In this document: positions 1-64,000 of the stretch, in pieces
Position numbering within the stretch: position 1 is the first letter of the stretch
How the letters are laid out: each line of letters begins with the position of its first letter
Origin: Raillietiella orientalis
Taxonomy: Eukaryota
Reading direction: 5' to 3'
NCBI GenBank assembly: GCA_036172245.1
Contig: JAYWIR010000035.1
Coordinates: 930,001 to 994,000, forward strand
DNA: 64,000 bases
Notes under the pieces: model-generated
Told to the model about the DNA's origin: nothing
The model's database searches: none
The model's input: only the letters and a program-made list of their open reading frames with translations
Translations under genes and position numbers: made by a program

Positions 1-900
1 ATATCAAGAAGTTCCTTTGTGGAGCTGCTTTATATTTATTTGAGATATGTAGGTTGTTACTATTGGAAACTGATCCCTACAGAGTAACTGCTTATTGGTT
101 TCAATGCCTACATGAAAAGACTATCCTGAAATGACATGGAGAATAGGATTCTAAGCAAAAGAATAAGAACATCTTGTTATAAGGGACAGATTGTTACAGA
201 ACGGAAGGAGAGACTAAATCTTGAAGAGTACATGTGCTTTCGAGTAGTTGGTCTTTGCTGTAGGGGAAAGGAAATACACAGGACGGTCAAGTCACGTTTT
301 GGATGGCTACTCGTTATTTCTGTGGATCCTCACGTTTTTCGATCATGTGGGATTTATAGTCCGGACATGGTATTGTGTCATGCTGATTTTTTGCATTTCA
401 AATTGGGCATCGCTTCGAGCACCCTGGAGCAGGCCATAATTACGATCTTGACTACAGCACCAGTCCTGCAACAGGAAGCCTTAAAGATCGAAGCAATTTT
501 CAAACTTTTTTTCCACTTCGAATTATTCTATTTTTGGGTATTGTCTCTCACGAAGGCGACTCTAGAAAGTTTTTATTGTCTAGACCTCTGTGGATGGCCT
601 CTTACTTGGAGACGAACCAGAACATCACCGATTATCTGAAACGCAACCTTGATGATGGATCTCTGAAAGTAAGAGTGCAGGTAACGAATGTGTCGTTGCT
701 TCAGTCGAAGATTAAAGAAATAAAAGAATACCAATGCTATTGCAAAAAGTTCATGCACAACACTCGCATATTGATTTTGGTGTTTTGTTTTGCTCCGACA
801 TTCCTAAATCAGGGATGAGACGCATCGGAAATACACATGTACCAGAAACGGGATGACCAAGACAGGATGGAAATAGCGATAGCCAATTGAAATTTGCTAT
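1..900 (+). mobile_element. Possible highly decayed non-LTR retrotransposon (RTE-like) 3' region
   Basis: Fragmentary, frame-broken similarity to RTE ORF2 C-terminal motifs: CLDLCGWPLTWRRTRT near 575-630 resembles CLRRIxGxxWxDRxxN, and TG*PRQDG near 850-870 resembles RGRPRxRW. No intact ORF; boundaries approximate. Confidence 0.25.
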
Positions 901-1247
901 CTTTTCATAAAAAGATGACTCTGTGGAGAAGGTGGGAGAAGTTCCCTGGTATGAATGAAAACGTAAGCACCGTATGGAACAAAATCATCATCCGTGTCCA
1001 AGTCCTTTTTCCCGATAGTAGTAGCACGAGTTCTTCTAGGAAAACAATTTTGCTTTTTTTCCTTTTGAAGGGGGGAGGGGGAGGGGATCGTAGATGATCT
1101 AACCGGGAAGAACCAACGGGATTGAACGAAAAGCAAAGCTGACCACAAGAAAGCAAGCAGAAGCATGCCTTGGATGCTGAACGATGATGGATGAAGAGTA
1201 AGCCAGCTGAAAAAATGCTGAAAGGATTAGGATGTAATGGGAATGAA

Positions 1248-1284
1248 AACCATTCGAACCGTGACGAGTCCGGTTCGAATGGTT
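1248..1284. repeat. Perfect 14-bp inverted repeat (hairpin) with 9-nt loop
   Basis: AACCATTCGAACCG (1248-1261), loop TGACGAGTC, then CGGTTCGAATGGTT (1271-1284), the exact reverse complement. Confidence 0.9.
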
Positions 1285-1800
1285 CAAGTAAGAACAAGTA
1301 AGAACTGTGTTTCTGTTGCAGTAGCATAGAATTCTTCTTCTGGGTGTGCAGATAGTGAACTTGTCACTTAGACATTTCAGACATGTCTTTAAGATCCCAG
1401 GTTTGCTTTTTCACTCGCATCTCTGCTGAGCAAGATCGTACTCTTTCTTTCTTTCCGCTAAGCAAGATCTTCCCGTTAGATGCAATGCGTTTCAAAGCAA
1501 AGATATCAGTCAGTAATGACTATGCAAGGAAAAGTAGTCCCCTTGTAATGTGCATTTTAAAGATTTTCGTGCATTTTCACGTTCTCTCAATAGGAGGCAA
1601 GTAAAAAGCTGTTTCATTATCATCAGCGTTCTTGTAATCGGCGCGACTTCCGGCGTTTAAAGCAATACGTAAAGCGCCTATCTATCTCCTTTGCTCTTCT
1701 TTGGTTTTTGTTTTTCAGCGCTTTCAGGGAAATCGGAATTTCAGGGAATTGATCAGCGCTTTTCAGGGAAAGCACTGGTCAATTCAATCATTTGCAGTTA

Positions 1801-2498
1801 CGAGGAGCATTTCCAAAGTAAAGGCCGATCGGATATAAAGAAAGAACCAATAAGTGAAACAAAAATGCATAAGTGGTCCGGAACACACACATCCCCATGT
1901 CATTTTTCTACGTGATTCACATTTCTGCCCCACCCTCCTCCCCCCAACACTTTGAATACCGTGGAACAATGTTTTTGAAACCCTCTGCACAAAAGTCCCA
2001 GGCGGCGGCCTGGGAGTTCAGCCAGTTCAGCACTGCAGTTTTCCACTCCTTACTTTCCCTCTCGAATCGTTGAGATGCAAGTCACTTCTTCAGGTGCAGT
2101 AAGGAAGACGGGGAGCCACTGGGCGCGAGGTCAGGACTGTACGAAGGGGAGGGTGATGGAAAGGTTCCCATTTGAATTTCTGAATTGTCTGGAATGTGCG
2201 GACAGCATGTGTTGCCAAGCGTTGTCGTGAAGGAGAACAATCCCTGATCTCAGATCCTGATCCCGATCCACTTCGTCGGTTCTGCTGAATGGCAGTTTTG
2301 AAAGTGTTCCACAGTGGACTTGAGAAGTGGTGCTTGTTCTAGGCTCCATAAACTCCACCAAAAGCACATCCTTTTGGCCCCACACACTGCTGCCCGCACA
2401 TTCCAGACAATTCGGAAATTGTCGAACGACGAATACATTTTTGTTTTTCTTATTGGTTCTTTGTTTCCGATCGGCCTTTACTTTTGAAATGTGCTTCG
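1801..2498 (-). mobile_element. Internally deleted mariner (Tc1/mariner) element, MITE-like, with TA target-site duplication
   Basis: The minus strand encodes a broken transposase C-terminal half: WGQKDVLLVEFM...GIVLLHDNA...FKWEPFHHPP-YSPDLAPS...LHLKK*L...GFKNIVPRYSKC...HVEK*. TA at 1799-1800 and 2499-2500 flanks ~65-70 bp imperfect inverted repeats (CGAGGAGCATTTCCAAAGTAAAGGCCGATCGG... and ...CCGATCGGCCTTTACTTTTGAAATGTGCTTCG). Confidence 0.88.
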
Positions 2499-2888
2499 TA
2501 CATCACTTCACGCACTATCACATCACGCTGAGATGCAGGAGAAAAAAAACAAAAAACAATCTGAAAACTCATATATATGCAGAGGAGGGCATGTCAGTGA
2601 ATTATGAAAGAGGCAAAGGATTCGTTCTGGCATTCTTCAGAGTTTGTCGACTACGGGAGATGCTTACCGAGACAAGAGAACTCCTTTGCAGATTTATTAC
2701 TAGTATTAAAGAGCATTTATTCATAGCAACTTCAGCTTTAGTGATAATTTTTAAAGCTGTTCCAGCAAAGCAGTTTCTAATGAAGCACTGCATCCCTGCC
2801 TTGTTGGTAGAATGGTCAGATTTGAAACCCTTTCAGTGTAAATGTGATACGAAAATGTTTCTGTGAAAATGTAATCACCTGATAGCAG

Positions 2889-2920
2889 ATCGCTTCTCGG
2901 CCTTTTGGCTAAGATCAAAG
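2889..2920 (+). pseudogene. U2: U2 snRNA 5' fragment (first 32 nt), 3'-truncated pseudogene
   Basis: ATCGCTTCTCGGCCTTTTGGCTAAGATCAAAG matches the metazoan U2 5' end from nucleotide 1. The sequence diverges (CGTTCAATAG) just before the branch-point recognition sequence TGTAGTA. Confidence 0.9.
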
Positions 2921-3365
2921 CGTTCAATAGAAAAATGTGTGCGTGAGTGCATGGCTGATGCTCCTAAGCGGTGAAGTTTTCGTCTTAGCTACTCTGCGGC
3001 AACAGTGTGCTTCAAGCAAAGCACTTTCTAGAGTTGCCTTATAGCTGTAAATCGTTAAGTACCAGCACCATCTTTCCTTAGAAGTTTTCCATCCTGCCTA
3101 GCTATTCACCAGAATCTTCCGAATGGCTTCCAGTTTCTAGCACGAACTTAAGAAAGAGTGCCGATTTAGGGCATTAGGTTAGTGACCCCGTCTCGACTCA
3201 TGCTGCAGGCTAGCTTCCAGTGCCCTCGGAACACAGCGTTACTGAGAAACTTTGAGCACGTGCAAAGCAGGTAACAACTACAAAACAAAAACCACCACGG
3301 TACATCACTGTACGATCGACAAATGATCCAAACATACACCAAAAGTACCAAAAGTAGTCCAGAAG

Positions 3366-3501
3366 AAACGAAAATCAGGATCGAGGGGAATGGGTTGTGC
3401 AAACTTAATCATCGGATCCTAAAGATATAATTTAAACGAAAATCAGGATCGAGGGGAATGGGTTGTGCAAACTTAATCATCGGATCCTAAAGATATAATT
3501 T
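3366..3501. repeat. Perfect 68-bp tandem duplication (2 copies)
   Basis: AAACGAAAATCAGGATCGAGGGGAATGGGTTGTGCAAACTTAATCATCGGATCCTAAAGATATAATTT occurs at 3366-3433 and again at 3434-3501. Confidence 0.95.
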
Positions 3502-4249
3502 TAAATGTTTTACAGAGTGTCAAGTGTCCTTCAAAAAGATTTAACTCAATCTAGCCACATGATACATGATTTTCTAATTCAGTATACTTAAACTTAACAT
3601 CATTTTTACATCTACAAATTAAATACTATAAATAATTTTCTCTTTGCCATTTTACGTACGTAATTTAATTTATTGACATTTGAGAATCAAATTTTACCAT
3701 TAGTTTCTAAACAATTTTACCATTAGTTTCTGAGTTTACTGTTGATGGTTCAGCAGAAACAACATTCATTTTGAAAAATTGATCCAATCATTCTGACTTA
3801 AGCTTATCACTATGTTTAGTAATGCACCCAAGCTAAAGAGTTTCTTCGATAAAGACGTCATGTTCACCACTGTAATTATCAAAGATAAGCCAACTTCAAG
3901 CCTTGCCACGCTTGGCTCCTTTCTCATGGCTCGCTCTCTGGATCTCCCATTACACTCACCCTCAACTCCTTCTTCCTACCCCTAACCTTCTTTGGATCAC
4001 TAGTCTCAGTACAGTTTTATTCGACTACCAATAACCACCCTAAATATTGCATTCCTTTCTTGTTCATTTACCGAAAAGATTTAAAAGCAAACAAACAAGC
4101 TCTGTGAAAGCTCCATGAAAAAGCTCCCCATAGATATTTTGAATCGTCATTGAATGAATTGTCAGAACATTCTCATTTTTTTCATCGCTGACTTCTTCCG
4201 CATCTCAGAACGCTCCTTTTACATTTCTCATTCAGGTCATGTCCATTTA

Positions 4250-5900
4250 CCTATTATTTATTTGCCTTGCCATTTACCTATTTATATCTTTTCCGATCAT
4301 GGTGAGGTCACTTTTGAGCATTGGGAGTTCCGCAAGGGATATGAAACTTATTTGCACGATGAGGTTCCAAGAAAGCATCACTTCTTGGATGCATAACATC
4401 ACAGAGCTAAATGAGAAGTTTACAGCGGTTTCTCCTCTGTCAAATCTCTTCTCGTTCGTTTTGGCACTACATCTACTAATCCACAGTCTCTGCATCTTCT
4501 TGCAAATCACGAAATAATAAAAACACGCCACAGTTTCACAGATACAAAAAATGCCGTCTAGACGATCACTTCCCTCTGATTGCCAGCACATACCTATTTG
4601 CATTCCTATCCTCAATTGCTATGTGGACTTCAAGGTGTTGCTGCTCAGGGAAATGATTCCCCATGTGGACGTCACGTTTCAGCAGCTCACTGCAACCTTC
4701 ACTGCATTCCTAAATAACAGGAGTGATTTTGCTCCGTTTTAAGATAGGGCATTTCAAACTGGGCTGCACTCAGTTACAACAGACGCAGACAAACTTTGGG
4801 AAGGTTTTGTCAATGTGTCTTAGGGAAAAGCTCTTCGGAAGAAGAGGATAAAATATAAAATTCCTCGAAATTTCAGGAAAAGACGCCAGAATGTATCGAA
4901 GGAACAAGAGCTTCTGGAGATCTCACGAAAAAGCTTCACAGAAACGGACAACCACGACAGGAATTACAAATGAAAATTGGCTAAGGACGAGTACAATGGA
5001 CAGCTTCATCCGTATTGTGTATACCTCTAGGATTGGAAACGGCCCCTTTGAGGAAAGAAAATCCTCCTGCGACACCCCCGCTGAAAATTTCGAGGTCATA
5101 TAATGGTTCTTGACAGAAATACTAGCAGAAACCTCATAAATCCATCAAAGAGCACATGATTCATCAGAGTATAACTAAAGCATATTTAGAAATCCGTTCC
5201 AAAGTACCTGATTAGCATATAATATCGAAAAAAAGCAAACGTAAATTTTCATATGTAGAACATGTGGAAATTTACGATAGCATTAGGTGACACTGGTATG
5301 CAACCAAGGACTTGTCTCTTGGAACTTCTGGTTGGATAAACATGGAACTATTTAGAAAGCAGGAAGGAAAATTCACTGAATCAGAGAATCAGTTCAGTGC
5401 AACTGGGAGTTCTATTTCCAAGAATTTTTTGTTCTCTCGGGAAATTCTTACTTTTAAGCCTTCTTTAATATTTCTTCAAATGAAACAGAAACCTTTGAAT
5501 CTGCATTGTGATTAATTACATGAAGGACATTACTATGATCGAGAAAGCAATGTCAAACATTATGGACGTTAGGCATTTCAATAAGAATATTGAGGAATAG
5601 GACGAAAGATCTACATTTTTAGTGAATGACGAAAAAATTACCTCTATAAGGGTCATTCGAAAGTTGTGTATAAACATTGCAAAAATGGTGAATTCAAAGA
5701 TTATGAATCCAGAGAAGTTTTAAAATATAATCTGTGAAGTCAAAAAGAAATTGAGGATTAAATAGAGTTGAAATTTTGCATTATTATGATGGAGATTATT
5801 AGTTGTGAATGCCTAAGTGCCTTCGAAATCGGAGATTTTCGTGGAATAAGGAAAGGAAATCAGAGTCCATAGTATCATTAAGAAAGTTCCAAAACAAAGA
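4250..5900 (+). mobile_element. Possible decayed APE-type LINE fragments
   Basis: An FSDH motif (APE endonuclease C-terminus-like) near 4290 is followed by RFQESITSW...ELNEKFT and DKLWEGFV segments resembling the post-endonuclease linker. Heavily frameshifted. Confidence 0.22.
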
Positions 5901-7909
5901 AATGTTTTATCATAACATGGACCATACCACTATTATTTTTTATCTCTTCCAATGTGAGTGATGGGCGAGGTGAATTAACTATCTAATCATGATTCGTTCG
6001 ATGGTAGAAACTCTGCGTGTTTTTCAACTGGTAACACTAAGCATTCAGCCAAATAGCTTGACAATCAATCTTAATTTTAAAAAACCTTATCCGAATGTAA
6101 AGATGCAAATTATTTACTTCCCTTCTTTCTTCTCCTCCAAATCTAAAGGACTCAAGAGTAAAGTCAATCATGAGACTTGTGAAATTCTAGGTTTATGGTG
6201 TCCTAGAATTTCCAGGATGTGTTTGAAACTGTTATAGCGATTATAAACGAAGCTGGATATTTGCTTTTCCTTGACTCGAACATTTGGTTTGCGTCACCTG
6301 AGGTATGAGGTAAAATTTGCATTTTTTTTTTTTTTTGTGGAAATCGAGTCAGTGAGAACGCTTGTTTTGGTCTTGTGAATATCAGAAACGATTCCTTCTT
6401 TTTGAATTTTTTAAACAGGAACTGCCTGATTTGACATGAAGGAAAGCATATTAAGGGAAGTGAATGCCTGATTTTTCTAATTACTGAATTTTCCTATACA
6501 AACTAATGATTTGTTGTGTTCAGTAAAGAAAAGGTGATAGTATGAAAATTATTCAATTCTATGATTCCCATTTCGATTTATCGAAGATCAGTACCCATCT
6601 GACAAAATAAACTGGCTATCATGAATTACAAGGAAATGGAGCACTATGAAGTCTAAGACACGGGAAGATTATTTTGATGAGCTGAGAGCTTGTAATTTTG
6701 AAATCATTAACCTTGCAAGCTCATGAACAATCACACCTTTCAGTTCATTCTGGCCAGTTTGAAAAGAAAAGGTACATATGAGAAGGACACTAAGCCGCTA
6801 AATTAGAAATTTATCATTCATCACCATTAACTGCACGGAAACAATCTCAAAAGAAAGAAGAAATTAGACGGAAATGAAAAACCTTCAACGCTGTAGAAAT
6901 TCTCAATTATGGAGGATGCTGTTTTTAAAGCACGATGAATCTTATAAATTCATAACTCATATTTTATCCGTTACTGCAATTCATCTTAGAGCTTTTTCAT
7001 ACTATTATTGGATGTTTTTCACTAAGCAATTTTAACACTCTTATTTGGTTGCACTAATTAGTTGTTATGAAATTTGGTTCAGTTTACCCACTTAAAATAA
7101 AAAAAAAAATAACGAGAGCTCCAGGGATAGCATTGGAGACTTCGCATAGTAATGCTAACCGAAAAGTACACGCCGCTTATAATATATTCAAAATCAAAGC
7201 CAATTATTCTTAAAGAGAAGCAGACACGATGGATATAAAGATTGGTAGATCAAACCATAATATCAGTATCTTTAAACACCAAAAAAAAAAAAAAAGAACT
7301 CAATAGGAGTGGGGAAAAAGTCGAAAAAATAAATGCATGAAAACGCATAGCAACGGAGGCATAAACCTTGTGGTCAGTGATTTACAGTAAGTTCTCCATG
7401 TACGAGGAAATACTCTAAGCATAAATATGTCCGCATTTTCCTTTCAACGAATATCGACAGATCTATTTGCAGAGACAGAAATGAAAATTGAGAATATTCC
7501 TCTTTCCTAAAATAGTTCAAATTTGTTTTACATCAGGAATCACATTAACTGGTCCAAAATATGATCATAAAATAAAACGACGTAATGACAGGGTTTAGTT
7601 CTCATACACTTTTCTTGTATGGATTTTTTAACTGGAAGTTAACACGAAAGCGTGTGCCTCAATTTTCTGTTTGATGTTGAAGCATCCATTTTTAAAAAAA
7701 AAATCACATCACAACAATAAAACACTGAATGATCTATTCATTTCTTCACGAAACTATGGTTTAATGTACCTATTTTTTAAATTCGCCTACTAAAATCTTT
7801 GCCATTCAATTGTTCGAATAGGTAAATTCAAAAAGCACATAGACGTAACTGCAGATTTTCGGAAAGTTGATAACCGTTCTTTATAATTGTGGTAAGCGTA
7901 AAAAACATT

Positions 7910-10900
7910 ATGGCTGCAAGTCGAAGATTGCATAAGGTAGCTCACTTATAATTATTTGTTTTTATCATCATAGATAATTTATGTATTCATCAATGAACAG
8001 ATAAGAATGTAGCATATTATTTTAGGAGCTGCAGGATATAAGAAAAGCAAATCTGAAATCCTTCCGTGACATACAAGTCGACGAAAAAAATTTACTTAGC
8101 TGGCAAGGACTCATTGTTCCAGTAATTCTTTATATATACAATAATTATCTTTAATTATCAAAGAATTCTAGTATTCAGCACTCGATGATTAAAAGTTATA
8201 TTTCAATGTTTAGGATAATCCTCCATACAACAAAGGAGCATTCAGAATTGAAATAACGTTTCCAGCAGAGTATCCTTTCAAACCACCCAAAATCAATTTC
8301 CGAACCAAAATCTATCATCCTAATATTGATGAAAAAGGTCAAGTTTGCCTACCAATTATTACTCCAGAAAACTGGAAGCCAGCAACCAAAACTGATCAAG
8401 GTTTTGTTTTCTTACAATATTGCCCAAATTGTAGGCTATCAAAAGTTTTAGACAGAACTGATTTGATTGTTTGTAATTTAACCTTACTTCTATTTCGAAG
8501 GGTCTAACTCCAAATTCTTGTGTGGTTTCAATATGATTTATGTAAAAGTTTTAAAGATAGTGTAACATAAAATAACTTTATACATATAAGTAAGGGATTT
8601 AAACAATTAAATTCCAGATTCCATCAAACATCTTCTCGGTCATTTCAAAGTGAAAAATTAAATAAAAGCAGGAGAAAAATTCGGATAAAATTGTTTTGAG
8701 GAAACCAGAAATGTTAAATACTTTTGATTCATGTCATACATCATAAAAATGTATGTTTTTTCTCTCTCAGCATTATGTTGAATCGTATAAAGAAACCAAG
8801 TAAAAATTGGCAGATAGGTTTCTCATGTAAGAGTGTAGTTTTGTTGTTCTGTTGGTTGCCATGTGTATTTGCTGAATATTTTGAAATATGCAATTTGACT
8901 ACCAAATATCGTGTATCCATATATTCCTCAGATGTGTACTGGGTCATCATTTGTGGGTTTGGTTATTATAGTATTGTACAACATGTTTTTTAAAGAATTG
9001 AAGAAAGATGTGATTTTTGGAAATCCATATCATGATCCATAATTGATGTCTTATATACTTTCAATTACAATATTATTTGGAAAGTTTGAATAATGTGATG
9101 TTTTGAAAATTACCGTATGTAACTTTTTATTACTTGAACTACAAATTCTCTAAGTATTTCAGCAAAATTTGTGCTTTGTGGATGTTATACAATTTTTTTG
9201 ATATTGTAACATCCTTGGTATTCCAGTATTAATTTTTTTGTCTTTTTAAACTATGCTTTCTGTAAGGAAGTATCGACCATGAGAAAAATTGCTTTAAAGT
9301 TTTTGATGCATTGGAAAGTTCTAAATAAGGAATGGAATATGTTGAAAAATGCATGTTAATTAAATTAATATTTGAGTTGTTCAGCTTTTTTTAATTGTAA
9401 GTTGTTTGCCTTATGTTAGCTGATGTTTATTCATATTATTGCTCAACAAAAGAAATTTGATAAGGGAAGCGGAGATCAAAGGCATAGTTTTGTTTTAAGT
9501 ATATCTAATAATAAATAAGTTTAGCAAGAATTTGGGTTGGAAGACTAAATTAGGAGATATTTCTTTTACAGGTCAATTATTTAGTCATTTATTACTTGAT
9601 TCTTGTTAATGAATTCAAAAATTTAATGATTACCTATGTTCAGCAGGATCATAGGCTGTTGCCTTGTTTGCAAGGTTGTTATGGCTGTTGAATGCATTCA
9701 GGAAATAATAAAAAGTAATTTTTTGAGCTTCTAAAGAGTAATTGAAGCTTGAAATTACTTAATGTATTCAGTGTATTCAGAAGTTCATGTATGATTTTTT
9801 ATGTATCCTATTGGATGTAATATCAGGCTTTAGGTTTTTGAGGTTGTAGAAACTTGATGCCCATCATTGTTTTTGTGCAGTATTAAATTTTTGTTTCTTA
9901 AATCATTTCTGTTTTCTCCATGTGTATGCAGCACTTATTGAAATGATTTGTTCTTCCAGTAATTTATCTTCAGAAGCCCAACAGTTTTTGGTTCATGTAA
10001 TTTTATGTAGCACTTATTCACAATTATGACTACAAAGTTCTGTTTATGCATTCAAAAAGTGGATGCATTTCATCACAGCTCTTTTAACTACTTGAATTGG
10101 CACAAATTTAGAATGAATATTGAGATGTTAAATACTCCTCTACAAAATCATGGCAGTTTTATCACTGAAACTGCTGCAGATACTTCTGTAATCATTAAAC
10201 ACAAGTTTCATTCATGTTTAGACAATACACATGTAAAGAGAGTTAAATGACCTGTAGCATACATGAGATGTATTGCATGAGTTTTATGAAGACATTGCCT
10301 TATTTGCTATCACTTGATATGCATTGTTAAGTGGACATTACATATTGGGGTAATCAAAAGTTGCCATTATTTATAAATTTGCAAACTTAATATTTTTATT
10401 AATAGTCCTCTGTGTTTCCTAGCACATACTTACCAAAAACGTCATCCAGCATTTTTCTAGAATTTTAGCTGGAATTAATTAATTTTTTTTTTTTTTTAGC
10501 ATAGTTTTTCGTACCTTAATTTATCAGGATGTAAATTTCCATGCATAATACATGGGAGCTATTTATCAAAACAAAATATGAACTGTAAAAGAATTTATTT
10601 CATCATCGAATTTGATGAACAATTGACAGGAACCAATATGAGTAGATAAAATCATCGATATGTTTCATTTTTTACTTAATTACTGTTTTGTTACTGTTTT
10701 GTTTTAACTTGTGTACAATCTCGTTATTGCTTTGGGAATTTCTAAAGATTAGACGAATTTCTCGTTTGAAAGCTGTCTTTTTTCTTTGAATTGAACACTT
10801 GTTAAAGCAATAACGTTAAGCACACATTGTTTATCTAAAAGATGCCAATTAATTGTTTAGTTAGTTTAATAGAAAAAAAAATCTTAATCAGGGTTAGAGC

Positions 10901-13060
10901 ATGGATTCATAGAAAATGTGAAAGTATTGATGTAATTCTATTTTTCTTATGTAATAGTGAATCAAAATACTTAACATTTGTATTACATTTCAGTTTTTGT
11001 CAAACATCGACTTAACATAGTCAACATTATTTAATGGAAAATTTTTGTTAACAAGAAATTGTGACATAACTCAGTTACAAAGTTTTTGTTTGAAATGTCA
11101 TCTGTAGTTGGCATTTGTTGCTTTTTTTTTTTTTTTTATACTAGTCTTTTATTGCACTGAATTATTCCACCTTATATAACCTAGAACGAGGTTGCCTTCT
11201 CGAATTTGGAATGTGGACGTTTTTTTGACGTTTTTTTTTTTTTAAAAAAAAAAAAGAGAGAAGAGAGGGGGAAAAAAGAGAGGCTTATTTGCTTTTCCAT
11301 TTGCTATTTGCTTTCGAAAAGAACAATGAATGCTCTTGGAAGTCCACTTTCAAAAAAGTAATATTACACAAAGAGGATGTTGAGTTTCATCAAACATATT
11401 GTAATTTCACAATGTTTGCATGAAATCAAAAAATATTTGGCTTGCCACAGTATGCATTGAGCAAATATTTTAAGAAAAGAATCCTTCGATTTCAGAATGA
11501 ATGAACAGGAAATTATGAAATTTCCCCCATGTAAAATGTTGATAGTACTATTCTCAATGAAAACAATCATAATTTGTGGTAGAAACAGTATGTTAACTGA
11601 TATGTTGATTGATTATCTGCTCATCTACTTATTTTTAATTTTGAAGCAGGAACTTTATGCATTTCATTCTTATGCAGCATCTGAGAAATTGTTACCATTT
11701 AATGATTTTGCTTACATTTTCTAATCATTAGTGTACCAGTGCATTCTGATATGAAATGAGGTCTAGCTTTTGGAAAATTTCAGGCACTAAGAGTAGAATT
11801 TATTTTTGAGCAACATAGCTAACTTCCAAAAATTGCTTCATATTGTTATTGGTAGCTTACTATCATTACTATCACATTTTTGTTTTCATCTGCATAGAAT
11901 ATTTAACAAAGATTTTTTGGGGTTCCATGAAATTTAATGCCTATGTTTTTCTGCAGATGTAAAGCTGCTAAATGTTACAGTGTGCTCAGTCAAATACACC
12001 AAGCCATTGAGTATGCTCTCTCAGTGCACTCAGTTTAAGATACAAGCTGGTGTGTAAGTTTGATTAGGATTTGCAAAAAAAAAACTGACAGAAGCATGTG
12101 TAATATAGTAATGGCGATAAAATTTAAATTTTTACCTAGTTTTTGTGTCTTTAATTTACTATGTGTTAAGTACAGTTGAGATTTTTCTGTGGTATGTCAG
12201 GCATTATGATATGCAACAATATAGATGTTTTCTTTCACATCCTTAGTAATATGTATTTGATTCCATGATTTTGATCTGTGTGTTGAAGCAAACTGCATTC
12301 TCATAAATGCAATCATGATCAGAAAATGTAATGATATGCTATGTTCCAGCTTAATTATTTTAATAAATAAATGTATTATAGAAGTCATAGTTAACTTTCG
12401 TATTTATTTCTATATTGAGCTATCAAGTGATTCATTTGGCTATTATTTGAGAAACTTTCATTCAGGATTTTGAAAGCATGCGAGCTAAAATTAGAGTTCA
12501 TAAAGTCAACTTTTGCTTCCTAATTATTAAGATGGAATTTATGGTTATCAGCTTTGTTAGAAATTGAGAAATCTTAGTTTTTTTATAATAATGAGCTTTT
12601 TATCTGCATTAACATAGTAAGCTTCTTAACATTGAGTAAATATGCTATAAGACTGATCCATGTCGATCATGTTTAATCGGTGCAGATTTTGTAATTCTTT
12701 TAAAATTCAGTAGCGTTCAGTAGCATTTTTCCCACTGTACCGTATTATATGCATAAATAAATTAGTGTAATGATTTCTAAACAAAACGAGCCGTAAAGCA
12801 TTTTATTTCAAGGTAAACCATTTCACAATTTTATATAAACCTAAAAGTTTTTAGTCTTATGATTTCATTAGTCATAGTATTCACACTGCTTATTTCTCTT
12901 TTTAGTTATTCAAGCATTAGTGGCATTAGTGAATGATCCTGAACCTGAGCATCCTTTAAGAGCAGATCTTGCTGAAGATTACAGTAAAGACCGGAAAAAA
13001 TTCTTGAAAAATGCTGAGGAGTTTACTAAGAAAAATAGTGAAAAAAGACCTCCAGATTAA
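7910..13060 (+). CDS. UBE2L3: Ubiquitin-conjugating enzyme E2 L3 (UbcH7/UbcD10-like), 154 aa, 4 exons
   Basis: Exons 7910-7936, 8026-8121, 8214-8400, 12906-13060, all GT-AG and in frame. Protein: [16 protein letters not shown]...[56 protein letters not shown]...[35 protein letters not shown]...EKRPPD*. HPN motif and catalytic Cys are present. Confidence 0.97.
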
Positions 13061-13138
13061 AAAAAAAAGGAAAGAAAGAAAAGAAAAAAAAAAAGAAAAT
13101 ACACAATCAGATTCTTAACAATTATTCATGTTGCTATA

Positions 13139-13149
13139 AATAAAATAAA
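13139..13149 (+). terminator. Overlapping AATAAA polyadenylation signals of UBE2L3
   Basis: AATAAA at 13139-13144 and 13144-13149, about 80 nt after the stop codon. Confidence 0.6.
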
Positions 13150-13418
13150 TTTTGAGGTTTAGTTCTCCAATGTTAAAAAAGCATATTTCTAACTTTAGTT
13201 GCAATTAATACATCAGACAGTTTTTGTATATGGATGCATTTGTTAATGGGAACATCATGTGGTAGTTGAAAACTGATTGTAGAATATATTGATTGATTTA
13301 TAATTATAAGATGTTGTTTTTTTTTCTTAGGAGATTTTATTTAGATATATTCAGAAATACATTAAAAAGACGATGTATATGCTTTTAATTTTAAAATCAT
13401 GACAAATTAAAATTTACA

Positions 13419-16400
13419 ATGCCTACAATAAATCATAAGGGAAAACTTTGGGCTGTTAAAGTAACAACTATGGATGCTGAATTAATATTCAATATTGAGG
13501 TTTGTAAACATGAAATATTTAGCATTTATCTTCAATATTTAAAATATGAATTACAACATTTTGAATTTTTCAATTGAGTATTTATGTTTATTAGTGGCAC
13601 ACTCCTGGGAAAGATTTATTTGATTTGGTTTGTCGAACAATTGGGTTGAGGGAAACTTGGTATTTTGGCCTTCAGTTTGAAAATACAAAAGGAAATATGG
13701 CCTGGTTAAATCTAAAGAAAAAAGGTTTGCAAATCCATAGTAATTTCGCATTAGTACAACATTACAATTTCAGTCAAAGATCAACATGTAAAGTTGGAAT
13801 CTCCTGTGTGTTTTGTTTTCCTCGCCACATTTTACCCAGAAAATATAGCAGAAGAATTAATTCAAGAAATAACTCGACATTTATTTTTTTTGCAAGTTAA
13901 GCAAGCTATTTTAAATATGGATATATACTGCCCTCCTGAGTCATCTGTTCTTTTGGCCTCATATGCTGTGCAAGCTAAGGTATTTATTATGTACTACTAA
14001 TTGATAATTCGAAGTGTTTAATAATATTTCCACTTCCTTATGTATAGGAATGATCCCCACAAATAACTATTTATTTTTGCTTGACCTGAAGTTCTTTGAA
14101 TAAAATTAAGTTAATTTTCGTATTTTACTTATTTTGTAGTGATCCTTTGCAAGTTCACTAACCAGTTGTGTTGTATTTTTTTTACTGTAGTACGGAGACT
14201 TTGATGAACAAATGTACAAGCAAGGGCAGTTTTCAATAGAGGAATTGTTGCCTCAGCGAGTTTTGGATCAGTACCAGATGACAGCAACAATGTGGGAGGA
14301 GAGAATTAAGGTTTGGTACTCAGATCACAGAGGAATGACCAGGGATGAAGCTGAATTGGAATACTTGAAAATTGTTCAGGATTTGGATATGTATGGAATA
14401 AATTATTTCCCTATCAGGGTAAGAATTCATGAGCATTATTTATTAATTTTTTAGGTTCTCTTTACTTTTTTACTGTTTATCAGTTCCTAAGTTTGGTTGA
14501 TTTGAAATGCATTCTAATTTTAATAATCACCATGAATTTTAACTTATGGTGATCATTGAATACCTCATGTCATTGATTACATAAAAGTACTGTCTTCCTT
14601 GATTGTACTTTACATTTATAATAAATGATAATGCAGAAAATATTTTGAGCCTAGCTGCATTGTTAACGTAATGAGGTTTTGTACTAGTTTTTAAAGGCAA
14701 ACTTAATATTTATCTAATATGATTAAAAGTGTGACATTCTTTGTAAAGTTGTTGCTTTCAAGCATAAGATTTTAAATTGGAAGACACATGAAGGTATTGT
14801 ATGCCAAGTGTCTTACTCTTAGTAGCTGACATATGTTCCTAACAAAAGCAACCAATACATTTTGGAATGAATTCAAATTTCATATATTGAGCCTGTTAAG
14901 GATGTTTGAGCCATTAACTTATTCATTAAAAACCTTTCTATGTATTTAGCTATCAAGATAAGAAGTAAATTGTGTAATTATTCTTATTTGTTGTCATTTC
15001 CTAATGTTGGAAATTAGCATTTTGTATTCACTCGCGATTTCTGATTTAATTTTTTGTCGTCTTATGCTCTGGCTGCTGAAAGGCTGAACACAAAAAATAA
15101 TGCATCAACTAAGAGTAGTTTTAACAACCAATTTCCTCCGAATCTCTCACAAGAATTGACATGGTGTTTTCTTATTTTATCAGAAATAATAGTAAGCCAC
15201 TTGGTAAGGGATATGGAATTTTCTGAGGACACAGAATTTCAGAATACCATAGAATCAGCACTCTAGAACGTACTCTTTTTATGCATTTTGTTGATTGGTT
15301 GTGTATGGTAGTGAACAGTTCTATGTGAAGATACATAATAAAAAACATAAATACAAATGAAACAACATAATGTGAGCAAAAAATGCCAGGAAATATTGTG
15401 GTGAAATTTTAGAAAGTAACTTTCCATTCACAAACTCGATTTGAATATAATCAAGTACCATTCGTAACTATTTTTTAGTTCATATTAATTGGGAAAGTGA
15501 TTGGTTGCATGTTTCTAATCTGTTTGGGGATTTCTTTTAAATTTTCTCGTATTAATGTCTAATCTAGTGATCAATGCAATGGTTGAAATACAGATATGTG
15601 AACTGAGGATTTAAATTGAATGAACTCGTGGTGTTTCAGTCTTCAAATCTGCATCATTGCTCAGACCGTTTTAGTGTAATCTGAAATAGAAAGTTTGCAT
15701 TGTTTGCGTATTTATATTATTTGTTTACATTATGTTGCTTCTTATAGAATTTGAATTTTGTTTAGTTGTTCATTAATTAGTTATGTAAATGTAAATGAAA
15801 ATTTTATAAAGGTATTTTTGGGTAGTTGCAATTATTTGGACTTCAATTGGCATTAAAATTTCCATTGAATGCTACATTTAGCATAAATGGTAACAGGGTA
15901 TGTTATGTGAAAGTATTATCAGTATTTTCCTATTTCCAAATTTCAATTCTCTATATCCTTATTTCTAAATTCCCCACATTAAGTATAACAAAATCATGAG
16001 CTTCATGATATCAATTGTGTTTTATACCATTGATGGCTCAAAATATTCAATGTATTAAAGTGTGCCCTTAACGATTTTTAATTAAGCCTTAGCATTATTA
16101 ATTGTTTTAAGTGTTTCATTTTCATATTTGTTTCCTCACAATTCTCATACAATGTCTCTTTTTGTTCTTTCATCTAATGTATTTTAAGGGTAAAGTTGTT
16201 TTTTCCACTGTATAATTGACATTTCTAGTATTGCTCTTTGCATTTCATTTACAATATAATGTATTCTTGATTGGTTTATGCTCCCATTTATGAATCAAAT
16301 GTCCTTATCTTAGTATTACCATCAATTTGTTTTCAATGAGATGATGATGTGTAAGCTCGAGTTCATCATGTGCATCATGTGTTTATGAGAGTACATATAT

Positions 16401-19400
16401 TTGGTATATTAAGTTTCAAGTGATTCTTTTAATTTCATTCCTTGTGAAGCGTCTGCACATTTTACTTTTGATATCTACTACTTTCCTGAAATTCTTGAAT
16501 TGAGCACTGTGAGTCTTTGGTCTGTGATGTTTAGTTATAATTTCAAAAATGCAGACAAGATGAATGTTATAACATGTTGATGTGTTCTTAGTTCTTAGTG
16601 TAATAAATAATATTAGACCAAAGATTTCATTCGGGACCTAGAATTTGAGGTCATTTACATGATTTGTATGTGAAAATTGGTTGCCATTTCCATTGAATAC
16701 AGAGAATGTCCTTATTGAGCTAATATGATTAGCGATCATTTCGATTTCTGATTAAATTGGTCCCGTAAATAGTGTATGTGATTAATACAATTGGATTGGC
16801 ATGTAACTATTGAATTTATTCATATTTAATTATGATTTTAGCGAAATATTCGAAAATAATTAAGCTCTGCTTTCTTGTTTTACTTTTCCGGGCCTTACAC
16901 ATGAATCTCTTGGGTTGTTTCATTTTGTTTTTTTGCTTGCGAAATCCCTTTTTGTTTTTGTAGTTATCAAAATTGTAATTTTAAACATTTCTGAATGAGG
17001 TGCAAGATTAAGTGCAGACTATTTATGCATTCAGCTCATTCATTTCATAGACTGCTCATTGATTTTTCTCATTGCAGTTTTACAATACAATAGCATAATC
17101 CAAAATAGAAGAGCATAGAATTAGCTTGACTATGAAAGCTAATGGACTATTGCATCAAATGCAAGGAACTTTTTTTCATTTCGTTTTTCACTTCCAAATT
17201 TGATTGTCTCATAAGACATTCATGCATAATCAATCTCAGGATTCATTTAATTTTTTAATTTCTTTTTTTTTTTATAGTGCATCTTGCTTGCATTTTGTTA
17301 CTTGCATTGCATGACTTGTTTCACCTTATGTGCTTTCATTGTATCCATGTTAATTACAATCTTGTGGCACCTAAGTAGAAGTTTCACCTCAGCAACCATA
17401 TTGCTATTGTAGCTTTAGTGAAAATTTGATGCAGTTTCCGATTATAGTTTTGTTTAACCCTGATGCAAATGCAGTTATATTCCTCAAAGGAGGAATTTTT
17501 TCAAGTTTACAGTGCAGTACACAGGTTGCAAATTTCTTGTAATGCAAAGGTCGTAAGAACATATTGGTAATAATGTAGTAAAGCAGATTTCTTATCAGAT
17601 ATTTCACAATAGATATTTTGGGTCTATTTAGTTTCTATTCTGAGTTGTTTTTCTTCGGCTAATGAGTTTACTACATTTGATAATCCATAGAACTAATGCA
17701 TATTTTATTGAGAGAAATTCCACCGGAATTAAGTATCTCATTTCCAAAACATTGAAATTCCGAATGGCTTCTTCCTTTTTTATTCCTTTATAAATAGATA
17801 ATGAAAGATTGCTATTATTACACACTATTGGGAATTAGAAAAATGAGTGCAAAAATTTGAGTTAGTAAACAACGCAGTTTTAATAAGGATCAAAATAATT
17901 AGTCTGTCAGCAAAGTTCATTACTCTAAAGTTCTACTGATTGAAATTCAAGCCTTTTTATTGTAACAGGTTATCAGTTTCAGTAATGGTGTATAATGCAT
18001 GTAGATATGAAATAAAATTTAGAAAAAATATTAATGATTTTAGATTCATCCTATTTTTAGAACAAAAAGGAAAGTGAAATTTGGTTAGGTGTTTGTGCCT
18101 TGGGCTTGAATATTTATGAAAAACCTAACAAGCTGGAACCAAAAGTTACATTTCAATGGCAAGAAATAAAGAACATTAGCTTCAGCAATAAAAAATTCAA
18201 AATCAAAATGGTTGAGAAGAAGAACCCTAGTTTCACCTTTTACTCCAGCAAGGCTAATATGAATCAGCTGGTGTGTAGCCAACCTGCTCAAGATGGATTC
18301 CAAGGGCAGCAATTGGCAGATTCTGGACCTGTGCATTGGCAACCATGACCTGTACATGAGACGAAGAAAACCGGATTTCATTGAAGTGCAACAAATGAAG
18401 GCTCAATCAAAAGAAGAAAATCTGAGGTAAGTTTTCAGAAGTAGCTGATGGAGAGACGCCAGTCTATAGGCGTCAAGCAGAACGTAATAAATTGATAAGG
18501 GAGAAACAGCTTCGAGAAGAACTAGAGCATCAGAAGATGCAATTGGAACAACAGTTATTACAATATCAGACTGAAACACAACTAGCTAAAGAAGCATTGG
18601 TAAGTTTTTTTTGAAGGAAGATCAGCATTTGTAAAAAAATGTTTCTAAGCAAAAGTGTGAGGAAACCGTGGAATTATTGGCAGAAAAGTCTCGAGCTGCT
18701 GAAGAAGAGGCTATGTTATTATCAAAGAAGGCTACCGAAGCAGAAAAAGAGATCCAAAAAATTCGTATTGCAGCGATAAAGGTTAGAACAGTTTGAATAG
18801 TATAGGGTGTGAATTTAATTTAGACAGAAGAAGAAAAGTGGATTCTAGAGAAGAAAACACGGGAAGCTGAACTAGCTGCTGAAAAGCAACGAGTTGAAAA
18901 TCAAATTTTGCAGATGGAATTAGCCAGAGCTCGTATTCTAGAGATGCAAATGAAAGAAAAGTTGGATGAAGTTTTACAAACTCCTTTAAATTCTCCTTTG
19001 GTAAAGAGGTTATAGAAAATCGCTCTGAATTCCACAATACAAACAGATCATGGGATCAGCCTTGAGTGCTAATGAGCATTCCATGCTTAATTCTTGTAAC
19101 CTCATAGACTCAGTGAATCCCAATCTTACTACTCAGTGTTTGGCGAATGACCAGAATTTGCTTGCTTACTCTACCAACAAATCCCATTTCCAACAACAAT
19201 TATGTAATTTAAAATCGGAAATGGACATGTTACAAATCAGTGATAAACAGAATATTCTGGATCAACTTCATGAGGAGCAGCAAGCCAGAGGGGAAAATAA
19301 ATACTCTACACTGAAAAGAGTAAGATATGGAAAAAAGCTAGGTTTTTGATTTCTTGTTCTAGATCAGATCTGGTACCACGAGATCAAGGGTGTCATATTT

Positions 19401-19413
19401 TGAAGAACTGTAA
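13419..19413 (+). CDS. NF2: Merlin / neurofibromin-2 (FERM domain, alpha-helical domain and C-terminal tail), ~574 aa, 11 exons
   Basis: Exons 13419-13499, 13595-13724, 13774-13979, 14191-14418, 18061-18270, 18320-18426, 18470-18599, 18650-18781, 18824-19000, 19047-19319, 19363-19413. Motifs: [77 protein letters not shown]. The C-terminus [10 protein letters not shown] is Merlin-type rather than ERM-type. Confidence 0.95.
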
Positions 19414-19438
19414 TCTCTTGTTCATTGATACTCATTTG

Positions 19439-19444
19439 AATAAA
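19439..19444 (+). terminator. AATAAA polyadenylation signal of Merlin
   Basis: AATAAA 25 nt after the stop codon, followed by GT-rich sequence (TTGTGTGTTGG). Confidence 0.6.
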
Positions 19445-19626
19445 TAGAGGAGACTGATGAACCTTGTGTGTTGGGAGGTTACGTCCCCATACCCTAGTTT
19501 ATAGGGACACACTTGGTTCTAGGAATATTGTATTTAACGTTTGACCTATTTATTTTATTATATAGGCGTCATCAAAGTAGCCTCGCAGTAGTGTCTTGAT
19601 GTGAAATCGAATTCTTCATCATCATC

Positions 19627-21044
19627 ATGACACGAGAAGAAGATGAATTGGATGATGCTCTTCCAGAGGAAGATGCTGCGAAGGGTTTTTATGCCAAATA
19701 TGAACCCAAAGAAATTCTTGGCAGGTTGGTATTTTTCAGATCAAATGTTGTGTTGTAGTTTCTGCTTTCTTCAGAGGAGTGAGCTCCACTGTACGTCGCT
19801 GCATTGAAAAAGAGACTGGACAGGAATTTGCAGCAAAGATTATAGACATTTCAGGTGCTGATGGACAGGATCTGAAAGTGTCCACTCATCGTGAAATCAG
19901 TATTTTACGTATGGTAGCCGGACATCCCTACGTTGTTGAGTTACACGATGTATTTGAGTCTGCCACATACATTTTTTTGGTTTTTGAACTATGCCGCAAT
20001 GGCGAGCTTTTTGATTATTTAACTTCAGTGGTGGCTTTATCCGAAAAAAAAACTAAGTATATCATGAAACAATTGCTGGAAGCTCTGCAGCATGTACATC
20101 AGCAGAACATTGTACATCGGGATGTAAAACCCGAGAATATTCTGTTAGATGACAGTTTTAATGTGAAACTGACTGATTTCGGTTTTGCTCGTCACCTACA
20201 AACAGGGGAGATGCTTTTTGGTGGGTAATTCGCAAAATTACCCAAATTAACATTTTGATTGCAGAGCTTTGTGGAACACCAGGTTATCTGGCTCCAGAGT
20301 TACTCAAATGCAACATGTATGACACTAGTGATGGTTATGGCATGGCAGTTGACATGTAAGTTTAGAGTTTTGAAAGCATCATGGATTCATAAATTCATTT
20401 TAAAGTATGGGGACTGAGTTGAAGATTTACTGTATTGTAGGTGGGCTTGTGGCGTCATTATGTACACCTTATTAGTTGGCTGCCCACCCTTTTGGCATCG
20501 CAAACAAATGGTGATGTTGAGAAATATCATGGAAGGACGCTTCAGTTTTGTCACTCCAGAATGGAGTAGTGTGACTCATTTACCCAAAGATCTTATAACC
20601 AGATTATTGACTGTAGACCCACAGAAGCGGTACACAGTAGAGCAAGCACTAAAGCATCCTTTCTTCCAAGGAATGGTATACAGCATCACACTTCCGCATG
20701 TTTTTCACCTCGTTTGTAGCCAACAACATTCAGAAAACTCAATGCTGTCAGGCTGTTTAAGTTTGCTATCACGTGCATTCGAGCAATGATTCGGATTCAG
20801 CGATTAAAATATACTCCTGAGCCTTTATCTGTCATTAAGTTGAGACTCGACCCCTATAGCTTACGTGCAATTCGCAAAGTAAGGATTTATTTTGTAGACA
20901 CACAAAATTAATTGATTACAGGTCACAGATGCAATAGCGTTTCGTGTATACGGCCACTGGGTGAAGAAAGCCGATGATCAGAACCGTGGAGCACTATTTG
21001 AAAACAGTCCCCGCTGCGAATACCAAACCTCCATTCACCTCTAA
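19627..21044 (+). CDS. PHKG: Phosphorylase kinase catalytic gamma subunit, ~383 aa, 6 exons
   Basis: Exons 19627-19724, 19775-20220, 20265-20355, 20441-20675, 20720-20878, 20922-21044. Motifs: [63 protein letters not shown], and the calmodulin-binding tail [10 protein letters not shown]...[11 protein letters not shown]...QNRGALFEN. Confidence 0.96.
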
Positions 21045-21527
21045 GTGATTGTGTAACGTATCAGATAGCAATTGACTTTCGAGGAAAATAGAGAATTGCA
21101 ATTTTAGACACTTTTAACTTTTTGCATACTAATAATATTGTTGTGTTATATAGGGATATATATAGAGAGATATATATAAAAAAAAATCATGTTTGAAAAT
21201 ATGTCTGAAGTTTTACTCCGAACTTTTAGCAGCTCCTCGTGTTACCGTTCATGATCGATAGTGGAAGTTTTTTTTTTTTTTTTTTTTTTTTTTTCCCTTC
21301 CGCGAAGCACATGTGATTGCAGGGTACCTCCTACCTTTCATTTCGTAATAAATGATTGGCTGGGACCCGTATGATGCTCGTTTGTTGAAATGGCAGTGTG
21401 TACGTCAAAGTCCTTTCGTATATCCGATTTTCTTAATTTGAGAGCGTAGAGGCTTTTCCCAGTTTGCGTTGATACGGAAAGTACGAAAGCCGAGACTTGT
21501 ATTTGCGAGATGTGTGAAATGTCATCG

Positions 21528-21682
21528 CACGTGATATTGCAATGTATCACAGATTTGTTGCCAGAAGTTCCAATCGCATCCAGTTCGAATCGTTCTGTTT
21601 TCGTTTTTGTCACAACCAATGCTAATCTACGGATGCTGAGCCAGAAGTAAAGTGGCATGAAAAATCGATGTTAAAGCACGTG
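21528..21682. promoter_or_regulatory. Two canonical CACGTG E-boxes upstream of the Mnt ATG
   Basis: CACGTG at 21528-21533 and 21677-21682, plus CACATGTG at 21308-21315. Function is inferred only. Confidence 0.4.
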
Positions 21683-21915
21683 ATTATTATCAAAAGTGTA
21701 CAACTCATGTCATGTTAAGCCCCACCTTCGCAGAACTGTTCCCTATTATGTATGGAATGAAATCCTAGATCAGTTTAAGCCCATGATGTGATTCATTCTC
21801 TTGACTGGACTGTTGTTGCTTTTCCAAAATTTGTGAATCTTGCATCGAATCTTCAAAGCATAAAGAAAAAGGTTGCTATAAATGCTCCTGCAATTTCCAT
21901 TCTGCTCAATCGAAA

Positions 21916-24900
21916 ATGAATATAGAAACTCTTCTGGAAGCTGCTAAATATGTTGAGTTTCAATCACAGCAGTGTACTGAAAAGTGTAAGCTGTTATGCA
22001 CTATATTTTGATTTGTTCACTTATTATTATTATTATTTTTGTTCATTTTTGTGGTAATGTGAATGCCTCATGTAAAAAACATTTGAGTTGCAGAATTTTT
22101 ACTGTACGGATGGTGAATGTTGAATCCTACTGTGTGTTTTTTTTATCATTTTTAGTACGGAATCATGAAATGGATTCAGATCATGCAGACATATTAAACG
22201 AATTATTCAAGCCGTTTGTGAATATTTCTGGAACAGTGAATTTCGAAAACTCATCCCCGCTTAACGTTGTATCTGCTTTTTCTTGCCCATCCCAATCAAT
22301 GCTGACAATAAGTCAGCCAGCGTCCGTCTTACCTACTTATGTACCGAAGTTGGATGAATTGGTCCAAGATAATCGGAAAAGATCAAAGTATTGACTTGTT
22401 TGCATGTTCAGTTTATCAGTCAGTATGAGTTAATAAAATCCTAGTAAAAAAATAATCCAGTTGAGCTTCTTTAGTTTCCGATTTTATGTATTTTAATTAT
22501 AACTGTCTTGTGATGTTTTTTGTTTTGTTTTGTTTTTTCTTTAAGCACAGTAAAAATTCTTGTTTTTTTTAAAAAAAAAAAATAAAAAAAATTATATTAA
22601 CGGCTCCACTGCTTTTACTTAAGAACTGTAAACAAAGAATTCACTGCACAGTTGACTAATGCTGAAGCACTGCATATATTTGCAGCTCAGGTACACGGGA
22701 AGTGCATAATAAGCTGGAGAAATTCCGACGCGCTCATTTAAAGGAATGCTTTGAATTTCTTAAAAAACAACTCCCTAATTTGGATGATCGTAAAGCTTCC
22801 AATCTTAGTGTTTTGCGTTCTTCACTTCGCTGTATTCAGGTGAGTGTTTTCTAGGTTACCATAAGTTTTGTTCTCTTGAAAGCATTTTTGGATCGGAAAC
22901 GTTTAATGCGGGAAATCATTAATAATTAATCGTGTAAGCATTGGAATGTGTTCCATGTGTATGGAGTATCTAACACTTTCGAGTCGATAAAGAGTGGCCG
23001 CTCAGATCTGTGCAGCATGCTTTCTACCTGAAAGGAAACACGTTTTATTGATGACGTCAGAATAGGCGAAACCCAACCTGTATGGGGCGGTGGTGTGCTG
23101 CTTGTCTGCCGTGTGGCTCTTTGCCTGGTGGTGCATCCACGCCAGTCTTCTCAAACGTCTGGTTGCTGCTGCACTTCCTTTTCTTTTTTTCTATCATAAA
23201 AAAAAAAGAAAAGTTTAAATAATCGCGTGGTGAACAAAATAAACCTATTTGTGTCTCTCACTGTGGTACAGAGAAATGTTCAAGAAGCCACATATAACTA
23301 AGCGACTAAGACTTCAGCATACTGTAAATGTTTTCTTGGCTGCATTGAATTCTTTTGGAAGTTTCATGTGGCCGCCAAAGACGCCACGTGCCCCATTCAT
23401 ATTGCTTTCAAATCTTCGATTATTTACGGTTTGAGATTGTAGGTGAAATTCACATCGATCACAACTGCTTCAGGAAAATCATTTTCCTACGGTGGATTTG
23501 GGGATGTCGAACATTCCGTTACGCCCAGCTTGCTTGTTTGTTTTTTCAAGTACAGTTTTTGAAATGGATTCAAATAAAAAGTTATTCTAAAACTTGTCAT
23601 GTGCACAAGCATATTCAGGAGTGTATGTGTAAAAAGATCTTTGGATACTAATCTTGAATCCCATCTGAGATAGAACTTATTCGTATTAAATGTACATGCT
23701 CTGAAAGGAAATTAGGTTTTTCGTAAGTGAGTTTTTTGTTGCTGCTGCTGCTGTTGAGTTGCTCGGACAGGTAATTGTGGCAATCGATAGAAACAAATTC
23801 AAATGACCTGTAACTCTTCTATATGCAATACCATGAATGTACAACAGCTTCTTTTCGATTGAATGGCCCTGAAATCAAGTTTGTGTCTACTACGGGATGT
23901 ATTTGTTTTTGGAATGCTCTCGAGATGTAAGGTTGATCCGCCAAAAGGCTCCTTAAGGCTTATCTTGATTCCTTTCTTATTGCGGAAAAGTGCACATGTA
24001 CGGATGCACGCTCTTCCGAAAATTCATCTGCGGAAAAAAAATATTTTCTTTCCCCTCAAGTTTTATAAGGGAGAAGGAAAAACGCAAATGTTCCCTTATG
24101 GATTATGCCCCGAGCGATTCCCTCGGACCCTAAATAGTGCAAATCATACATTGCTGCTCTACGAGTTCACATGTGAATATTTAATGACGTGGAGTTTGAG
24201 TGTCCATAAATCTTTGAGAACACATCTGGATTATATGCATGCATGCCAGATTTCATACGGTACGCAAGATTTCATAACTTTTTCCGCACTCGAAAGGGAG
24301 TATAATGTGAGGAATGCGTACATGCCCACTGTCTTGATCTCGCATTACCGTACACGGTGAGGAGCTATACAGATGATACTTCACAAGCAGATAAAGCAGA
24401 ATTCTTCCACGAAACTGATGCCTTTTCTGTGTGAGAGATTGGTGACGAGCTTTCATTGTACTTGTAATAATGCTTATCCTAGTTGTGTACCTGTGTACAC
24501 TTCTTCATTGCGTTACTCTACTCTTATCCATCGCGGGTGGTCATGGGAGCCGTGCCATTCATGTTGGTCTAAAAACACACACACACGGCTTTGTACGTTA
24601 CATTATGTAACAGGCAAGCACGATAATTGTGCAGGAAAAAAAAAAGCACTTTCTCATAATTTCCGTAATAAATTCTAAAATCAATTCACAAAGAAAGTGT
24701 TTATTGTGTTTCGTATATAAGTAAACTCTCTCGTTTCATCTCGAAATGTTTCGTAGTTGGTTTTTTGTTTTGTTTTTTCCTGACTTTGCCTGATGGTGAT
24801 GATGTTTCTTATGGTTTAAGGTCGTTGTAGTTTGTGCATGTTTTTCTCTGTGGCGATGGCATGTCTCACAAGCAAGACACCGACAGAAAGTAGATTGCTT

Positions 24901-27900
24901 TGTCAGATTGGAGTTTTTTTGGATAGAGAAACACTTTCCAAACTCATGAATTCTTCAAAATTCTGTTTCAGGGATGCGAAAATAGTTATCTGAGGAGAAA
25001 AAAAGGTAGAAAGCAATTAATCGGTGGTTTTCCGTTACCACCGTAAGAATAGTAGTATTAATGAACTGATGGGTGCCCATCTCAGTTTCGGTGTTAATTT
25101 AAAATAATTAATGGACATTAACAGCATCCGTCCTTCAATTACCGAATTGATTTATACTTGCTTTTGATTTACTGTGCATTCAAAAAGGCAGATAAATATG
25201 CAATAGAGTTTAGAGTTCGCAGCTAGTATTGAATTAGTTAGATATCAGAAACAAGCAGCCGATGATAATGTGTGCATTGCGAAAAACTTTTCACCTTCTC
25301 CTTGGTATTACGTGGTATTAATCAATTACAAAACCGTTTACAGCTGCTAATGCAATATGAGTAGGAATTGAATCTCGTGGAAAAGGAAGAAAGAGAAAAT
25401 AGATATCGCTCATGTATAAGTGAACAGAAAATCGATTGCATGAACTTAGTATATGCTCATCTACTAGCTAATATAATACTTGGTTTCCTACGATTCATAA
25501 TCGAATGATTGGCTATCATTTGTTGTCCGTTGGCTCAAAATTGGCTTCTACGACGGACAGTTGGTGGTATTTCTTCGTGTACAAACGATTAAACTTGTAC
25601 CACCAGAATATCCGTACTCAAAGGCTTGAATTGCAACTGCCCTTATTTGCTCATATTTGAGTTCTAAGCATGACTTCGTTTATCCTTAAAGATTTCGCTT
25701 GGGTCTGGGTTCTTTTTTTCTTTGTCTCAAAGTTTAGTAATTAAGAACCGTGAGTCTTCGAAAAATCATCTCAGCAGTTTCGTGCTCTCTAGATTTCGTC
25801 GACCAGTAGCGAAAACAGCCATTTGAATATTCTCTTCGAAAGCTATTTTCCCTGCTGATTTGTAAACCGTTGGCCGTCCTCTTGGATTCCACTTTCTCGA
25901 ACATCCAATTTTTTTTTTTTTTCCTATGTAGCTGCATAAAGATCTCTGTGTTTCCTTTCCATCATTTTTTCGCTCATGCTGACGCGGAAGACGAATCTTC
26001 CCACTATTGAGATTAAAAGAAACCATATCCAACCTTCCTGGCGTCTGTGTTCTTCCGATCAAGTAATAAAAGGAAGTCTCGTAATGGAATAATCAAATAA
26101 GCCCGCCGACTCCCAATCCCAGGCCGGTAAATGTGGCAGTCGCGCAGATCACACAATGCATAAGATGCATTGCAATGTAATATTCAAAGCTTTCGTAGAG
26201 CCTCGTACTTTTAGGGTTCCATCCTCATTCTCATGTAAAGGTAGGGAGCGTCTCGCTATTGGGACCCCAATGTAACGCTTCGGATAAATAAGTAAAGACT
26301 GAAAGATTGTAGTCCCGTAGGTCTGTGAAATTGCCCTGTGAGAATACCGGACGTGATGTGACTCGGTCCTGCCGGTTTATATAGTCTTTTTTGAACACAG
26401 TTTTAGGATTCTGCAAGGGAATTCCAATGATTCTGGTCGCTTGCATCGAATCTGCTTCGCCGTGCTGTTTGCTCGTTTTCCTTTTTCCTGCCTGCCTTTC
26501 TCCGGTATCAAATCTTTCAACTCGAAATGCCTTGCAAGCGTTCGCTACCATCATGCTTGCATGCGCCGATTTTTTTTTCTTCTTCCATATCTGTACGAAC
26601 GCTTTCAATTTTTTGTCCCAGGTAGTGCGGAATTAGAAGGGAATTTTGTTTTGTACCTGAAAATTTTGCAAATCTTGCGATCTTTATCTCGAAATTGCAC
26701 TTCGACGAATTGAAAAGATATCGTTAGAGCGTGAAACTCATTTTTGTGCACTTTATAGATAAATCCTACAGAAAGCCACTTGCAACTGGTCTCCACAAGG
26801 ATGTCCGAAGAAGACCGTATCGAAAAGTGAAAGCATCGTAGACTTAAGTCTGTAGGGACCTTTTCTAGTCATCACCCCTTTGCAGCTTCAGTCCTATCAA
26901 GGTTTTTGGTCCATGGCTAGGAACGTTTTGTCTTCCCACATATAAATTATCGTACAAGGGTCCCCACATCGAGAATAGATTTAAACTTCTCGCTTTATCT
27001 CTAGGAAAACATCCAGTCGATTTCACAGGCAGAGAGAATAGCAAGGTGACCACTACATTCCCATCTAGATGTACTGATTGCTTTTGTCTCCAACGTCACG
27101 GTAGCTGTTGTAATAACAAACTCACCTCTAGGAAGTGTACCAACAGTCAGCCAATATCGCATGACTTTTTGTCAAAAATTGTTTGCCGAGCTAACAGTGA
27201 CCTCATTCATTTTTTACGTTTATTACTTTTGGTTTGTGGAATGGTTCTTATTCTCAACGTATGCAGCAGCTACATAGCAGTTCTTCGTGTCCACATAACT
27301 CGTCGGATCACATTCATGTATTCGTGTGTTATAAGCCCCCCTTTTCCGATTACGTGCATTCCATTCCGTTAGTGTGTGCTAAATGTGATCCACTCCCAGC
27401 GGAGGTAAGCACTCGAGGTTGCTTTCCTCAGCTTTCTTTCCTCTAGCGTTCCATCGGTAATCCCAAGAGAAAAAATTCCCAAATTACCCACAGTTTGCAA
27501 TAAATTTGTGCTGAAAGTGGGACTGTGTTCATAATTAATAGGTGCGAAAGCTTTCGCGGACATGGATACAACAGTTCCTTTTTTTTTTTTTTTTTTTTTT
27601 TCTTTACCTTCCAAGTAATTGATGCTCTATTTGATGTACGGTCATTAGACATTTAAATTATGATTCCATGTCAAAACAGGATATCTTTTATTTAGAGATA
27701 CACATTGATTGATTGAAAATGGCAAGGGTGCGGAACTGTAAAAGAATTAGGAGCGGAAAAAAAATAAAAAGGATATTGTAAACATAAACTACAGAGAATT
27801 CCAAATCACACCTTTCAAGGGATAAGTTGAAAAGCCGGTTATCGGTTCTGTTGCTGTATCGAAAACCTTTGATGACGAAGCTTACGGTTAATAAGCTACA

Positions 27901-30552
27901 AGATGTCTAAGGTAATGAAAATTGTTTGGAATCCCTAGGAATCCCTTAACAGTATAGCTGCATACCTTACCTGCATGGAAAATCGTAGTTATCTGTTATC
28001 TTTTAAGTGTTCCAATAAAACTTATTCCTAAACTATTCTGCTATTGTGGTAGTGCCCTTAAACTTTGTTCCAATCGTAGCAGCTTTGTAGAAACTGGCGG
28101 AAAGTCGTTGTAACCTCAAGAACTTATAGAAGTTTGCCGATATCCATGGTTTAGTATTATATCGAGTCTGCGTGTAGTCTACGTATGTATAGTATAAAAT
28201 CTGGTCGATCTTCCTAAATGAAAACAAGAAAGAAGGCTGTCATGCAAGACGTTAAATAACTCTTATGTGATATGTCCAAAATATGGCTAGCTTTTTTCAT
28301 TCTTCAATGTGATTTCTTGTCCGAATCAAATTGAAGGAAAACCTGCATTTTAAATGCAAGTTCTAGAAAAACGTCTGATACAAACGTTTCAACGAAGAAT
28401 GATTTGGAGAAACCATCCAATATTATTAAAGATTATTAAACATCGGAGAGAATAAAATATTCTTCAGGAAATGAAAAAGTAGAAGGGAAAAAGGGTTTTC
28501 CCGACTTATACATGGAAATATGAGTGCATGTTGTACATGAAATTCTCGGTTATACATATGTTGGAAGTTCTGTTTAATTAGAGAAACACTGGCGCCCGTT
28601 TTCTGTCGAGTTTTACTTTGTGTTGTGTGCTTTTCGGTTTTGGCATACAAAAGTGTTTTTGGCAGGTTCGAGTTATATTCAGCATTATGCTTACTTTGCG
28701 TATGCTTTGCTGGAATGATAGCTATCAACAGTGAATTGCTTTTTGTCTGGAAAATAGACTCTTAAGAAGAGGGAGTTAGAATGTGAACAGGAGTTGGAGA
28801 AATTAGCCCGAGAAAAAATTGCAGCACAACAGCGTTTGGCCACGTTGAAGAAAGAAATGTTCCAGTTAGAATACTCAAGTGGAAGAAGGAGCAGTAGAGA
28901 TCCCGAAAATCTCAATGAATCAATAGCAATAGGTACATGTGTTGGAATATTTATCAAAATTAGCCCTGTTTGTTGTTTGTGCAGATGTGAAGAATGAACA
29001 GAATATACATCAAAACAGTTTGAATGTTCCTGAAACTAAAAAGAGCAGCAGCCCTACAGTCGGTAAGATTTGTGTTAACACGGAGATTTATCATGATTAT
29101 AGAAAAATCAGAATATTCCTCCTGCACACTGGACACAGAAAGAGATAAATTGGGGAACCTAATGGATTCCAACAAAGATAACGAATCTTCGATACAGAGT
29201 GAAGTATATTCAAACAGTGTAAACGAATCAGAGGCTTTGCATACCAGTGAGAAGCCAATTTCTCTTCCTAATGAAACAAACATCAAAAAAGAGGCAAATT
29301 GTTTCACATGTTCAGATTCACAGGATGAATTTGCATATGAAAACCAAATATATGCGGAAAACGCTAACCCGCATACAGATACTCTGATGGTTCTTCCATC
29401 TAAACTCAGTGCTAATGCCGAGCAACAGGCCACAAGTATTTCTTCTCCGATTTCTATCCAGTTATCTTCCTCTCTAATTCAAACTCAAATTCCCGTGACA
29501 AGATTGCAACTTGTGACACCATGTGGAATTCGTTTCATGTCAAATATCCTACCAGGTAAATTAACAAAAATTGTTTTTTAATTTCCCACTATTTGCTTCA
29601 GTTTCTCAGGAGAATTTTACTAGCACTCTGGATACGTCAGCCAAAAGTTTTGCACATCCATCCTCCACAATTGTTAGTGTTAGTAATCCTGCCACCCTGA
29701 GCCCTAGTCTTCTGTCAACCACAGGAAAAGGAAATACGGCCATCCCAGGTAAATCTAAAAGAAAATCCGGGCGTAATAATTGCGTGGTAAAGGTGTAGTG
29801 TTTTCTGGAGAGATGTTGCAAGGGTCAATGAGCGTGATGCAAACAAGTGGTAACCATAATCTCCTTATTCCTGTGTCAAAAACTATCAGTTCACTCCCAA
29901 CTACCCTTCCTGTGTCCCCTGATGAAGGTAGCATCAATTCCTCATAAAAGAAATCTCCGTTAACTTTCAGTAGGTATCACACAGCTGGTTGCCTCAGCAG
30001 TGAATAGTGTAACACGCCCTATTTTAGCATCCAACATCTCCCAGCTGGCCATGTTGCCAGCACCTTCATATGGAAAGGTAAATTTGTTTGTTCTATTAAT
30101 CAGTTTATTACGATTGTTTGTAAGGATTCTTTCCGTTGGGAAGAATGTGCCAAAGATACTGTACTCAAATCAACATCAGAGCACAATCTTATCATCAGTG
30201 CCTCTTCGGGGGGAACACTTCAGGGTGCTCGAGTTTTGGCTGCATAAGTGTATTCTCCTCTATAGTGCTGAATGGTGATGGAGCTTGGCTTAGGTACTTG
30301 CTATTGGCTTTTTCCTTGTAATCCTGTTTTCAGTTTTCAACATCTCTGTTATTTGAAGTTTGAATATGAATCAAAATTCTTTTCTTCTAGATCCTGGAGC
30401 ACCAGCTTTTGAAGCCCATAAATAGCAGTGCTGTGTTAAGCAATCAGTGTTTGGGGTCTTATTCATCTAGCCAAGGTCTGATGAAGCCCATTGTTGCTGT
30501 TGCTGTCCCATCTTCATCCAGTTCTGGTCCTTCTTCAACTTCAATAATCTAA
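21916..30552 (+). CDS. MNT: Max-binding protein Mnt (SID + bHLH-Zip repressor); 3' exon structure uncertain
   Basis: Exon 21916-21985 encodes MNIETLLEAAKYVE (Sin3-interaction domain). Next come 22156-22387, then 22686-22839 GTREVHNKLEKFRRAHLKECFE...SNLSVLRSSLRCIQ (bHLH), and 28758-28932 LKKRE...LAREKIAAQQRLATLKKE (zipper). Ser/Thr/Pro-rich exons follow: 28985-29062, 29103-29555, 29602-29748, 29799-29927, 29971-30077. The phases of the last exons (30125-30552, ending LMKPIVAVAVP...*) could not be fully reconciled. Confidence 0.9.
23052..23390. promoter_or_regulatory. Candidate intronic regulatory cluster (CRE, GC box, E-box) in Mnt intron 3
   Basis: TGACGTCA at 23052-23059, GGGGCGG at 23084-23090 and CCACGTGC at 23384-23391, in a CpG-retaining stretch. 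Confidence 0.3.
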
Positions 30553-31799
30553 ACCAATTGGAGCTGACAGATCTATTATACCAAAGAATTTTAAAAACTG
30601 AAGAAATTCAACCGAATACATTTATTAAAATAAAATATATGTAATAATCACGAAAAGTCCAATAGCAATTTCATCACTTGCGTTGATTATACGTGTGTAT
30701 AATCAGGTTTTAGTGGCTGCATTCAGTATATCACGGACTGTTTTATTCAAAGCAACATACAATTTAAATAATAAACTTAAAAACAGGCTTGAAATAGATC
30801 TTTAGGGTTACATCGGAGAAATTCCCAAAAAGGGAGCATAGATCCAACCCGGTAAATTCCATGCAGTATATTGCACCCTACATTGAGGGAAATTTCAGAT
30901 AATTCGCTTGAAGTACCGAATACTTTCCAGTATTCACTTTGCAAAAACTCCTTTCCATTTGGATCTGCTTCCGTCTTATAAACTAGCAACTTTGTATTGG
31001 AAACCAGCATCTAATTTGATAAACACTTTCGGGATATTTGTTTTTAAGTTTGTATCCATCATTTGGATTGAATGGTTTTTGTTTTTTGACATTCTGGCGA
31101 TGTGGCGAGCGTCAAATGTCATTCGATTCATTCTCTTCGTTGGCCCCTACGTTTGATAGCGATGGTAATTCTCGTTGAAGTTTGGTCCAAAGTTGCTTTC
31201 TTTGCAAAGAGTTGTAATAATATAAAGAATTCAAATGGTAAACGAACACTGTTTCTGCACTCCTTTTTACGTGTGTGATGTAACCGGGAAAGCAAGCAAA
31301 TGAAACTTTTCAGATAACTTCTGGAGATTGACAGTTTTTGTGAAGCCAGGGTCACAATGGAACCGACCATGCAGCATTAATAATTTAAAGGAAAATATTT
31401 ATGATTGACTACCAGACGGAAGTACTCTAGATGAATAAACTACTAGATGAAGTAGCTGCATTGCACCCTCAACAGTGCAAACACTCTAGCCACTAACACA
31501 GTACTTTCCAACCGATCTTACTTTGAATTTGGAATCATTTGTTTCACTTTATCATATTACAAAACAGTCACAGCATCACTCGAAGTTCCTCCTTATTTAC
31601 TCTCAAACTACACTGTACTCCCAGCTCTGCAAAACTTTATGTTTGCTATTTCATGTGTGCTCCGATTTATTGCTTTCTGATACTCTTTCTGGCAAAAGAA
31701 TTTTCCTTCATTTGCACCTCCACCTAGGCGACCATTCCTTCGAACTGCCTCTTCGTGTTACAAGCTGAGACGGGTAACTCCACACAGAAGACAAACATT

Positions 31800-34700
31800 A
31801 ACAGCTCGCTACAGCAACTGATTCTCTGACTTACTGGATACGGGGATATGTCACTGTCCCAGCGACGGATGACAGGAAAATAGGAAAGCCGGAAGTCTCC
31901 TTGTGCACCTCTTATCGTGGGAAGATGAACTATGGCTGAACTTTATGAATTTCAATGTTTTCCGTTATGTGTTCAATTTTTAACGAAAAGCTGTTGAAAT
32001 GCTGAGCAGTTATGCAGCTTCCTGCACAGATTGGGTTTATGATTCATAGATTGCGGGGCTGGGTATACGTGTGTGATCTGGGAGTGCATGACCAGTTTGC
32101 AGTAAACCTCTCAGAGAAGTCCCAAATAAAATGCTCTCCTTATAATCACAATTGAAAACACAGCATAAGCTATCAAGTTCAAGATACCAAATAGCTTCAG
32201 TGGATTGGCAGCTCCGCATGGAAACGGTGAAACTTGCAGGGATCTATCTTGGCTAATAACTGATAGGGTTTTTGTCGTCTACCCCTAGAGATACGAGTTC
32301 AGAGGTGCTCACCTGTAAAGTTCCGCCGAAGAACTTTAGGTTCTCTTTTAACTATAAATGTGCTCAAAAGGGTAGGGTAAGATCACCTTACGATAGTGAA
32401 GGACACATTAGCTGTTGTGTTTGCTCTGAGAGGGACTTTCTCATTCAGTTTTTCATTCAGACTCTTTCATTCAAGTTTTTCATTCAGTTGCAATCTTAGC
32501 TGACAAACTAAACTGTGGAGAATGCAATGAGTATTGAAAGCTTAACTTGAACTAATTCACAGCTCCATCTTTGAACGGATTTTTAGAAAAGTACCTGCCA
32601 AGATAAACATTCGTTTGCGCAACCAATAAACAAGACTTCTAATGACGTCCAGCAATTATGGATCTTTACTCAGCTGAGACCAGCAATTTGCAAAGGGAAA
32701 AAAAAACTAAGCTACTGTGATGTTGCACTTTATTTCAGAGTTTCTCAGTATATATTCATATTTTCAAATGTGTTTCGACAAGGAGATACACATACACACG
32801 AAAAAAAGAAAAACGCTCAACCAATCTCTAAAAATTCAGTTCCGTATTCGTGAACAATTTTTTGCATCCTTTAGACGTCACAACTTTCAAAATACGATGA
32901 TAAACAATCTTTCGTTGAATGTCGTTTTACTGTTGTATGAAAGAAAGCATAACAAATATCATCCCATCTAATTAGTGTCCATGCAAGATTGCCATTTCAA
33001 ACGACCTCGATTATATCTTCTTTGGTCTCTGCATATTTCTGCGGACCTTATGGTGAGATGAGCAGGAAAATACTCATTTGCTTCGGATTCTTCACAGAAA
33101 AGGGAACATCAGTGGTGTGCTCCTTTTGTGCGTACAAGCCGATATATGCAGTGACTTAACTCTTTGAAGGAATATACAGGAATATACAGGAAAGGAACTA
33201 GGAACAGAAGTATTCTTTCGATGTGCAGTAAAAAATCTTGCTTAAATATTGAATGGTAGTTAGCTTCAAAAAGAAAAATTAAAAAGAATGATGCATCCGG
33301 GATCCTATAAATCTCTAAAGCTTCGTAAGAGTTAATCCTATAAGGAATTCAGATTTGCCAAACTGATATCCAGGAAATCAGAGTCCTTGAAAAAGCAGGA
33401 ATAGTTTGTTTCATTCTGGTAAGCATACCCCATTCTTCATGTACCACACCGCATTCTCATTTAAGGGTGTTTCATGAGAAATTCACCTGACTTGAAATAA
33501 CTAGACTGACGTTTCATTAGCATGACCCAATAAATTATAAATTCATAGAGAAATTCTATTAATTTTTATACACCGTCTAGGATATGTTTATTCCTTGATA
33601 TGTCTATTGTTTGAAGATAACATTTTACATTAAACTTGAATACACGATTGTCTTTAATTTGGTTTCCTGTTACATTGCGTACGGCTACAGTTAGCAATTT
33701 CCCTTTATCACTTAACGTACTATGCTGCATCTCAATGCATGAACTTTATTAATGCCTACGACAAATACGAATAAAATTTCCACCGAACGTTCCTATAAAT
33801 CAGTAATATTCAATGAATTATTATTGTAAGAGTGGCTTTCTTTAGTAAATCACTGTGATCATAGAAGGTAGAAACAAATTTGTAATAATAGCAGCATTGA
33901 AAAAATGAAATGAGTTTTTGATGCCGATAAGTTTGGTATAAATATTCACAAAATCGGAGTTGGACTTTGCTACACTGTAACACCAAGATTTAAAGCTTGT
34001 GAGACTGATCACGGAAATGGAATACGTCTTCTCTAAATGATGATACAAATGGAAAAATGCTGAGGAGGAGTTCGTTTAATAGACAAGTTCGTGGTTCCAG
34101 GCACAGATAGATTCACATCAAGTAAAAAGATTCCCAAATTTTGTGATTTTCAAAATCATTTGCTAGCGAGAAGTTTCTACGAATGTTGCACAGTTTGCAA
34201 GTTTAAGGGAAACATCTATTCTAAGATTCTGTGCTGCAACCAAAGTGACTGGAATCGTAGACAGTCATCAAAAAGCAAACTGGATGGTCAGATATTCTTG
34301 GATCATGTACATAGCAACAGAGGTTTCATGAAAGCTGGCTGCAATTCAACTTTTATTTTCCTATTTCTTTAGAATATATTTTCTACAGAATTTCATAATT
34401 CTATACAGTAAATAGATGAAATTTCATTTTGTTTCCGCGTCCATAGATTCATTTCAAGGGGACAAGATGCCAGATTTAGTCATTTGTACAATCATTTGAA
34501 CAGGAACCACCTGAAATCCAAATGGAGGAGATCGAGTTTCCCTACTGGTCCAATTCCTTCGAAGGTATGCTTTCAGTTTGAAGGTATCTGAGGGAATGTA
34601 TTTTTCCTTTCTCGACGATTGTGGGTGTTTAAAAAGTGCTTGAAGTCCATTCATTAGTTAAGCTGACTTTAGCTTCGCCATCGTCTGCAAAAAACTTCCA

Positions 34701-34900
34701 GTGCTTTCAACCAGCGTCAATTAGGAGTACCGCTATTATGTTTTCTAATTGCGAGTAGTTATAAAATTCAAATCAAGTTTCTGAGGAGAAAAGCTCTTTT
34801 CATTTTTTTCACTGACTATAAGAAAAAGATGTTTTAACCGTCTGGAACTTCGAAAACGCCCACTTTTCATATTACAAAAGGGTCTAGAAGTCAAATGTTT
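31800..34900 (-). mobile_element. Possible decayed LINE (APE-RT) remnant
   Basis: Minus-strand fragments appear in the expected order: PRISDHPV near 34290 (endonuclease SDH), PTLLSTFI near 32370 (resembling SPxLFNIFI) and EAIWYLELDS near 32180 (resembling YLG region). Many stops. Confidence 0.3.
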
Positions 34901-34999
34901 CTGATCTCCAACGAAACTATTATGCAACATTGGAATTTACAAAAAGCTACTCTTAATGCATAAAATCCCTCTGATAGGAAGTGGTTTTACACACGCCTT

Positions 35000-36600
35000 A
35001 TCAGAAAGTTCGGAAGATATCTGGGCAGAAGACCTGACGAAAGATTAGGGAGAAAAAATGGGAATCTTAGTGATGTCCTCTCAGCCCTTGTCTTCAATTC
35101 TGTTCAAGCAGACATTGTTTTCCACATTCCTTTCTTCGGTGAATTTTTCCCTCTTTTGAGGCTGCCTCTGGTGCCACTGATATTCCTTTCAAAAGATCCG
35201 TTTTGCTCGTTCCTCCTTTTCTTTAACTGGATGACGGCATACCAGCGCGACCACCGAGAGCAGTTCATGAGGGCAACGGCTCTTTCGCTTACTTTTCCAG
35301 AGCTGGTCCGAAGACACTCCGTAACGTGCTCAAGACTCAGAGCGCTGGCTCGGTGAAAACGGGACCTCGCAATAGAAGACCATGGCAAAAACTCGTTTCC
35401 TCAGTATGGAAGGCAGATTTGAAACTTCCCGTGACCACTCCGCCAATCTGGCGGACTGAAAACTGGAATTGAAGACCCGCCAGCTGAAGGTAGCCCGGCA
35501 GATCTTTTCCACTTCGTTGTTTTTTTCCTTCACGTTCCATACTGCGCTCTTCAGCTTCCTCGTCCTTACCCAGGCAGCCAGAGCTACTTGGTAGCAGAAG
35601 CTCCTCCTTTCCTGGTCAGTCTTCCTTCTTTACAGGCCTTGTGTCGTCATCTTCCGCCATCAGGAGATCCACGACAGATCCCGACTTGAAACCCAGACGA
35701 ATTTGCCCCGCTGTGGGCTCAAAGCCTTCTCCCGCTACTACTCAACCTCCATTCTATCCGATCTTGATCCAGTCTCTCTTCGTCGCCAGCTGGCTTTTCG
35801 AAAATGGAAATCTTGGAGAACCTGCACAATGGAACAGGAGAAGGACAAATACATAAATTGGCTCCCAAACAAAGGAACAAAAAAAATGTAAAATCTATAT
35901 TTGGAATGCCAGATATGATTTTACAAGAAGCCTGGTTTCCAGAGTCTTCTCGCAGGATCGCAGTAGTGGATCCCAAGAGAAGGCAGCAAAAGTATACCTC
36001 GGTCAGCAAAAGACAGCAACTCTTGGATTTCCAAGTGGTGAAGAGGCACCTGCGAGGAGCTCGCGTGTTGAGGGAAGGACCGTCCAAAGGGACTTAGATA
36101 GAGAACGGAAAGTATGACAGGTTCCAGAAAGCGTGCTTGATAAAAAAAGGAAAAGAGCTTCCATCTGCTTCCCCATGAGGATCCTGTGTGCTTTCGAAAA
36201 GGTTTCCTCCGTGCCGATGATAGTCTGGTCTGCTGCTTCTTCGACGATTAGGCGTAAGCAATTAGAGCCATGGGAAAGGCTTGAGAAAAAATGCGCCGAT
36301 CAAATGCGGAGCAAAGGGAGAGGACCCGTGGATTCCTCATAAGAATTGGCAGATTTGGCTCCCAATCTTCTTCGGGTGAAGAATGGTTGGACAAGCAGAG
36401 TGGCTAGGAGTTCAGCAGGGGACTCGAAGCTTACGCTGAAACTGGCGGGGTCAGAACTTCATCTCGCACCATTCGCTAGGAGGAAACGGCTTCGCAATCC
36501 TCGTGGAACCTTGTAAAGAAGTTGCACCGACGCCTACTCTTCTCCATCCATCCTTGCGGGTGCAGTCAGTTTTCCACCTGAAGAAAATCTGGACGAATGT
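35000..36600 (-). mobile_element. Decayed non-LTR retrotransposon RT region (LOA/R1-like)
   Basis: Ordered minus-strand motifs: APARMDG (like KAPGxDG, ~36555), FPPSEW (like FPxxW, ~36475), NS*PLCLSN (like NYRPISLL, ~36400), ALFL-IKHAFWNLSY (like FLDIxGAFDN, ~36155) and GIL (like QGGxLSP, ~35995). Frameshifted. Confidence 0.5.
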
Positions 36601-36680
36601 ATATCCGCTCTTAGAGTCACTTCGTCCTGGGATGATGAACTGAATATAAGGTCTGCTTCTCGGTTGCCATTCTGAAAATG

Positions 36681-36800
36681 TTCCCTTGCCTCCATCTTTC
36701 CTTTCTTCTTTCCTCCCTTCCTCCCTTCTTTCTTTTCTTCCTTCCCTCCTTCCTTCGTTCTTTCCTTCCTTTCTTGATTCCGTACCCCTTCCTCTTTTTA
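36681..36800 (+). repeat. Polypyrimidine (CT-rich, CTTC-like) low-complexity tract
   Basis: About 120 nt almost entirely C/T, lying ~215 nt upstream of the coiled-coil gene's first ATG. Confidence 0.85.
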
Positions 36801-37015
36801 TGTTTCACCGCCTGGGCGGCTCCCGCGCAGTTTCCGTCAGGTCACTCGAACAGCGTCCGTTGCATCCGGCCAGCCTCAATCCCATTGGTCTGCCGCGCGC
36901 AGGAGTGGCTCGTTTCGGCGTTCTTCATTGTTGGGGTGCGCAGGGCCTATTTCGCCGAGCACTTTGTTCGAAACGAGTGCGTGGACTCCGTGCGGTGGAT
37001 ACTCCAAATTCCAGG

Positions 37016-40000
37016 ATGACGTGCATGAGTTCTCAATCTTCCTTCTTGAATCCTGCAGACGTGGCCCGCGGGGACCCGACAGACAACGACGGGATGCGCT
37101 GCTTGCGGAGCCAGCGACAGCAGTTCCAGCAGAAGGTAGGAAGGGAGGAGAGAACTCGCCGCGTCAGCAGAGAGAATCGGGCGGACACGAATCGGCTCCG
37201 TGACAGCTTTCCCTTGGTCGCTCTCCGGAGAATCTACTCTTGTTGTGAGGTCAAGTACAGCTGCTCTTCGGTGCGAAATTGCGAGCGACGCGCCTGTGCT
37301 CTGCTTCGAAGAAGACTTGGGGCAGGCAGATCGAACTGTCTCGATCCACCGTGTGGATGGTCAAGTCGGGGGGCCTCCTGAGAATACAAACCAAATCACC
37401 ACTGCTGGCTTAGAGGATCGAGTCTTAGTAGGTGTCCTGCTTGGACTAATAATCTTGGCCAAAGATCACATATCTGGCGCTCCGCAACGATGAGGTCACT
37501 TGGACGAAAGTGACGCCGTTTGGCGATCACAGAGCGCGGAGCTCAAGGCGATCTCCCCAAAACTGCGAGTTCTTTTTGCCCTCCTTAACGCTTGAGTACG
37601 CGCACCGTTCAAAGTCCATCCTCCTCTTTCTCGGAAAGGTGGAAGGTTCTACTGAGATCGTTCGTCTGTCGGACGAACGCTCCTAACGGGTGCAGTGAGG
37701 GAACCCAGATGTTTATCATTATTATCATTAATGTCCAGCTGGAGGAGAAGTACCGTCGCATCCAGCAGCTGTGCCAGCAGATTGAGGAGGAGCAGGCAGC
37801 CCTTATGCGGGAGAGGATCTTAGCCGAGAAATACGAAGCCGCACTTCTGAAGGCTAACCAGGAGTCGGCCATCGTCAGGGAAGAAGCCATTCAGATGAAC
37901 TCCTACGTTTGTGACATCTCCAAAATGCACACGGAAGCAGAGGACCTCAGGCGGCGAATCGACGAGCTCCAGAAGCAGAAGGAGGAGAGCGAGAGGCTGT
38001 ATGAGGAGACAGAGGAGAAGCGCATCGCCAACGAGAAGGAGCAGTGCCAGATCAGGAAAGAGATCGAGGAGATAGTCTCCCTCAACGAGCAACTCCTGCG
38101 GGAGATGGAGCAGTCCAAGTACGAGGTGCGAATTGAGGGTCTCCTGGGGGCACTGCATCTGTCAGCATCTACGGTGCATGCACCCTTGATGTTGGGCGGC
38201 GGTGATGATGATTGAGGTAGAAGAGCCAGAGCGGAGGAAAGTCTCCAAGACACCGCATCCAGCTTCCTTCCATTACTGATGGCTGTACTGATGGTGCTTT
38301 TTTTCCTTTGCGCGCTATCCATTTCTCTCTCTCCTTTTATTCCCAAGCGGCTTCGCTCGTCTCCGTTAGTTACGGCAGGTCGAAAGGAGGCAGGGAGCCT
38401 ATTAGGAAGAGAGGAAGCAGGGAAGGAGGGAGCGTCCATGCTTGCATGCTTGTCGCTGCAAAACCAGGAAGAGATCAAAATTACAGCGAGGTCTGCTTGT
38501 TGATCTTCTCTAGTCTCTTGGAATGCCATAGCCTGAACCGCATCACGAGCCTCGAGCGGCCGAAAGTCCTTTGTAGGCGGAGAGTAATGATGGAATGATA
38601 GTAACGAGGAGGGGTGGGTATCTCAGGAATAGGCGAACGACGAGGAGAGTTCCAACAAGCTTCAAAGCTCTTTCCATACCCCGGATTTTCGAAAGATGTC
38701 TATAGCGAGTCACGCCTTCGGAAAGAAGCTCTGCTTCTAACAGAAAGCGAAACCGTCCTCTTCCACAGACCCTTCTCAAGGAGCAGTGGCATACCTTGAG
38801 ACTTACCGGATCCTACTCTCCTTTCGCTTTCTTCCCGCTTTTCTCCATCTGCATTCGGAGGACACCTGTGGAGATGAAGGGTGCGCCTTACGTGCGGAGA
38901 TTGTTCGCTCTCTCGACGCTTTTCTTTCTTGTTTTTTTCTTTCACTTTAGCCGTCAATGGGTCTAAGGTTGACTGATAGCTCTGCTTCATCTTTTATGGA
39001 CTCCACTTCCTATGTTTTTTTTATATTTCGATCCCATAGAAGGATCCCATAGTTGGACTCGGAGAGAGGATCGGTGTCATGGAGGACTCTATATCATTAC
39101 CATGAAGGAAAGGTTGGGAGGGAGGGAGGGAGAACGAGTCTCACCGAAAAAAGTCTTGATTCCCTCCTGCAGGTTGAGGAGCTGGGAAAGGAAACCGCCT
39201 CCCTCCAGTGCGAACTGGAGGCGAAGGACGCGGAACTGCAGCGCCAGCAAGGTAGAACTGAAGATATCGGCAAGGAAAGAGATGCTATCGACCGAGACCT
39301 CGAGCGAACCCGAGATTCTCTCAAGGAGATGCAGGATAAGCTCCGAGAGACCAAAGCTGCCATCGAGGACCTCCAGGAACAGTGCAAGGCGGAAACCACC
39401 CGTAGCAACGACCTCAGGAACCTGCGGGATCGCAAGCAGTTGGAGCTCGAGCAGCTCTTGTGTACCAAGAAGCAGGAGCTGGAACAATGCAAGCAGAAGA
39501 CCCATCATACCGAACGCGAGCTTGAGAAGATCAAGGAAGAGGTGAGATGAGGTCCGGGAGGAAACGATGCGGTGGAGGAGAAGGATGGAGAGAGGGTGGG
39601 AGCGAAACGAGCAGGCGGACGTGCCACGATGTCCCACAGCCGCGGATAGGTTCCCTTCTGGAAGTCTTCCCACATCTTCGAAGGGTAAGGGGGCAAGGAA
39701 GAGAAAGGCTATCAGGAGAATGAGAACGGAAGGTAACAGGGAAAGAAGAAGAGCAGCGGTGGTAAGAAAAGAAAATTTGATTTCTTCCTGCTCGATTAAG
39801 ACTGCCTGCATTCTCCCGATGCATCGTACGGTATTCTGATTTGGAAAGAGTGAGTACGCTCGTGAGGTGAAGGCAGCACCCTCCTCCGAGACCCGGAATG
39901 AGACAGCAGCAGCGAAGGCTGCGCCTATGTGCATTCTCGAGTTCTCTCTCCTTTCCTCTCCTCCAGAGAAATTGACCGGCCATACGAGCGTCTGTGCGTT

Positions 40001-43000
40001 CCAGAACTGTGAGAAGGAAAAACAGGTGCAGAGCGAGGAGGCCGAGGCTTCGAGAAAGTGCGAAGAGCTGAATGAGCTGCGGGCCTCCAACGAGCGCCTG
40101 GAGAGGGAGTGTGCCAAAGCCACGGAGGAGGCGGAACAGAGCAGGGTCGTCCTGAGCACATGCGAAGGCGAGGCGAAAAAGCTGGAAGAGCAGATTGAGG
40201 AGCTGACCAGGGAGATCCGAGAGTCTGAGGGCGAGATCTTCCGATCGAGAGAAGAGCTCGACGGTCTCAGGACGCTCAACGTTGCGTCGCTCACGCAAAT
40301 GCAGGCGGAGCTGGAGAGGCAGCAGGAATCCAAGAAGCAACTGCAGGAGGAAGCGAACTCGCTCTCCAAGAAGGTGAGGCGGGGACCAACTGGCGTGTAG
40401 GACTCCCTCGAGGCATCCCCTTCTATCCTTTCACACGAGGCGCCAGACTTTCGCGTCGTCTCCCCAAAATATTCAAAAGCAGCTGTGACTCCGCTTTCCT
40501 CCTCGCTAGCGTACGCGTGTGAGAGCGAGCAGTCAATGAAGGGGTTTTTTCCTCAAGCACTCAGCGCTGAGATGAGTCATAGCTACGAGCTTCCACACTC
40601 CTGTCTGGGATTTCGCTCTCGCTGTTGGCGGGGACTCTGGGAGCGCAGTTGTGCAAAACTACTGGAAGTTTCCGCGGGAGTAAGTTTGCAGAGAAAAGGA
40701 AAAGAGAATTTCCGGGAAAGTGAAGCAGGAGCGGCACCGCCACCACTCTGTCCTTCTATTCTTTTCCTGTCCTTTTCATTCGGAGGGTAAGGAAGGAGGG
40801 AACGCGTTTCTTTCCAGGTGGTGAATCCATCTGCCTTCTGGGAAAGGATCTTCGGTATTTAATTCGACGATATTTTTGTCACGGTAGAGGAGGGAAGGGT
40901 TCAAGAAGGACATACCTGTGGTAAAGAGACACCTAAAAGACGAAGAAGTTGGAAAGAAGACATCGGATGCGGGATGATATAGTGAAAGGAAGACACGAAC
41001 ACTCATGTCTTCCCTTCCCTTTGCTTCGTGCTTTCTCATCGGGATGGGAGAGTGTCGATCTCATCCCGGGTGATAGAGGAATTGCAAACGTTGGACGAAA
41101 CCAGCGGGGTTTGCTGGAGTTCTATGGGCGTCTGAGCAATGACTACTGCTCTTGTGTCTTCACCTTAAGAACTCCTCCGCATCCTGCCGGTAGTGTCACA
41201 AGAACAGTTTCCTTTTGCTCCTTTCTCCTGCCGAAATTCGATCCTTCTTAGGCTAAGATGCCTTTCAAGTGCTGCGCATCTAGATTTCTCGCCCTTCCCC
41301 TGGGTCTACTTTCCGATTCCTGCATTTGCTTTTCTTTCGTTTCCTTCTTTTCTTTCCCCGATGCGTGGTCACTGACGGGAGAGGATATGTATTAAGGAGA
41401 ATGGGGAGAAGGTGTATCGGCAGCGTCTTGGGTGCAGAGATTCGTATGGGAGACTCCTGGTCGTCGATTGCTTTCCGTAGGGTCACCAGAACGGAATCGA
41501 GGGACCAGCTGGCAGGGAAAGGCATAACAGGGATGGGAGGAAAGGTGATAGTTGATTCCCAGAGGTGAGAGAAGGTGCAACTGCTCCTTGTCTGCTGAGT
41601 TATTGTGGACCTCCTAGATGCCCACTGTAGACCCTCTCGCTGCATTGCGCATTCTCTTTATCTTTCCTGGCAAGAGTCGGAAAAAGTCACCTGGACACTT
41701 CCGCATTCCACAATCCTTTGCCCTTTGGCAATCCCTGTACTTCAGACTCGAGGGAGATCTCATGCCGCCGTCTCATCCTTTCCCTGGCCACTCTTGCACT
41801 TGCTTACATCCCTTTCCAGATCCAGGACTACGAGCAGAACTTCCAGCAGCTGCACAAGGAAGTAGAGCAGAAAAGCAAGGCCTTAAGAGAGGAAGAGCTC
41901 AGGGAGAAGAAAGTGAAAGAGGACATGGACAGACTGCTAATGGAGGAGGCGCAGCTGAAGGCGAGCGTCGAGAAGCTGCGCCAGGAGCTTGAGAAGCCAT
42001 CTGCAGATCTGGACCACCTGAACAGAGAAATCGTCCGCATCGAGAAGGAAAATCTCCAGGCGTCCGCAGAACAGAAGGAGCTGGAAGCCGAGCTGGAGAA
42101 GGTCAGGCGTGAGTCCGAGGCCATCAAGAGTCAGGCCAAGGGGCAAATGAAGGAAGAAAAGCAGAAGAACACGGCTTTAGAGAAGAGGATCGAAGAGGTT
42201 TCTAAGAAGGTAAGAAAGGGAAAGGCGTCTTCTTTCCTCCTCTTTCCACATACCTTTTTTCTCGAAACTGCCAAAAAATAGAAAGAAACGGGGGGATCTC
42301 TTGGATGCCCCTGTCCTGTGGTTTTGCTAGAGCCACCTCAGGGCAGCAGTTGCTGCTGTTAGGGACGCGAAACGCGTTCTAAGTCCGAACTCGGAGTCGT
42401 CTCTTACAGCTCAACGACATCGAGGGTGAGTTGTCCACAAAGGAGACCTCTGTCCAGACACTTCGTGAGGAGCTGTCCCGTTCCCAAACGAGACTTAGAG
42501 AACGACACAAGGAGTGCGAGTTGGTCCGCTGCGACGTGGATGCGTGCAGCCGTGATATGGAGCTGGTCGAAAACGAGAGATCTAGGGCACAGCAGCAGTT
42601 CGACCTACGAACGAAGGAGCTAGAGGAGGAGGAGACAAAGCTCTCTGAGCTCCTAAAGAAAGAGGAGCATTTGAAGACTTCTGCAGAGAACGAGAGGCAG
42701 GAGAGTGCCGCCGAGAAGGCCGAGGCGGAGAAGGCCCTTCGGGTCGAGACGGAGAAGAGGATGCAAATGGAGAAGAACCTCGCCTCCCTGAAGTCGAAGG
42801 TACGCTGGTCGGTCGGCTCCCGAAAAGAAGATGCCGCGGTTTGCGCGAGTCGGGCGGCGGCGGAAGCAATCGGTGCACTCCGTCATCAGTGACTGACGAT
42901 CCCATCCGAGTCGGTCAATCCTGACTCCCCGCCCTCATTTCTGCGCTGCGAAAAAGAAGAAAAAAGGGAGGTACCGGAGGTAGCTGCAGAGGAACAGCAC

Positions 43001-44220
43001 CATGGAGGTTGTTCTTCTTCGAACGAGCATCATGGAAGCTCTTTCGCACGTTTCACAGGGATAGGGATGCTCTTGACATGGAGACGGAAGGGAGGCAGGA
43101 CGGCTGCTCCCAAGTTTGCGAGCGTAACACTGTCGCCTCGAGAAAACAAGAAAAACAGAGGAAATGGATGCTGAATCGTCGATGATGAGCATGTCAGAGG
43201 GGGAAAGTCTTCGTGCCTCCCTCCTCTGCTTTCTCCCTTTCCTCTTGCATTTGGAAGCAGCTCGCTCCTGGTGCGTTCGAACGACGATGGGACGAAGCCA
43301 CCGCTACAGCTCGTCTTATACTCTGGAAGATGCACTCTATTTTTCTCCGCAACAGGAAAGAGGAGTTCACATTCCTCCTTGTTTGCTCGTTAAAATTCGA
43401 AACCAGCCTGCCTCTTCCCCATAACCCACGCAGGAGCACAAACCTCTGCGTCCTGCTTCCCACATCTCGTCCCGACATTCCCTGAAGGAACACAAGCTCT
43501 CCCACTCTTACCGTCAAAAAGAGATCAGGAAACGCAGAGACAGCTCTGTTGTTGTTGCTTTTTTCTCCCTGTGCGCGTATATCGATCTTCATCTTCATCA
43601 TTTTGGGGGATGACGTAACCAGCTCTGTAGCGGATGAGCCTGCAGAGCCGTGCAACTTTCGTAAATTATTGAGATAGAATCGTTTGTTGCCACCTACGCA
43701 GCGCATGATGAATTCTTGGTCCCAGGATGCCTTTTTCTGCTGGCTTTCTTTCCGGCTTCCTTTGTTTCTTCTTGCTTCTGGTGAAGTCTTGCTCTCCGTA
43801 TCGGGATGGATGGGTGACGGCCACACTGGTGCTCTCTGAAAAGCCATCTTTTTGAGGTAGCGAATCGTTGCTAGAACGTAGAAGAACAACACTTTGTTTG
43901 CTTGCTTGCTTGCTTGTCCCTTCTAGAGGCTGCAACTCTGGACTCAGGTAGAAGAGCCACTTTTGGCTCTTGAGCGCCATCAACGCGATCACCATTGTTT
44001 TTTCCACGCTGCATAATGAGCTATCGGGCAAAAGGCGATTTAAGCGCTTTCGAGGTCTTAGTCGAAATCCTCCACTAAGGTTGCCACTTTCCAGATCCAG
44101 GAAGAGTTCAGCGCACAGCTGAACACAGAGGTGAGCAAGGTCACGAGTCTGCACCACGAGCTGAGCAGCGTGCAGACGGCCTTGGAGAATGTCGCCGACC
44201 AAGTTTGTAACAAGTGCTAA
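37016..44220 (+). CDS. Unrecognised long coiled-coil protein, ~716 aa, 7 exons built from repeated phase-0 modules
   Basis: Exons 37016-37135 (least certain), 37739-38125, 39173-39541, 40005-40373, 41820-42209, 42410-42799, 44095-44220. All are GT-AG, phase 0 and free of internal stops. The sequence is E/K/Q/R/L-rich heptad pattern with high GC3. AATAAA occurs at 44410 and 44476. Confidence 0.8.
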
Positions 44221-44835
44221 CCTCTCTTGCCTTTTTCTCGTTCCTCATCGACTTATCCCGTTTCTGCGTGTCTCCCGGGTTATCGTCGTTCCGCTCCGCA
44301 AACCTCGACCCTGGAAGACTGGCTGCACTTTCTCGAAACAGCGCCCCTCCCACCCTCCAAGTGTGCCGTGCGAGTGCTGCTGGTCCTAACAAGAAGAGGA
44401 AACCCCAGAAATAAAGATCCTCATCAGCACAACAGCCTCTCAAGGAATCAGTTGATCCGGAGGATCACTTGGTGAAATAAAATTCCAAGGAAATTGAGTT
44501 TGCAGTTCGCACTTTCTGGCGTATCTAAAATGATCCCTTCCGGCACTCTTCGTTCAGCATCCAACTCTTGATCCGTTTCGCGTCAGCGTTCAGTTCTAGA
44601 TTCGTTGGACGTGTATGTTCCTCAGACGAAGATGCAAAGGACAGAAAGGAGCAAAAATTGAATTTTTCGAATTCTTCCAATTTCTGGAACTCAAAGGCCG
44701 GTGCAGGTCACCGTGACAGGAGTGTACTCTTTTTTATTGTCGCTGTTGTTATCATTTTTCCTTTACTCTTTCTCTCTTCCTGATCCGTGATGTGGATCTC
44801 ATCGGCATCTTCAATCGATGGTCGGAATTGGTAGG

Positions 44836-44858
44836 ACACTAGTCAGTGTGACTAGTGT
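44836..44858. repeat. Perfect 10-bp hairpin followed by (TTTA)n
   Basis: ACACTAGTCA-GTG-TGACTAGTGT, then TTTATTTATTTATTT at ~44862-44876. Confidence 0.8.
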
Positions 44859-45499
44859 AGGTTTATTTATTTATTTAATTAATTTAAAAAATAAAAAGCC
44901 CCGGCGCAGCCAGGTGACAATCCTCTCCCCAAAACAAGGGGAGGTGACACCAAAGTATTAAAAGTAAAAGGCCAAAAAGAAGGTGGTGGGTCTTGCCGCA
45001 GAGGAAACCATCGCGAGACCTCGGATTCCGAGCTGGAGTCGGAAAACCCAAGCATCAACGCAGTCGAAACCAGCGAGAAGGAGCACATCCTCGTAGGAAA
45101 GGGCTGTACTCGCCGAGGAAGGCGAAAGCATGCAGATGGATTCCCGAGAATCACCGACAGAGAGGATGCTCCGATCCGGACAAAGAACCGGGGTTACAGA
45201 AGGAAAAGAGTAAGAAATGTCCACTTGCCACCGACTCGCCTCCCGCTTCACTACCAATTGGGAGCCGACTCGCCCTCTTCCCTCCGAGTACCCGCTTCAT
45301 GCCATCGAATATGTCAACGGACTGCGAGACGACAGCAAGAGACGGGACGTAGCCACTACCTCCCCTATCCTTATATCTGATGCTCCTTCAAGAGATCCGC
45401 GAGATCTCAGCAGAGAACGTTCGGAGATCGAGAGGATCGCGTATGGGAAGCTGTGTTAGCATTGCGGCTCCGTAAGCTCATGTGGAGCTGCCTTCCTGC

Positions 45500-48400
45500 T
45501 AAAGCCAGTCGTAGAAAACCCGATGTGGGACGTTTCGACGAGGGAGGACAACTTGTGGTCAAGTGGCCCGAATCGATCCACCTCATGGTCACAGACATTG
45601 CGCTTCAGCTTCTGTGGGACTAAAACTCGGCCCTTCGATGCGAGATGCAGGAGTGAGGAGAACGCACCTGATTGCAGGAGATTCCAACATCCCTCTGCTC
45701 TCAGGTGCGGCCAGCTCAACCTACTCAACGAATTGTGCGCAGCTACTCTTGCGTGCAAGTTGTAGTCCAGTGTAGCCGGGATGGAAAGAAGTGCCTCTCA
45801 CATCTTCTTCGACGACCACCCTCGCGGGTCTGTCATCCTGGAAGGGGATGCGAACGATCCTTTCGGACCATGGCCGGATTGAGCTGGAAGTGCTTCCAAG
45901 CTGGAAGCGGTCTCCCTCCCAACTCGTGGCCTCTGACAGAAGACGGACTTTACATGGGGGAAGTGGAGGAACAGTTCGGTGAATTCCTGCGGTGTGTGAC
46001 CGTGCAGCAGCTCAAAGAGAGGGACGAGACGAAGCGCCCGATCTGGGAGCTGTGCAGAAACTTTTCAATGGACCGACTTCCATCCAGTTTCTGCGAGGGA
46101 ATGAAAAAAGAGAGCACTGTCTTGCAGGCTTGTCCTGTAGAGGTAAGGACAGACACATGTCGTCTGGTTGAGGTTCTAGCCGGTTCTGAGCGTCAAGTCT
46201 GGCAGTCCAGCTTGCTGGACGACCTGGACCAGGAACGCTCTTCTCTGGTGGAGGTTGAGTGCACAGCACCGTGCGCAATTTCTACCGTCTGGAGCAAGTG
46301 TAGCCCCGGACTTGTAGTGGACGCGGTGCAAAGGAGAACTTCCTGCACCTGTTTTCGAGTGCTCTGTTCTCCAGAGTGTTAGGGAATGTTCGGATGCGTC
46401 CCTGGACTCACCCAGCCTGACAACGCGAGAAGCACGTTGAGAGGCCTCATCACTCGCTGCGGAGCTTCGCCTGCGGCGAGCGTCCGCAGCTCTGTGCTGT
46501 TGCTTACGCGTTGTCGCGGTGGCAGAAAGCTGCGATGATGACGGAGGCCACACGACCAGAGACGCCGCCCCGTTGAGGATGACCAAGGGATGATCACATT
46601 TCTCTCGGAACAAGGAGGGACTTGCCGGCATCCTGCAAAGGATGCAGAGGACTCCGGGGAGTGCACTGGGATCCCTTCTCTCGTCCCTCTCACCTCTTTG
46701 AAACCCTTTTTTTCATGACCGTCGTAGAGAGATAGTTTTTGTCGTTTCTGTTTATCTCCAATCTCTTTCCTTGTGAGTTCATCTCATGAAAAGCTGCACG
46801 CGAACAGCACAGCCTCCATTGATATATGGATGTGGAGAGATGACAGGTACGGAAAATGGACTTTCTATGACTGTTTTTTTGTGAACATCTAAAAATCTAC
46901 ATTCAAAAATTTGAATTTTTTTTTTTTACAATAAATGCCCCGTCATGACCGGGTGAAAATACTTCTTCCTCCAATCGCCTCCAAAGTGCTCATCATGTTC
47001 ATCCTACATCTGGTACGCCCAAAACTAGGACTCTAGTCTCCTTTTAAGCATTCCATGGTCAAGAATTCTTCCGAGTTTGTAAAGATTTTAGGCAATTACA
47101 GACTTGCAGCTACAAGAGCTGGGAGAGTTGTCACCCAGTTACGCGGGGACGTTCATTGTAAAAAAAAAAAAAAAGAGTACATGCTTATAAACTGCCATGC
47201 AAAAAAAAAGAAAAGAGCCATTCTTCCGTAGTGGGTTTGTTATTCCATTACGTCGGTAAGGGAGTCCTGGAAGCAACTCTTGCTCTCGAGCACATTGTCT
47301 TGAGTGATCTGCACAGGAAAAACAAGGTGGGAGGGAGTAAAGAGGAGCGGAAGGAGTATGCTTTCTCGAGTGCAGCATCATTACACTCAGGAAGCCGTCG
47401 TACTTAACTGGGATGAGGGACTTTGAGACTCTTTGTTCCTCGCGTGAAGCCTTCGTGTGGAACGACTGCCAAGCCAGAGAGAGAGAGTAATATGGAAATT
47501 GCTATCTATGGAAGAAGGAACTGGAGGAAAAAAATTGCCGCAGGATGCGCAAGAGTCAGGCAAGCGAGAAAAGTAAGACTTGTTCCATCTCGTCTCTCAT
47601 AGCATAAAGGGGAGATGGACAAATCATTTGGCCTCATTGCACGCAGAAGCATCCGGAAAACGGGAGCGATAAGATTCAGGTATGTATGGAAATGCGATCG
47701 GCTGCCTGCAGTCGATGTCTCTAGTGACAGACCTGATTCTACAAAAAGGGATTTGGCCCGTTCTCCCAATTACGGACCCAGGTCGTGCCTGTCTGTGAGT
47801 TATCTGATGTGCAATCGTGATTCATCTTCTCCAGCGAAAAGGTCGCGAGAAATTTGACTAAAAAGTGCGTGCACAGACCGGTGGTAGAAGAATAGACGGC
47901 GTTTCCATCAATATTCGTGATCTTTGACTTGAGATTCAGAAGAAATACCACCGAAGACCACCAGATGGTAGATTCATTTGAAGTCGAATGGGAAATCATA
48001 GAAGCACTGAGTATTGGGTAGTCAACGTGGGCGGAACACACACGCATCGTTTTGTGCTAATAGGCCATTTTCCTCGGAATACTTAAGTGTCATTCCGTCA
48101 TTGTAGTGCGCCGGGGAGTACCAGGTATCTCCCTGTTCCGTTCTCTGTGCCATACAGCGATTTGTAAGGCATTCTGTAGCAAATCCAGGAGGAGGCATAT
48201 CCGAACAGCACCCTAACACCACATGAAAGAAGCGTCACTCTCATGTCGCTCCTTTCACGTGCCATCCATTGGCAACATAACACTTTCCTCTCCTTTTCAC
48301 GATTCTGGAACGGATCAATTGAGCAGGAAAAGTCTTGGATGTGGGAAGATGGGAGCTCGTTTTCTCGAATGCTCCATGTACGACCGAGCCTTCTAAGGTT

Positions 48401-49210
48401 GCAGAAGGCGAAACAGTAGAAGATTGCAGGGAGAAAGCGAAAGAGATACAAAAAGGACAATTCCCCATTGAGAGGTTGAGGATACCAAGGCTGAATCCTA
48501 TTCATGTAAGGACGCACTCTTACTGCGCTTCATATGGACAACAAGAGTCATCAGAGAAAACAAATAGTGCCTATAGAAGATTCGGACGGTTGATTTTGAG
48601 AAAATTTCCAGTGGAAATCAACTGGTGACATTAAAAAGCCAAAATTACAACCGACTGCGTAAGGAAAGCGATCTGATAAGACATCTGATCTGATCCAGGA
48701 AGGATGAGGAAATAGTTTTACAAAGATGTGGAAAAGAGGGAGCAGGACATGGACCATTATATCTACTGAGATGGGCACCCTGAATGCTTCCACAATAGGG
48801 ACAGGAAATCTTCAAACGAATGTAACAGATCCATACGTCAGATTTGGGAAACTTGATGCCAGGGTGCCTGTTGCCGAAGGGACAGATTCTGCGTCCATCT
48901 TCCCTCAGAAGCACTAAGAGACTTCTGGAGAAGGCGATCCATTGAAGCTAGAAAGGCGTTCGATCGTGTTCCCAAAGCAGTCCTGGAGGATACTCTGATC
49001 AATGCTCGTCTTCAGCTGCTTATCCTGATATCGAGGAGCATTTCTTTAGCTTCCCGAGATTATTCTTCTCTCCTAGAGTCTCCATTATTTGTTCGGGTCT
49101 TTCTTGCTTGTCCTTCGCATGCTTCTTAAAAAACCATCTACCTGGTGGGCTGCTTTGCAACGGTTCATCTCAGGAATATCCTGCTGTATTTTCAAACAAT
49201 AAATCTTCCA
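45500..49210 (+). mobile_element. Decayed CR1/L2-like LINE (APE endonuclease + RT)
   Basis: Ordered motifs: HLIAGDSNIP (like GDFN, ~45670), ILSDHGRIELEV (SDH, ~45860), TKRDLARSPNYGPRSCLS (like KKGDxxxPxNYRPISLLS, ~47750), GVP (~48115) and NSFTKM (like RRFTKM, ~48715). AATAAA at ~49198. Multiple frameshifts. Confidence 0.55.
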
Positions 49211-49556
49211 TGCATTTATTTAGATAAGCACAAGTAACACAGGAGTTTTCCTGAGCTCTTCGGATGAGAGGCTGGCTCGACTCCAGCATGAGAGAAGTTG
49301 AAGACGATTCAGTTGAATGTGAGTTTCGATCTCAGAGTTTGGGAAGAGTTTAGATGGAGAATGTGCATGTGGGAAACTGCGACAGGCGATACACCTTCTG
49401 TCTTCTGGAATGCTGACGCATCTCACATTTCGGCAAGTCCTTCCATCCCAAATCATCGCTATTTCCCAAAAAGGTGAGCAGATCTTCTTGTGCGTCTGTG
49501 CTTGACTTCTTCCAGAAACGGAATCGAACTGTGTGATCCTTGTTTTACTTTTGTAA

Positions 49557-50501
49557 TTACAGAGACAGCTTGGAAACCATCAGTTGGAACGAATTTTCCA
49601 AGTCCATTATTTCCTTCCTGAGAGTTTTCATTTCTGACAGAACCTTTTGCACGGTGTCCTCTTTATTCTGAAAGACAAAGCGCACGGTTGATAACAGATG
49701 TGTTGGAAGTTCCTCCCCCCTTCCCCCCCCCCCACACACACACACATCCTTTCCTCCTCCCCCGACTTAGTTCGGAAGTTCGCCTCAGATATGCATCGCT
49801 TCGGTGATAACATCGTTCACCTGAAACTCGCGTCACTGAGTGTCACGTACACACGACAGTAATTACGTACGCTGTCAATGACATTTTGAGTAGTCGTCAG
49901 GGTACATGTCGTATTCAGTGTCGTGTTCGCGAAAAAGAATTTTCGATCAAAAAATAAAAGGAAAAGGAAAAGCGCGAGCTGTCTCGGTTTCGCAATCGAA
50001 AACAACCATTTTACGTCCTGAGTGACAATGTTAGCGAATTGCTGTCGTTTTCTCAGGCCCGCGGCCAGAGGTGATACTAGAGGAATATCAAAACGAGAAT
50101 ACAACCTCTCTTCCATCCCTCCAGCAGAATTCAGGAGGGCGTCTGTTTTGGAACTTTGACAGTGATAACGAGGATTCAACTGGCGTAATTAATTTGGGGC
50201 ACTCGTTCGAAGTTGTCCTTGGAGCTTGCAGTTCTTCCGAGAATCGAGACACGAGCACTCGACCTTCTTCGGTTCCGAAAAGCTTGTGGATGGTTCTCTC
50301 CAGGTTCCTGTAGAGATCTTTCAGCCTAGCCTCCGCGCTTTCCCTTTCTATGAGGTACTGAACAAACTGCGGGGGCATCGAGGTATCCCCTTCCGAAATA
50401 GATGAATGCACGAGGTGATTCTTGAAAGTTTCGTATTGTCTGATCCTTGGCACGAATTCCAGAATTTGCTCATACAATCTCAAAAGGATCTCTTCCATTT
50501 C
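49557..50501 (-). CDS. Candidate orphan gene exons (unknown product)
   Basis: Exon-like 50501-50106 (acceptor CTCCCTGTTTAG, donor GAG|GTTGTA, 132 codons, EMEEILLRLYEQILEF...) and 49667-49557 (acceptor CTTTGTCTTTCAG, NKEDTVQKVLSEMKTLRKEIMDLENSFQLMVSKLSL*). They join in phase 0. Confidence 0.45.
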
Positions 50502-51333
50502 CTAAACAGGGAGACGGATATACATACATGCACATATATTTTCTCGCTGTCGTTTCGGCTATAGTGATTTTTTAGCTTTCAGAGAACAACGCTACGAGAT
50601 GTTTGGTCATCCTACTTCATCCACCGAGTGGAAGAAAAAGAAAAAAAAAGAACAGAGTTTTGCTTCTGGAATCATGCGAAATGCCAGTAGGCAAGAAGTT
50701 CTCTGCTGCCAGTTCGAACTGCAGAGAGGAATGCTTGCACTCTTTCAATGAAAATGGAACTTTTGGAACGTGCGTTTCGCGATAGGTGTTTCCATGTGTA
50801 GACGGAACATGCGAGTTTCTATGGAGGTTCCGTCTCTTGAATGAAATCGCCTGCACCGTTGGCAGGCATCGGCGCTTTGGAATGGGGCAGTTTCCCGAAC
50901 GGTTGCCCAGACGAAAAATTACAAGAATCCCTCTCGATTCTCAGAAAGCGTATTTGAGAGCTTCTCGTTACTCCGAAACGCACCCACTCAAGGATCATGG
51001 AGACTTTCTCCTCTAAGGTGAGGACTTGAACACGTTCCCATTCAAGACGTTCCTGAAATGAGGCTACTGCAAGCACCGGGAAGGTGGCATCATTTACGAA
51101 ATAAATGCTGTAATAACATTTCCAAGATAGATAGATAGATTATCAACTGCCAGAAGTATTGTAGCCATGTAATTTATCTGTGTATCTCACAGGTCGTTTG
51201 TTCGCGAATAGTTGGACACCTGGCTCTGATGCCTCGTGGGCTCTGGCTCACAATCAGTGCTTGAATACCCCGTTTATTGTAGTCCGAAGCTGCGGATGTT
51301 TTAGTTTGAATAGCATCCGAAAAACATTTGAAT

Positions 51334-51374
51334 ATCACAATGGAACAAAGTGTGAAACTTTGTTCCAATGTGAT
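51334..51374. repeat. 18-bp stem hairpin (one mismatch), 5-nt loop
   Basis: ATCACAATGGAACAAAGT-GTGAA-ACTTTGTTCCAATGTGAT. Confidence 0.85.
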
Positions 51375-51413
51375 CCTAGAAATCCGACAATTAATGCTGC
51401 TGGAGTCCATCAC

Positions 51414-51803
51414 CTGTTCTGAGGCCGGCCTCTCCAAAGTGGACTCTGCTTGTTCAGAATTTGCTTTTCCTTCAGCATTGCCAGCGAGTGTTTTCTGGAA
51501 TCATCACACGTTAGTCATATTAATAGAAAGCTGCTGTACACCGGCTCTGTCCTTCTTCGTGTCCACTGTCACATGCTTCCTACTCCCCGATTGGTGGAAG
51601 GATTTGCTTACCGCAGTTTTGTCGTCAAGCAAAGATTTCTTGCTGTTGTTTTCTTTAGTTCCAGCTCGTTGAGCAGTCGACGATTCCTCGACGCAACCTT
51701 GGCAAAGAGTTCTCACAAACAAACACACAGATAAGAATGCCACGAATAAAGTTCCCAGAATGACGGCTATCAAGGAAAATTCATTCATAGCCAGGAAGTT
51801 CAT
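51414..51803 (-). CDS. Candidate single-pass membrane protein, first two exons (3' part unresolved)
   Basis: 51803-51540 encodes MNFLAMNEFSLIAVILGTLFVAFLSVCLFV (hydrophobic helix) and a polar tail. A 45-nt GT-AG intron (51539-51495) contains a GACTAAC branch-site match. The in-frame exon 51494-51414 ends CAG|GTGATG. Confidence 0.45.
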
Positions 51804-54800
51804 ACTGTGGATTTAGCTCATGAGACATGCAGTAGAATCGAAAGAGTTAAGATACATCCTTGAAATGAGAAGAAACTGACACAGTGTTTGCTAAGCAACA
51901 GAGTTAGAGGACTAATCATATTAAACTGGTTGGTTGGGCGAACCATTAGGAAATAGTAAATCAGCGAATAAGTTTCGGAATTGCATGATAAATTCTCGTG
52001 AAATTCTCTCTTTTTATGTTTATATTTCCCTGAGCTCCTTATCATGCGTCAAAGAATCGGACGTGGAAAATTCGAACGTATCGCGCAGTTGATAACAGCA
52101 CTATCAGAGTAGGAAGTAATGGGGCCAGCCTGCAGGAGACGCAAGGACTCCCCTAGAGATTTACTAGTATCGTGAACGAGTACCGAAGTTGTGACCGAAA
52201 AAAACACTGCTGCCTTCACTCGAGGCTACTTTAAAGAGCATGCAGCAGTAAAAACAGAAAAGAAGCTTTTCGTTCTCAATGCATTCACTCGGAATTCTCC
52301 TGTCCTCAAATCATCACATATGGACTTTAGTGTTTTGCCCAGTTCCTAGTCCTGTGCTTTCGAAACAAGATCACAACAAGATCCATGCAAATCACAAAAT
52401 GAATGTAGTTGATTTTATTTTTCAGGAGTGTTTTTGTCGTGATATGTCCTTGTCCTCTTTCGAAACCAAGTCGTAGCCCGACGCATCATCTCAATACCAT
52501 CTGTAATCTTGCCAAACCTTTTGGTCCGGCCAGATAACCGAAGAGAATGCTCCAATGAGGAACTAAGGCCGTGAACTCGGTTCTGATAGCTTTGGTATTA
52601 CACAGAGATCGATGATTGACGTTCACTGAATAATGATTTTTATATGCATCACATCCGCGAATTTGATGGTTCGCTTAATTATGAATCCTCTAAAGGCATA
52701 GTAAAGCGTGGGGGCAAGCAAAACTTGCAATTTTATTCAATTGGAGAAGACTTTCTCGATGAGTCGGCCATGAAGATAGTTTTCGTAATTTACGTTGTAC
52801 ATTAGTAAGTAATCAATAACTATCCATTTATTTCTTCCAGCTTCTCCTTGAATCTTGACAGATTAAAGCTTACCGATGCAATTTTGAGATTTCTGAAAAC
52901 ATTTCCTTTTATTCGTACCCCCGAAATGTTTTGTTTTTATGAAGTTTTCATACGGTTGTTTCATATGCTTACACTGTTATACTGTATTATATCTCACATA
53001 CTATTCCATGTACTTATTACATTTCATTGTGTCCGTGTTCATTCCTCTTCATTATCGAACTCTTGTAGATTAAAAAACGATAATGAATTCTGCTTTCTTG
53101 ATCTGCCTCTGCATCTGATTATGACGTCCCTTCACTTAAAACTGTGATACATTTCCGCTAATTGCAAGAGGGAACTTTTCATCTCCGGAATACATTCTGT
53201 CTGCACTAACAGGTTTCTCCCCACTGATTTTCAGGATCCTCTTGCATAACTCTTACCGTTTTTTTTTTTTTTTTTTTTCCAACGATTCCTTCCGTATTTG
53301 AAACTTTAGACGTCTCGAGTGCTCAATGAATCATCTTTTGATGAATTTTTCAATTTTTTATCTTCAATTTTTGCTTTTCTAGCCTCTACTCTTCGTAGAT
53401 CTTTGACAGCATCTTAAGCCATTATCTGAGATTCACCCTTGCGAAATGCATTAGAATATTATTCCCCTAAGAATGCGATCGTATGGAGTGTTCTGGAGAG
53501 ACATATACGTGGAGACTGATACAAAGCCAGATAAAAAGGAAAAGATCTGTTGCTTCTGTGTGCTCCCTTAAATAGAGGACTTGTGAAGTTGTAGAGATTA
53601 AACGCATTGCTAAAAACCCACATTGGGAACAATGCAGAAATCGCATCCAATTGATCGAGAAATATTTGCTTTTGTTCAAATGATCAATGGATGAGCCAGT
53701 AAAAACCTATGGATCTAACAAAATTACCAGTATCCAAAGGAAATCATTTATTTCTTCCAAATGATTCATCTAAAACATCTTTCATCTGTAAACGTTCTTC
53801 CAATTAGAAATCCTGTGAACCTGGCCTATGATGCAAAAGATAGAACGTGCTGTTACGAATTCAAGTGTTCTCCTTATCTAAAGGAATAATTCCGATGGGC
53901 TATGAGATCTTATCGAGACGAGTCTAAAAGTCTGCATGAGATACAGAGTTTCTAACTATTTCCATAAGTGACTTCCCTGGTGATATTGTAAATCACCACT
54001 TCGATTTTTGAAAGTCTTAACCTCTTTTTCTATCATTTCTTAACCATAAATCAGCGATATGTAAAAACAAAAAAAAAAAAGAAGCTGTACCTAAAAACTA
54101 AAAATAAAACTAAAATTGAAACTAAAAATCCTTACTGCCTTTAGAGTGTGGTTTCAATATTCTATTCCATGCATGTGTCTCACGTATGAAACGATAATCT
54201 TTGAAGTCATCTTGAAAACATCACGAAATCGAAAATCATTTTCTTTTAAGCAAATCTGCAGCCATTAAATTTAAGAACTACCTGAGTTTAAAAGAGCCTT
54301 CTTTGTCTTGTCAAAGTCAGCTTGCTGTTCTTCTGTTATTCTGCTTCTCTTCAAACGGTTCGTAAGTTCTTTTCAAAGAAAGTTTTCGGCTCCTTGTCAG
54401 TTTTCTCACACGACTCATCAGCACTGGACACGCATGCGGAACTCATAACGCCTCTGGGTGTTGCCTGAAAGAGTTCATACAAATCGGCAAGTTGTGGAAA
54501 AGACATTTGGTTCAATACAGTTCTTGGATATCTCAACTCATTTCGGCTGGTGGTATTTGAATATTGCTTGGAAACATCGATCGTGTCGTCTCAAGTCAAA
54601 AGTGAAAATTTACCTGGTCACGTATTTCAACTCTGCTTCAACATGTTTCTTTGTCAGATGTGAGATCCTCGTTCGACACAGTTTCTGCAATCTGATTTTT
54701 GTCTGTTCCATCCAAAAATACAATCGTTTTAAAAATACTGTTACTGTTTGTGACGAATTCGAAGGTTCTAAGAGGCAAAAAAAGCAGCAGAACTTTCCCA

Positions 54801-56719
54801 TCACTCGTGAGAAGAGTCCTGAAAAAAGATGACATTGATAGAATCATCTCTGGAGATTTACAAACGCTGCAAACTCTTCATGGTTGTTGAGTAGAATGCT
54901 TTTTTCCAAATACTAATGTGTTATGATGGTCATCCAAAATCCTGTGCCCACGATTCTTAAAAAAAATGCGTGAAGCCACAGGTGTTTTTGAATCATATTT
55001 GGATGATATTCCTTATTTATTTTGGATCATTCGATTGTTTCTTTTATCCCAAGCCCTCGGAACATGGATTCATTTTCAACAGTTCACTCAGTTGAATATT
55101 CAGCTATGCTCCTTTTCTTTGAGCTTCATCCACATTCACTGTAGCATTAAAAGCTATACTTCCGCATCTCTTTAACTGCATTTTATTGGTTTCTCTTCAT
55201 TTATTATATATCCTATATGTTTCCTTTCTCAGTTGCCAGTGTTTGGCTGCTTCCATTGCATCCTGAAAGTTTTCCTGACTGTCCAGGATAGCCCCTGGGC
55301 AGCTCGATTTCTGTCTAGAATTCACCAGTTTGGAGAACTTAGGACAAACCTCTTGAACCTCAGCCTCTAATCATTTGTGCTATTTCTTTGTGCTATTATT
55401 TATACGTACAGTTTCAAGCAAACTTCTCTTAGGCCACTTTACAGCATTAAGGAAATCAATGCTTCAAACAACGAATGACACGCGAGGTTTTGAACCTTTA
55501 CAATATCTCATTGTATTTTGACGCCTGCATGATTTGCTCATCCTATTACAGAATAATGTTCCAAATAACAGAAACACTTTATTTAAACAAACTATCATTT
55601 AAGAAAAACATTTAAGAGAAATCTCGAAACTTGGACATTCAAATCTAGGAGACTGGGCATTTGTGGAAGATGAGCACCATAACAGTGCATATACTAGTTT
55701 CGAATAATCCATCGATGCATTCGCCTCTTCGGAAATTCATTCGGAGAAATTCGTTTCAGAATAAGTTTTTATGTTGCTTTTGTCATCTTGGGAAGTAAAC
55801 AAGAGTTTTCTTCCAGTGTTGGGGCTGCGGACTATCATTCATATTTGCAATCACCAATTATCAAAGAAAAATTACCCGTACTTGTCATACTCCGTGAAAT
55901 GTTTTCATTAAAGAATTGACATCCTCCAATCATGTGTATCGTGTGTCTGATTTGGAAATCATCCTTGCTCTAAAGTTAACTTAGCAGTTATGGAGAAATT
56001 TTTGTAAACTAGTTGTGTGATTTTTATGTTGTCAAGTGTGTTAACTGTGATGTTTTCCTGTATTTCTAGGGTTTAGCAGGTATGAGTATTAGAATTTGTA
56101 AGTGAAGTGAAATTTCCAATTAAATTAAATTTAAATTCAAAAGAAATAGTAATTTTGAATTGTTTCTTCCGTATCCGTCTTTGTCGAATTCACCCTGCAA
56201 GAATTCCATACCAGATTGGAAAATAACAGCTTCCAGGTTTCCACTTTTGGAAAAGTGAAAATTCGTTCCACTCCCCACTTACGAGTGTCGGTTCCGTGTT
56301 TCATTCTGAATAATTGCATTCAAAGTGTCGTTTATGCTAACAGCTTTCGTTTCCATAGGAAAAAAAATTGTACAAATTAGTGGAAGCGATTATTTTTCCT
56401 GCTTTTCCTTTTTTTTTTTTTTTTTTTTTTCTTTTTCCCAACCTTTCTAACTCGTTACGCTTGAAGCGGACTCAAGTGAAAATAGTGGCACACGTAGAGG
56501 AAAACATGCAAAATCAATGATGTCTGAAAGGAATAAAAAAAAAATGACACCATTTTGATGCAAAAATCAATTGCTTTTTTTTGCAAATGCTCTAAGACTA
56601 TGCAATAAGACAACGGAAGTGTCGTAACTGAATCGCAGCATCCGTAAACTTCAGTTCACGCAATTCGCTGCTGGCATCTGCGTTTGTCATTCTGTTTCAT
56701 AGGTACGAACAGCACGTGC

Positions 56720-57274
56720 ATGGCTTCGGACGACGGTGGTGTCTATCATGAAAAACAAGTGAGACAGTTCTGTGCTCTTCATTCGTTGAATAATCTTTTC
56801 CAAAAACAGAATACGTTTAAAAAGGAAGATTTGGATTATCTTTGTCAACAACTTCATCCCCAAAAGCTCTTTAATCCCCACTGCTCGCTATTTGGTTGGG
56901 GAAATTATGATGTTAACGTTGTTATTGCTGCCTTGAACCAAAAAGGATATGACATGATTTGGTTTGATAAACGAAAAAATGTTGATGTGTTGTGTTTCCA
57001 GAATATATTTGGCATAATTGCAAATACACCTGCAGAGCTAAATTTGAGGTTTTTCACCCTTTCGAATCCATTGTCAAGAAGACACTGGATAGCCGTTAGA
57101 CAAATAAACAATGTGTACTATAATTTGGACTCCAAACTTAAAACACCCGAAATCATAGGGAGTGAAGCACAAATTATTGTATTTATTAAAAGTTTGCTTT
57201 CAAAGAATGGTGAAATCTTTCTTGTTGTTGAGCATAGTGTGTTTACTAAAGAATTATGGAAAAAAAACACTTGA
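56720..57274 (+). CDS. JOSD: Josephin-domain deubiquitinase (JOSD1/2-like), 184 aa, intronless CDS
   Basis: YHEKQVRQFCALHSLNNLFQ (catalytic Cys), NPH...GNYDVNVVIAAL, WFDKR, and RRHWIAVRQINNVYYNLDSKL (catalytic His and Asp). An acceptor-like TCTGTTTCATAG ends at 56702. Confidence 0.95.
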   Translation: MASDDGGVYHEKQVRQFCALHSLNNLFQKQNTFKKEDLDYLCQQLHPQKLFNPHCSLFGWGNYDVNVVIAALNQKGYDMIWFDKRKNVDVLCFQNIFGIIANTPAELNLRFFTLSNPLSRRHWIAVRQINNVYYNLDSKLKTPEIIGSEAQIIVFIKSLLSKNGEIFLVVEHSVFTKELWKKNT

Positions 57275-57950
57275 ATGAAACAGACCCCAAATCAGCAAGT
57301 ACGTGTGGCATGCGCCAATGTCAAGGAAAAGTGCCTTGGCCTTACAGCCTCAGTGGCCAGAGTGTTATTGCATACCATGTTTACATTTTGCTATGTGAAG
57401 GTAATTGTAAAATTAATTATAATCACCAAATATCGGAAGCTTTTTGTTTATATGCAGGTGTTCCTCAACATTATGTACAACATAGTTACTGTGCAGAACA
57501 AAGTGTCGTTTATTTGATCTTAAAGAGACATGTAAATGGTATGAAAGAGATTGTTTTACCCGTGAACGGCAAGAATTGTTTCCAGCCAGAAAGCATTGCA
57601 AACTTAACAAAGCAAATACAAACACAGGAGGGTTTAGATAGGTACGAAAGTAATAAGTAACATGAAACAAGTAATAAGTAACATATATTTCTATTTAGAA
57701 TCGACTTAATTCTAGGAATTGCGTCCTCAGATAAAACAGTTGTCTTCTATTCGATCTCTCCATACATTTTGGAACCTGATGACGTTGTAACTACTGCAAA
57801 ACAAAAGCAGTTCCTTGAAAAGAAACTATGGAGACAGCGTAAACTACACTTATGGTCAAAAAAGCTATTAAATGGCACTTCAACAAGCCATCTTAGCAAA
57901 TATTTCAAATTCATAGATGAGAATTAGCATTCATCTAAGTTTGGACGGCA

Positions 57951-60671
<2,721 letters not shown>

Positions 60672-62655
60672 CTACAAACAATACAGGATTACATTTCAAA
60701 CAAGAAAAAAAACAGCTTTGGTCGTGCTGCTCACATACCAACAACGAAAAAATAAAAGTGCAAATAGCTGAATGTCGTACAGTACAGCACAGGAGGGAAA
60801 ACATGCTCCATAAAAAAAAAAAAAAAAATTCCAAACACAAATCTAAATTGTTAAACTTAAAACAAGTTCAATGAAAGCCACTTTGAGAAAAAAGGGCACA
60901 TTAACGAAGAATATACGTACAAATGTTGCTTCATACACTCTTGGACATAAGAAAACGGTTAGAAAAAAAGCAAAAGAACCCATAAAAAGCATACGATCGT
61001 TTTACAGTTGAGTCCCAAATTAATTTATTGGGCTACCTGATAAGCGATTCCCTTGAAATAACCAAAGAAATACGGTAAAACTGGTGGTACATAATAAATC
61101 AAACTATGACTACGAAAACGAAAGGAGAACAAAAAGACGACGAATGCCGAAACTAACCCAACCATGGCATATGAAGCTTGACCAAATGAGCCAGAGTAAG
61201 GTATGCGGATGGATAAATGCCCTGAAATTTTAAAATGTGTAAAATTCGGCTTAAATGATTAAAAGATCGTGGTTCAGAATCAAAAGTGCGCAAGAAGATT
61301 AAAGAAGCTGTAGCAGCAGCTGCCACAGCAACTTTCGATCCGTATGCTGCTGCAAGAGGCGTGCAGGGAAAGCAAGCTACACGACCTACACGTCTTTTGC
61401 GTTTCAAAACAGCTGTTTCGTCTGAAAAGTTCCCCGATGTCCATGGATGGCTTGAGATTCGAATCCGAAACCCCAATCGGTCAGGGGCCACGGGAAAACT
61501 GCGAGAGATGATGAGGCAGCGATGTCCACCATAATTTACTCGGGTGTCACTCAAGTTGGTCGCACTGCGAGGCATTCCGGCGTTGCCCCATCTTTAACAT
61601 TCGAGCATGCAGCTACTACCTACTCCATGCAGCTTTCCCAACTTTACAGGGCAACCGCAGATTAACGCATACTAAATTTCTGCGCGCTTATCCATGTATA
61701 AGCAGGTGAAAATTTCAGTACGCTGAATGCTAAAACGGAATCAATTTTTATTTTTTTCTATAAAAAAAAAAAAAAAGTCAGGATGATACGAGAGAGGAGC
61801 CTACAGTGAAAGCAGATTATATCATATAGACAAATTTGAAACTCCTTAAACTGCCGTGCAGCAGCATTCGCAAATCGAAGGCTTGAAGGACCAAAAAATA
61901 ATGGCAAACACTGGATGTGAATCAAAGCAATCCGGTTTCTAATAGAATCCTGATTTTGGCAGGGGGGACGTTTTCGTAACTTTTAGTACAGGTTGCAAAG
62001 TATAACGATTATCTCGTTTTACTAGCGCAATAAATAGAGCTTCTGTAGAAATACAAACAGGATCACTTCGTGATGGTGAGCTGCCCAATGGTTTAACAAA
62101 CAGTAGTGACCATGTCGGTGAAAAAGCTGCAGAAAGTACTGCGGTCGAGCACGTAGGAATTCATCAGGAAGCTATGGGTCCAATGAGCTGATTTTATTCT
62201 GAGTAATTTATGGTCCGAAGCTTTATGTTTTAAAAGCAAGCTTGCCAAAACTTGAGAGCGCCCACTCAGGTTATGTAAAAAGCGAGACTCATGGATAGGC
62301 AAGAAAAAGCTGGCCTCAAATGTTTCTCGTATAAGCACGTCAGCAAAGCGCGGCAATCGAAGAACACGTTTTTTTATATATCTGTACAATTCTTCGTGTG
62401 AGTTTCAACTGTAGATTTTTGAGTAAATCATTTTTTTTTTTTTTTTAAATCTTCAAGTGCCGACGTACGGGGCACCGAACTTGCAAGCATTCCGATTCCT
62501 GCCTTGAAATGTGCGAATTCGGTAGCACATCAGAAGGCAAAGACATTCGTAGACACGTTTCCCTTTCCAGACAAAAACGGAAAAAGAAAAAAAACCATCC
62601 CATGGGTTCCAGCGGATGAAACCAGTCTTCGTTCATGGAGTCATTGGCGATATTG

Positions 62656-62679
62656 TATTATATATATATATATATTATA

Positions 62680-62714
<35 letters not shown>
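62656..62714. repeat. Imperfect (TA)n microsatellite
   Basis: About 59 nt of TA repeats with a few TT interruptions. Confidence 0.95.
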
Positions 62715-62717
<3 letters not shown>

Positions 62718-64000
62718 CAATATCACCAATTTCACTTACTAATGATGAGTCTCGATTTTATTTACAACAAAGTCGTGCTCATCTGTCTTTTCTGCAACAG
62801 TACGAAAATCTTTCCAAATGAGACCTTACTTGAAATAGAGAAAGGTCAGGATATTTCGTAGAAACAGATAATCAAATGTAAAACCATCATTAGGGAACTG
62901 AGCAAGGACAAAAGTACTCGTTGAGGCATTTAAATTCGTGAATCAAACGCTTTTTTGTACATTTGAAAGTCCGAAATACAGTTTTCGCAAAACCCTATTT
63001 CGGAAGTCGCAGGGTCGGCTCTATTTTCGCAATGGCATCATCCCCACACGGTCGCCACTTGGATAGTGCAAGTCTTCTGCAATGCCTTCTTTTATGACCG
63101 GCAAAAAAACAAAAAAAAAAAGGCGTTGCATGAATCCCTTCACCAATTAATGCTATTTCTGCATCATCTTTTCAGTCTTGTTGGTCGTCCTGTGTCATAA
63201 AGTGAGGCAATATAGTCATAAAGTGAGCCTCAACATCGGATCATTTTCTGTACATCTGTAATGATGATACGCTCGATCCATTTTCCGACAACCTAATAGT
63301 TTCGTTCTGCTTCAGATATCAACCCGGATGATCTTCGCATCTGTTCCAAAGCATAACGAAAAGCCCAAAACCACATATTCGATGAATGATGTTTCTTTTT
63401 TTTTTTAAAAAAAAAAAAAAAAAGAAAAGAAAAGAATCACGGCCAATTCACCTGCTCATCATAAAACCTTTTTTCGAGACACAGCAAGGTTTTGAAGGAA
63501 CGGAAGCCATTTCCCATATGTGAGCTCATCAAGTTTAGGGGGTTACTTTAGTGGAAACAGCCCCTCTCGCCTCAAAATTACGGGACAGAATAAAGGTTAC
63601 TCGGATTCATATGATTTCGAAAAAAGTACTGCTGAAAGTGAACAAGTGGGAAAGAAAAAAAATATCAGAAGGAAGCAAGGAAAGGGCAAATGCGAAACAC
63701 TTTAACGAAAATCAAAGGGTGTTTGTGGACACGCATTTCGCATGCCTATGGTAGTACGTAAATTTCCATAAAACAGGAAACAAGGCTCACATCTTCCGTA
63801 CAACACATCACAATAAAAGACATACAGACAAACATAATTATCATGTGATATCGAATCCAACACAAAACCCCCAACGCTCGTAATCGTTTAAGCGTTCTCA
63901 ACTGAAATATTTACGTAAAAACGAAAAATCCACGAAAAATATTCATTACAACTGAAACGTCTACGAAAGGAAAACTTATTCTTGCCTCATTAGTAATAGT

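Follow-up and report, generated by a model that had tools for sequence, protein, structure and literature searches.

The window, by which we mean the whole 64,000-nucleotide stretch of DNA that was analysed, contains a tight gene cluster that had been described correctly but is ordinary. Four unrelated conserved genes are arranged head to tail on one strand and encode a UBE2L3-type E2, Merlin, phosphorylase kinase gamma (PhK-gamma) and a Mnt/Mad-like bHLH protein. The best reading, which we regard as probable, is that four separate RNA polymerase II genes are packed closely together in a compact, AT-rich region of a pancrustacean genome; the sequence signals that had suggested a spliced-leader (SL) operon are mostly what chance would produce. 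Each upstream gene terminates with its own AATAAA and a G/T-rich stretch downstream of it, and transcription of each downstream gene would most likely begin at a small promoter within the 165–550 nt left before its ATG. For this arrangement we infer both the transcription start sites and that no leader is added.

Gene models and identities

The four genes are supported by clean GT-AG gene models, as follows.

7910–13060, + strand: UBE2L3-type E2, 154 residues, with exons 7910–7936, 8026–8121, 8214–8400 and 12906–13060 and GT-AG introns
13419–19413, + strand: Merlin (NF2), gene model of 11 exons, 574 residues
19627–21044, + strand: phosphorylase kinase gamma, gene model of 6 exons, 383 residues
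21916–22839, + strand: Mnt/Mad-like bHLH, first three exons (21916–21985, 22156–22387 and 22686–22839); the gene runs on downstream

The names UBE2L3, Merlin and PhK-gamma, proposed in an earlier note on this DNA, are upheld by Pfam matches, by scores against PDB sequences and by matches to named PhK-gamma proteins. The first gene matches Pfam UQ_con, and one 62-residue exon compared with the PDB scores best against UBE2L3 (124.6 bits), followed by UBE2L6 (97.8 bits) and other E2s (at most 71 bits). The second gene contains FERM_M and FERM_C; one of its exons (76 residues) has Merlin as its best PDB match at 109.3 bits, with a small margin over ezrin at 99.2 bits. The third gene matches Pkinase and is 70–78% identical to named arthropod PhK-gamma. 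Three arthropod PhK-gamma orthologues (tblastn) align with it from residues 1–3 through about residue 380, so that no upstream coding exon is missing. The name Mnt was retained in part: assignment to the Max-network bHLH proteins stands (Pfam HLH; best PDB matches to Max, about 29 bits), whereas the finer name goes only as far as Mnt/Mad-like. The first exon of this gene has no Pfam match and may resemble the N-terminal Sin3-interaction motif expected of Mnt.

The arthropod origin that had been suggested agrees with the best named matches for two exons, which are nearly all from arthropods, and with a quick tree in which the kinase falls inside Pancrustacea (SH-aLRT 96). In the same tree the kinase lies beside barnacles and one amphipod (SH-aLRT 84) on a long branch, which is a weak placement. 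No close annotated relative was found in the named-sequence comparisons or in the tree.

Intergenic gaps and poly(A) signals

The gene models place the stop codons at 13058–13060, 19411–19413 and 21042–21044 and the ATGs at 7910, 13419, 19627 and 21916, which leaves gaps of 358, 213 and 871 nt. The gap lengths in the earlier note are thereby reproduced, and its description of four closely spaced genes on the same strand is borne out.

13061–13418, + strand: gap 1, UBE2L3–Merlin, 358 nt, GC 22%
19414–19626, + strand: gap 2, Merlin–PhK-gamma, 213 nt
21045–21915, + strand: gap 3, 871 nt, CpG-normal, with AATAAA at 21347
13139–13165, + strand: UBE2L3 poly(A) signal AATAAA and T/G-rich stretch, read directly in the sequence
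19439–19478, + strand: Merlin poly(A) signal AATAAA and GT-rich downstream stretch, read directly in the sequence

The AATAAA signals lie 79, 26 and 303 nt past the stops of the three upstream open reading frames, each with a G/T-rich stretch behind it, and the site at 21347 is the sole AWTAAA in gap 3. The hexamers at 13139 and 19439, which had been described as followed by ∼120–185 nt and then an acceptor, are 185 nt (gap 1) and 121 nt (gap 2) from the respective acceptor-like motifs. This spacing, comparable in size to the intercistronic distances of nematodes, and the 358 and 213 nt gaps between same-strand genes favour an SL operon. In such an operon the UBE2L3 promoter would drive a single precursor covering UBE2L3, Merlin and perhaps PhK-gamma; the upstream cistrons would be cleaved at their AATAAA, and the downstream ones would receive a trans-spliced leader at 13331 and at either 19566 or 19523. 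On balance with the evidence given below, we consider this very unlikely. An Rfam scan of the window returned no families at gathering score. Among 44 metagenome loci with PhK-gamma relatives, no match to Merlin, UBE2L3 or Mnt was present nearby; about ten of these loci have at least 3 kb upstream and none is a close relative, and the missing conserved neighbourhood counts weakly against an operon.

Candidate splice acceptors

13315–13330, + strand: acceptor-like motif 1 (T9, CTT, AG), 88 nt upstream of the Merlin ATG
13373–13401, + strand: three upstream ATGs (13373, 13379 and 13399) inside the would-be 88 nt Merlin leader
19549–19565, + strand: acceptor-like motif 2, ending in TATATAG, PWM score 4.8

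Both motifs for which acceptor function had been proposed, TGTTTTTTTTTCTTAG ending at 13330 and TTTATTTTATTATATAG ending at 19565, are present at these positions. For the second, 1412 of 2000 dinucleotide shuffles hold a site that scores at least as high, so that an acceptor at 19565 is at chance level, which speaks against an SL operon. Decoys as strong as 19565 occur at 4–7 per kb; of the non-exonic AGs, 85 of 627 (+ strand) and 65 of 737 (− strand) reach its score, and a further site in gap 2, 19522, outscores it (PWM 7.3 versus 4.8). Because motif 2 ends in TATATAG, a near-TATA element 62–68 nt before the ATG is an equally good reading of it. With four separate genes, it would be a chance product of T-rich DNA or such an element. 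The leader after an acceptor at 19565 would be 61 nt long, and the leaders after both 13330 and 19565 would contain upstream ATGs.

The motif in gap 1 has a strong pyrimidine tract, and its PWM score of 7.9 lies in the top of the range of 20 true acceptors, which is in favour of an SL operon. Two other sites in the gap score 7.8 (13198) and 8.7 (13282), and 381 of 2000 dinucleotide shuffles equal 13330 by PWM. A run of at least ten pyrimidines directly before AG was present in 30 of 2000 shuffles. Over both strands (128 kb), 22 copies of this Y10+AG motif are present, and its empirical rate of 0.17–0.28 per kb corresponds to a chance expectation of ∼5–7% for the 277 nt stretch; runs of at least nine T or A are common (39 in 64 kb). 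Taken as a putative acceptor beyond chance, 13330 is moderately unusual, with an expectation of 5–19% depending on the measure. A leader beginning at 13331 would include the three upstream ATGs, a point against an SL operon, and since none occurs after 13401 a Merlin start close to the ATG is favoured.

The same three ATGs would stay in the Merlin leader if 13330 were used in cis. In this alternative the Merlin mRNA would start further upstream, whether within gap 1, within the large intron or 3′ region of UBE2L3 or, by read-through, at the UBE2L3 promoter, and would be spliced to 13330 without a leader; 13330 would then be the true acceptor of a 5′-UTR intron or of a conjoined transcript. The motif does resemble a real acceptor, and a more distant start would agree with gap 1 having no CpG island. 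Of the 20 introns in the gene models, 11 measure 42–50 nt, the most frequent class, so that an intron would fit inside gap 1. The weak cis donors mentioned in the earlier note, GTAGTT at 13262 and GTTACG at 19478, are both present. True donors in this genome can be loose, as in UBE2L3 intron 1 (AAG/GTAGCT), and weak-looking donors in or before gap 1 (13157 and GTAGTT at 13262) are therefore not to be dismissed. The donor at 13262 nevertheless scores below 2.0 on the donor PWM, and the only gap-1 donors that score at least 2.0, 13130 and 13157 (3.9), lie no further downstream than the UBE2L3 poly(A) site. Overall, we regard cis-splicing to 13330 as unlikely. In a run of four separate genes, the preferred reading, the motif before Merlin would also be due to chance or would be the 3′ end of a short 5′-UTR intron.

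CpG content and promoter signals

7000–8000, unstranded: CpG-normal stretch around the UBE2L3 start, 25 CpG versus 24.9 expected, o/e 1.0
8001–19400, unstranded: continuous CpG-depleted block over the UBE2L3 body, gap 1 and Merlin, 96 CpG versus 258 expected, o/e 0.37
21877–21883, + strand: TATAAAT, 39 nt before the Mnt-like ATG; the nearest upstream ATG lies inside this box

CpG o/e, which serves only as a proxy for promoters, is about 1.0 in both flanks of the depleted block (7000–8000 and gap 3). The region 7000–8000 is likely to be the promoter region of UBE2L3. It had been called CpG-rich: the contrast with the downstream block holds, whereas an o/e of 1.0 is CpG-normal. GpC is normal or raised within 8001–19400, and we infer that the CpG depletion of this block is a mark of germline DNA methylation. 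Gap 1 is inside the block and, in accord with the earlier note, holds a single CpG, at 13371 (4.1 expected; Poisson P = 0.085), and no CpG-normal, promoter-like island. Should promoters in this animal be marked by unmethylated CpG, Merlin would be without one. That one depleted block spans UBE2L3, gap 1 and Merlin, and that the gap holds no island, favours an SL operon; were that operon real, the block would be the footprint of one transcription unit. Gap 2, however, retains five CpGs (o/e 0.69), in keeping with the 'several' previously reported, and four of them fall less than 90 nt upstream of the ATG. Gap 3 contains 32 CpGs (o/e 1.09).

The two ends of the cluster also bear on an SL operon. 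In UBE2L3, the first gene, the 310 nt ahead of the ATG contain no pyrimidine-rich acceptor (best site 7854, score 4.8), which argues against the operon, and there is no ATG in the 146 nt before its start codon. The Mnt-like gene, with its own CpG-normal 871 nt gap and TATAAAT, looks to be independently transcribed, which is a further argument against it; gap 3 is likely to hold the PhK 3′ UTR and the Mnt promoter. TATAWAW, the TATA-box consensus, has a background frequency of 0.69 per kb in the 7–23 kb region, and no canonical copy occurs in gap 2 or in ATG-proximal gap 1.

Comparison with known systems

The cluster resembles the SL2-type operons of nematodes (Caenorhabditis elegans and relatives) in having unrelated same-strand genes, each with its own AAUAAA, a gap of ∼100–500 nt, a candidate acceptor and an ATG. 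It differs in that a leader, an SL RNA gene and a polycistronic RNA are all hypothetical here, in its second acceptor, which is at chance level, in the would-be 88 and 61 nt leaders with upstream ATGs and in its arthropod host. With tunicate operons (Ciona and Oikopleura) it shares same-strand clusters of unrelated genes and a compact genome; there, however, almost no intercistronic region exists, compared with 213–358 nt here. In Wenzel et al. (2021), the intercistronic medians are 99–111 bp in Caenorhabditis and 517 bp in Trichuris, but 1 bp in Ciona and 31–33 bp in Oikopleura, with tunicate cut-offs of 60–84 bp (PMC7986045) that the present gaps exceed. The earlier statement that a poly(A) site ∼100 nt before an acceptor is a signature of nematode and tunicate operons is consistent with these values for nematodes and not for tunicates, to which, given gaps of 213–358 nt, the spacing argument is inapplicable.

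Within Pancrustacea, SL trans-splicing is documented for calanoid copepods and probably also siphonostomatoid ones (PMC4664967), as well as for the amphipod Parhyale (PMC3282834). The pancrustacean host, weakly placed beside barnacles and an amphipod, belongs to this wider group, in which some mRNAs carry a leader, and to that extent an SL operon is favoured. In copepods and amphipods, however, trans-splicing has been described on single genes and not on operons, and according to the background given by Wenzel et al. (2021) no operon has been reported from either group, these being the crustaceans that they name with SL trans-splicing (PMC7986045). Among the titles and abstracts listed in a literature search from 2016 onwards, none reports a copepod operon with trans-splicing. 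The best 120 named PhK matches, moreover, include no copepod or known SL user except one amphipod (74%), and membership of an SL-using lineage is therefore only putative. If an SL operon were nevertheless real, it would place operons in arthropods, a group for which we found none reported, and would be one more independent case that ties trans-splicing to the evolution of operons. The value of the cluster is that it offers a precise target, namely two junctions (13331 and 19566) and two gaps.

Small animal genomes also contain ordinary gene pairs that run head to tail, each gene with a compact promoter. These pairs differ from the cluster in that gap 1 lies inside a CpG-depleted block and that the promoters of gaps 1 and 2 are putative. 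They resemble it in their own poly(A) signals and in their short gaps and introns, and the TATA element near the Mnt ATG is in keeping with such an arrangement.

Organization of the gene cluster

Four genes lie head to tail on the + strand. The gene models were built by hand from open frames and GT–AG borders and were checked by translation:

7910–13060, + strand, UBE2L3-type E2 gene (four exons, 154 residues)
13419–19413, + strand, Merlin gene (11 exons, 574 residues)
19627–21044, + strand, phosphorylase kinase gamma (PhK-gamma) gene (six exons, 383 residues)
start at 21916, + strand, bHLH gene (first three exons modelled)

The models reproduce the stop-to-ATG gaps of 358, 213 and 871 nt (gaps 1, 2 and 3, respectively) described in an earlier note, in which the cluster had been read as a possible spliced-leader (SL) operon in an arthropod. 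We hold with moderate confidence that the cluster is most simply explained as four close-packed separate genes, each of which would carry its own poly(A) signal and would probably be started by its own small promoter. GT–AG borders are found in all 20 introns, 11 of which are 42–50 nt long. The 42–50 nt introns of Merlin and PhK-gamma (13500–21000) coexist with introns of 3.6 and 4.5 kb, and several of the short ones lack a pyrimidine tract.

The exon translations matched the Pfam families UQ_con, FERM_M, FERM_C, Pkinase and HLH, with two of the ten translations giving no match. In comparisons with solved structures, the E2 exon matched UBE2L3 best (124.6 bits, with 97.8 for UBE2L6 and at most 71 for other E2s) and the FERM exon matched Merlin best (109.3 bits; ezrin 99.2), while the named phosphorylase kinase gamma proteins are matches of the kinase exon at 70–78% identity. 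Since three arthropod PhK-gamma orthologues align to the window starting at their residues 1–3, the ATG at 19627 is the conserved start, with no upstream coding exon. The names UBE2L3, Merlin and PhK-gamma are thereby upheld; the fourth gene is, from its predicted protein, a Max-network bHLH gene, for which Mnt is a putative finer name.

CpG distribution and transcription units

The ratio of observed to expected CpG (o/e) is 1.0 at 7000–8000, drops to 0.37 at 8001–19400 (96 observed, 258 expected), where GpC is normal or raised, lies at 0.5–0.75 across PhK-gamma and is back at 1.09 by gap 3. The depleted block has sharp edges, contains two whole genes with their introns and is flanked by values of about 1.0. 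In both UBE2L3 and Merlin, exons are as depleted as introns (0.35–0.44), a pattern suggestive of mosaic germline methylation across the bodies of housekeeping genes. Gap 1, which lies within the block, is indeed free of a CpG island, with one CpG against only 4.1 expected (P = 0.085), and the several CpGs reported for gap 2 number five, four of them within 90 nt upstream of the ATG. This pattern would fit a single UBE2L3–Merlin transcription unit and also a small CpG-poor promoter. Within the 4.5 kb intron of UBE2L3, a patch at 11190–11290 (T13, A12 and a GA-rich run) adjoins a small group of CpGs at 11187–11229 in CpG-poor surroundings and may have arisen by insertion or act as an internal regulatory element.

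An SL operon here, a noteworthy first if it were real, appears quite improbable for UBE2L3 and Merlin, still less likely for PhK-gamma and hardly credible for Mnt. Its best point is that UBE2L3, gap 1 and Merlin share one CpG-depleted block in which gap 1 has no island. Against it, the gap before Mnt is 871 nt long, is CpG-normal and contains TATAAAT at 21877, 39 nt upstream of the ATG, a pattern (TATAWAW) with a frequency of only 0.69 per kb; Mnt is very likely to be its own transcription unit, as judged from these sequence features. Furthermore, an 88 nt Merlin leader beginning at 13331 would hold three ATGs upstream of the start codon (13373, 13379 and 13399); the UBE2L3 start has none within 146 nt upstream. 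UBE2L3, the supposed first cistron, also lacks a pyrimidine-rich acceptor upstream of its ATG. Merlin, UBE2L3 or Mnt neighbours were found at none of 44 metagenome loci of PhK-gamma relatives, which speaks only weakly against the operon because these relatives are distant (best 78%) and mostly have short flanks; many of these loci are short or intron-free and cDNA-like.

Candidate acceptor and donor sites in the gaps

All of the motifs claimed for the first two gaps are present, namely AATAAA at 13139 and 19439, TGTTTTTTTTTCTTAG with its end at 13330 (candidate acceptor 1), TTTATTTTATTATATAG with its end at 19565 (candidate acceptor 2), GTAGTT at 13262 and GTTACG at 19478. The candidates were compared with chance using a position weight matrix derived from the 20 true acceptors, with which all AGs were scored, and using 2000 dinucleotide shuffles of each stretch from AATAAA to the next ATG. 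The true acceptors have leave-one-out scores of −7.4 to 8.9.

Candidate 1 is moderately unusual by this comparison. Its matrix score of 7.9 is equalled or exceeded, among the non-exonic AGs at 7–23 kb, by nine of 627 (+ strand) and ten of 737 (− strand), or 0.6–0.7 per kb, and is reached in 381 of 2000 shuffles; the gap 1 sites at 13198 and 13282 have similar scores. A run of at least ten pyrimidines followed immediately by AG arises in 30 of 2000 gap 1 shuffles. This motif occurs 22 times per 128 kb (the window, both strands), with a density of 0.28 per kb within the AT-rich block, and the chance of meeting it in 277 nt is expected to be about 5–7% at these rates. Because T or A runs of at least nine bases are common (39 in 64 kb), the shuffles understate the chance of the candidate 1 motif. 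Candidate 1 may represent a genuine acceptor of one type or another.

The acceptor claimed for gap 2 is no better than chance. Candidate 2 scores 4.8, a value matched or exceeded by 85 of 627 (+) and 65 of 737 (−) AGs (4–7 per kb) and reached in 1412 of 2000 shuffles, and it is outscored by the site at 19522 in the same gap; it is without information, and its chance-level score counts against the operon. The TATATAG of candidate 2 is one base off TATAWAW, the TATA-box pattern, and may conceivably be a near-TATA element. At about 19507–19515, eight of nine bases match a Drosophila core-promoter element ('Motif 1'), a resemblance to which we give no weight.

The second-ranked reading, in which Merlin transcription starts upstream and the RNA is cis-spliced into 13330, is rather unlikely but ahead of the operon. 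Candidate 1 may be real, and introns of 42–50 nt would fit inside the gap; with introns as small as these, a short 5′-UTR intron could be accommodated in either gap. The gap donors are unconvincing. True donors of the cluster genes are loose (e.g. GTAGCT, GTTTTG, GTGTGT and GTATAC). Of the weak cis donors about which the earlier note had cautioned, GTAGTT at 13262 scores below 2.0 on the donor matrix and GTTACG at 19478 scores 4.4, a strength found at 5.6 sites per kb. No donor stands out in either gap.

Comparison with known spliced-leader systems

SL trans-splicing in some crustaceans, as had been stated, is borne out by Wenzel et al. (2021; PMC7986045), who count copepods and amphipods among the groups that have it and note that no operon had been described in either of these two. 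In the excerpted text of Yang et al. (2015; PMC4664967), the copepod leader is present in calanoids, with no match in cyclopoid or harpacticoid data. Trans-splicing in the amphipod Parhyale is confirmed in excerpts of a transcriptome paper (PMC3282834), and the corresponding text of the genome paper (PMC5111886) uses 'polycistronic' solely for a microRNA cluster. No arthropod operon is reported in the titles and abstracts of the literature searched. A poly(A) site about 100 nt before an acceptor had been presented as a signature of both nematode and tunicate operons. In PMC7986045, the nematode medians for intercistronic distance are 99–111 bp (Caenorhabditis) and 517 bp (Trichuris), and the tunicate medians are 1 bp (Ciona) and 31–33 bp (Oikopleura), by which a spacing of 100 nt resembles that of nematodes and not that of tunicates.

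Host lineage and other features of the window

The arthropod origin of the DNA is supported. The best named matches of the kinase exon are almost all from arthropods (among them Daphnia, ostracods, crickets, barnacles, springtails and a millipede; top 78%). In a quick maximum-likelihood tree built from the full kinase and 44 relatives, the PhK-gamma of the window falls within Pancrustacea (SH-aLRT 96). Its branch there is long (0.55), and its place next to barnacles and an amphipod is weakly supported (84), a position to which long-branch attraction possibly contributes. A PKN-like exon on the opposite strand has chiefly insect matches at about 50–57% identity. No annotated close relative was present in the collections searched.

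Among 148 ORFs of at least 70 residues other than those of the cluster, Pfam matches were confined to a Josephin ORF and three ORFs of PKN-like kinase type; none of the 28 ORFs of this length upstream of UBE2L3 (1–7000) contained a Pfam domain. Rfam at the gathering score and a tRNA scan of the whole window gave no match of either kind, and a search of public RNA runs for 12900–21900 listed no run containing this stretch. Homopolymers are frequent throughout the window: runs of at least nine bases number 16 for T and 23 for A, the longest being T27 at 21268. A GC-rich block at 35000–47000 (GC 0.48–0.55 versus 0.28–0.40 around it) contains coiled-coil-like + strand ORFs and long open antisense frames (e.g. 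487 residues at 39092–40552 on the − strand) with no significant Pfam match; 26 ORFs, mostly from this block, gave two sub-threshold matches only.

The Josephin gene (56720–57274, + strand; single exon, 184 residues) is convergent with a PKN-like AGC kinase gene (about 57950–59400, − strand). Its matches, which come from insects, molluscs and other groups, reach at most 47–55% identity; the top match of the ORF was rejected as a flagged contaminant record with a high score due solely to internal duplication. Protein atlas annotation of the ORF gives 'Josephin' only, and the phylum most often represented there is Chordata or Arthropoda. An acceptor-like pyrimidine-rich site ends at 56702, 17 nt upstream of the Josephin ATG, and a CACGTG palindrome lies immediately 5′ of this ATG.

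Follow-up and report, generated by a model that had tools for sequence, protein, structure and literature searches.

The locus raises the question of what kind of protein is specified by a gene whose five central exons are nearly equal in length, and whether these exons descended from one duplicated module. Within the window, i.e., the whole 64-kb stretch of DNA analyzed, the gene (referred to as the coil gene) occupies positions 37016–44220 of the forward strand; its predicted splice pattern and start codon give seven exons and a product of 716 aa. Translation yielded 40+129+123+123+130+130+41 codons, closed by a TAA stop at 44218–44220, and the lengths and phase 0 attributed to the central exons in an earlier sequence-only reading were borne out by both translation and splice sites. 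All six introns (603, 1047, 463, 1446, 200 and 1295 nt, 5054 nt in total) are of the GT..AG type and in phase 0. An alternative in-frame ATG is located at 36800, 216 nt upstream of the exon 1 start. GC3 values of 0.71–0.81 were determined for all seven exons as compared with an intron GC of 0.50–0.54, and the reading frames are supported because exon GC3 exceeds intron GC. Prenylation of the C-terminal CNKC was considered and set aside on the ground that its middle residues are not aliphatic. Features of the locus are summarized in Table 1.

Table 1. Features of the coil gene and its surroundings, in positions of the window.
Feature	Position	Strand	Characteristics
Compositional island core holding the coil gene	35000..46700		11.7 kb, 52% GC; dinucleotide signature, Markov edges
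(TTCC)n / 32-nt polypyrimidine microsatellite	36682..36775		~240 nt 5' of the start codon; Tandem Repeats Finder
Exon 1	37016..37135	+	ATG with A at -3; 40 codons; GC3 0.78
Exon 2	37739..38125	+	129 codons (7x18+3); heptad a to g; single +3 break near position 60
Exon 3	39173..39541	+	123 codons (7x17+4); a to g; +4 stutter at position 96
Exon 4	40005..40373	+	123 codons; a to g; +4 stutter at position 90-95
16-mer, copy 1	41812..41827	+	spans exon 5 acceptor
Exon 5	41820..42209	+	130 codons (7x18+4); a to g; +4 stutter at position 109
Exon 6	42410..42799	+	130 codons; a to g; +4 stutter at position 95
16-mer, copy 2 (only other copy)	44087..44102	+	spans exon 7 acceptor
Exon 7	44095..44220	+	41 codons + TAA; GC3 0.79; C-terminus C-N-K-C
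Candidate poly(A) signals, two AATAAA (44410, 44476)	44410..44481	+	190-260 nt past the stop
Candidate first exon of a second island gene	45871..46143	+	ACCATGG start, 91 codons, donor GAG|GTAAGG, locally high GC3
Shoulder of intermediate composition	46701..51800		44-48% GC; Markov log-likelihood ratio ~0

Analysis of the deduced protein revealed a hydrophobic period of 3.5 with a scaled power of 16.5, the 95th percentile of the maxima from shuffled sequences being 8.6, and just three proline and ten glycine residues were counted among the 716 aa. Single-sequence AlphaFold2 models, covering two of the seven exons, represent exon 2 as one helix from residue 2 to 128 (pLDDT 97.2) and exon 4 as one helix from residue 2 to 122 (pLDDT 97.5). 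Furthermore, a continuous heptad register with six breaks was decodable from approximately residue 14 to residue 716. Behind a non-helical head of ~26 aa, after which the heptads of exon 1 share the register of exon 2, the protein is thus predicted to continue as an alpha-helix for ~690 residues, almost without interruption and with its hydrophobic residues in a heptad pattern.

Viterbi decoding gave one outcome under three jump penalties, with exons 1–6 ending at heptad position g and exons 2–7 starting at position a. Accordingly, all six introns lie between g and a, and the chance of such a common register is (1/7)^5 = 6e-5. Exactly one register break was assigned to each central exon, namely +3 in exon 2 and +4 in exons 3–6, and a sliding-window phase scan agreed with the decoded register. 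These breaks account for exon lengths that are not multiples of seven. The sequence-only reading had pointed out that 123 and 130 codons both equal 7n+4, which corresponds to symmetric, register-preserving modules of 17–18 heptads plus a four-residue stutter. With a single break in each central exon, stutters recur every 123–130 residues, i.e., every ~18–19 nm along the rod. Among the listings returned by full-text literature searching, no description of g|a introns combined with one stutter per exon was found.

In its assembled form, the protein would be a coiled-coil rod of ~95–100 nm made of two parallel strands, probably as a homodimer. Its role may be that of a structural scaffold or tether whose ends, which bear Cys, could be used to attach or cross-link the rod. 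A synaptonemal, centriolar or sperm (gonad) role was put forward in the sequence-only reading as a conjecture. An uncontrolled two-copy complex prediction for exon 5 scored 0.10 against a mark of 0.32 and counts neither for nor against a dimer. Regarding charge, no peak at 28 or 28/3 (9.33) residues was observed in the spectra of acidic residues, basic residues or net charge, and none at module length; the top charge peaks, at periods of 10.45 and 6.85, were at or below shuffle maxima.

A very long acidic two-stranded heptad rod with breaks at regular long intervals is also known from the myosin II rod and paramyosin. However, myosin carries skip residues roughly every 196–197 aa, and these breaks are +1 skips, whereas those of the coil protein are +4 stutters every 123–130 aa. 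The 28- or 28/3-residue charge repeat of myosin and paramyosin is absent, a motor head is lacking, and the Pfam family Myosin_tail_1 was unmatched by all seven exons at E <= 1. Tropomyosin likewise is an unbroken coiled coil; its quasi-repeats are generally ascribed to duplication within the protein, and its gene possesses alternative exons. Its period is ~40 aa as opposed to ~125 aa in the coil protein, and the only PDB match to it was obtained with exon 6 (E = 0.31), with no match in Pfam. Spectrin and nesprin rods consist of tandem helical modules of ~100–130 aa, commonly attributed to duplication. Spectrin repeats fold as three-helix bundles with ~106 aa to each repeat, whereas exons 2 and 4 were each modelled as one straight helix; spectrin-like matches were confined to exon 3 and remained below cutoff (Spectrin_Anc-1, E = 0.28, 11.9 bits versus 33.2; SYNE3, E = 0.22, 12.5 bits versus a cutoff of 30). 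For intermediate filament proteins, no match to the Pfam family Filament was detected, and the best PDB match was lamin A/C for exon 4 only (E = 0.2).

Searches by exon in Pfam, a protein library and the PDB agree with the earlier view of an all-helical heptad protein of no recognizable family. No Pfam family exceeded its cutoff in any of the seven exons, and PDB searches with exons 3, 4 and 6 returned only generic coiled coils (E >= 0.035). The large protein libraries were searched with exons 2 and 5: exon 2 had no match at E <= 1e-3 among 1.84 billion representatives, and no score was obtained for any of the 2969 candidates that shared words with exon 5. Moreover, none of 276 pattern matches of exon 6 to metagenome loci was confirmed by tblastn, and no Rfam family was identified in the whole window. 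Protein-language-model neighbours of exon 4 were CFAP58, ERC/CAST, GOLGA2 and HOOK-type proteins (scores 0.89–0.94), sharing 96–117 of 256 features with it, whereas true family members usually share at least 170. For CFAP58 (PF21771, CFAP58_CC; score 0.94, 111–116 of 256 features), no hmmscan match was obtained at E <= 1, and the other families were without an hmmscan match as well. Several unrelated families were retrieved at once, and the likeness is one of class and not of family. The flanking Josephin gene is at most 55% identical to anything in the protein libraries; since flanking host genes also are without close relatives, the lack of a homologue is weak evidence of orphan status. Region 37016–44220 probably represents an intact coding gene, and we hold with moderate confidence that it specifies a fibrous protein that is restricted to its lineage and, with a net charge of -43, strongly acidic.

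Concerning the origin of the central exons, ancient tandem exon duplication is the best reading, and its basis is architecture rather than sequence, because residue similarity between the exons is weak. One exon of ~17.5 heptads would have been duplicated in tandem anciently, and divergence would since have left hardly any similarity between the residues and none between the DNA sequences. Under uniform intron placement, five internal exons within 123–130 codons are expected with P ~1.5e-6. The duplication proposed in the sequence-only reading thus found weak support, which came from the lengths and phase of the exons, their register and the place of their stutters, while residue similarity proved to be nearly at background. 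It had been stated beforehand that exons resembling each other no more than unrelated coiled coils do would speak against duplication, and the similarity measured lies close to that level. In permutation tests, an excess of collinear similarity appeared in aggregate only (z 2.4–4.2), single pairs reaching z 0.3–1.8 under the heptad-block null. With the hydrophobic pattern preserved in the permutation, the BLOSUM sum of exons 3–6 was 327 versus 155 +/- 42, and heptad-block permutation of the same exons gave z 3.1 over 119 residues. Exon 2 is unlike the other exons at offset 0 (z = -2.1 to -2.4 versus exon 6).

The residues formerly cited in favour of duplication are present: EEL(20-22) and EC(35-36) are common to exons 4 and 6, L11, E14, E16, K18, R28 and D37 to exons 3 and 5, and QQL(9-11) to exons 2 and 5, and the four module ends ELEKIKEE, EANSLSKK, RIEEVSKK and NLASLKSK were found as quoted. 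Leucine at position 22 occurs in all five central exons, but its invariance is not beyond chance (P = 0.12, heptad-block permutation), and the common Leu22 is a register effect. The 16-mer reported for two splice sites has exactly two copies in the window, both across acceptors (Table 1), and is absent from the reverse strand. It is composed of 8 nt of acceptor consensus and codons for I-Q-D/E, the sequences flanking its two copies show no similarity on either side, and its blastn E-value in a 9-kb self-comparison was 0.068. Beyond this 16-mer, no DNA similarity was found between the modules or their introns. The proposal that exon 7 is an internally deleted module was not sustained, as the Smith-Waterman comparison of exons 5 and 7 gave z = 0.36. 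Furthermore, tblastn detected no cryptic or decayed modules in the introns or the rest of the window.

Equal-sized exons could also have arisen without duplication if a long coil gained or retained introns at equivalent g|a positions, an explanation regarded as rather unlikely. The modules would then be analogous, not homologous, because stutters and g|a introns arise structurally, the regular stutters reflecting a mechanical need of a long rod. Consistent with this explanation, composition-corrected tblastn yielded no exon-exon match at E <= 10, and columns with at least four of five identical residues numbered 2 versus 2.33 expected, at chance level like Leu22. In autocorrelation, lag 116 scored equal to lags 123 and 130, and most of the in-register signal is therefore heptad phase rather than descent. 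In all six exons that precede an intron, the last codon is AAG or GAG, in keeping with the exonic part of an AG|GT splice consensus; however, G starts only one of the six downstream exons, and a proto-splice-site bias thus fails to explain the g|a placement. Structural convergence is also opposed by the two adjacent equal-length pairs (123/123 and 130/130) within the overall regularity given above, by a stutter at 95–96 in three of the four +4 modules (exons 3, 4 and 6), and by the alike exon ends ([LV]SKK or LKSK), the last 49 residues of exons 3–6 reaching z = 4.2 in the heptad-block permutation.

Since each central exon is in phase 0, with its first residue at a and its last at g, adding or dropping a module would preserve both frame and heptad register. 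At a rise of 0.1485 nm per residue, the rod length and the steps of ~18–19 nm given in the sequence-only reading follow arithmetically from the residue count, and 635–676 helical residues correspond to ~94–100 nm. From these features a molecular ruler had been proposed, in which rod length would set a spacing within a larger structure and be tuned in such steps by exon skipping or copy number. Skipping or duplication would be neutral for all five modules. However, a charge periodicity is found neither at module length nor of the 28-residue type driving staggered assembly, and no cryptic or decayed modules accompany the gene; only a very slim chance is assigned to the ruler. A long coiled coil setting a spacing of ~96 nm is reportedly represented by the CCDC39/CCDC40 axonemal ruler, said to have been described by Oda et al. 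in 2014. The likeness to CCDC39/CCDC40 lies in length only (~96 versus a predicted 94–100 nm), with no sequence relation, exon 2 having no matches and no ciliary coiled-coil Pfam family scoring above cutoff.

The equal lengths of exons 3 and 4 (369 nt each) and of exons 5 and 6 (390 nt each) could alternatively mark two mutually exclusive pairs, as in the myosin heavy chain genes of arthropods, and the mature protein would then comprise ~463 aa. The members of each pair are adjacent and identical in length and phase, either choice preserves frame and register, and pairs 3-4 and 5-6, which have 22 and 23 identities (z ~3 against simple shuffles), rank in the top three by similarity. However, inclusion of both members also retains the frame, and therefore nothing enforces exclusivity. 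Introns 3 and 5, with 463 and 200 nt, are not sterically limiting, and no docking/selector complementarity was found, the longest reverse-complement matches being 10–11 nt, of low complexity and near expectation. Moreover, an identity of ~18% is low for interchangeable exons. Mutually exclusive splicing is accordingly considered very unlikely.

A new observation is that the coil gene sits in a sharply bounded 11.7-kb island that departs from its flanks in base composition, in codon usage and in the size of its introns. The GC content is 0.49–0.58 in the island and 0.29–0.42 in the flanks, and the third-order Markov log-likelihood ratio flips within ~300 bp at ~35.0 kb and ~46.7 kb; island stretches outside the Markov training range score like the core. 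When the 8639 nt of non-coding island DNA were compared with four blocks of the flanks, dinucleotide signature distances of 149–209 were obtained, as against 29–70 among the flank blocks, the island differing in TpA (0.48 versus 0.68), GpA/TpC (1.34 versus 1.07) and CpA/TpG (0.94 versus 1.19). GC3 of the coding sequence is 0.76 in the coil gene versus 0.33–0.35 in three flanking genes, and codon choice is reversed relative to the flanks for E, K, Q, D and N (Fisher p 1e-3 to 3e-8). The flanking phosphorylase-kinase gamma gene is compact (19639–21030 for ~380 aa), and one of its exons is 70–78% identical to most of the matches listed, nearly all from arthropods (Daphnia, crickets, ostracods, barnacles). 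In sequence, the flank genes thus resemble those of arthropods. For the candidate first exon of a second island gene, no family was found.

The island may have a foreign source, may be a chimera created by the assembly, or may be a GC-rich region native to the genome. That it is not native by descent, being instead a recent insert from a GC-richer eukaryote with introns or a contaminant joined by the assembler, is viewed as a possibility with the odds somewhat against it; the coil gene would then be real but belong to the biology of another organism. Its GC content, dinucleotide signature and codon usage, the sharp edges, and 5054 nt of introns next to a compact phosphorylase-kinase gamma gene point in this direction, as do flank genes that match arthropods while the coil gene matches nothing. 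However, no donor appeared among the matches, and the edges carry no target-site duplications or terminal repeats beyond chance. From 33.5 to 53 kb there are 115 ORFs with 75 aa or more, 23 of which overlap the coil exons; in the other 92, neither a transposase, nor a reverse transcriptase, nor a viral domain was detected. A chimera needs two false joins, and the window is without N. The right-hand 5-kb shoulder fits a regional gradient as well as an insertion, the flanks themselves range from 29% to 42% GC, and GC3 well above local GC may also be produced by GC-biased gene conversion in a native island. Interspersed repeats common to island and flanks were not found, nor were any shared between the flanks, so that this comparison has no bearing on the island's origin. 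For the shoulder ORF at 50091–50501 on the reverse strand, recognition stayed below the mark, fungal DUF7708 clusters representing a weak lead. An apicomplexan donor, suggested by a composition reminiscent of coccidian genomes, was rejected, as no result points there. A more far-reaching and unlikely reading is the recent uptake, by an arthropod genome, of at least 12 kb from a GC-rich eukaryote with the long introns intact; the cargo would be a family-less rod with register-locked exon cassettes of ~18.5 nm, whose length could be changed per cassette by splicing or copy number while frame and register are preserved.

Taken alone, the coil protein is one more lineage-specific long coiled coil of an ordinary kind. 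If the join is false, the island flags a contaminated or chimeric contig; if the join is real and related species are without the block, it would represent a rare eukaryote-to-animal transfer of an intron-bearing gene. Moreover, introns between g and a together with one stutter per exon would make the coil gene naturally suited to altering the length of a rod by constant increments.

Translation of the seven stretches proposed between positions 36500 and 45000 reproduced exactly the exon model of the sequence-only reading, yielding a protein of 716 amino acids that ends at a TAA stop codon. All six introns of this candidate coiled-coil gene (the coil gene) carry GT...AG borders and are in phase 0, their lengths being, in order, 603, 1047, 463, 1446, 200 and 1295 nt. 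GC3 values ranged from 0.71 to 0.81 in all seven exons versus a GC content of 0.50–0.54 in the introns. Furthermore, an A occupies position -3 of the start codon, and AATAAA motifs follow 190 and 256 nt past the stop codon. We take the coil gene to be real and intact, with a predicted splice pattern. Opposite exons 3 and 4, a Ser/Leu-rich antisense frame of 487 codons runs through intron 3. We read this frame not as a gene but as a by-product of the sense strand, whose Glu, Lys, Gln and Leu codons end in G or C; the lack of a stop over the 463-nt intron is mildly surprising.

Coordinates of the coil gene and of further features within the window
Feature	Positions	Strand	Description
AT-rich stretch	8000-18000		10 kb
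Phosphorylase-kinase gamma gene	19639-21030	+	Pfam name; complete, compact
Coil gene	37016-44220	+	seven exons
Exon 1	37016-37135	+	40 aa
Exon 2	37739-38125	+	129 aa
Exon 3	39173-39541	+	123 aa
Exon 4	40005-40373	+	123 aa
Exon 5	41820-42209	+	130 aa
Exon 6	42410-42799	+	130 aa
Exon 7	44095-44220	+	41 aa, TAA at end
Antisense open frame	39089-40552	-	487 codons
Candidate first exon	45871-46143	+	91 open codons
Foldback	46916-47171		256 bp
Shoulder open frame	50091-50501	-	137 codons
Josephin gene	56720-57271	+	Pfam name; single exon, 184 aa
Kinase exon	58851-59378	-	Pfam name

What stands out in the coil gene is its exon architecture, and this register-locked structure is unusually regular. Heptad positions were assigned by a seven-state decoder that gave one identical answer under three jump penalties: exons 1–6 finish at position g, and exons 2–7 start at position a. 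Each of the central exons (exons 2–6, the modules) contains exactly one register break, in agreement with a sliding-window phase scan. In exon 2, with a length of 7x18+3, the break amounts to +3 and lies near position 60; in exons 3–6, the lengths of which equal 7n+4, it amounts to +4 and is located at positions 96, 90–95, 109 and 95, respectively. Under a null model of uniform intron placement, five internal exons all measuring 123–130 codons would be obtained with P ~1.5e-6, and junctions with a common heptad register with P ~6e-5. Splice consensus does not account for the g/a placement, since just one downstream exon has G as its first base. In the titles and abstract openings covered by a full-text literature search, no gene was described in which the introns are all locked to a single heptad position and every exon has one stutter.

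The sequence-only reading had proposed tandem duplication of exon modules, and all residue coincidences it listed are present in the exons. Counted ungapped from the splice site, exon pairs share 6–23 identities. Autocorrelation peaks at further multiples of seven, and lag 116 is as high as lags 123 and 130, so this signal is mostly heptad phase. Exon-against-exon tblastn with composition-based statistics produced no match at E <= 10; omitting the correction, collinear alignments of 20–23% identity were obtained for exons 2–5, 4–6 and 5–6. Exon 2 did not align with the other exons at offset 0. The invariant leucine at position 22 has P = 0.12, and columns with at least four of five identical residues numbered 2 versus 2.33 expected. 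Over the six pairs of exons 3–6, the BLOSUM sum reached 327 versus 155 +/- 42 (z = 4.1) in a null that keeps the hydrophobic pattern. When whole heptads were permuted, z was 2.4 over residues 1–70, 3.1 over residues 1–119 and 4.2 over a stretch of 49 residues counted back from the exon end; individual exon pairs reached only 0.3–1.8 in the 70- and 119-residue tests.

At the DNA level, nothing similar between modules was found except a 16-mer spanning the acceptors of exons 5 and 7, which occurs at 41812 and 44087 alone in the whole window, as had been claimed. It consists of CTTTCCAG followed by ATCCAGGA, 8-mers that occur three times and twice, respectively, on the forward strand of the surrounding GC-rich block; no similarity flanks the two copies. 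The 16-mer is suggestive, short of decisive. Exon 7 had also been likened to an internally deleted module, a view that found no support: compared with exon 5, it showed no protein similarity beyond I-Q-D/E (z = 0.36). In our reading, the modules originate from ancient tandem exon duplication; exon length and phase, the heptad register, the places where the stutters fall and the likeness of the exon ends support this, residues only faintly.

Glutamate makes up 20% of the encoded protein, followed in abundance by L, K, Q and R, and the net charge is -43; only 3 Pro and 10 Gly were counted besides 18 Cys. The 3.5-residue hydrophobic period scored 16.5 versus 8.6 in shuffled controls. Structure models took in two of the seven exons: in single-sequence AlphaFold2 models, exons 2 and 4 each form a single unbroken helix (pLDDT 97.2 and 97.5, respectively). 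Cysteines of exon 4 are located at 2, 19, 36 and 53, a constant spacing of 17 residues, and those of exon 6 at 36, 41 and 46; two of the 18 lie within the final four residues of the protein. Unlike myosin, which has a 28-residue charge repeat, the protein showed no such repeat in charge periodicity analysis, nor any charge periodicity at module length.

That no family could be recognised was borne out by searches with single exons. None of the seven exons matched a Pfam family at the cutoff, the top candidate being DivIC (21.3 bits versus a cutoff of 28.9). The large protein libraries were queried with exons 2 and 5, each on its own: an exhaustive phmmer run with exon 2 found no match at E <= 1e-3 among 1.84 billion representatives, and none of 2969 candidates scored when exon 5 was run through a word-indexed search of longer proteins. 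Exons 3, 4 and 6 retrieved nothing from the PDB but GCN4, lamin, tropomyosin and similar entries (E >= 0.035), and none of 276 pattern matches in a metagenome scan with exon 6 was confirmed. Language-model neighbours of exon 4 were a mix of CFAP58, ERC, GOLGA2, HOOK and liprin coiled coils that share few features with it, a resemblance of class only.

Regarding the host, the main exon of the phosphorylase-kinase gamma gene is 70–78% identical to most of the matches listed, nearly all of which are arthropod, crustaceans and insects included. About 380 amino acids are encoded within 1.4 kb, so its introns must be very short, in contrast to those of the coil gene (200–1446 nt). The best matches of the Josephin gene (47–55% identity) span many animal phyla, with at most 55% identity to anything in the library, and the top-scoring one is a record marked as contamination in a fish assembly. 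Judged by its sequence, we read the kinase exon as PKN-like. The host thus appears arthropod-like and sparsely covered by the libraries, which weakens the claim that the coil gene is an orphan.

The GC-rich block holding the coil gene (the island) extends over ~35.0–46.7 kb with a GC content of 0.49–0.58 (52% for the core, 35000–46700), compared to 0.29–0.42 in the flanks; a right shoulder of 0.41–0.48 reaches ~52 kb (about 51800). The most AT-rich stretch of the window (29–30% GC) lies in the flanks, with dinucleotide distances of 61–70 to the other flank blocks. Dinucleotide distances between island non-coding DNA and four flank blocks were 149–209, versus 29–70 among the flank blocks. Moreover, the Markov log-likelihood ratio switches within ~300 bp at both core edges, and the codon preferences of the coil gene are opposite to those of three flanking genes. 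The island may be native, an artefactual chimera of the assembly or DNA recently acquired from another eukaryote; no repeats were found at its edges, and no mobile-element or viral domains in 92 of 115 ORFs, the remaining 23 overlapping coil exons. A candidate first exon of a second island gene combines an ACCATGG start and a GAG/GTAAGG donor with locally high GC3; it matched no Pfam family, and no exons downstream of it were found. The foldback at the island/shoulder edge, with 44-nt arms that are 80% complementary, a T-run start and an A-run end, could be a small inverted-repeat element. The shoulder open frame has protein-like sequence, mild codon-position asymmetry and no Pfam family; fungal DUF7708 clusters came up as its nearest entries in the language-model comparison, at a level short of the mark for recognition.

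The protein would form a rod of ~95–100 nm from two parallel strands, probably as a homodimer; stutters every 18–19 nm might loosen the supercoil locally, and the short head and the tail with its cysteines (C-N-K-C) might serve attachment. Since all central exons are phase 0 and run from a to g, any one of them could be lost or gained without effect on frame or register, which makes the proposed stepwise change of rod length mechanically possible. No decayed modules were found in the introns, and the searches retrieved no relatives carrying a different number of modules. Alternatively, exons 3/4 and 5/6 could constitute two mutually exclusive pairs, but a check of intron complementarity gave no support for this. 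The features described in the sequence-only reading are confirmed, and its interpretation of the gene is partly supported. The product of the coil gene appears to be a lineage-restricted long coiled-coil rod, encoded in a foreign-looking genomic setting.
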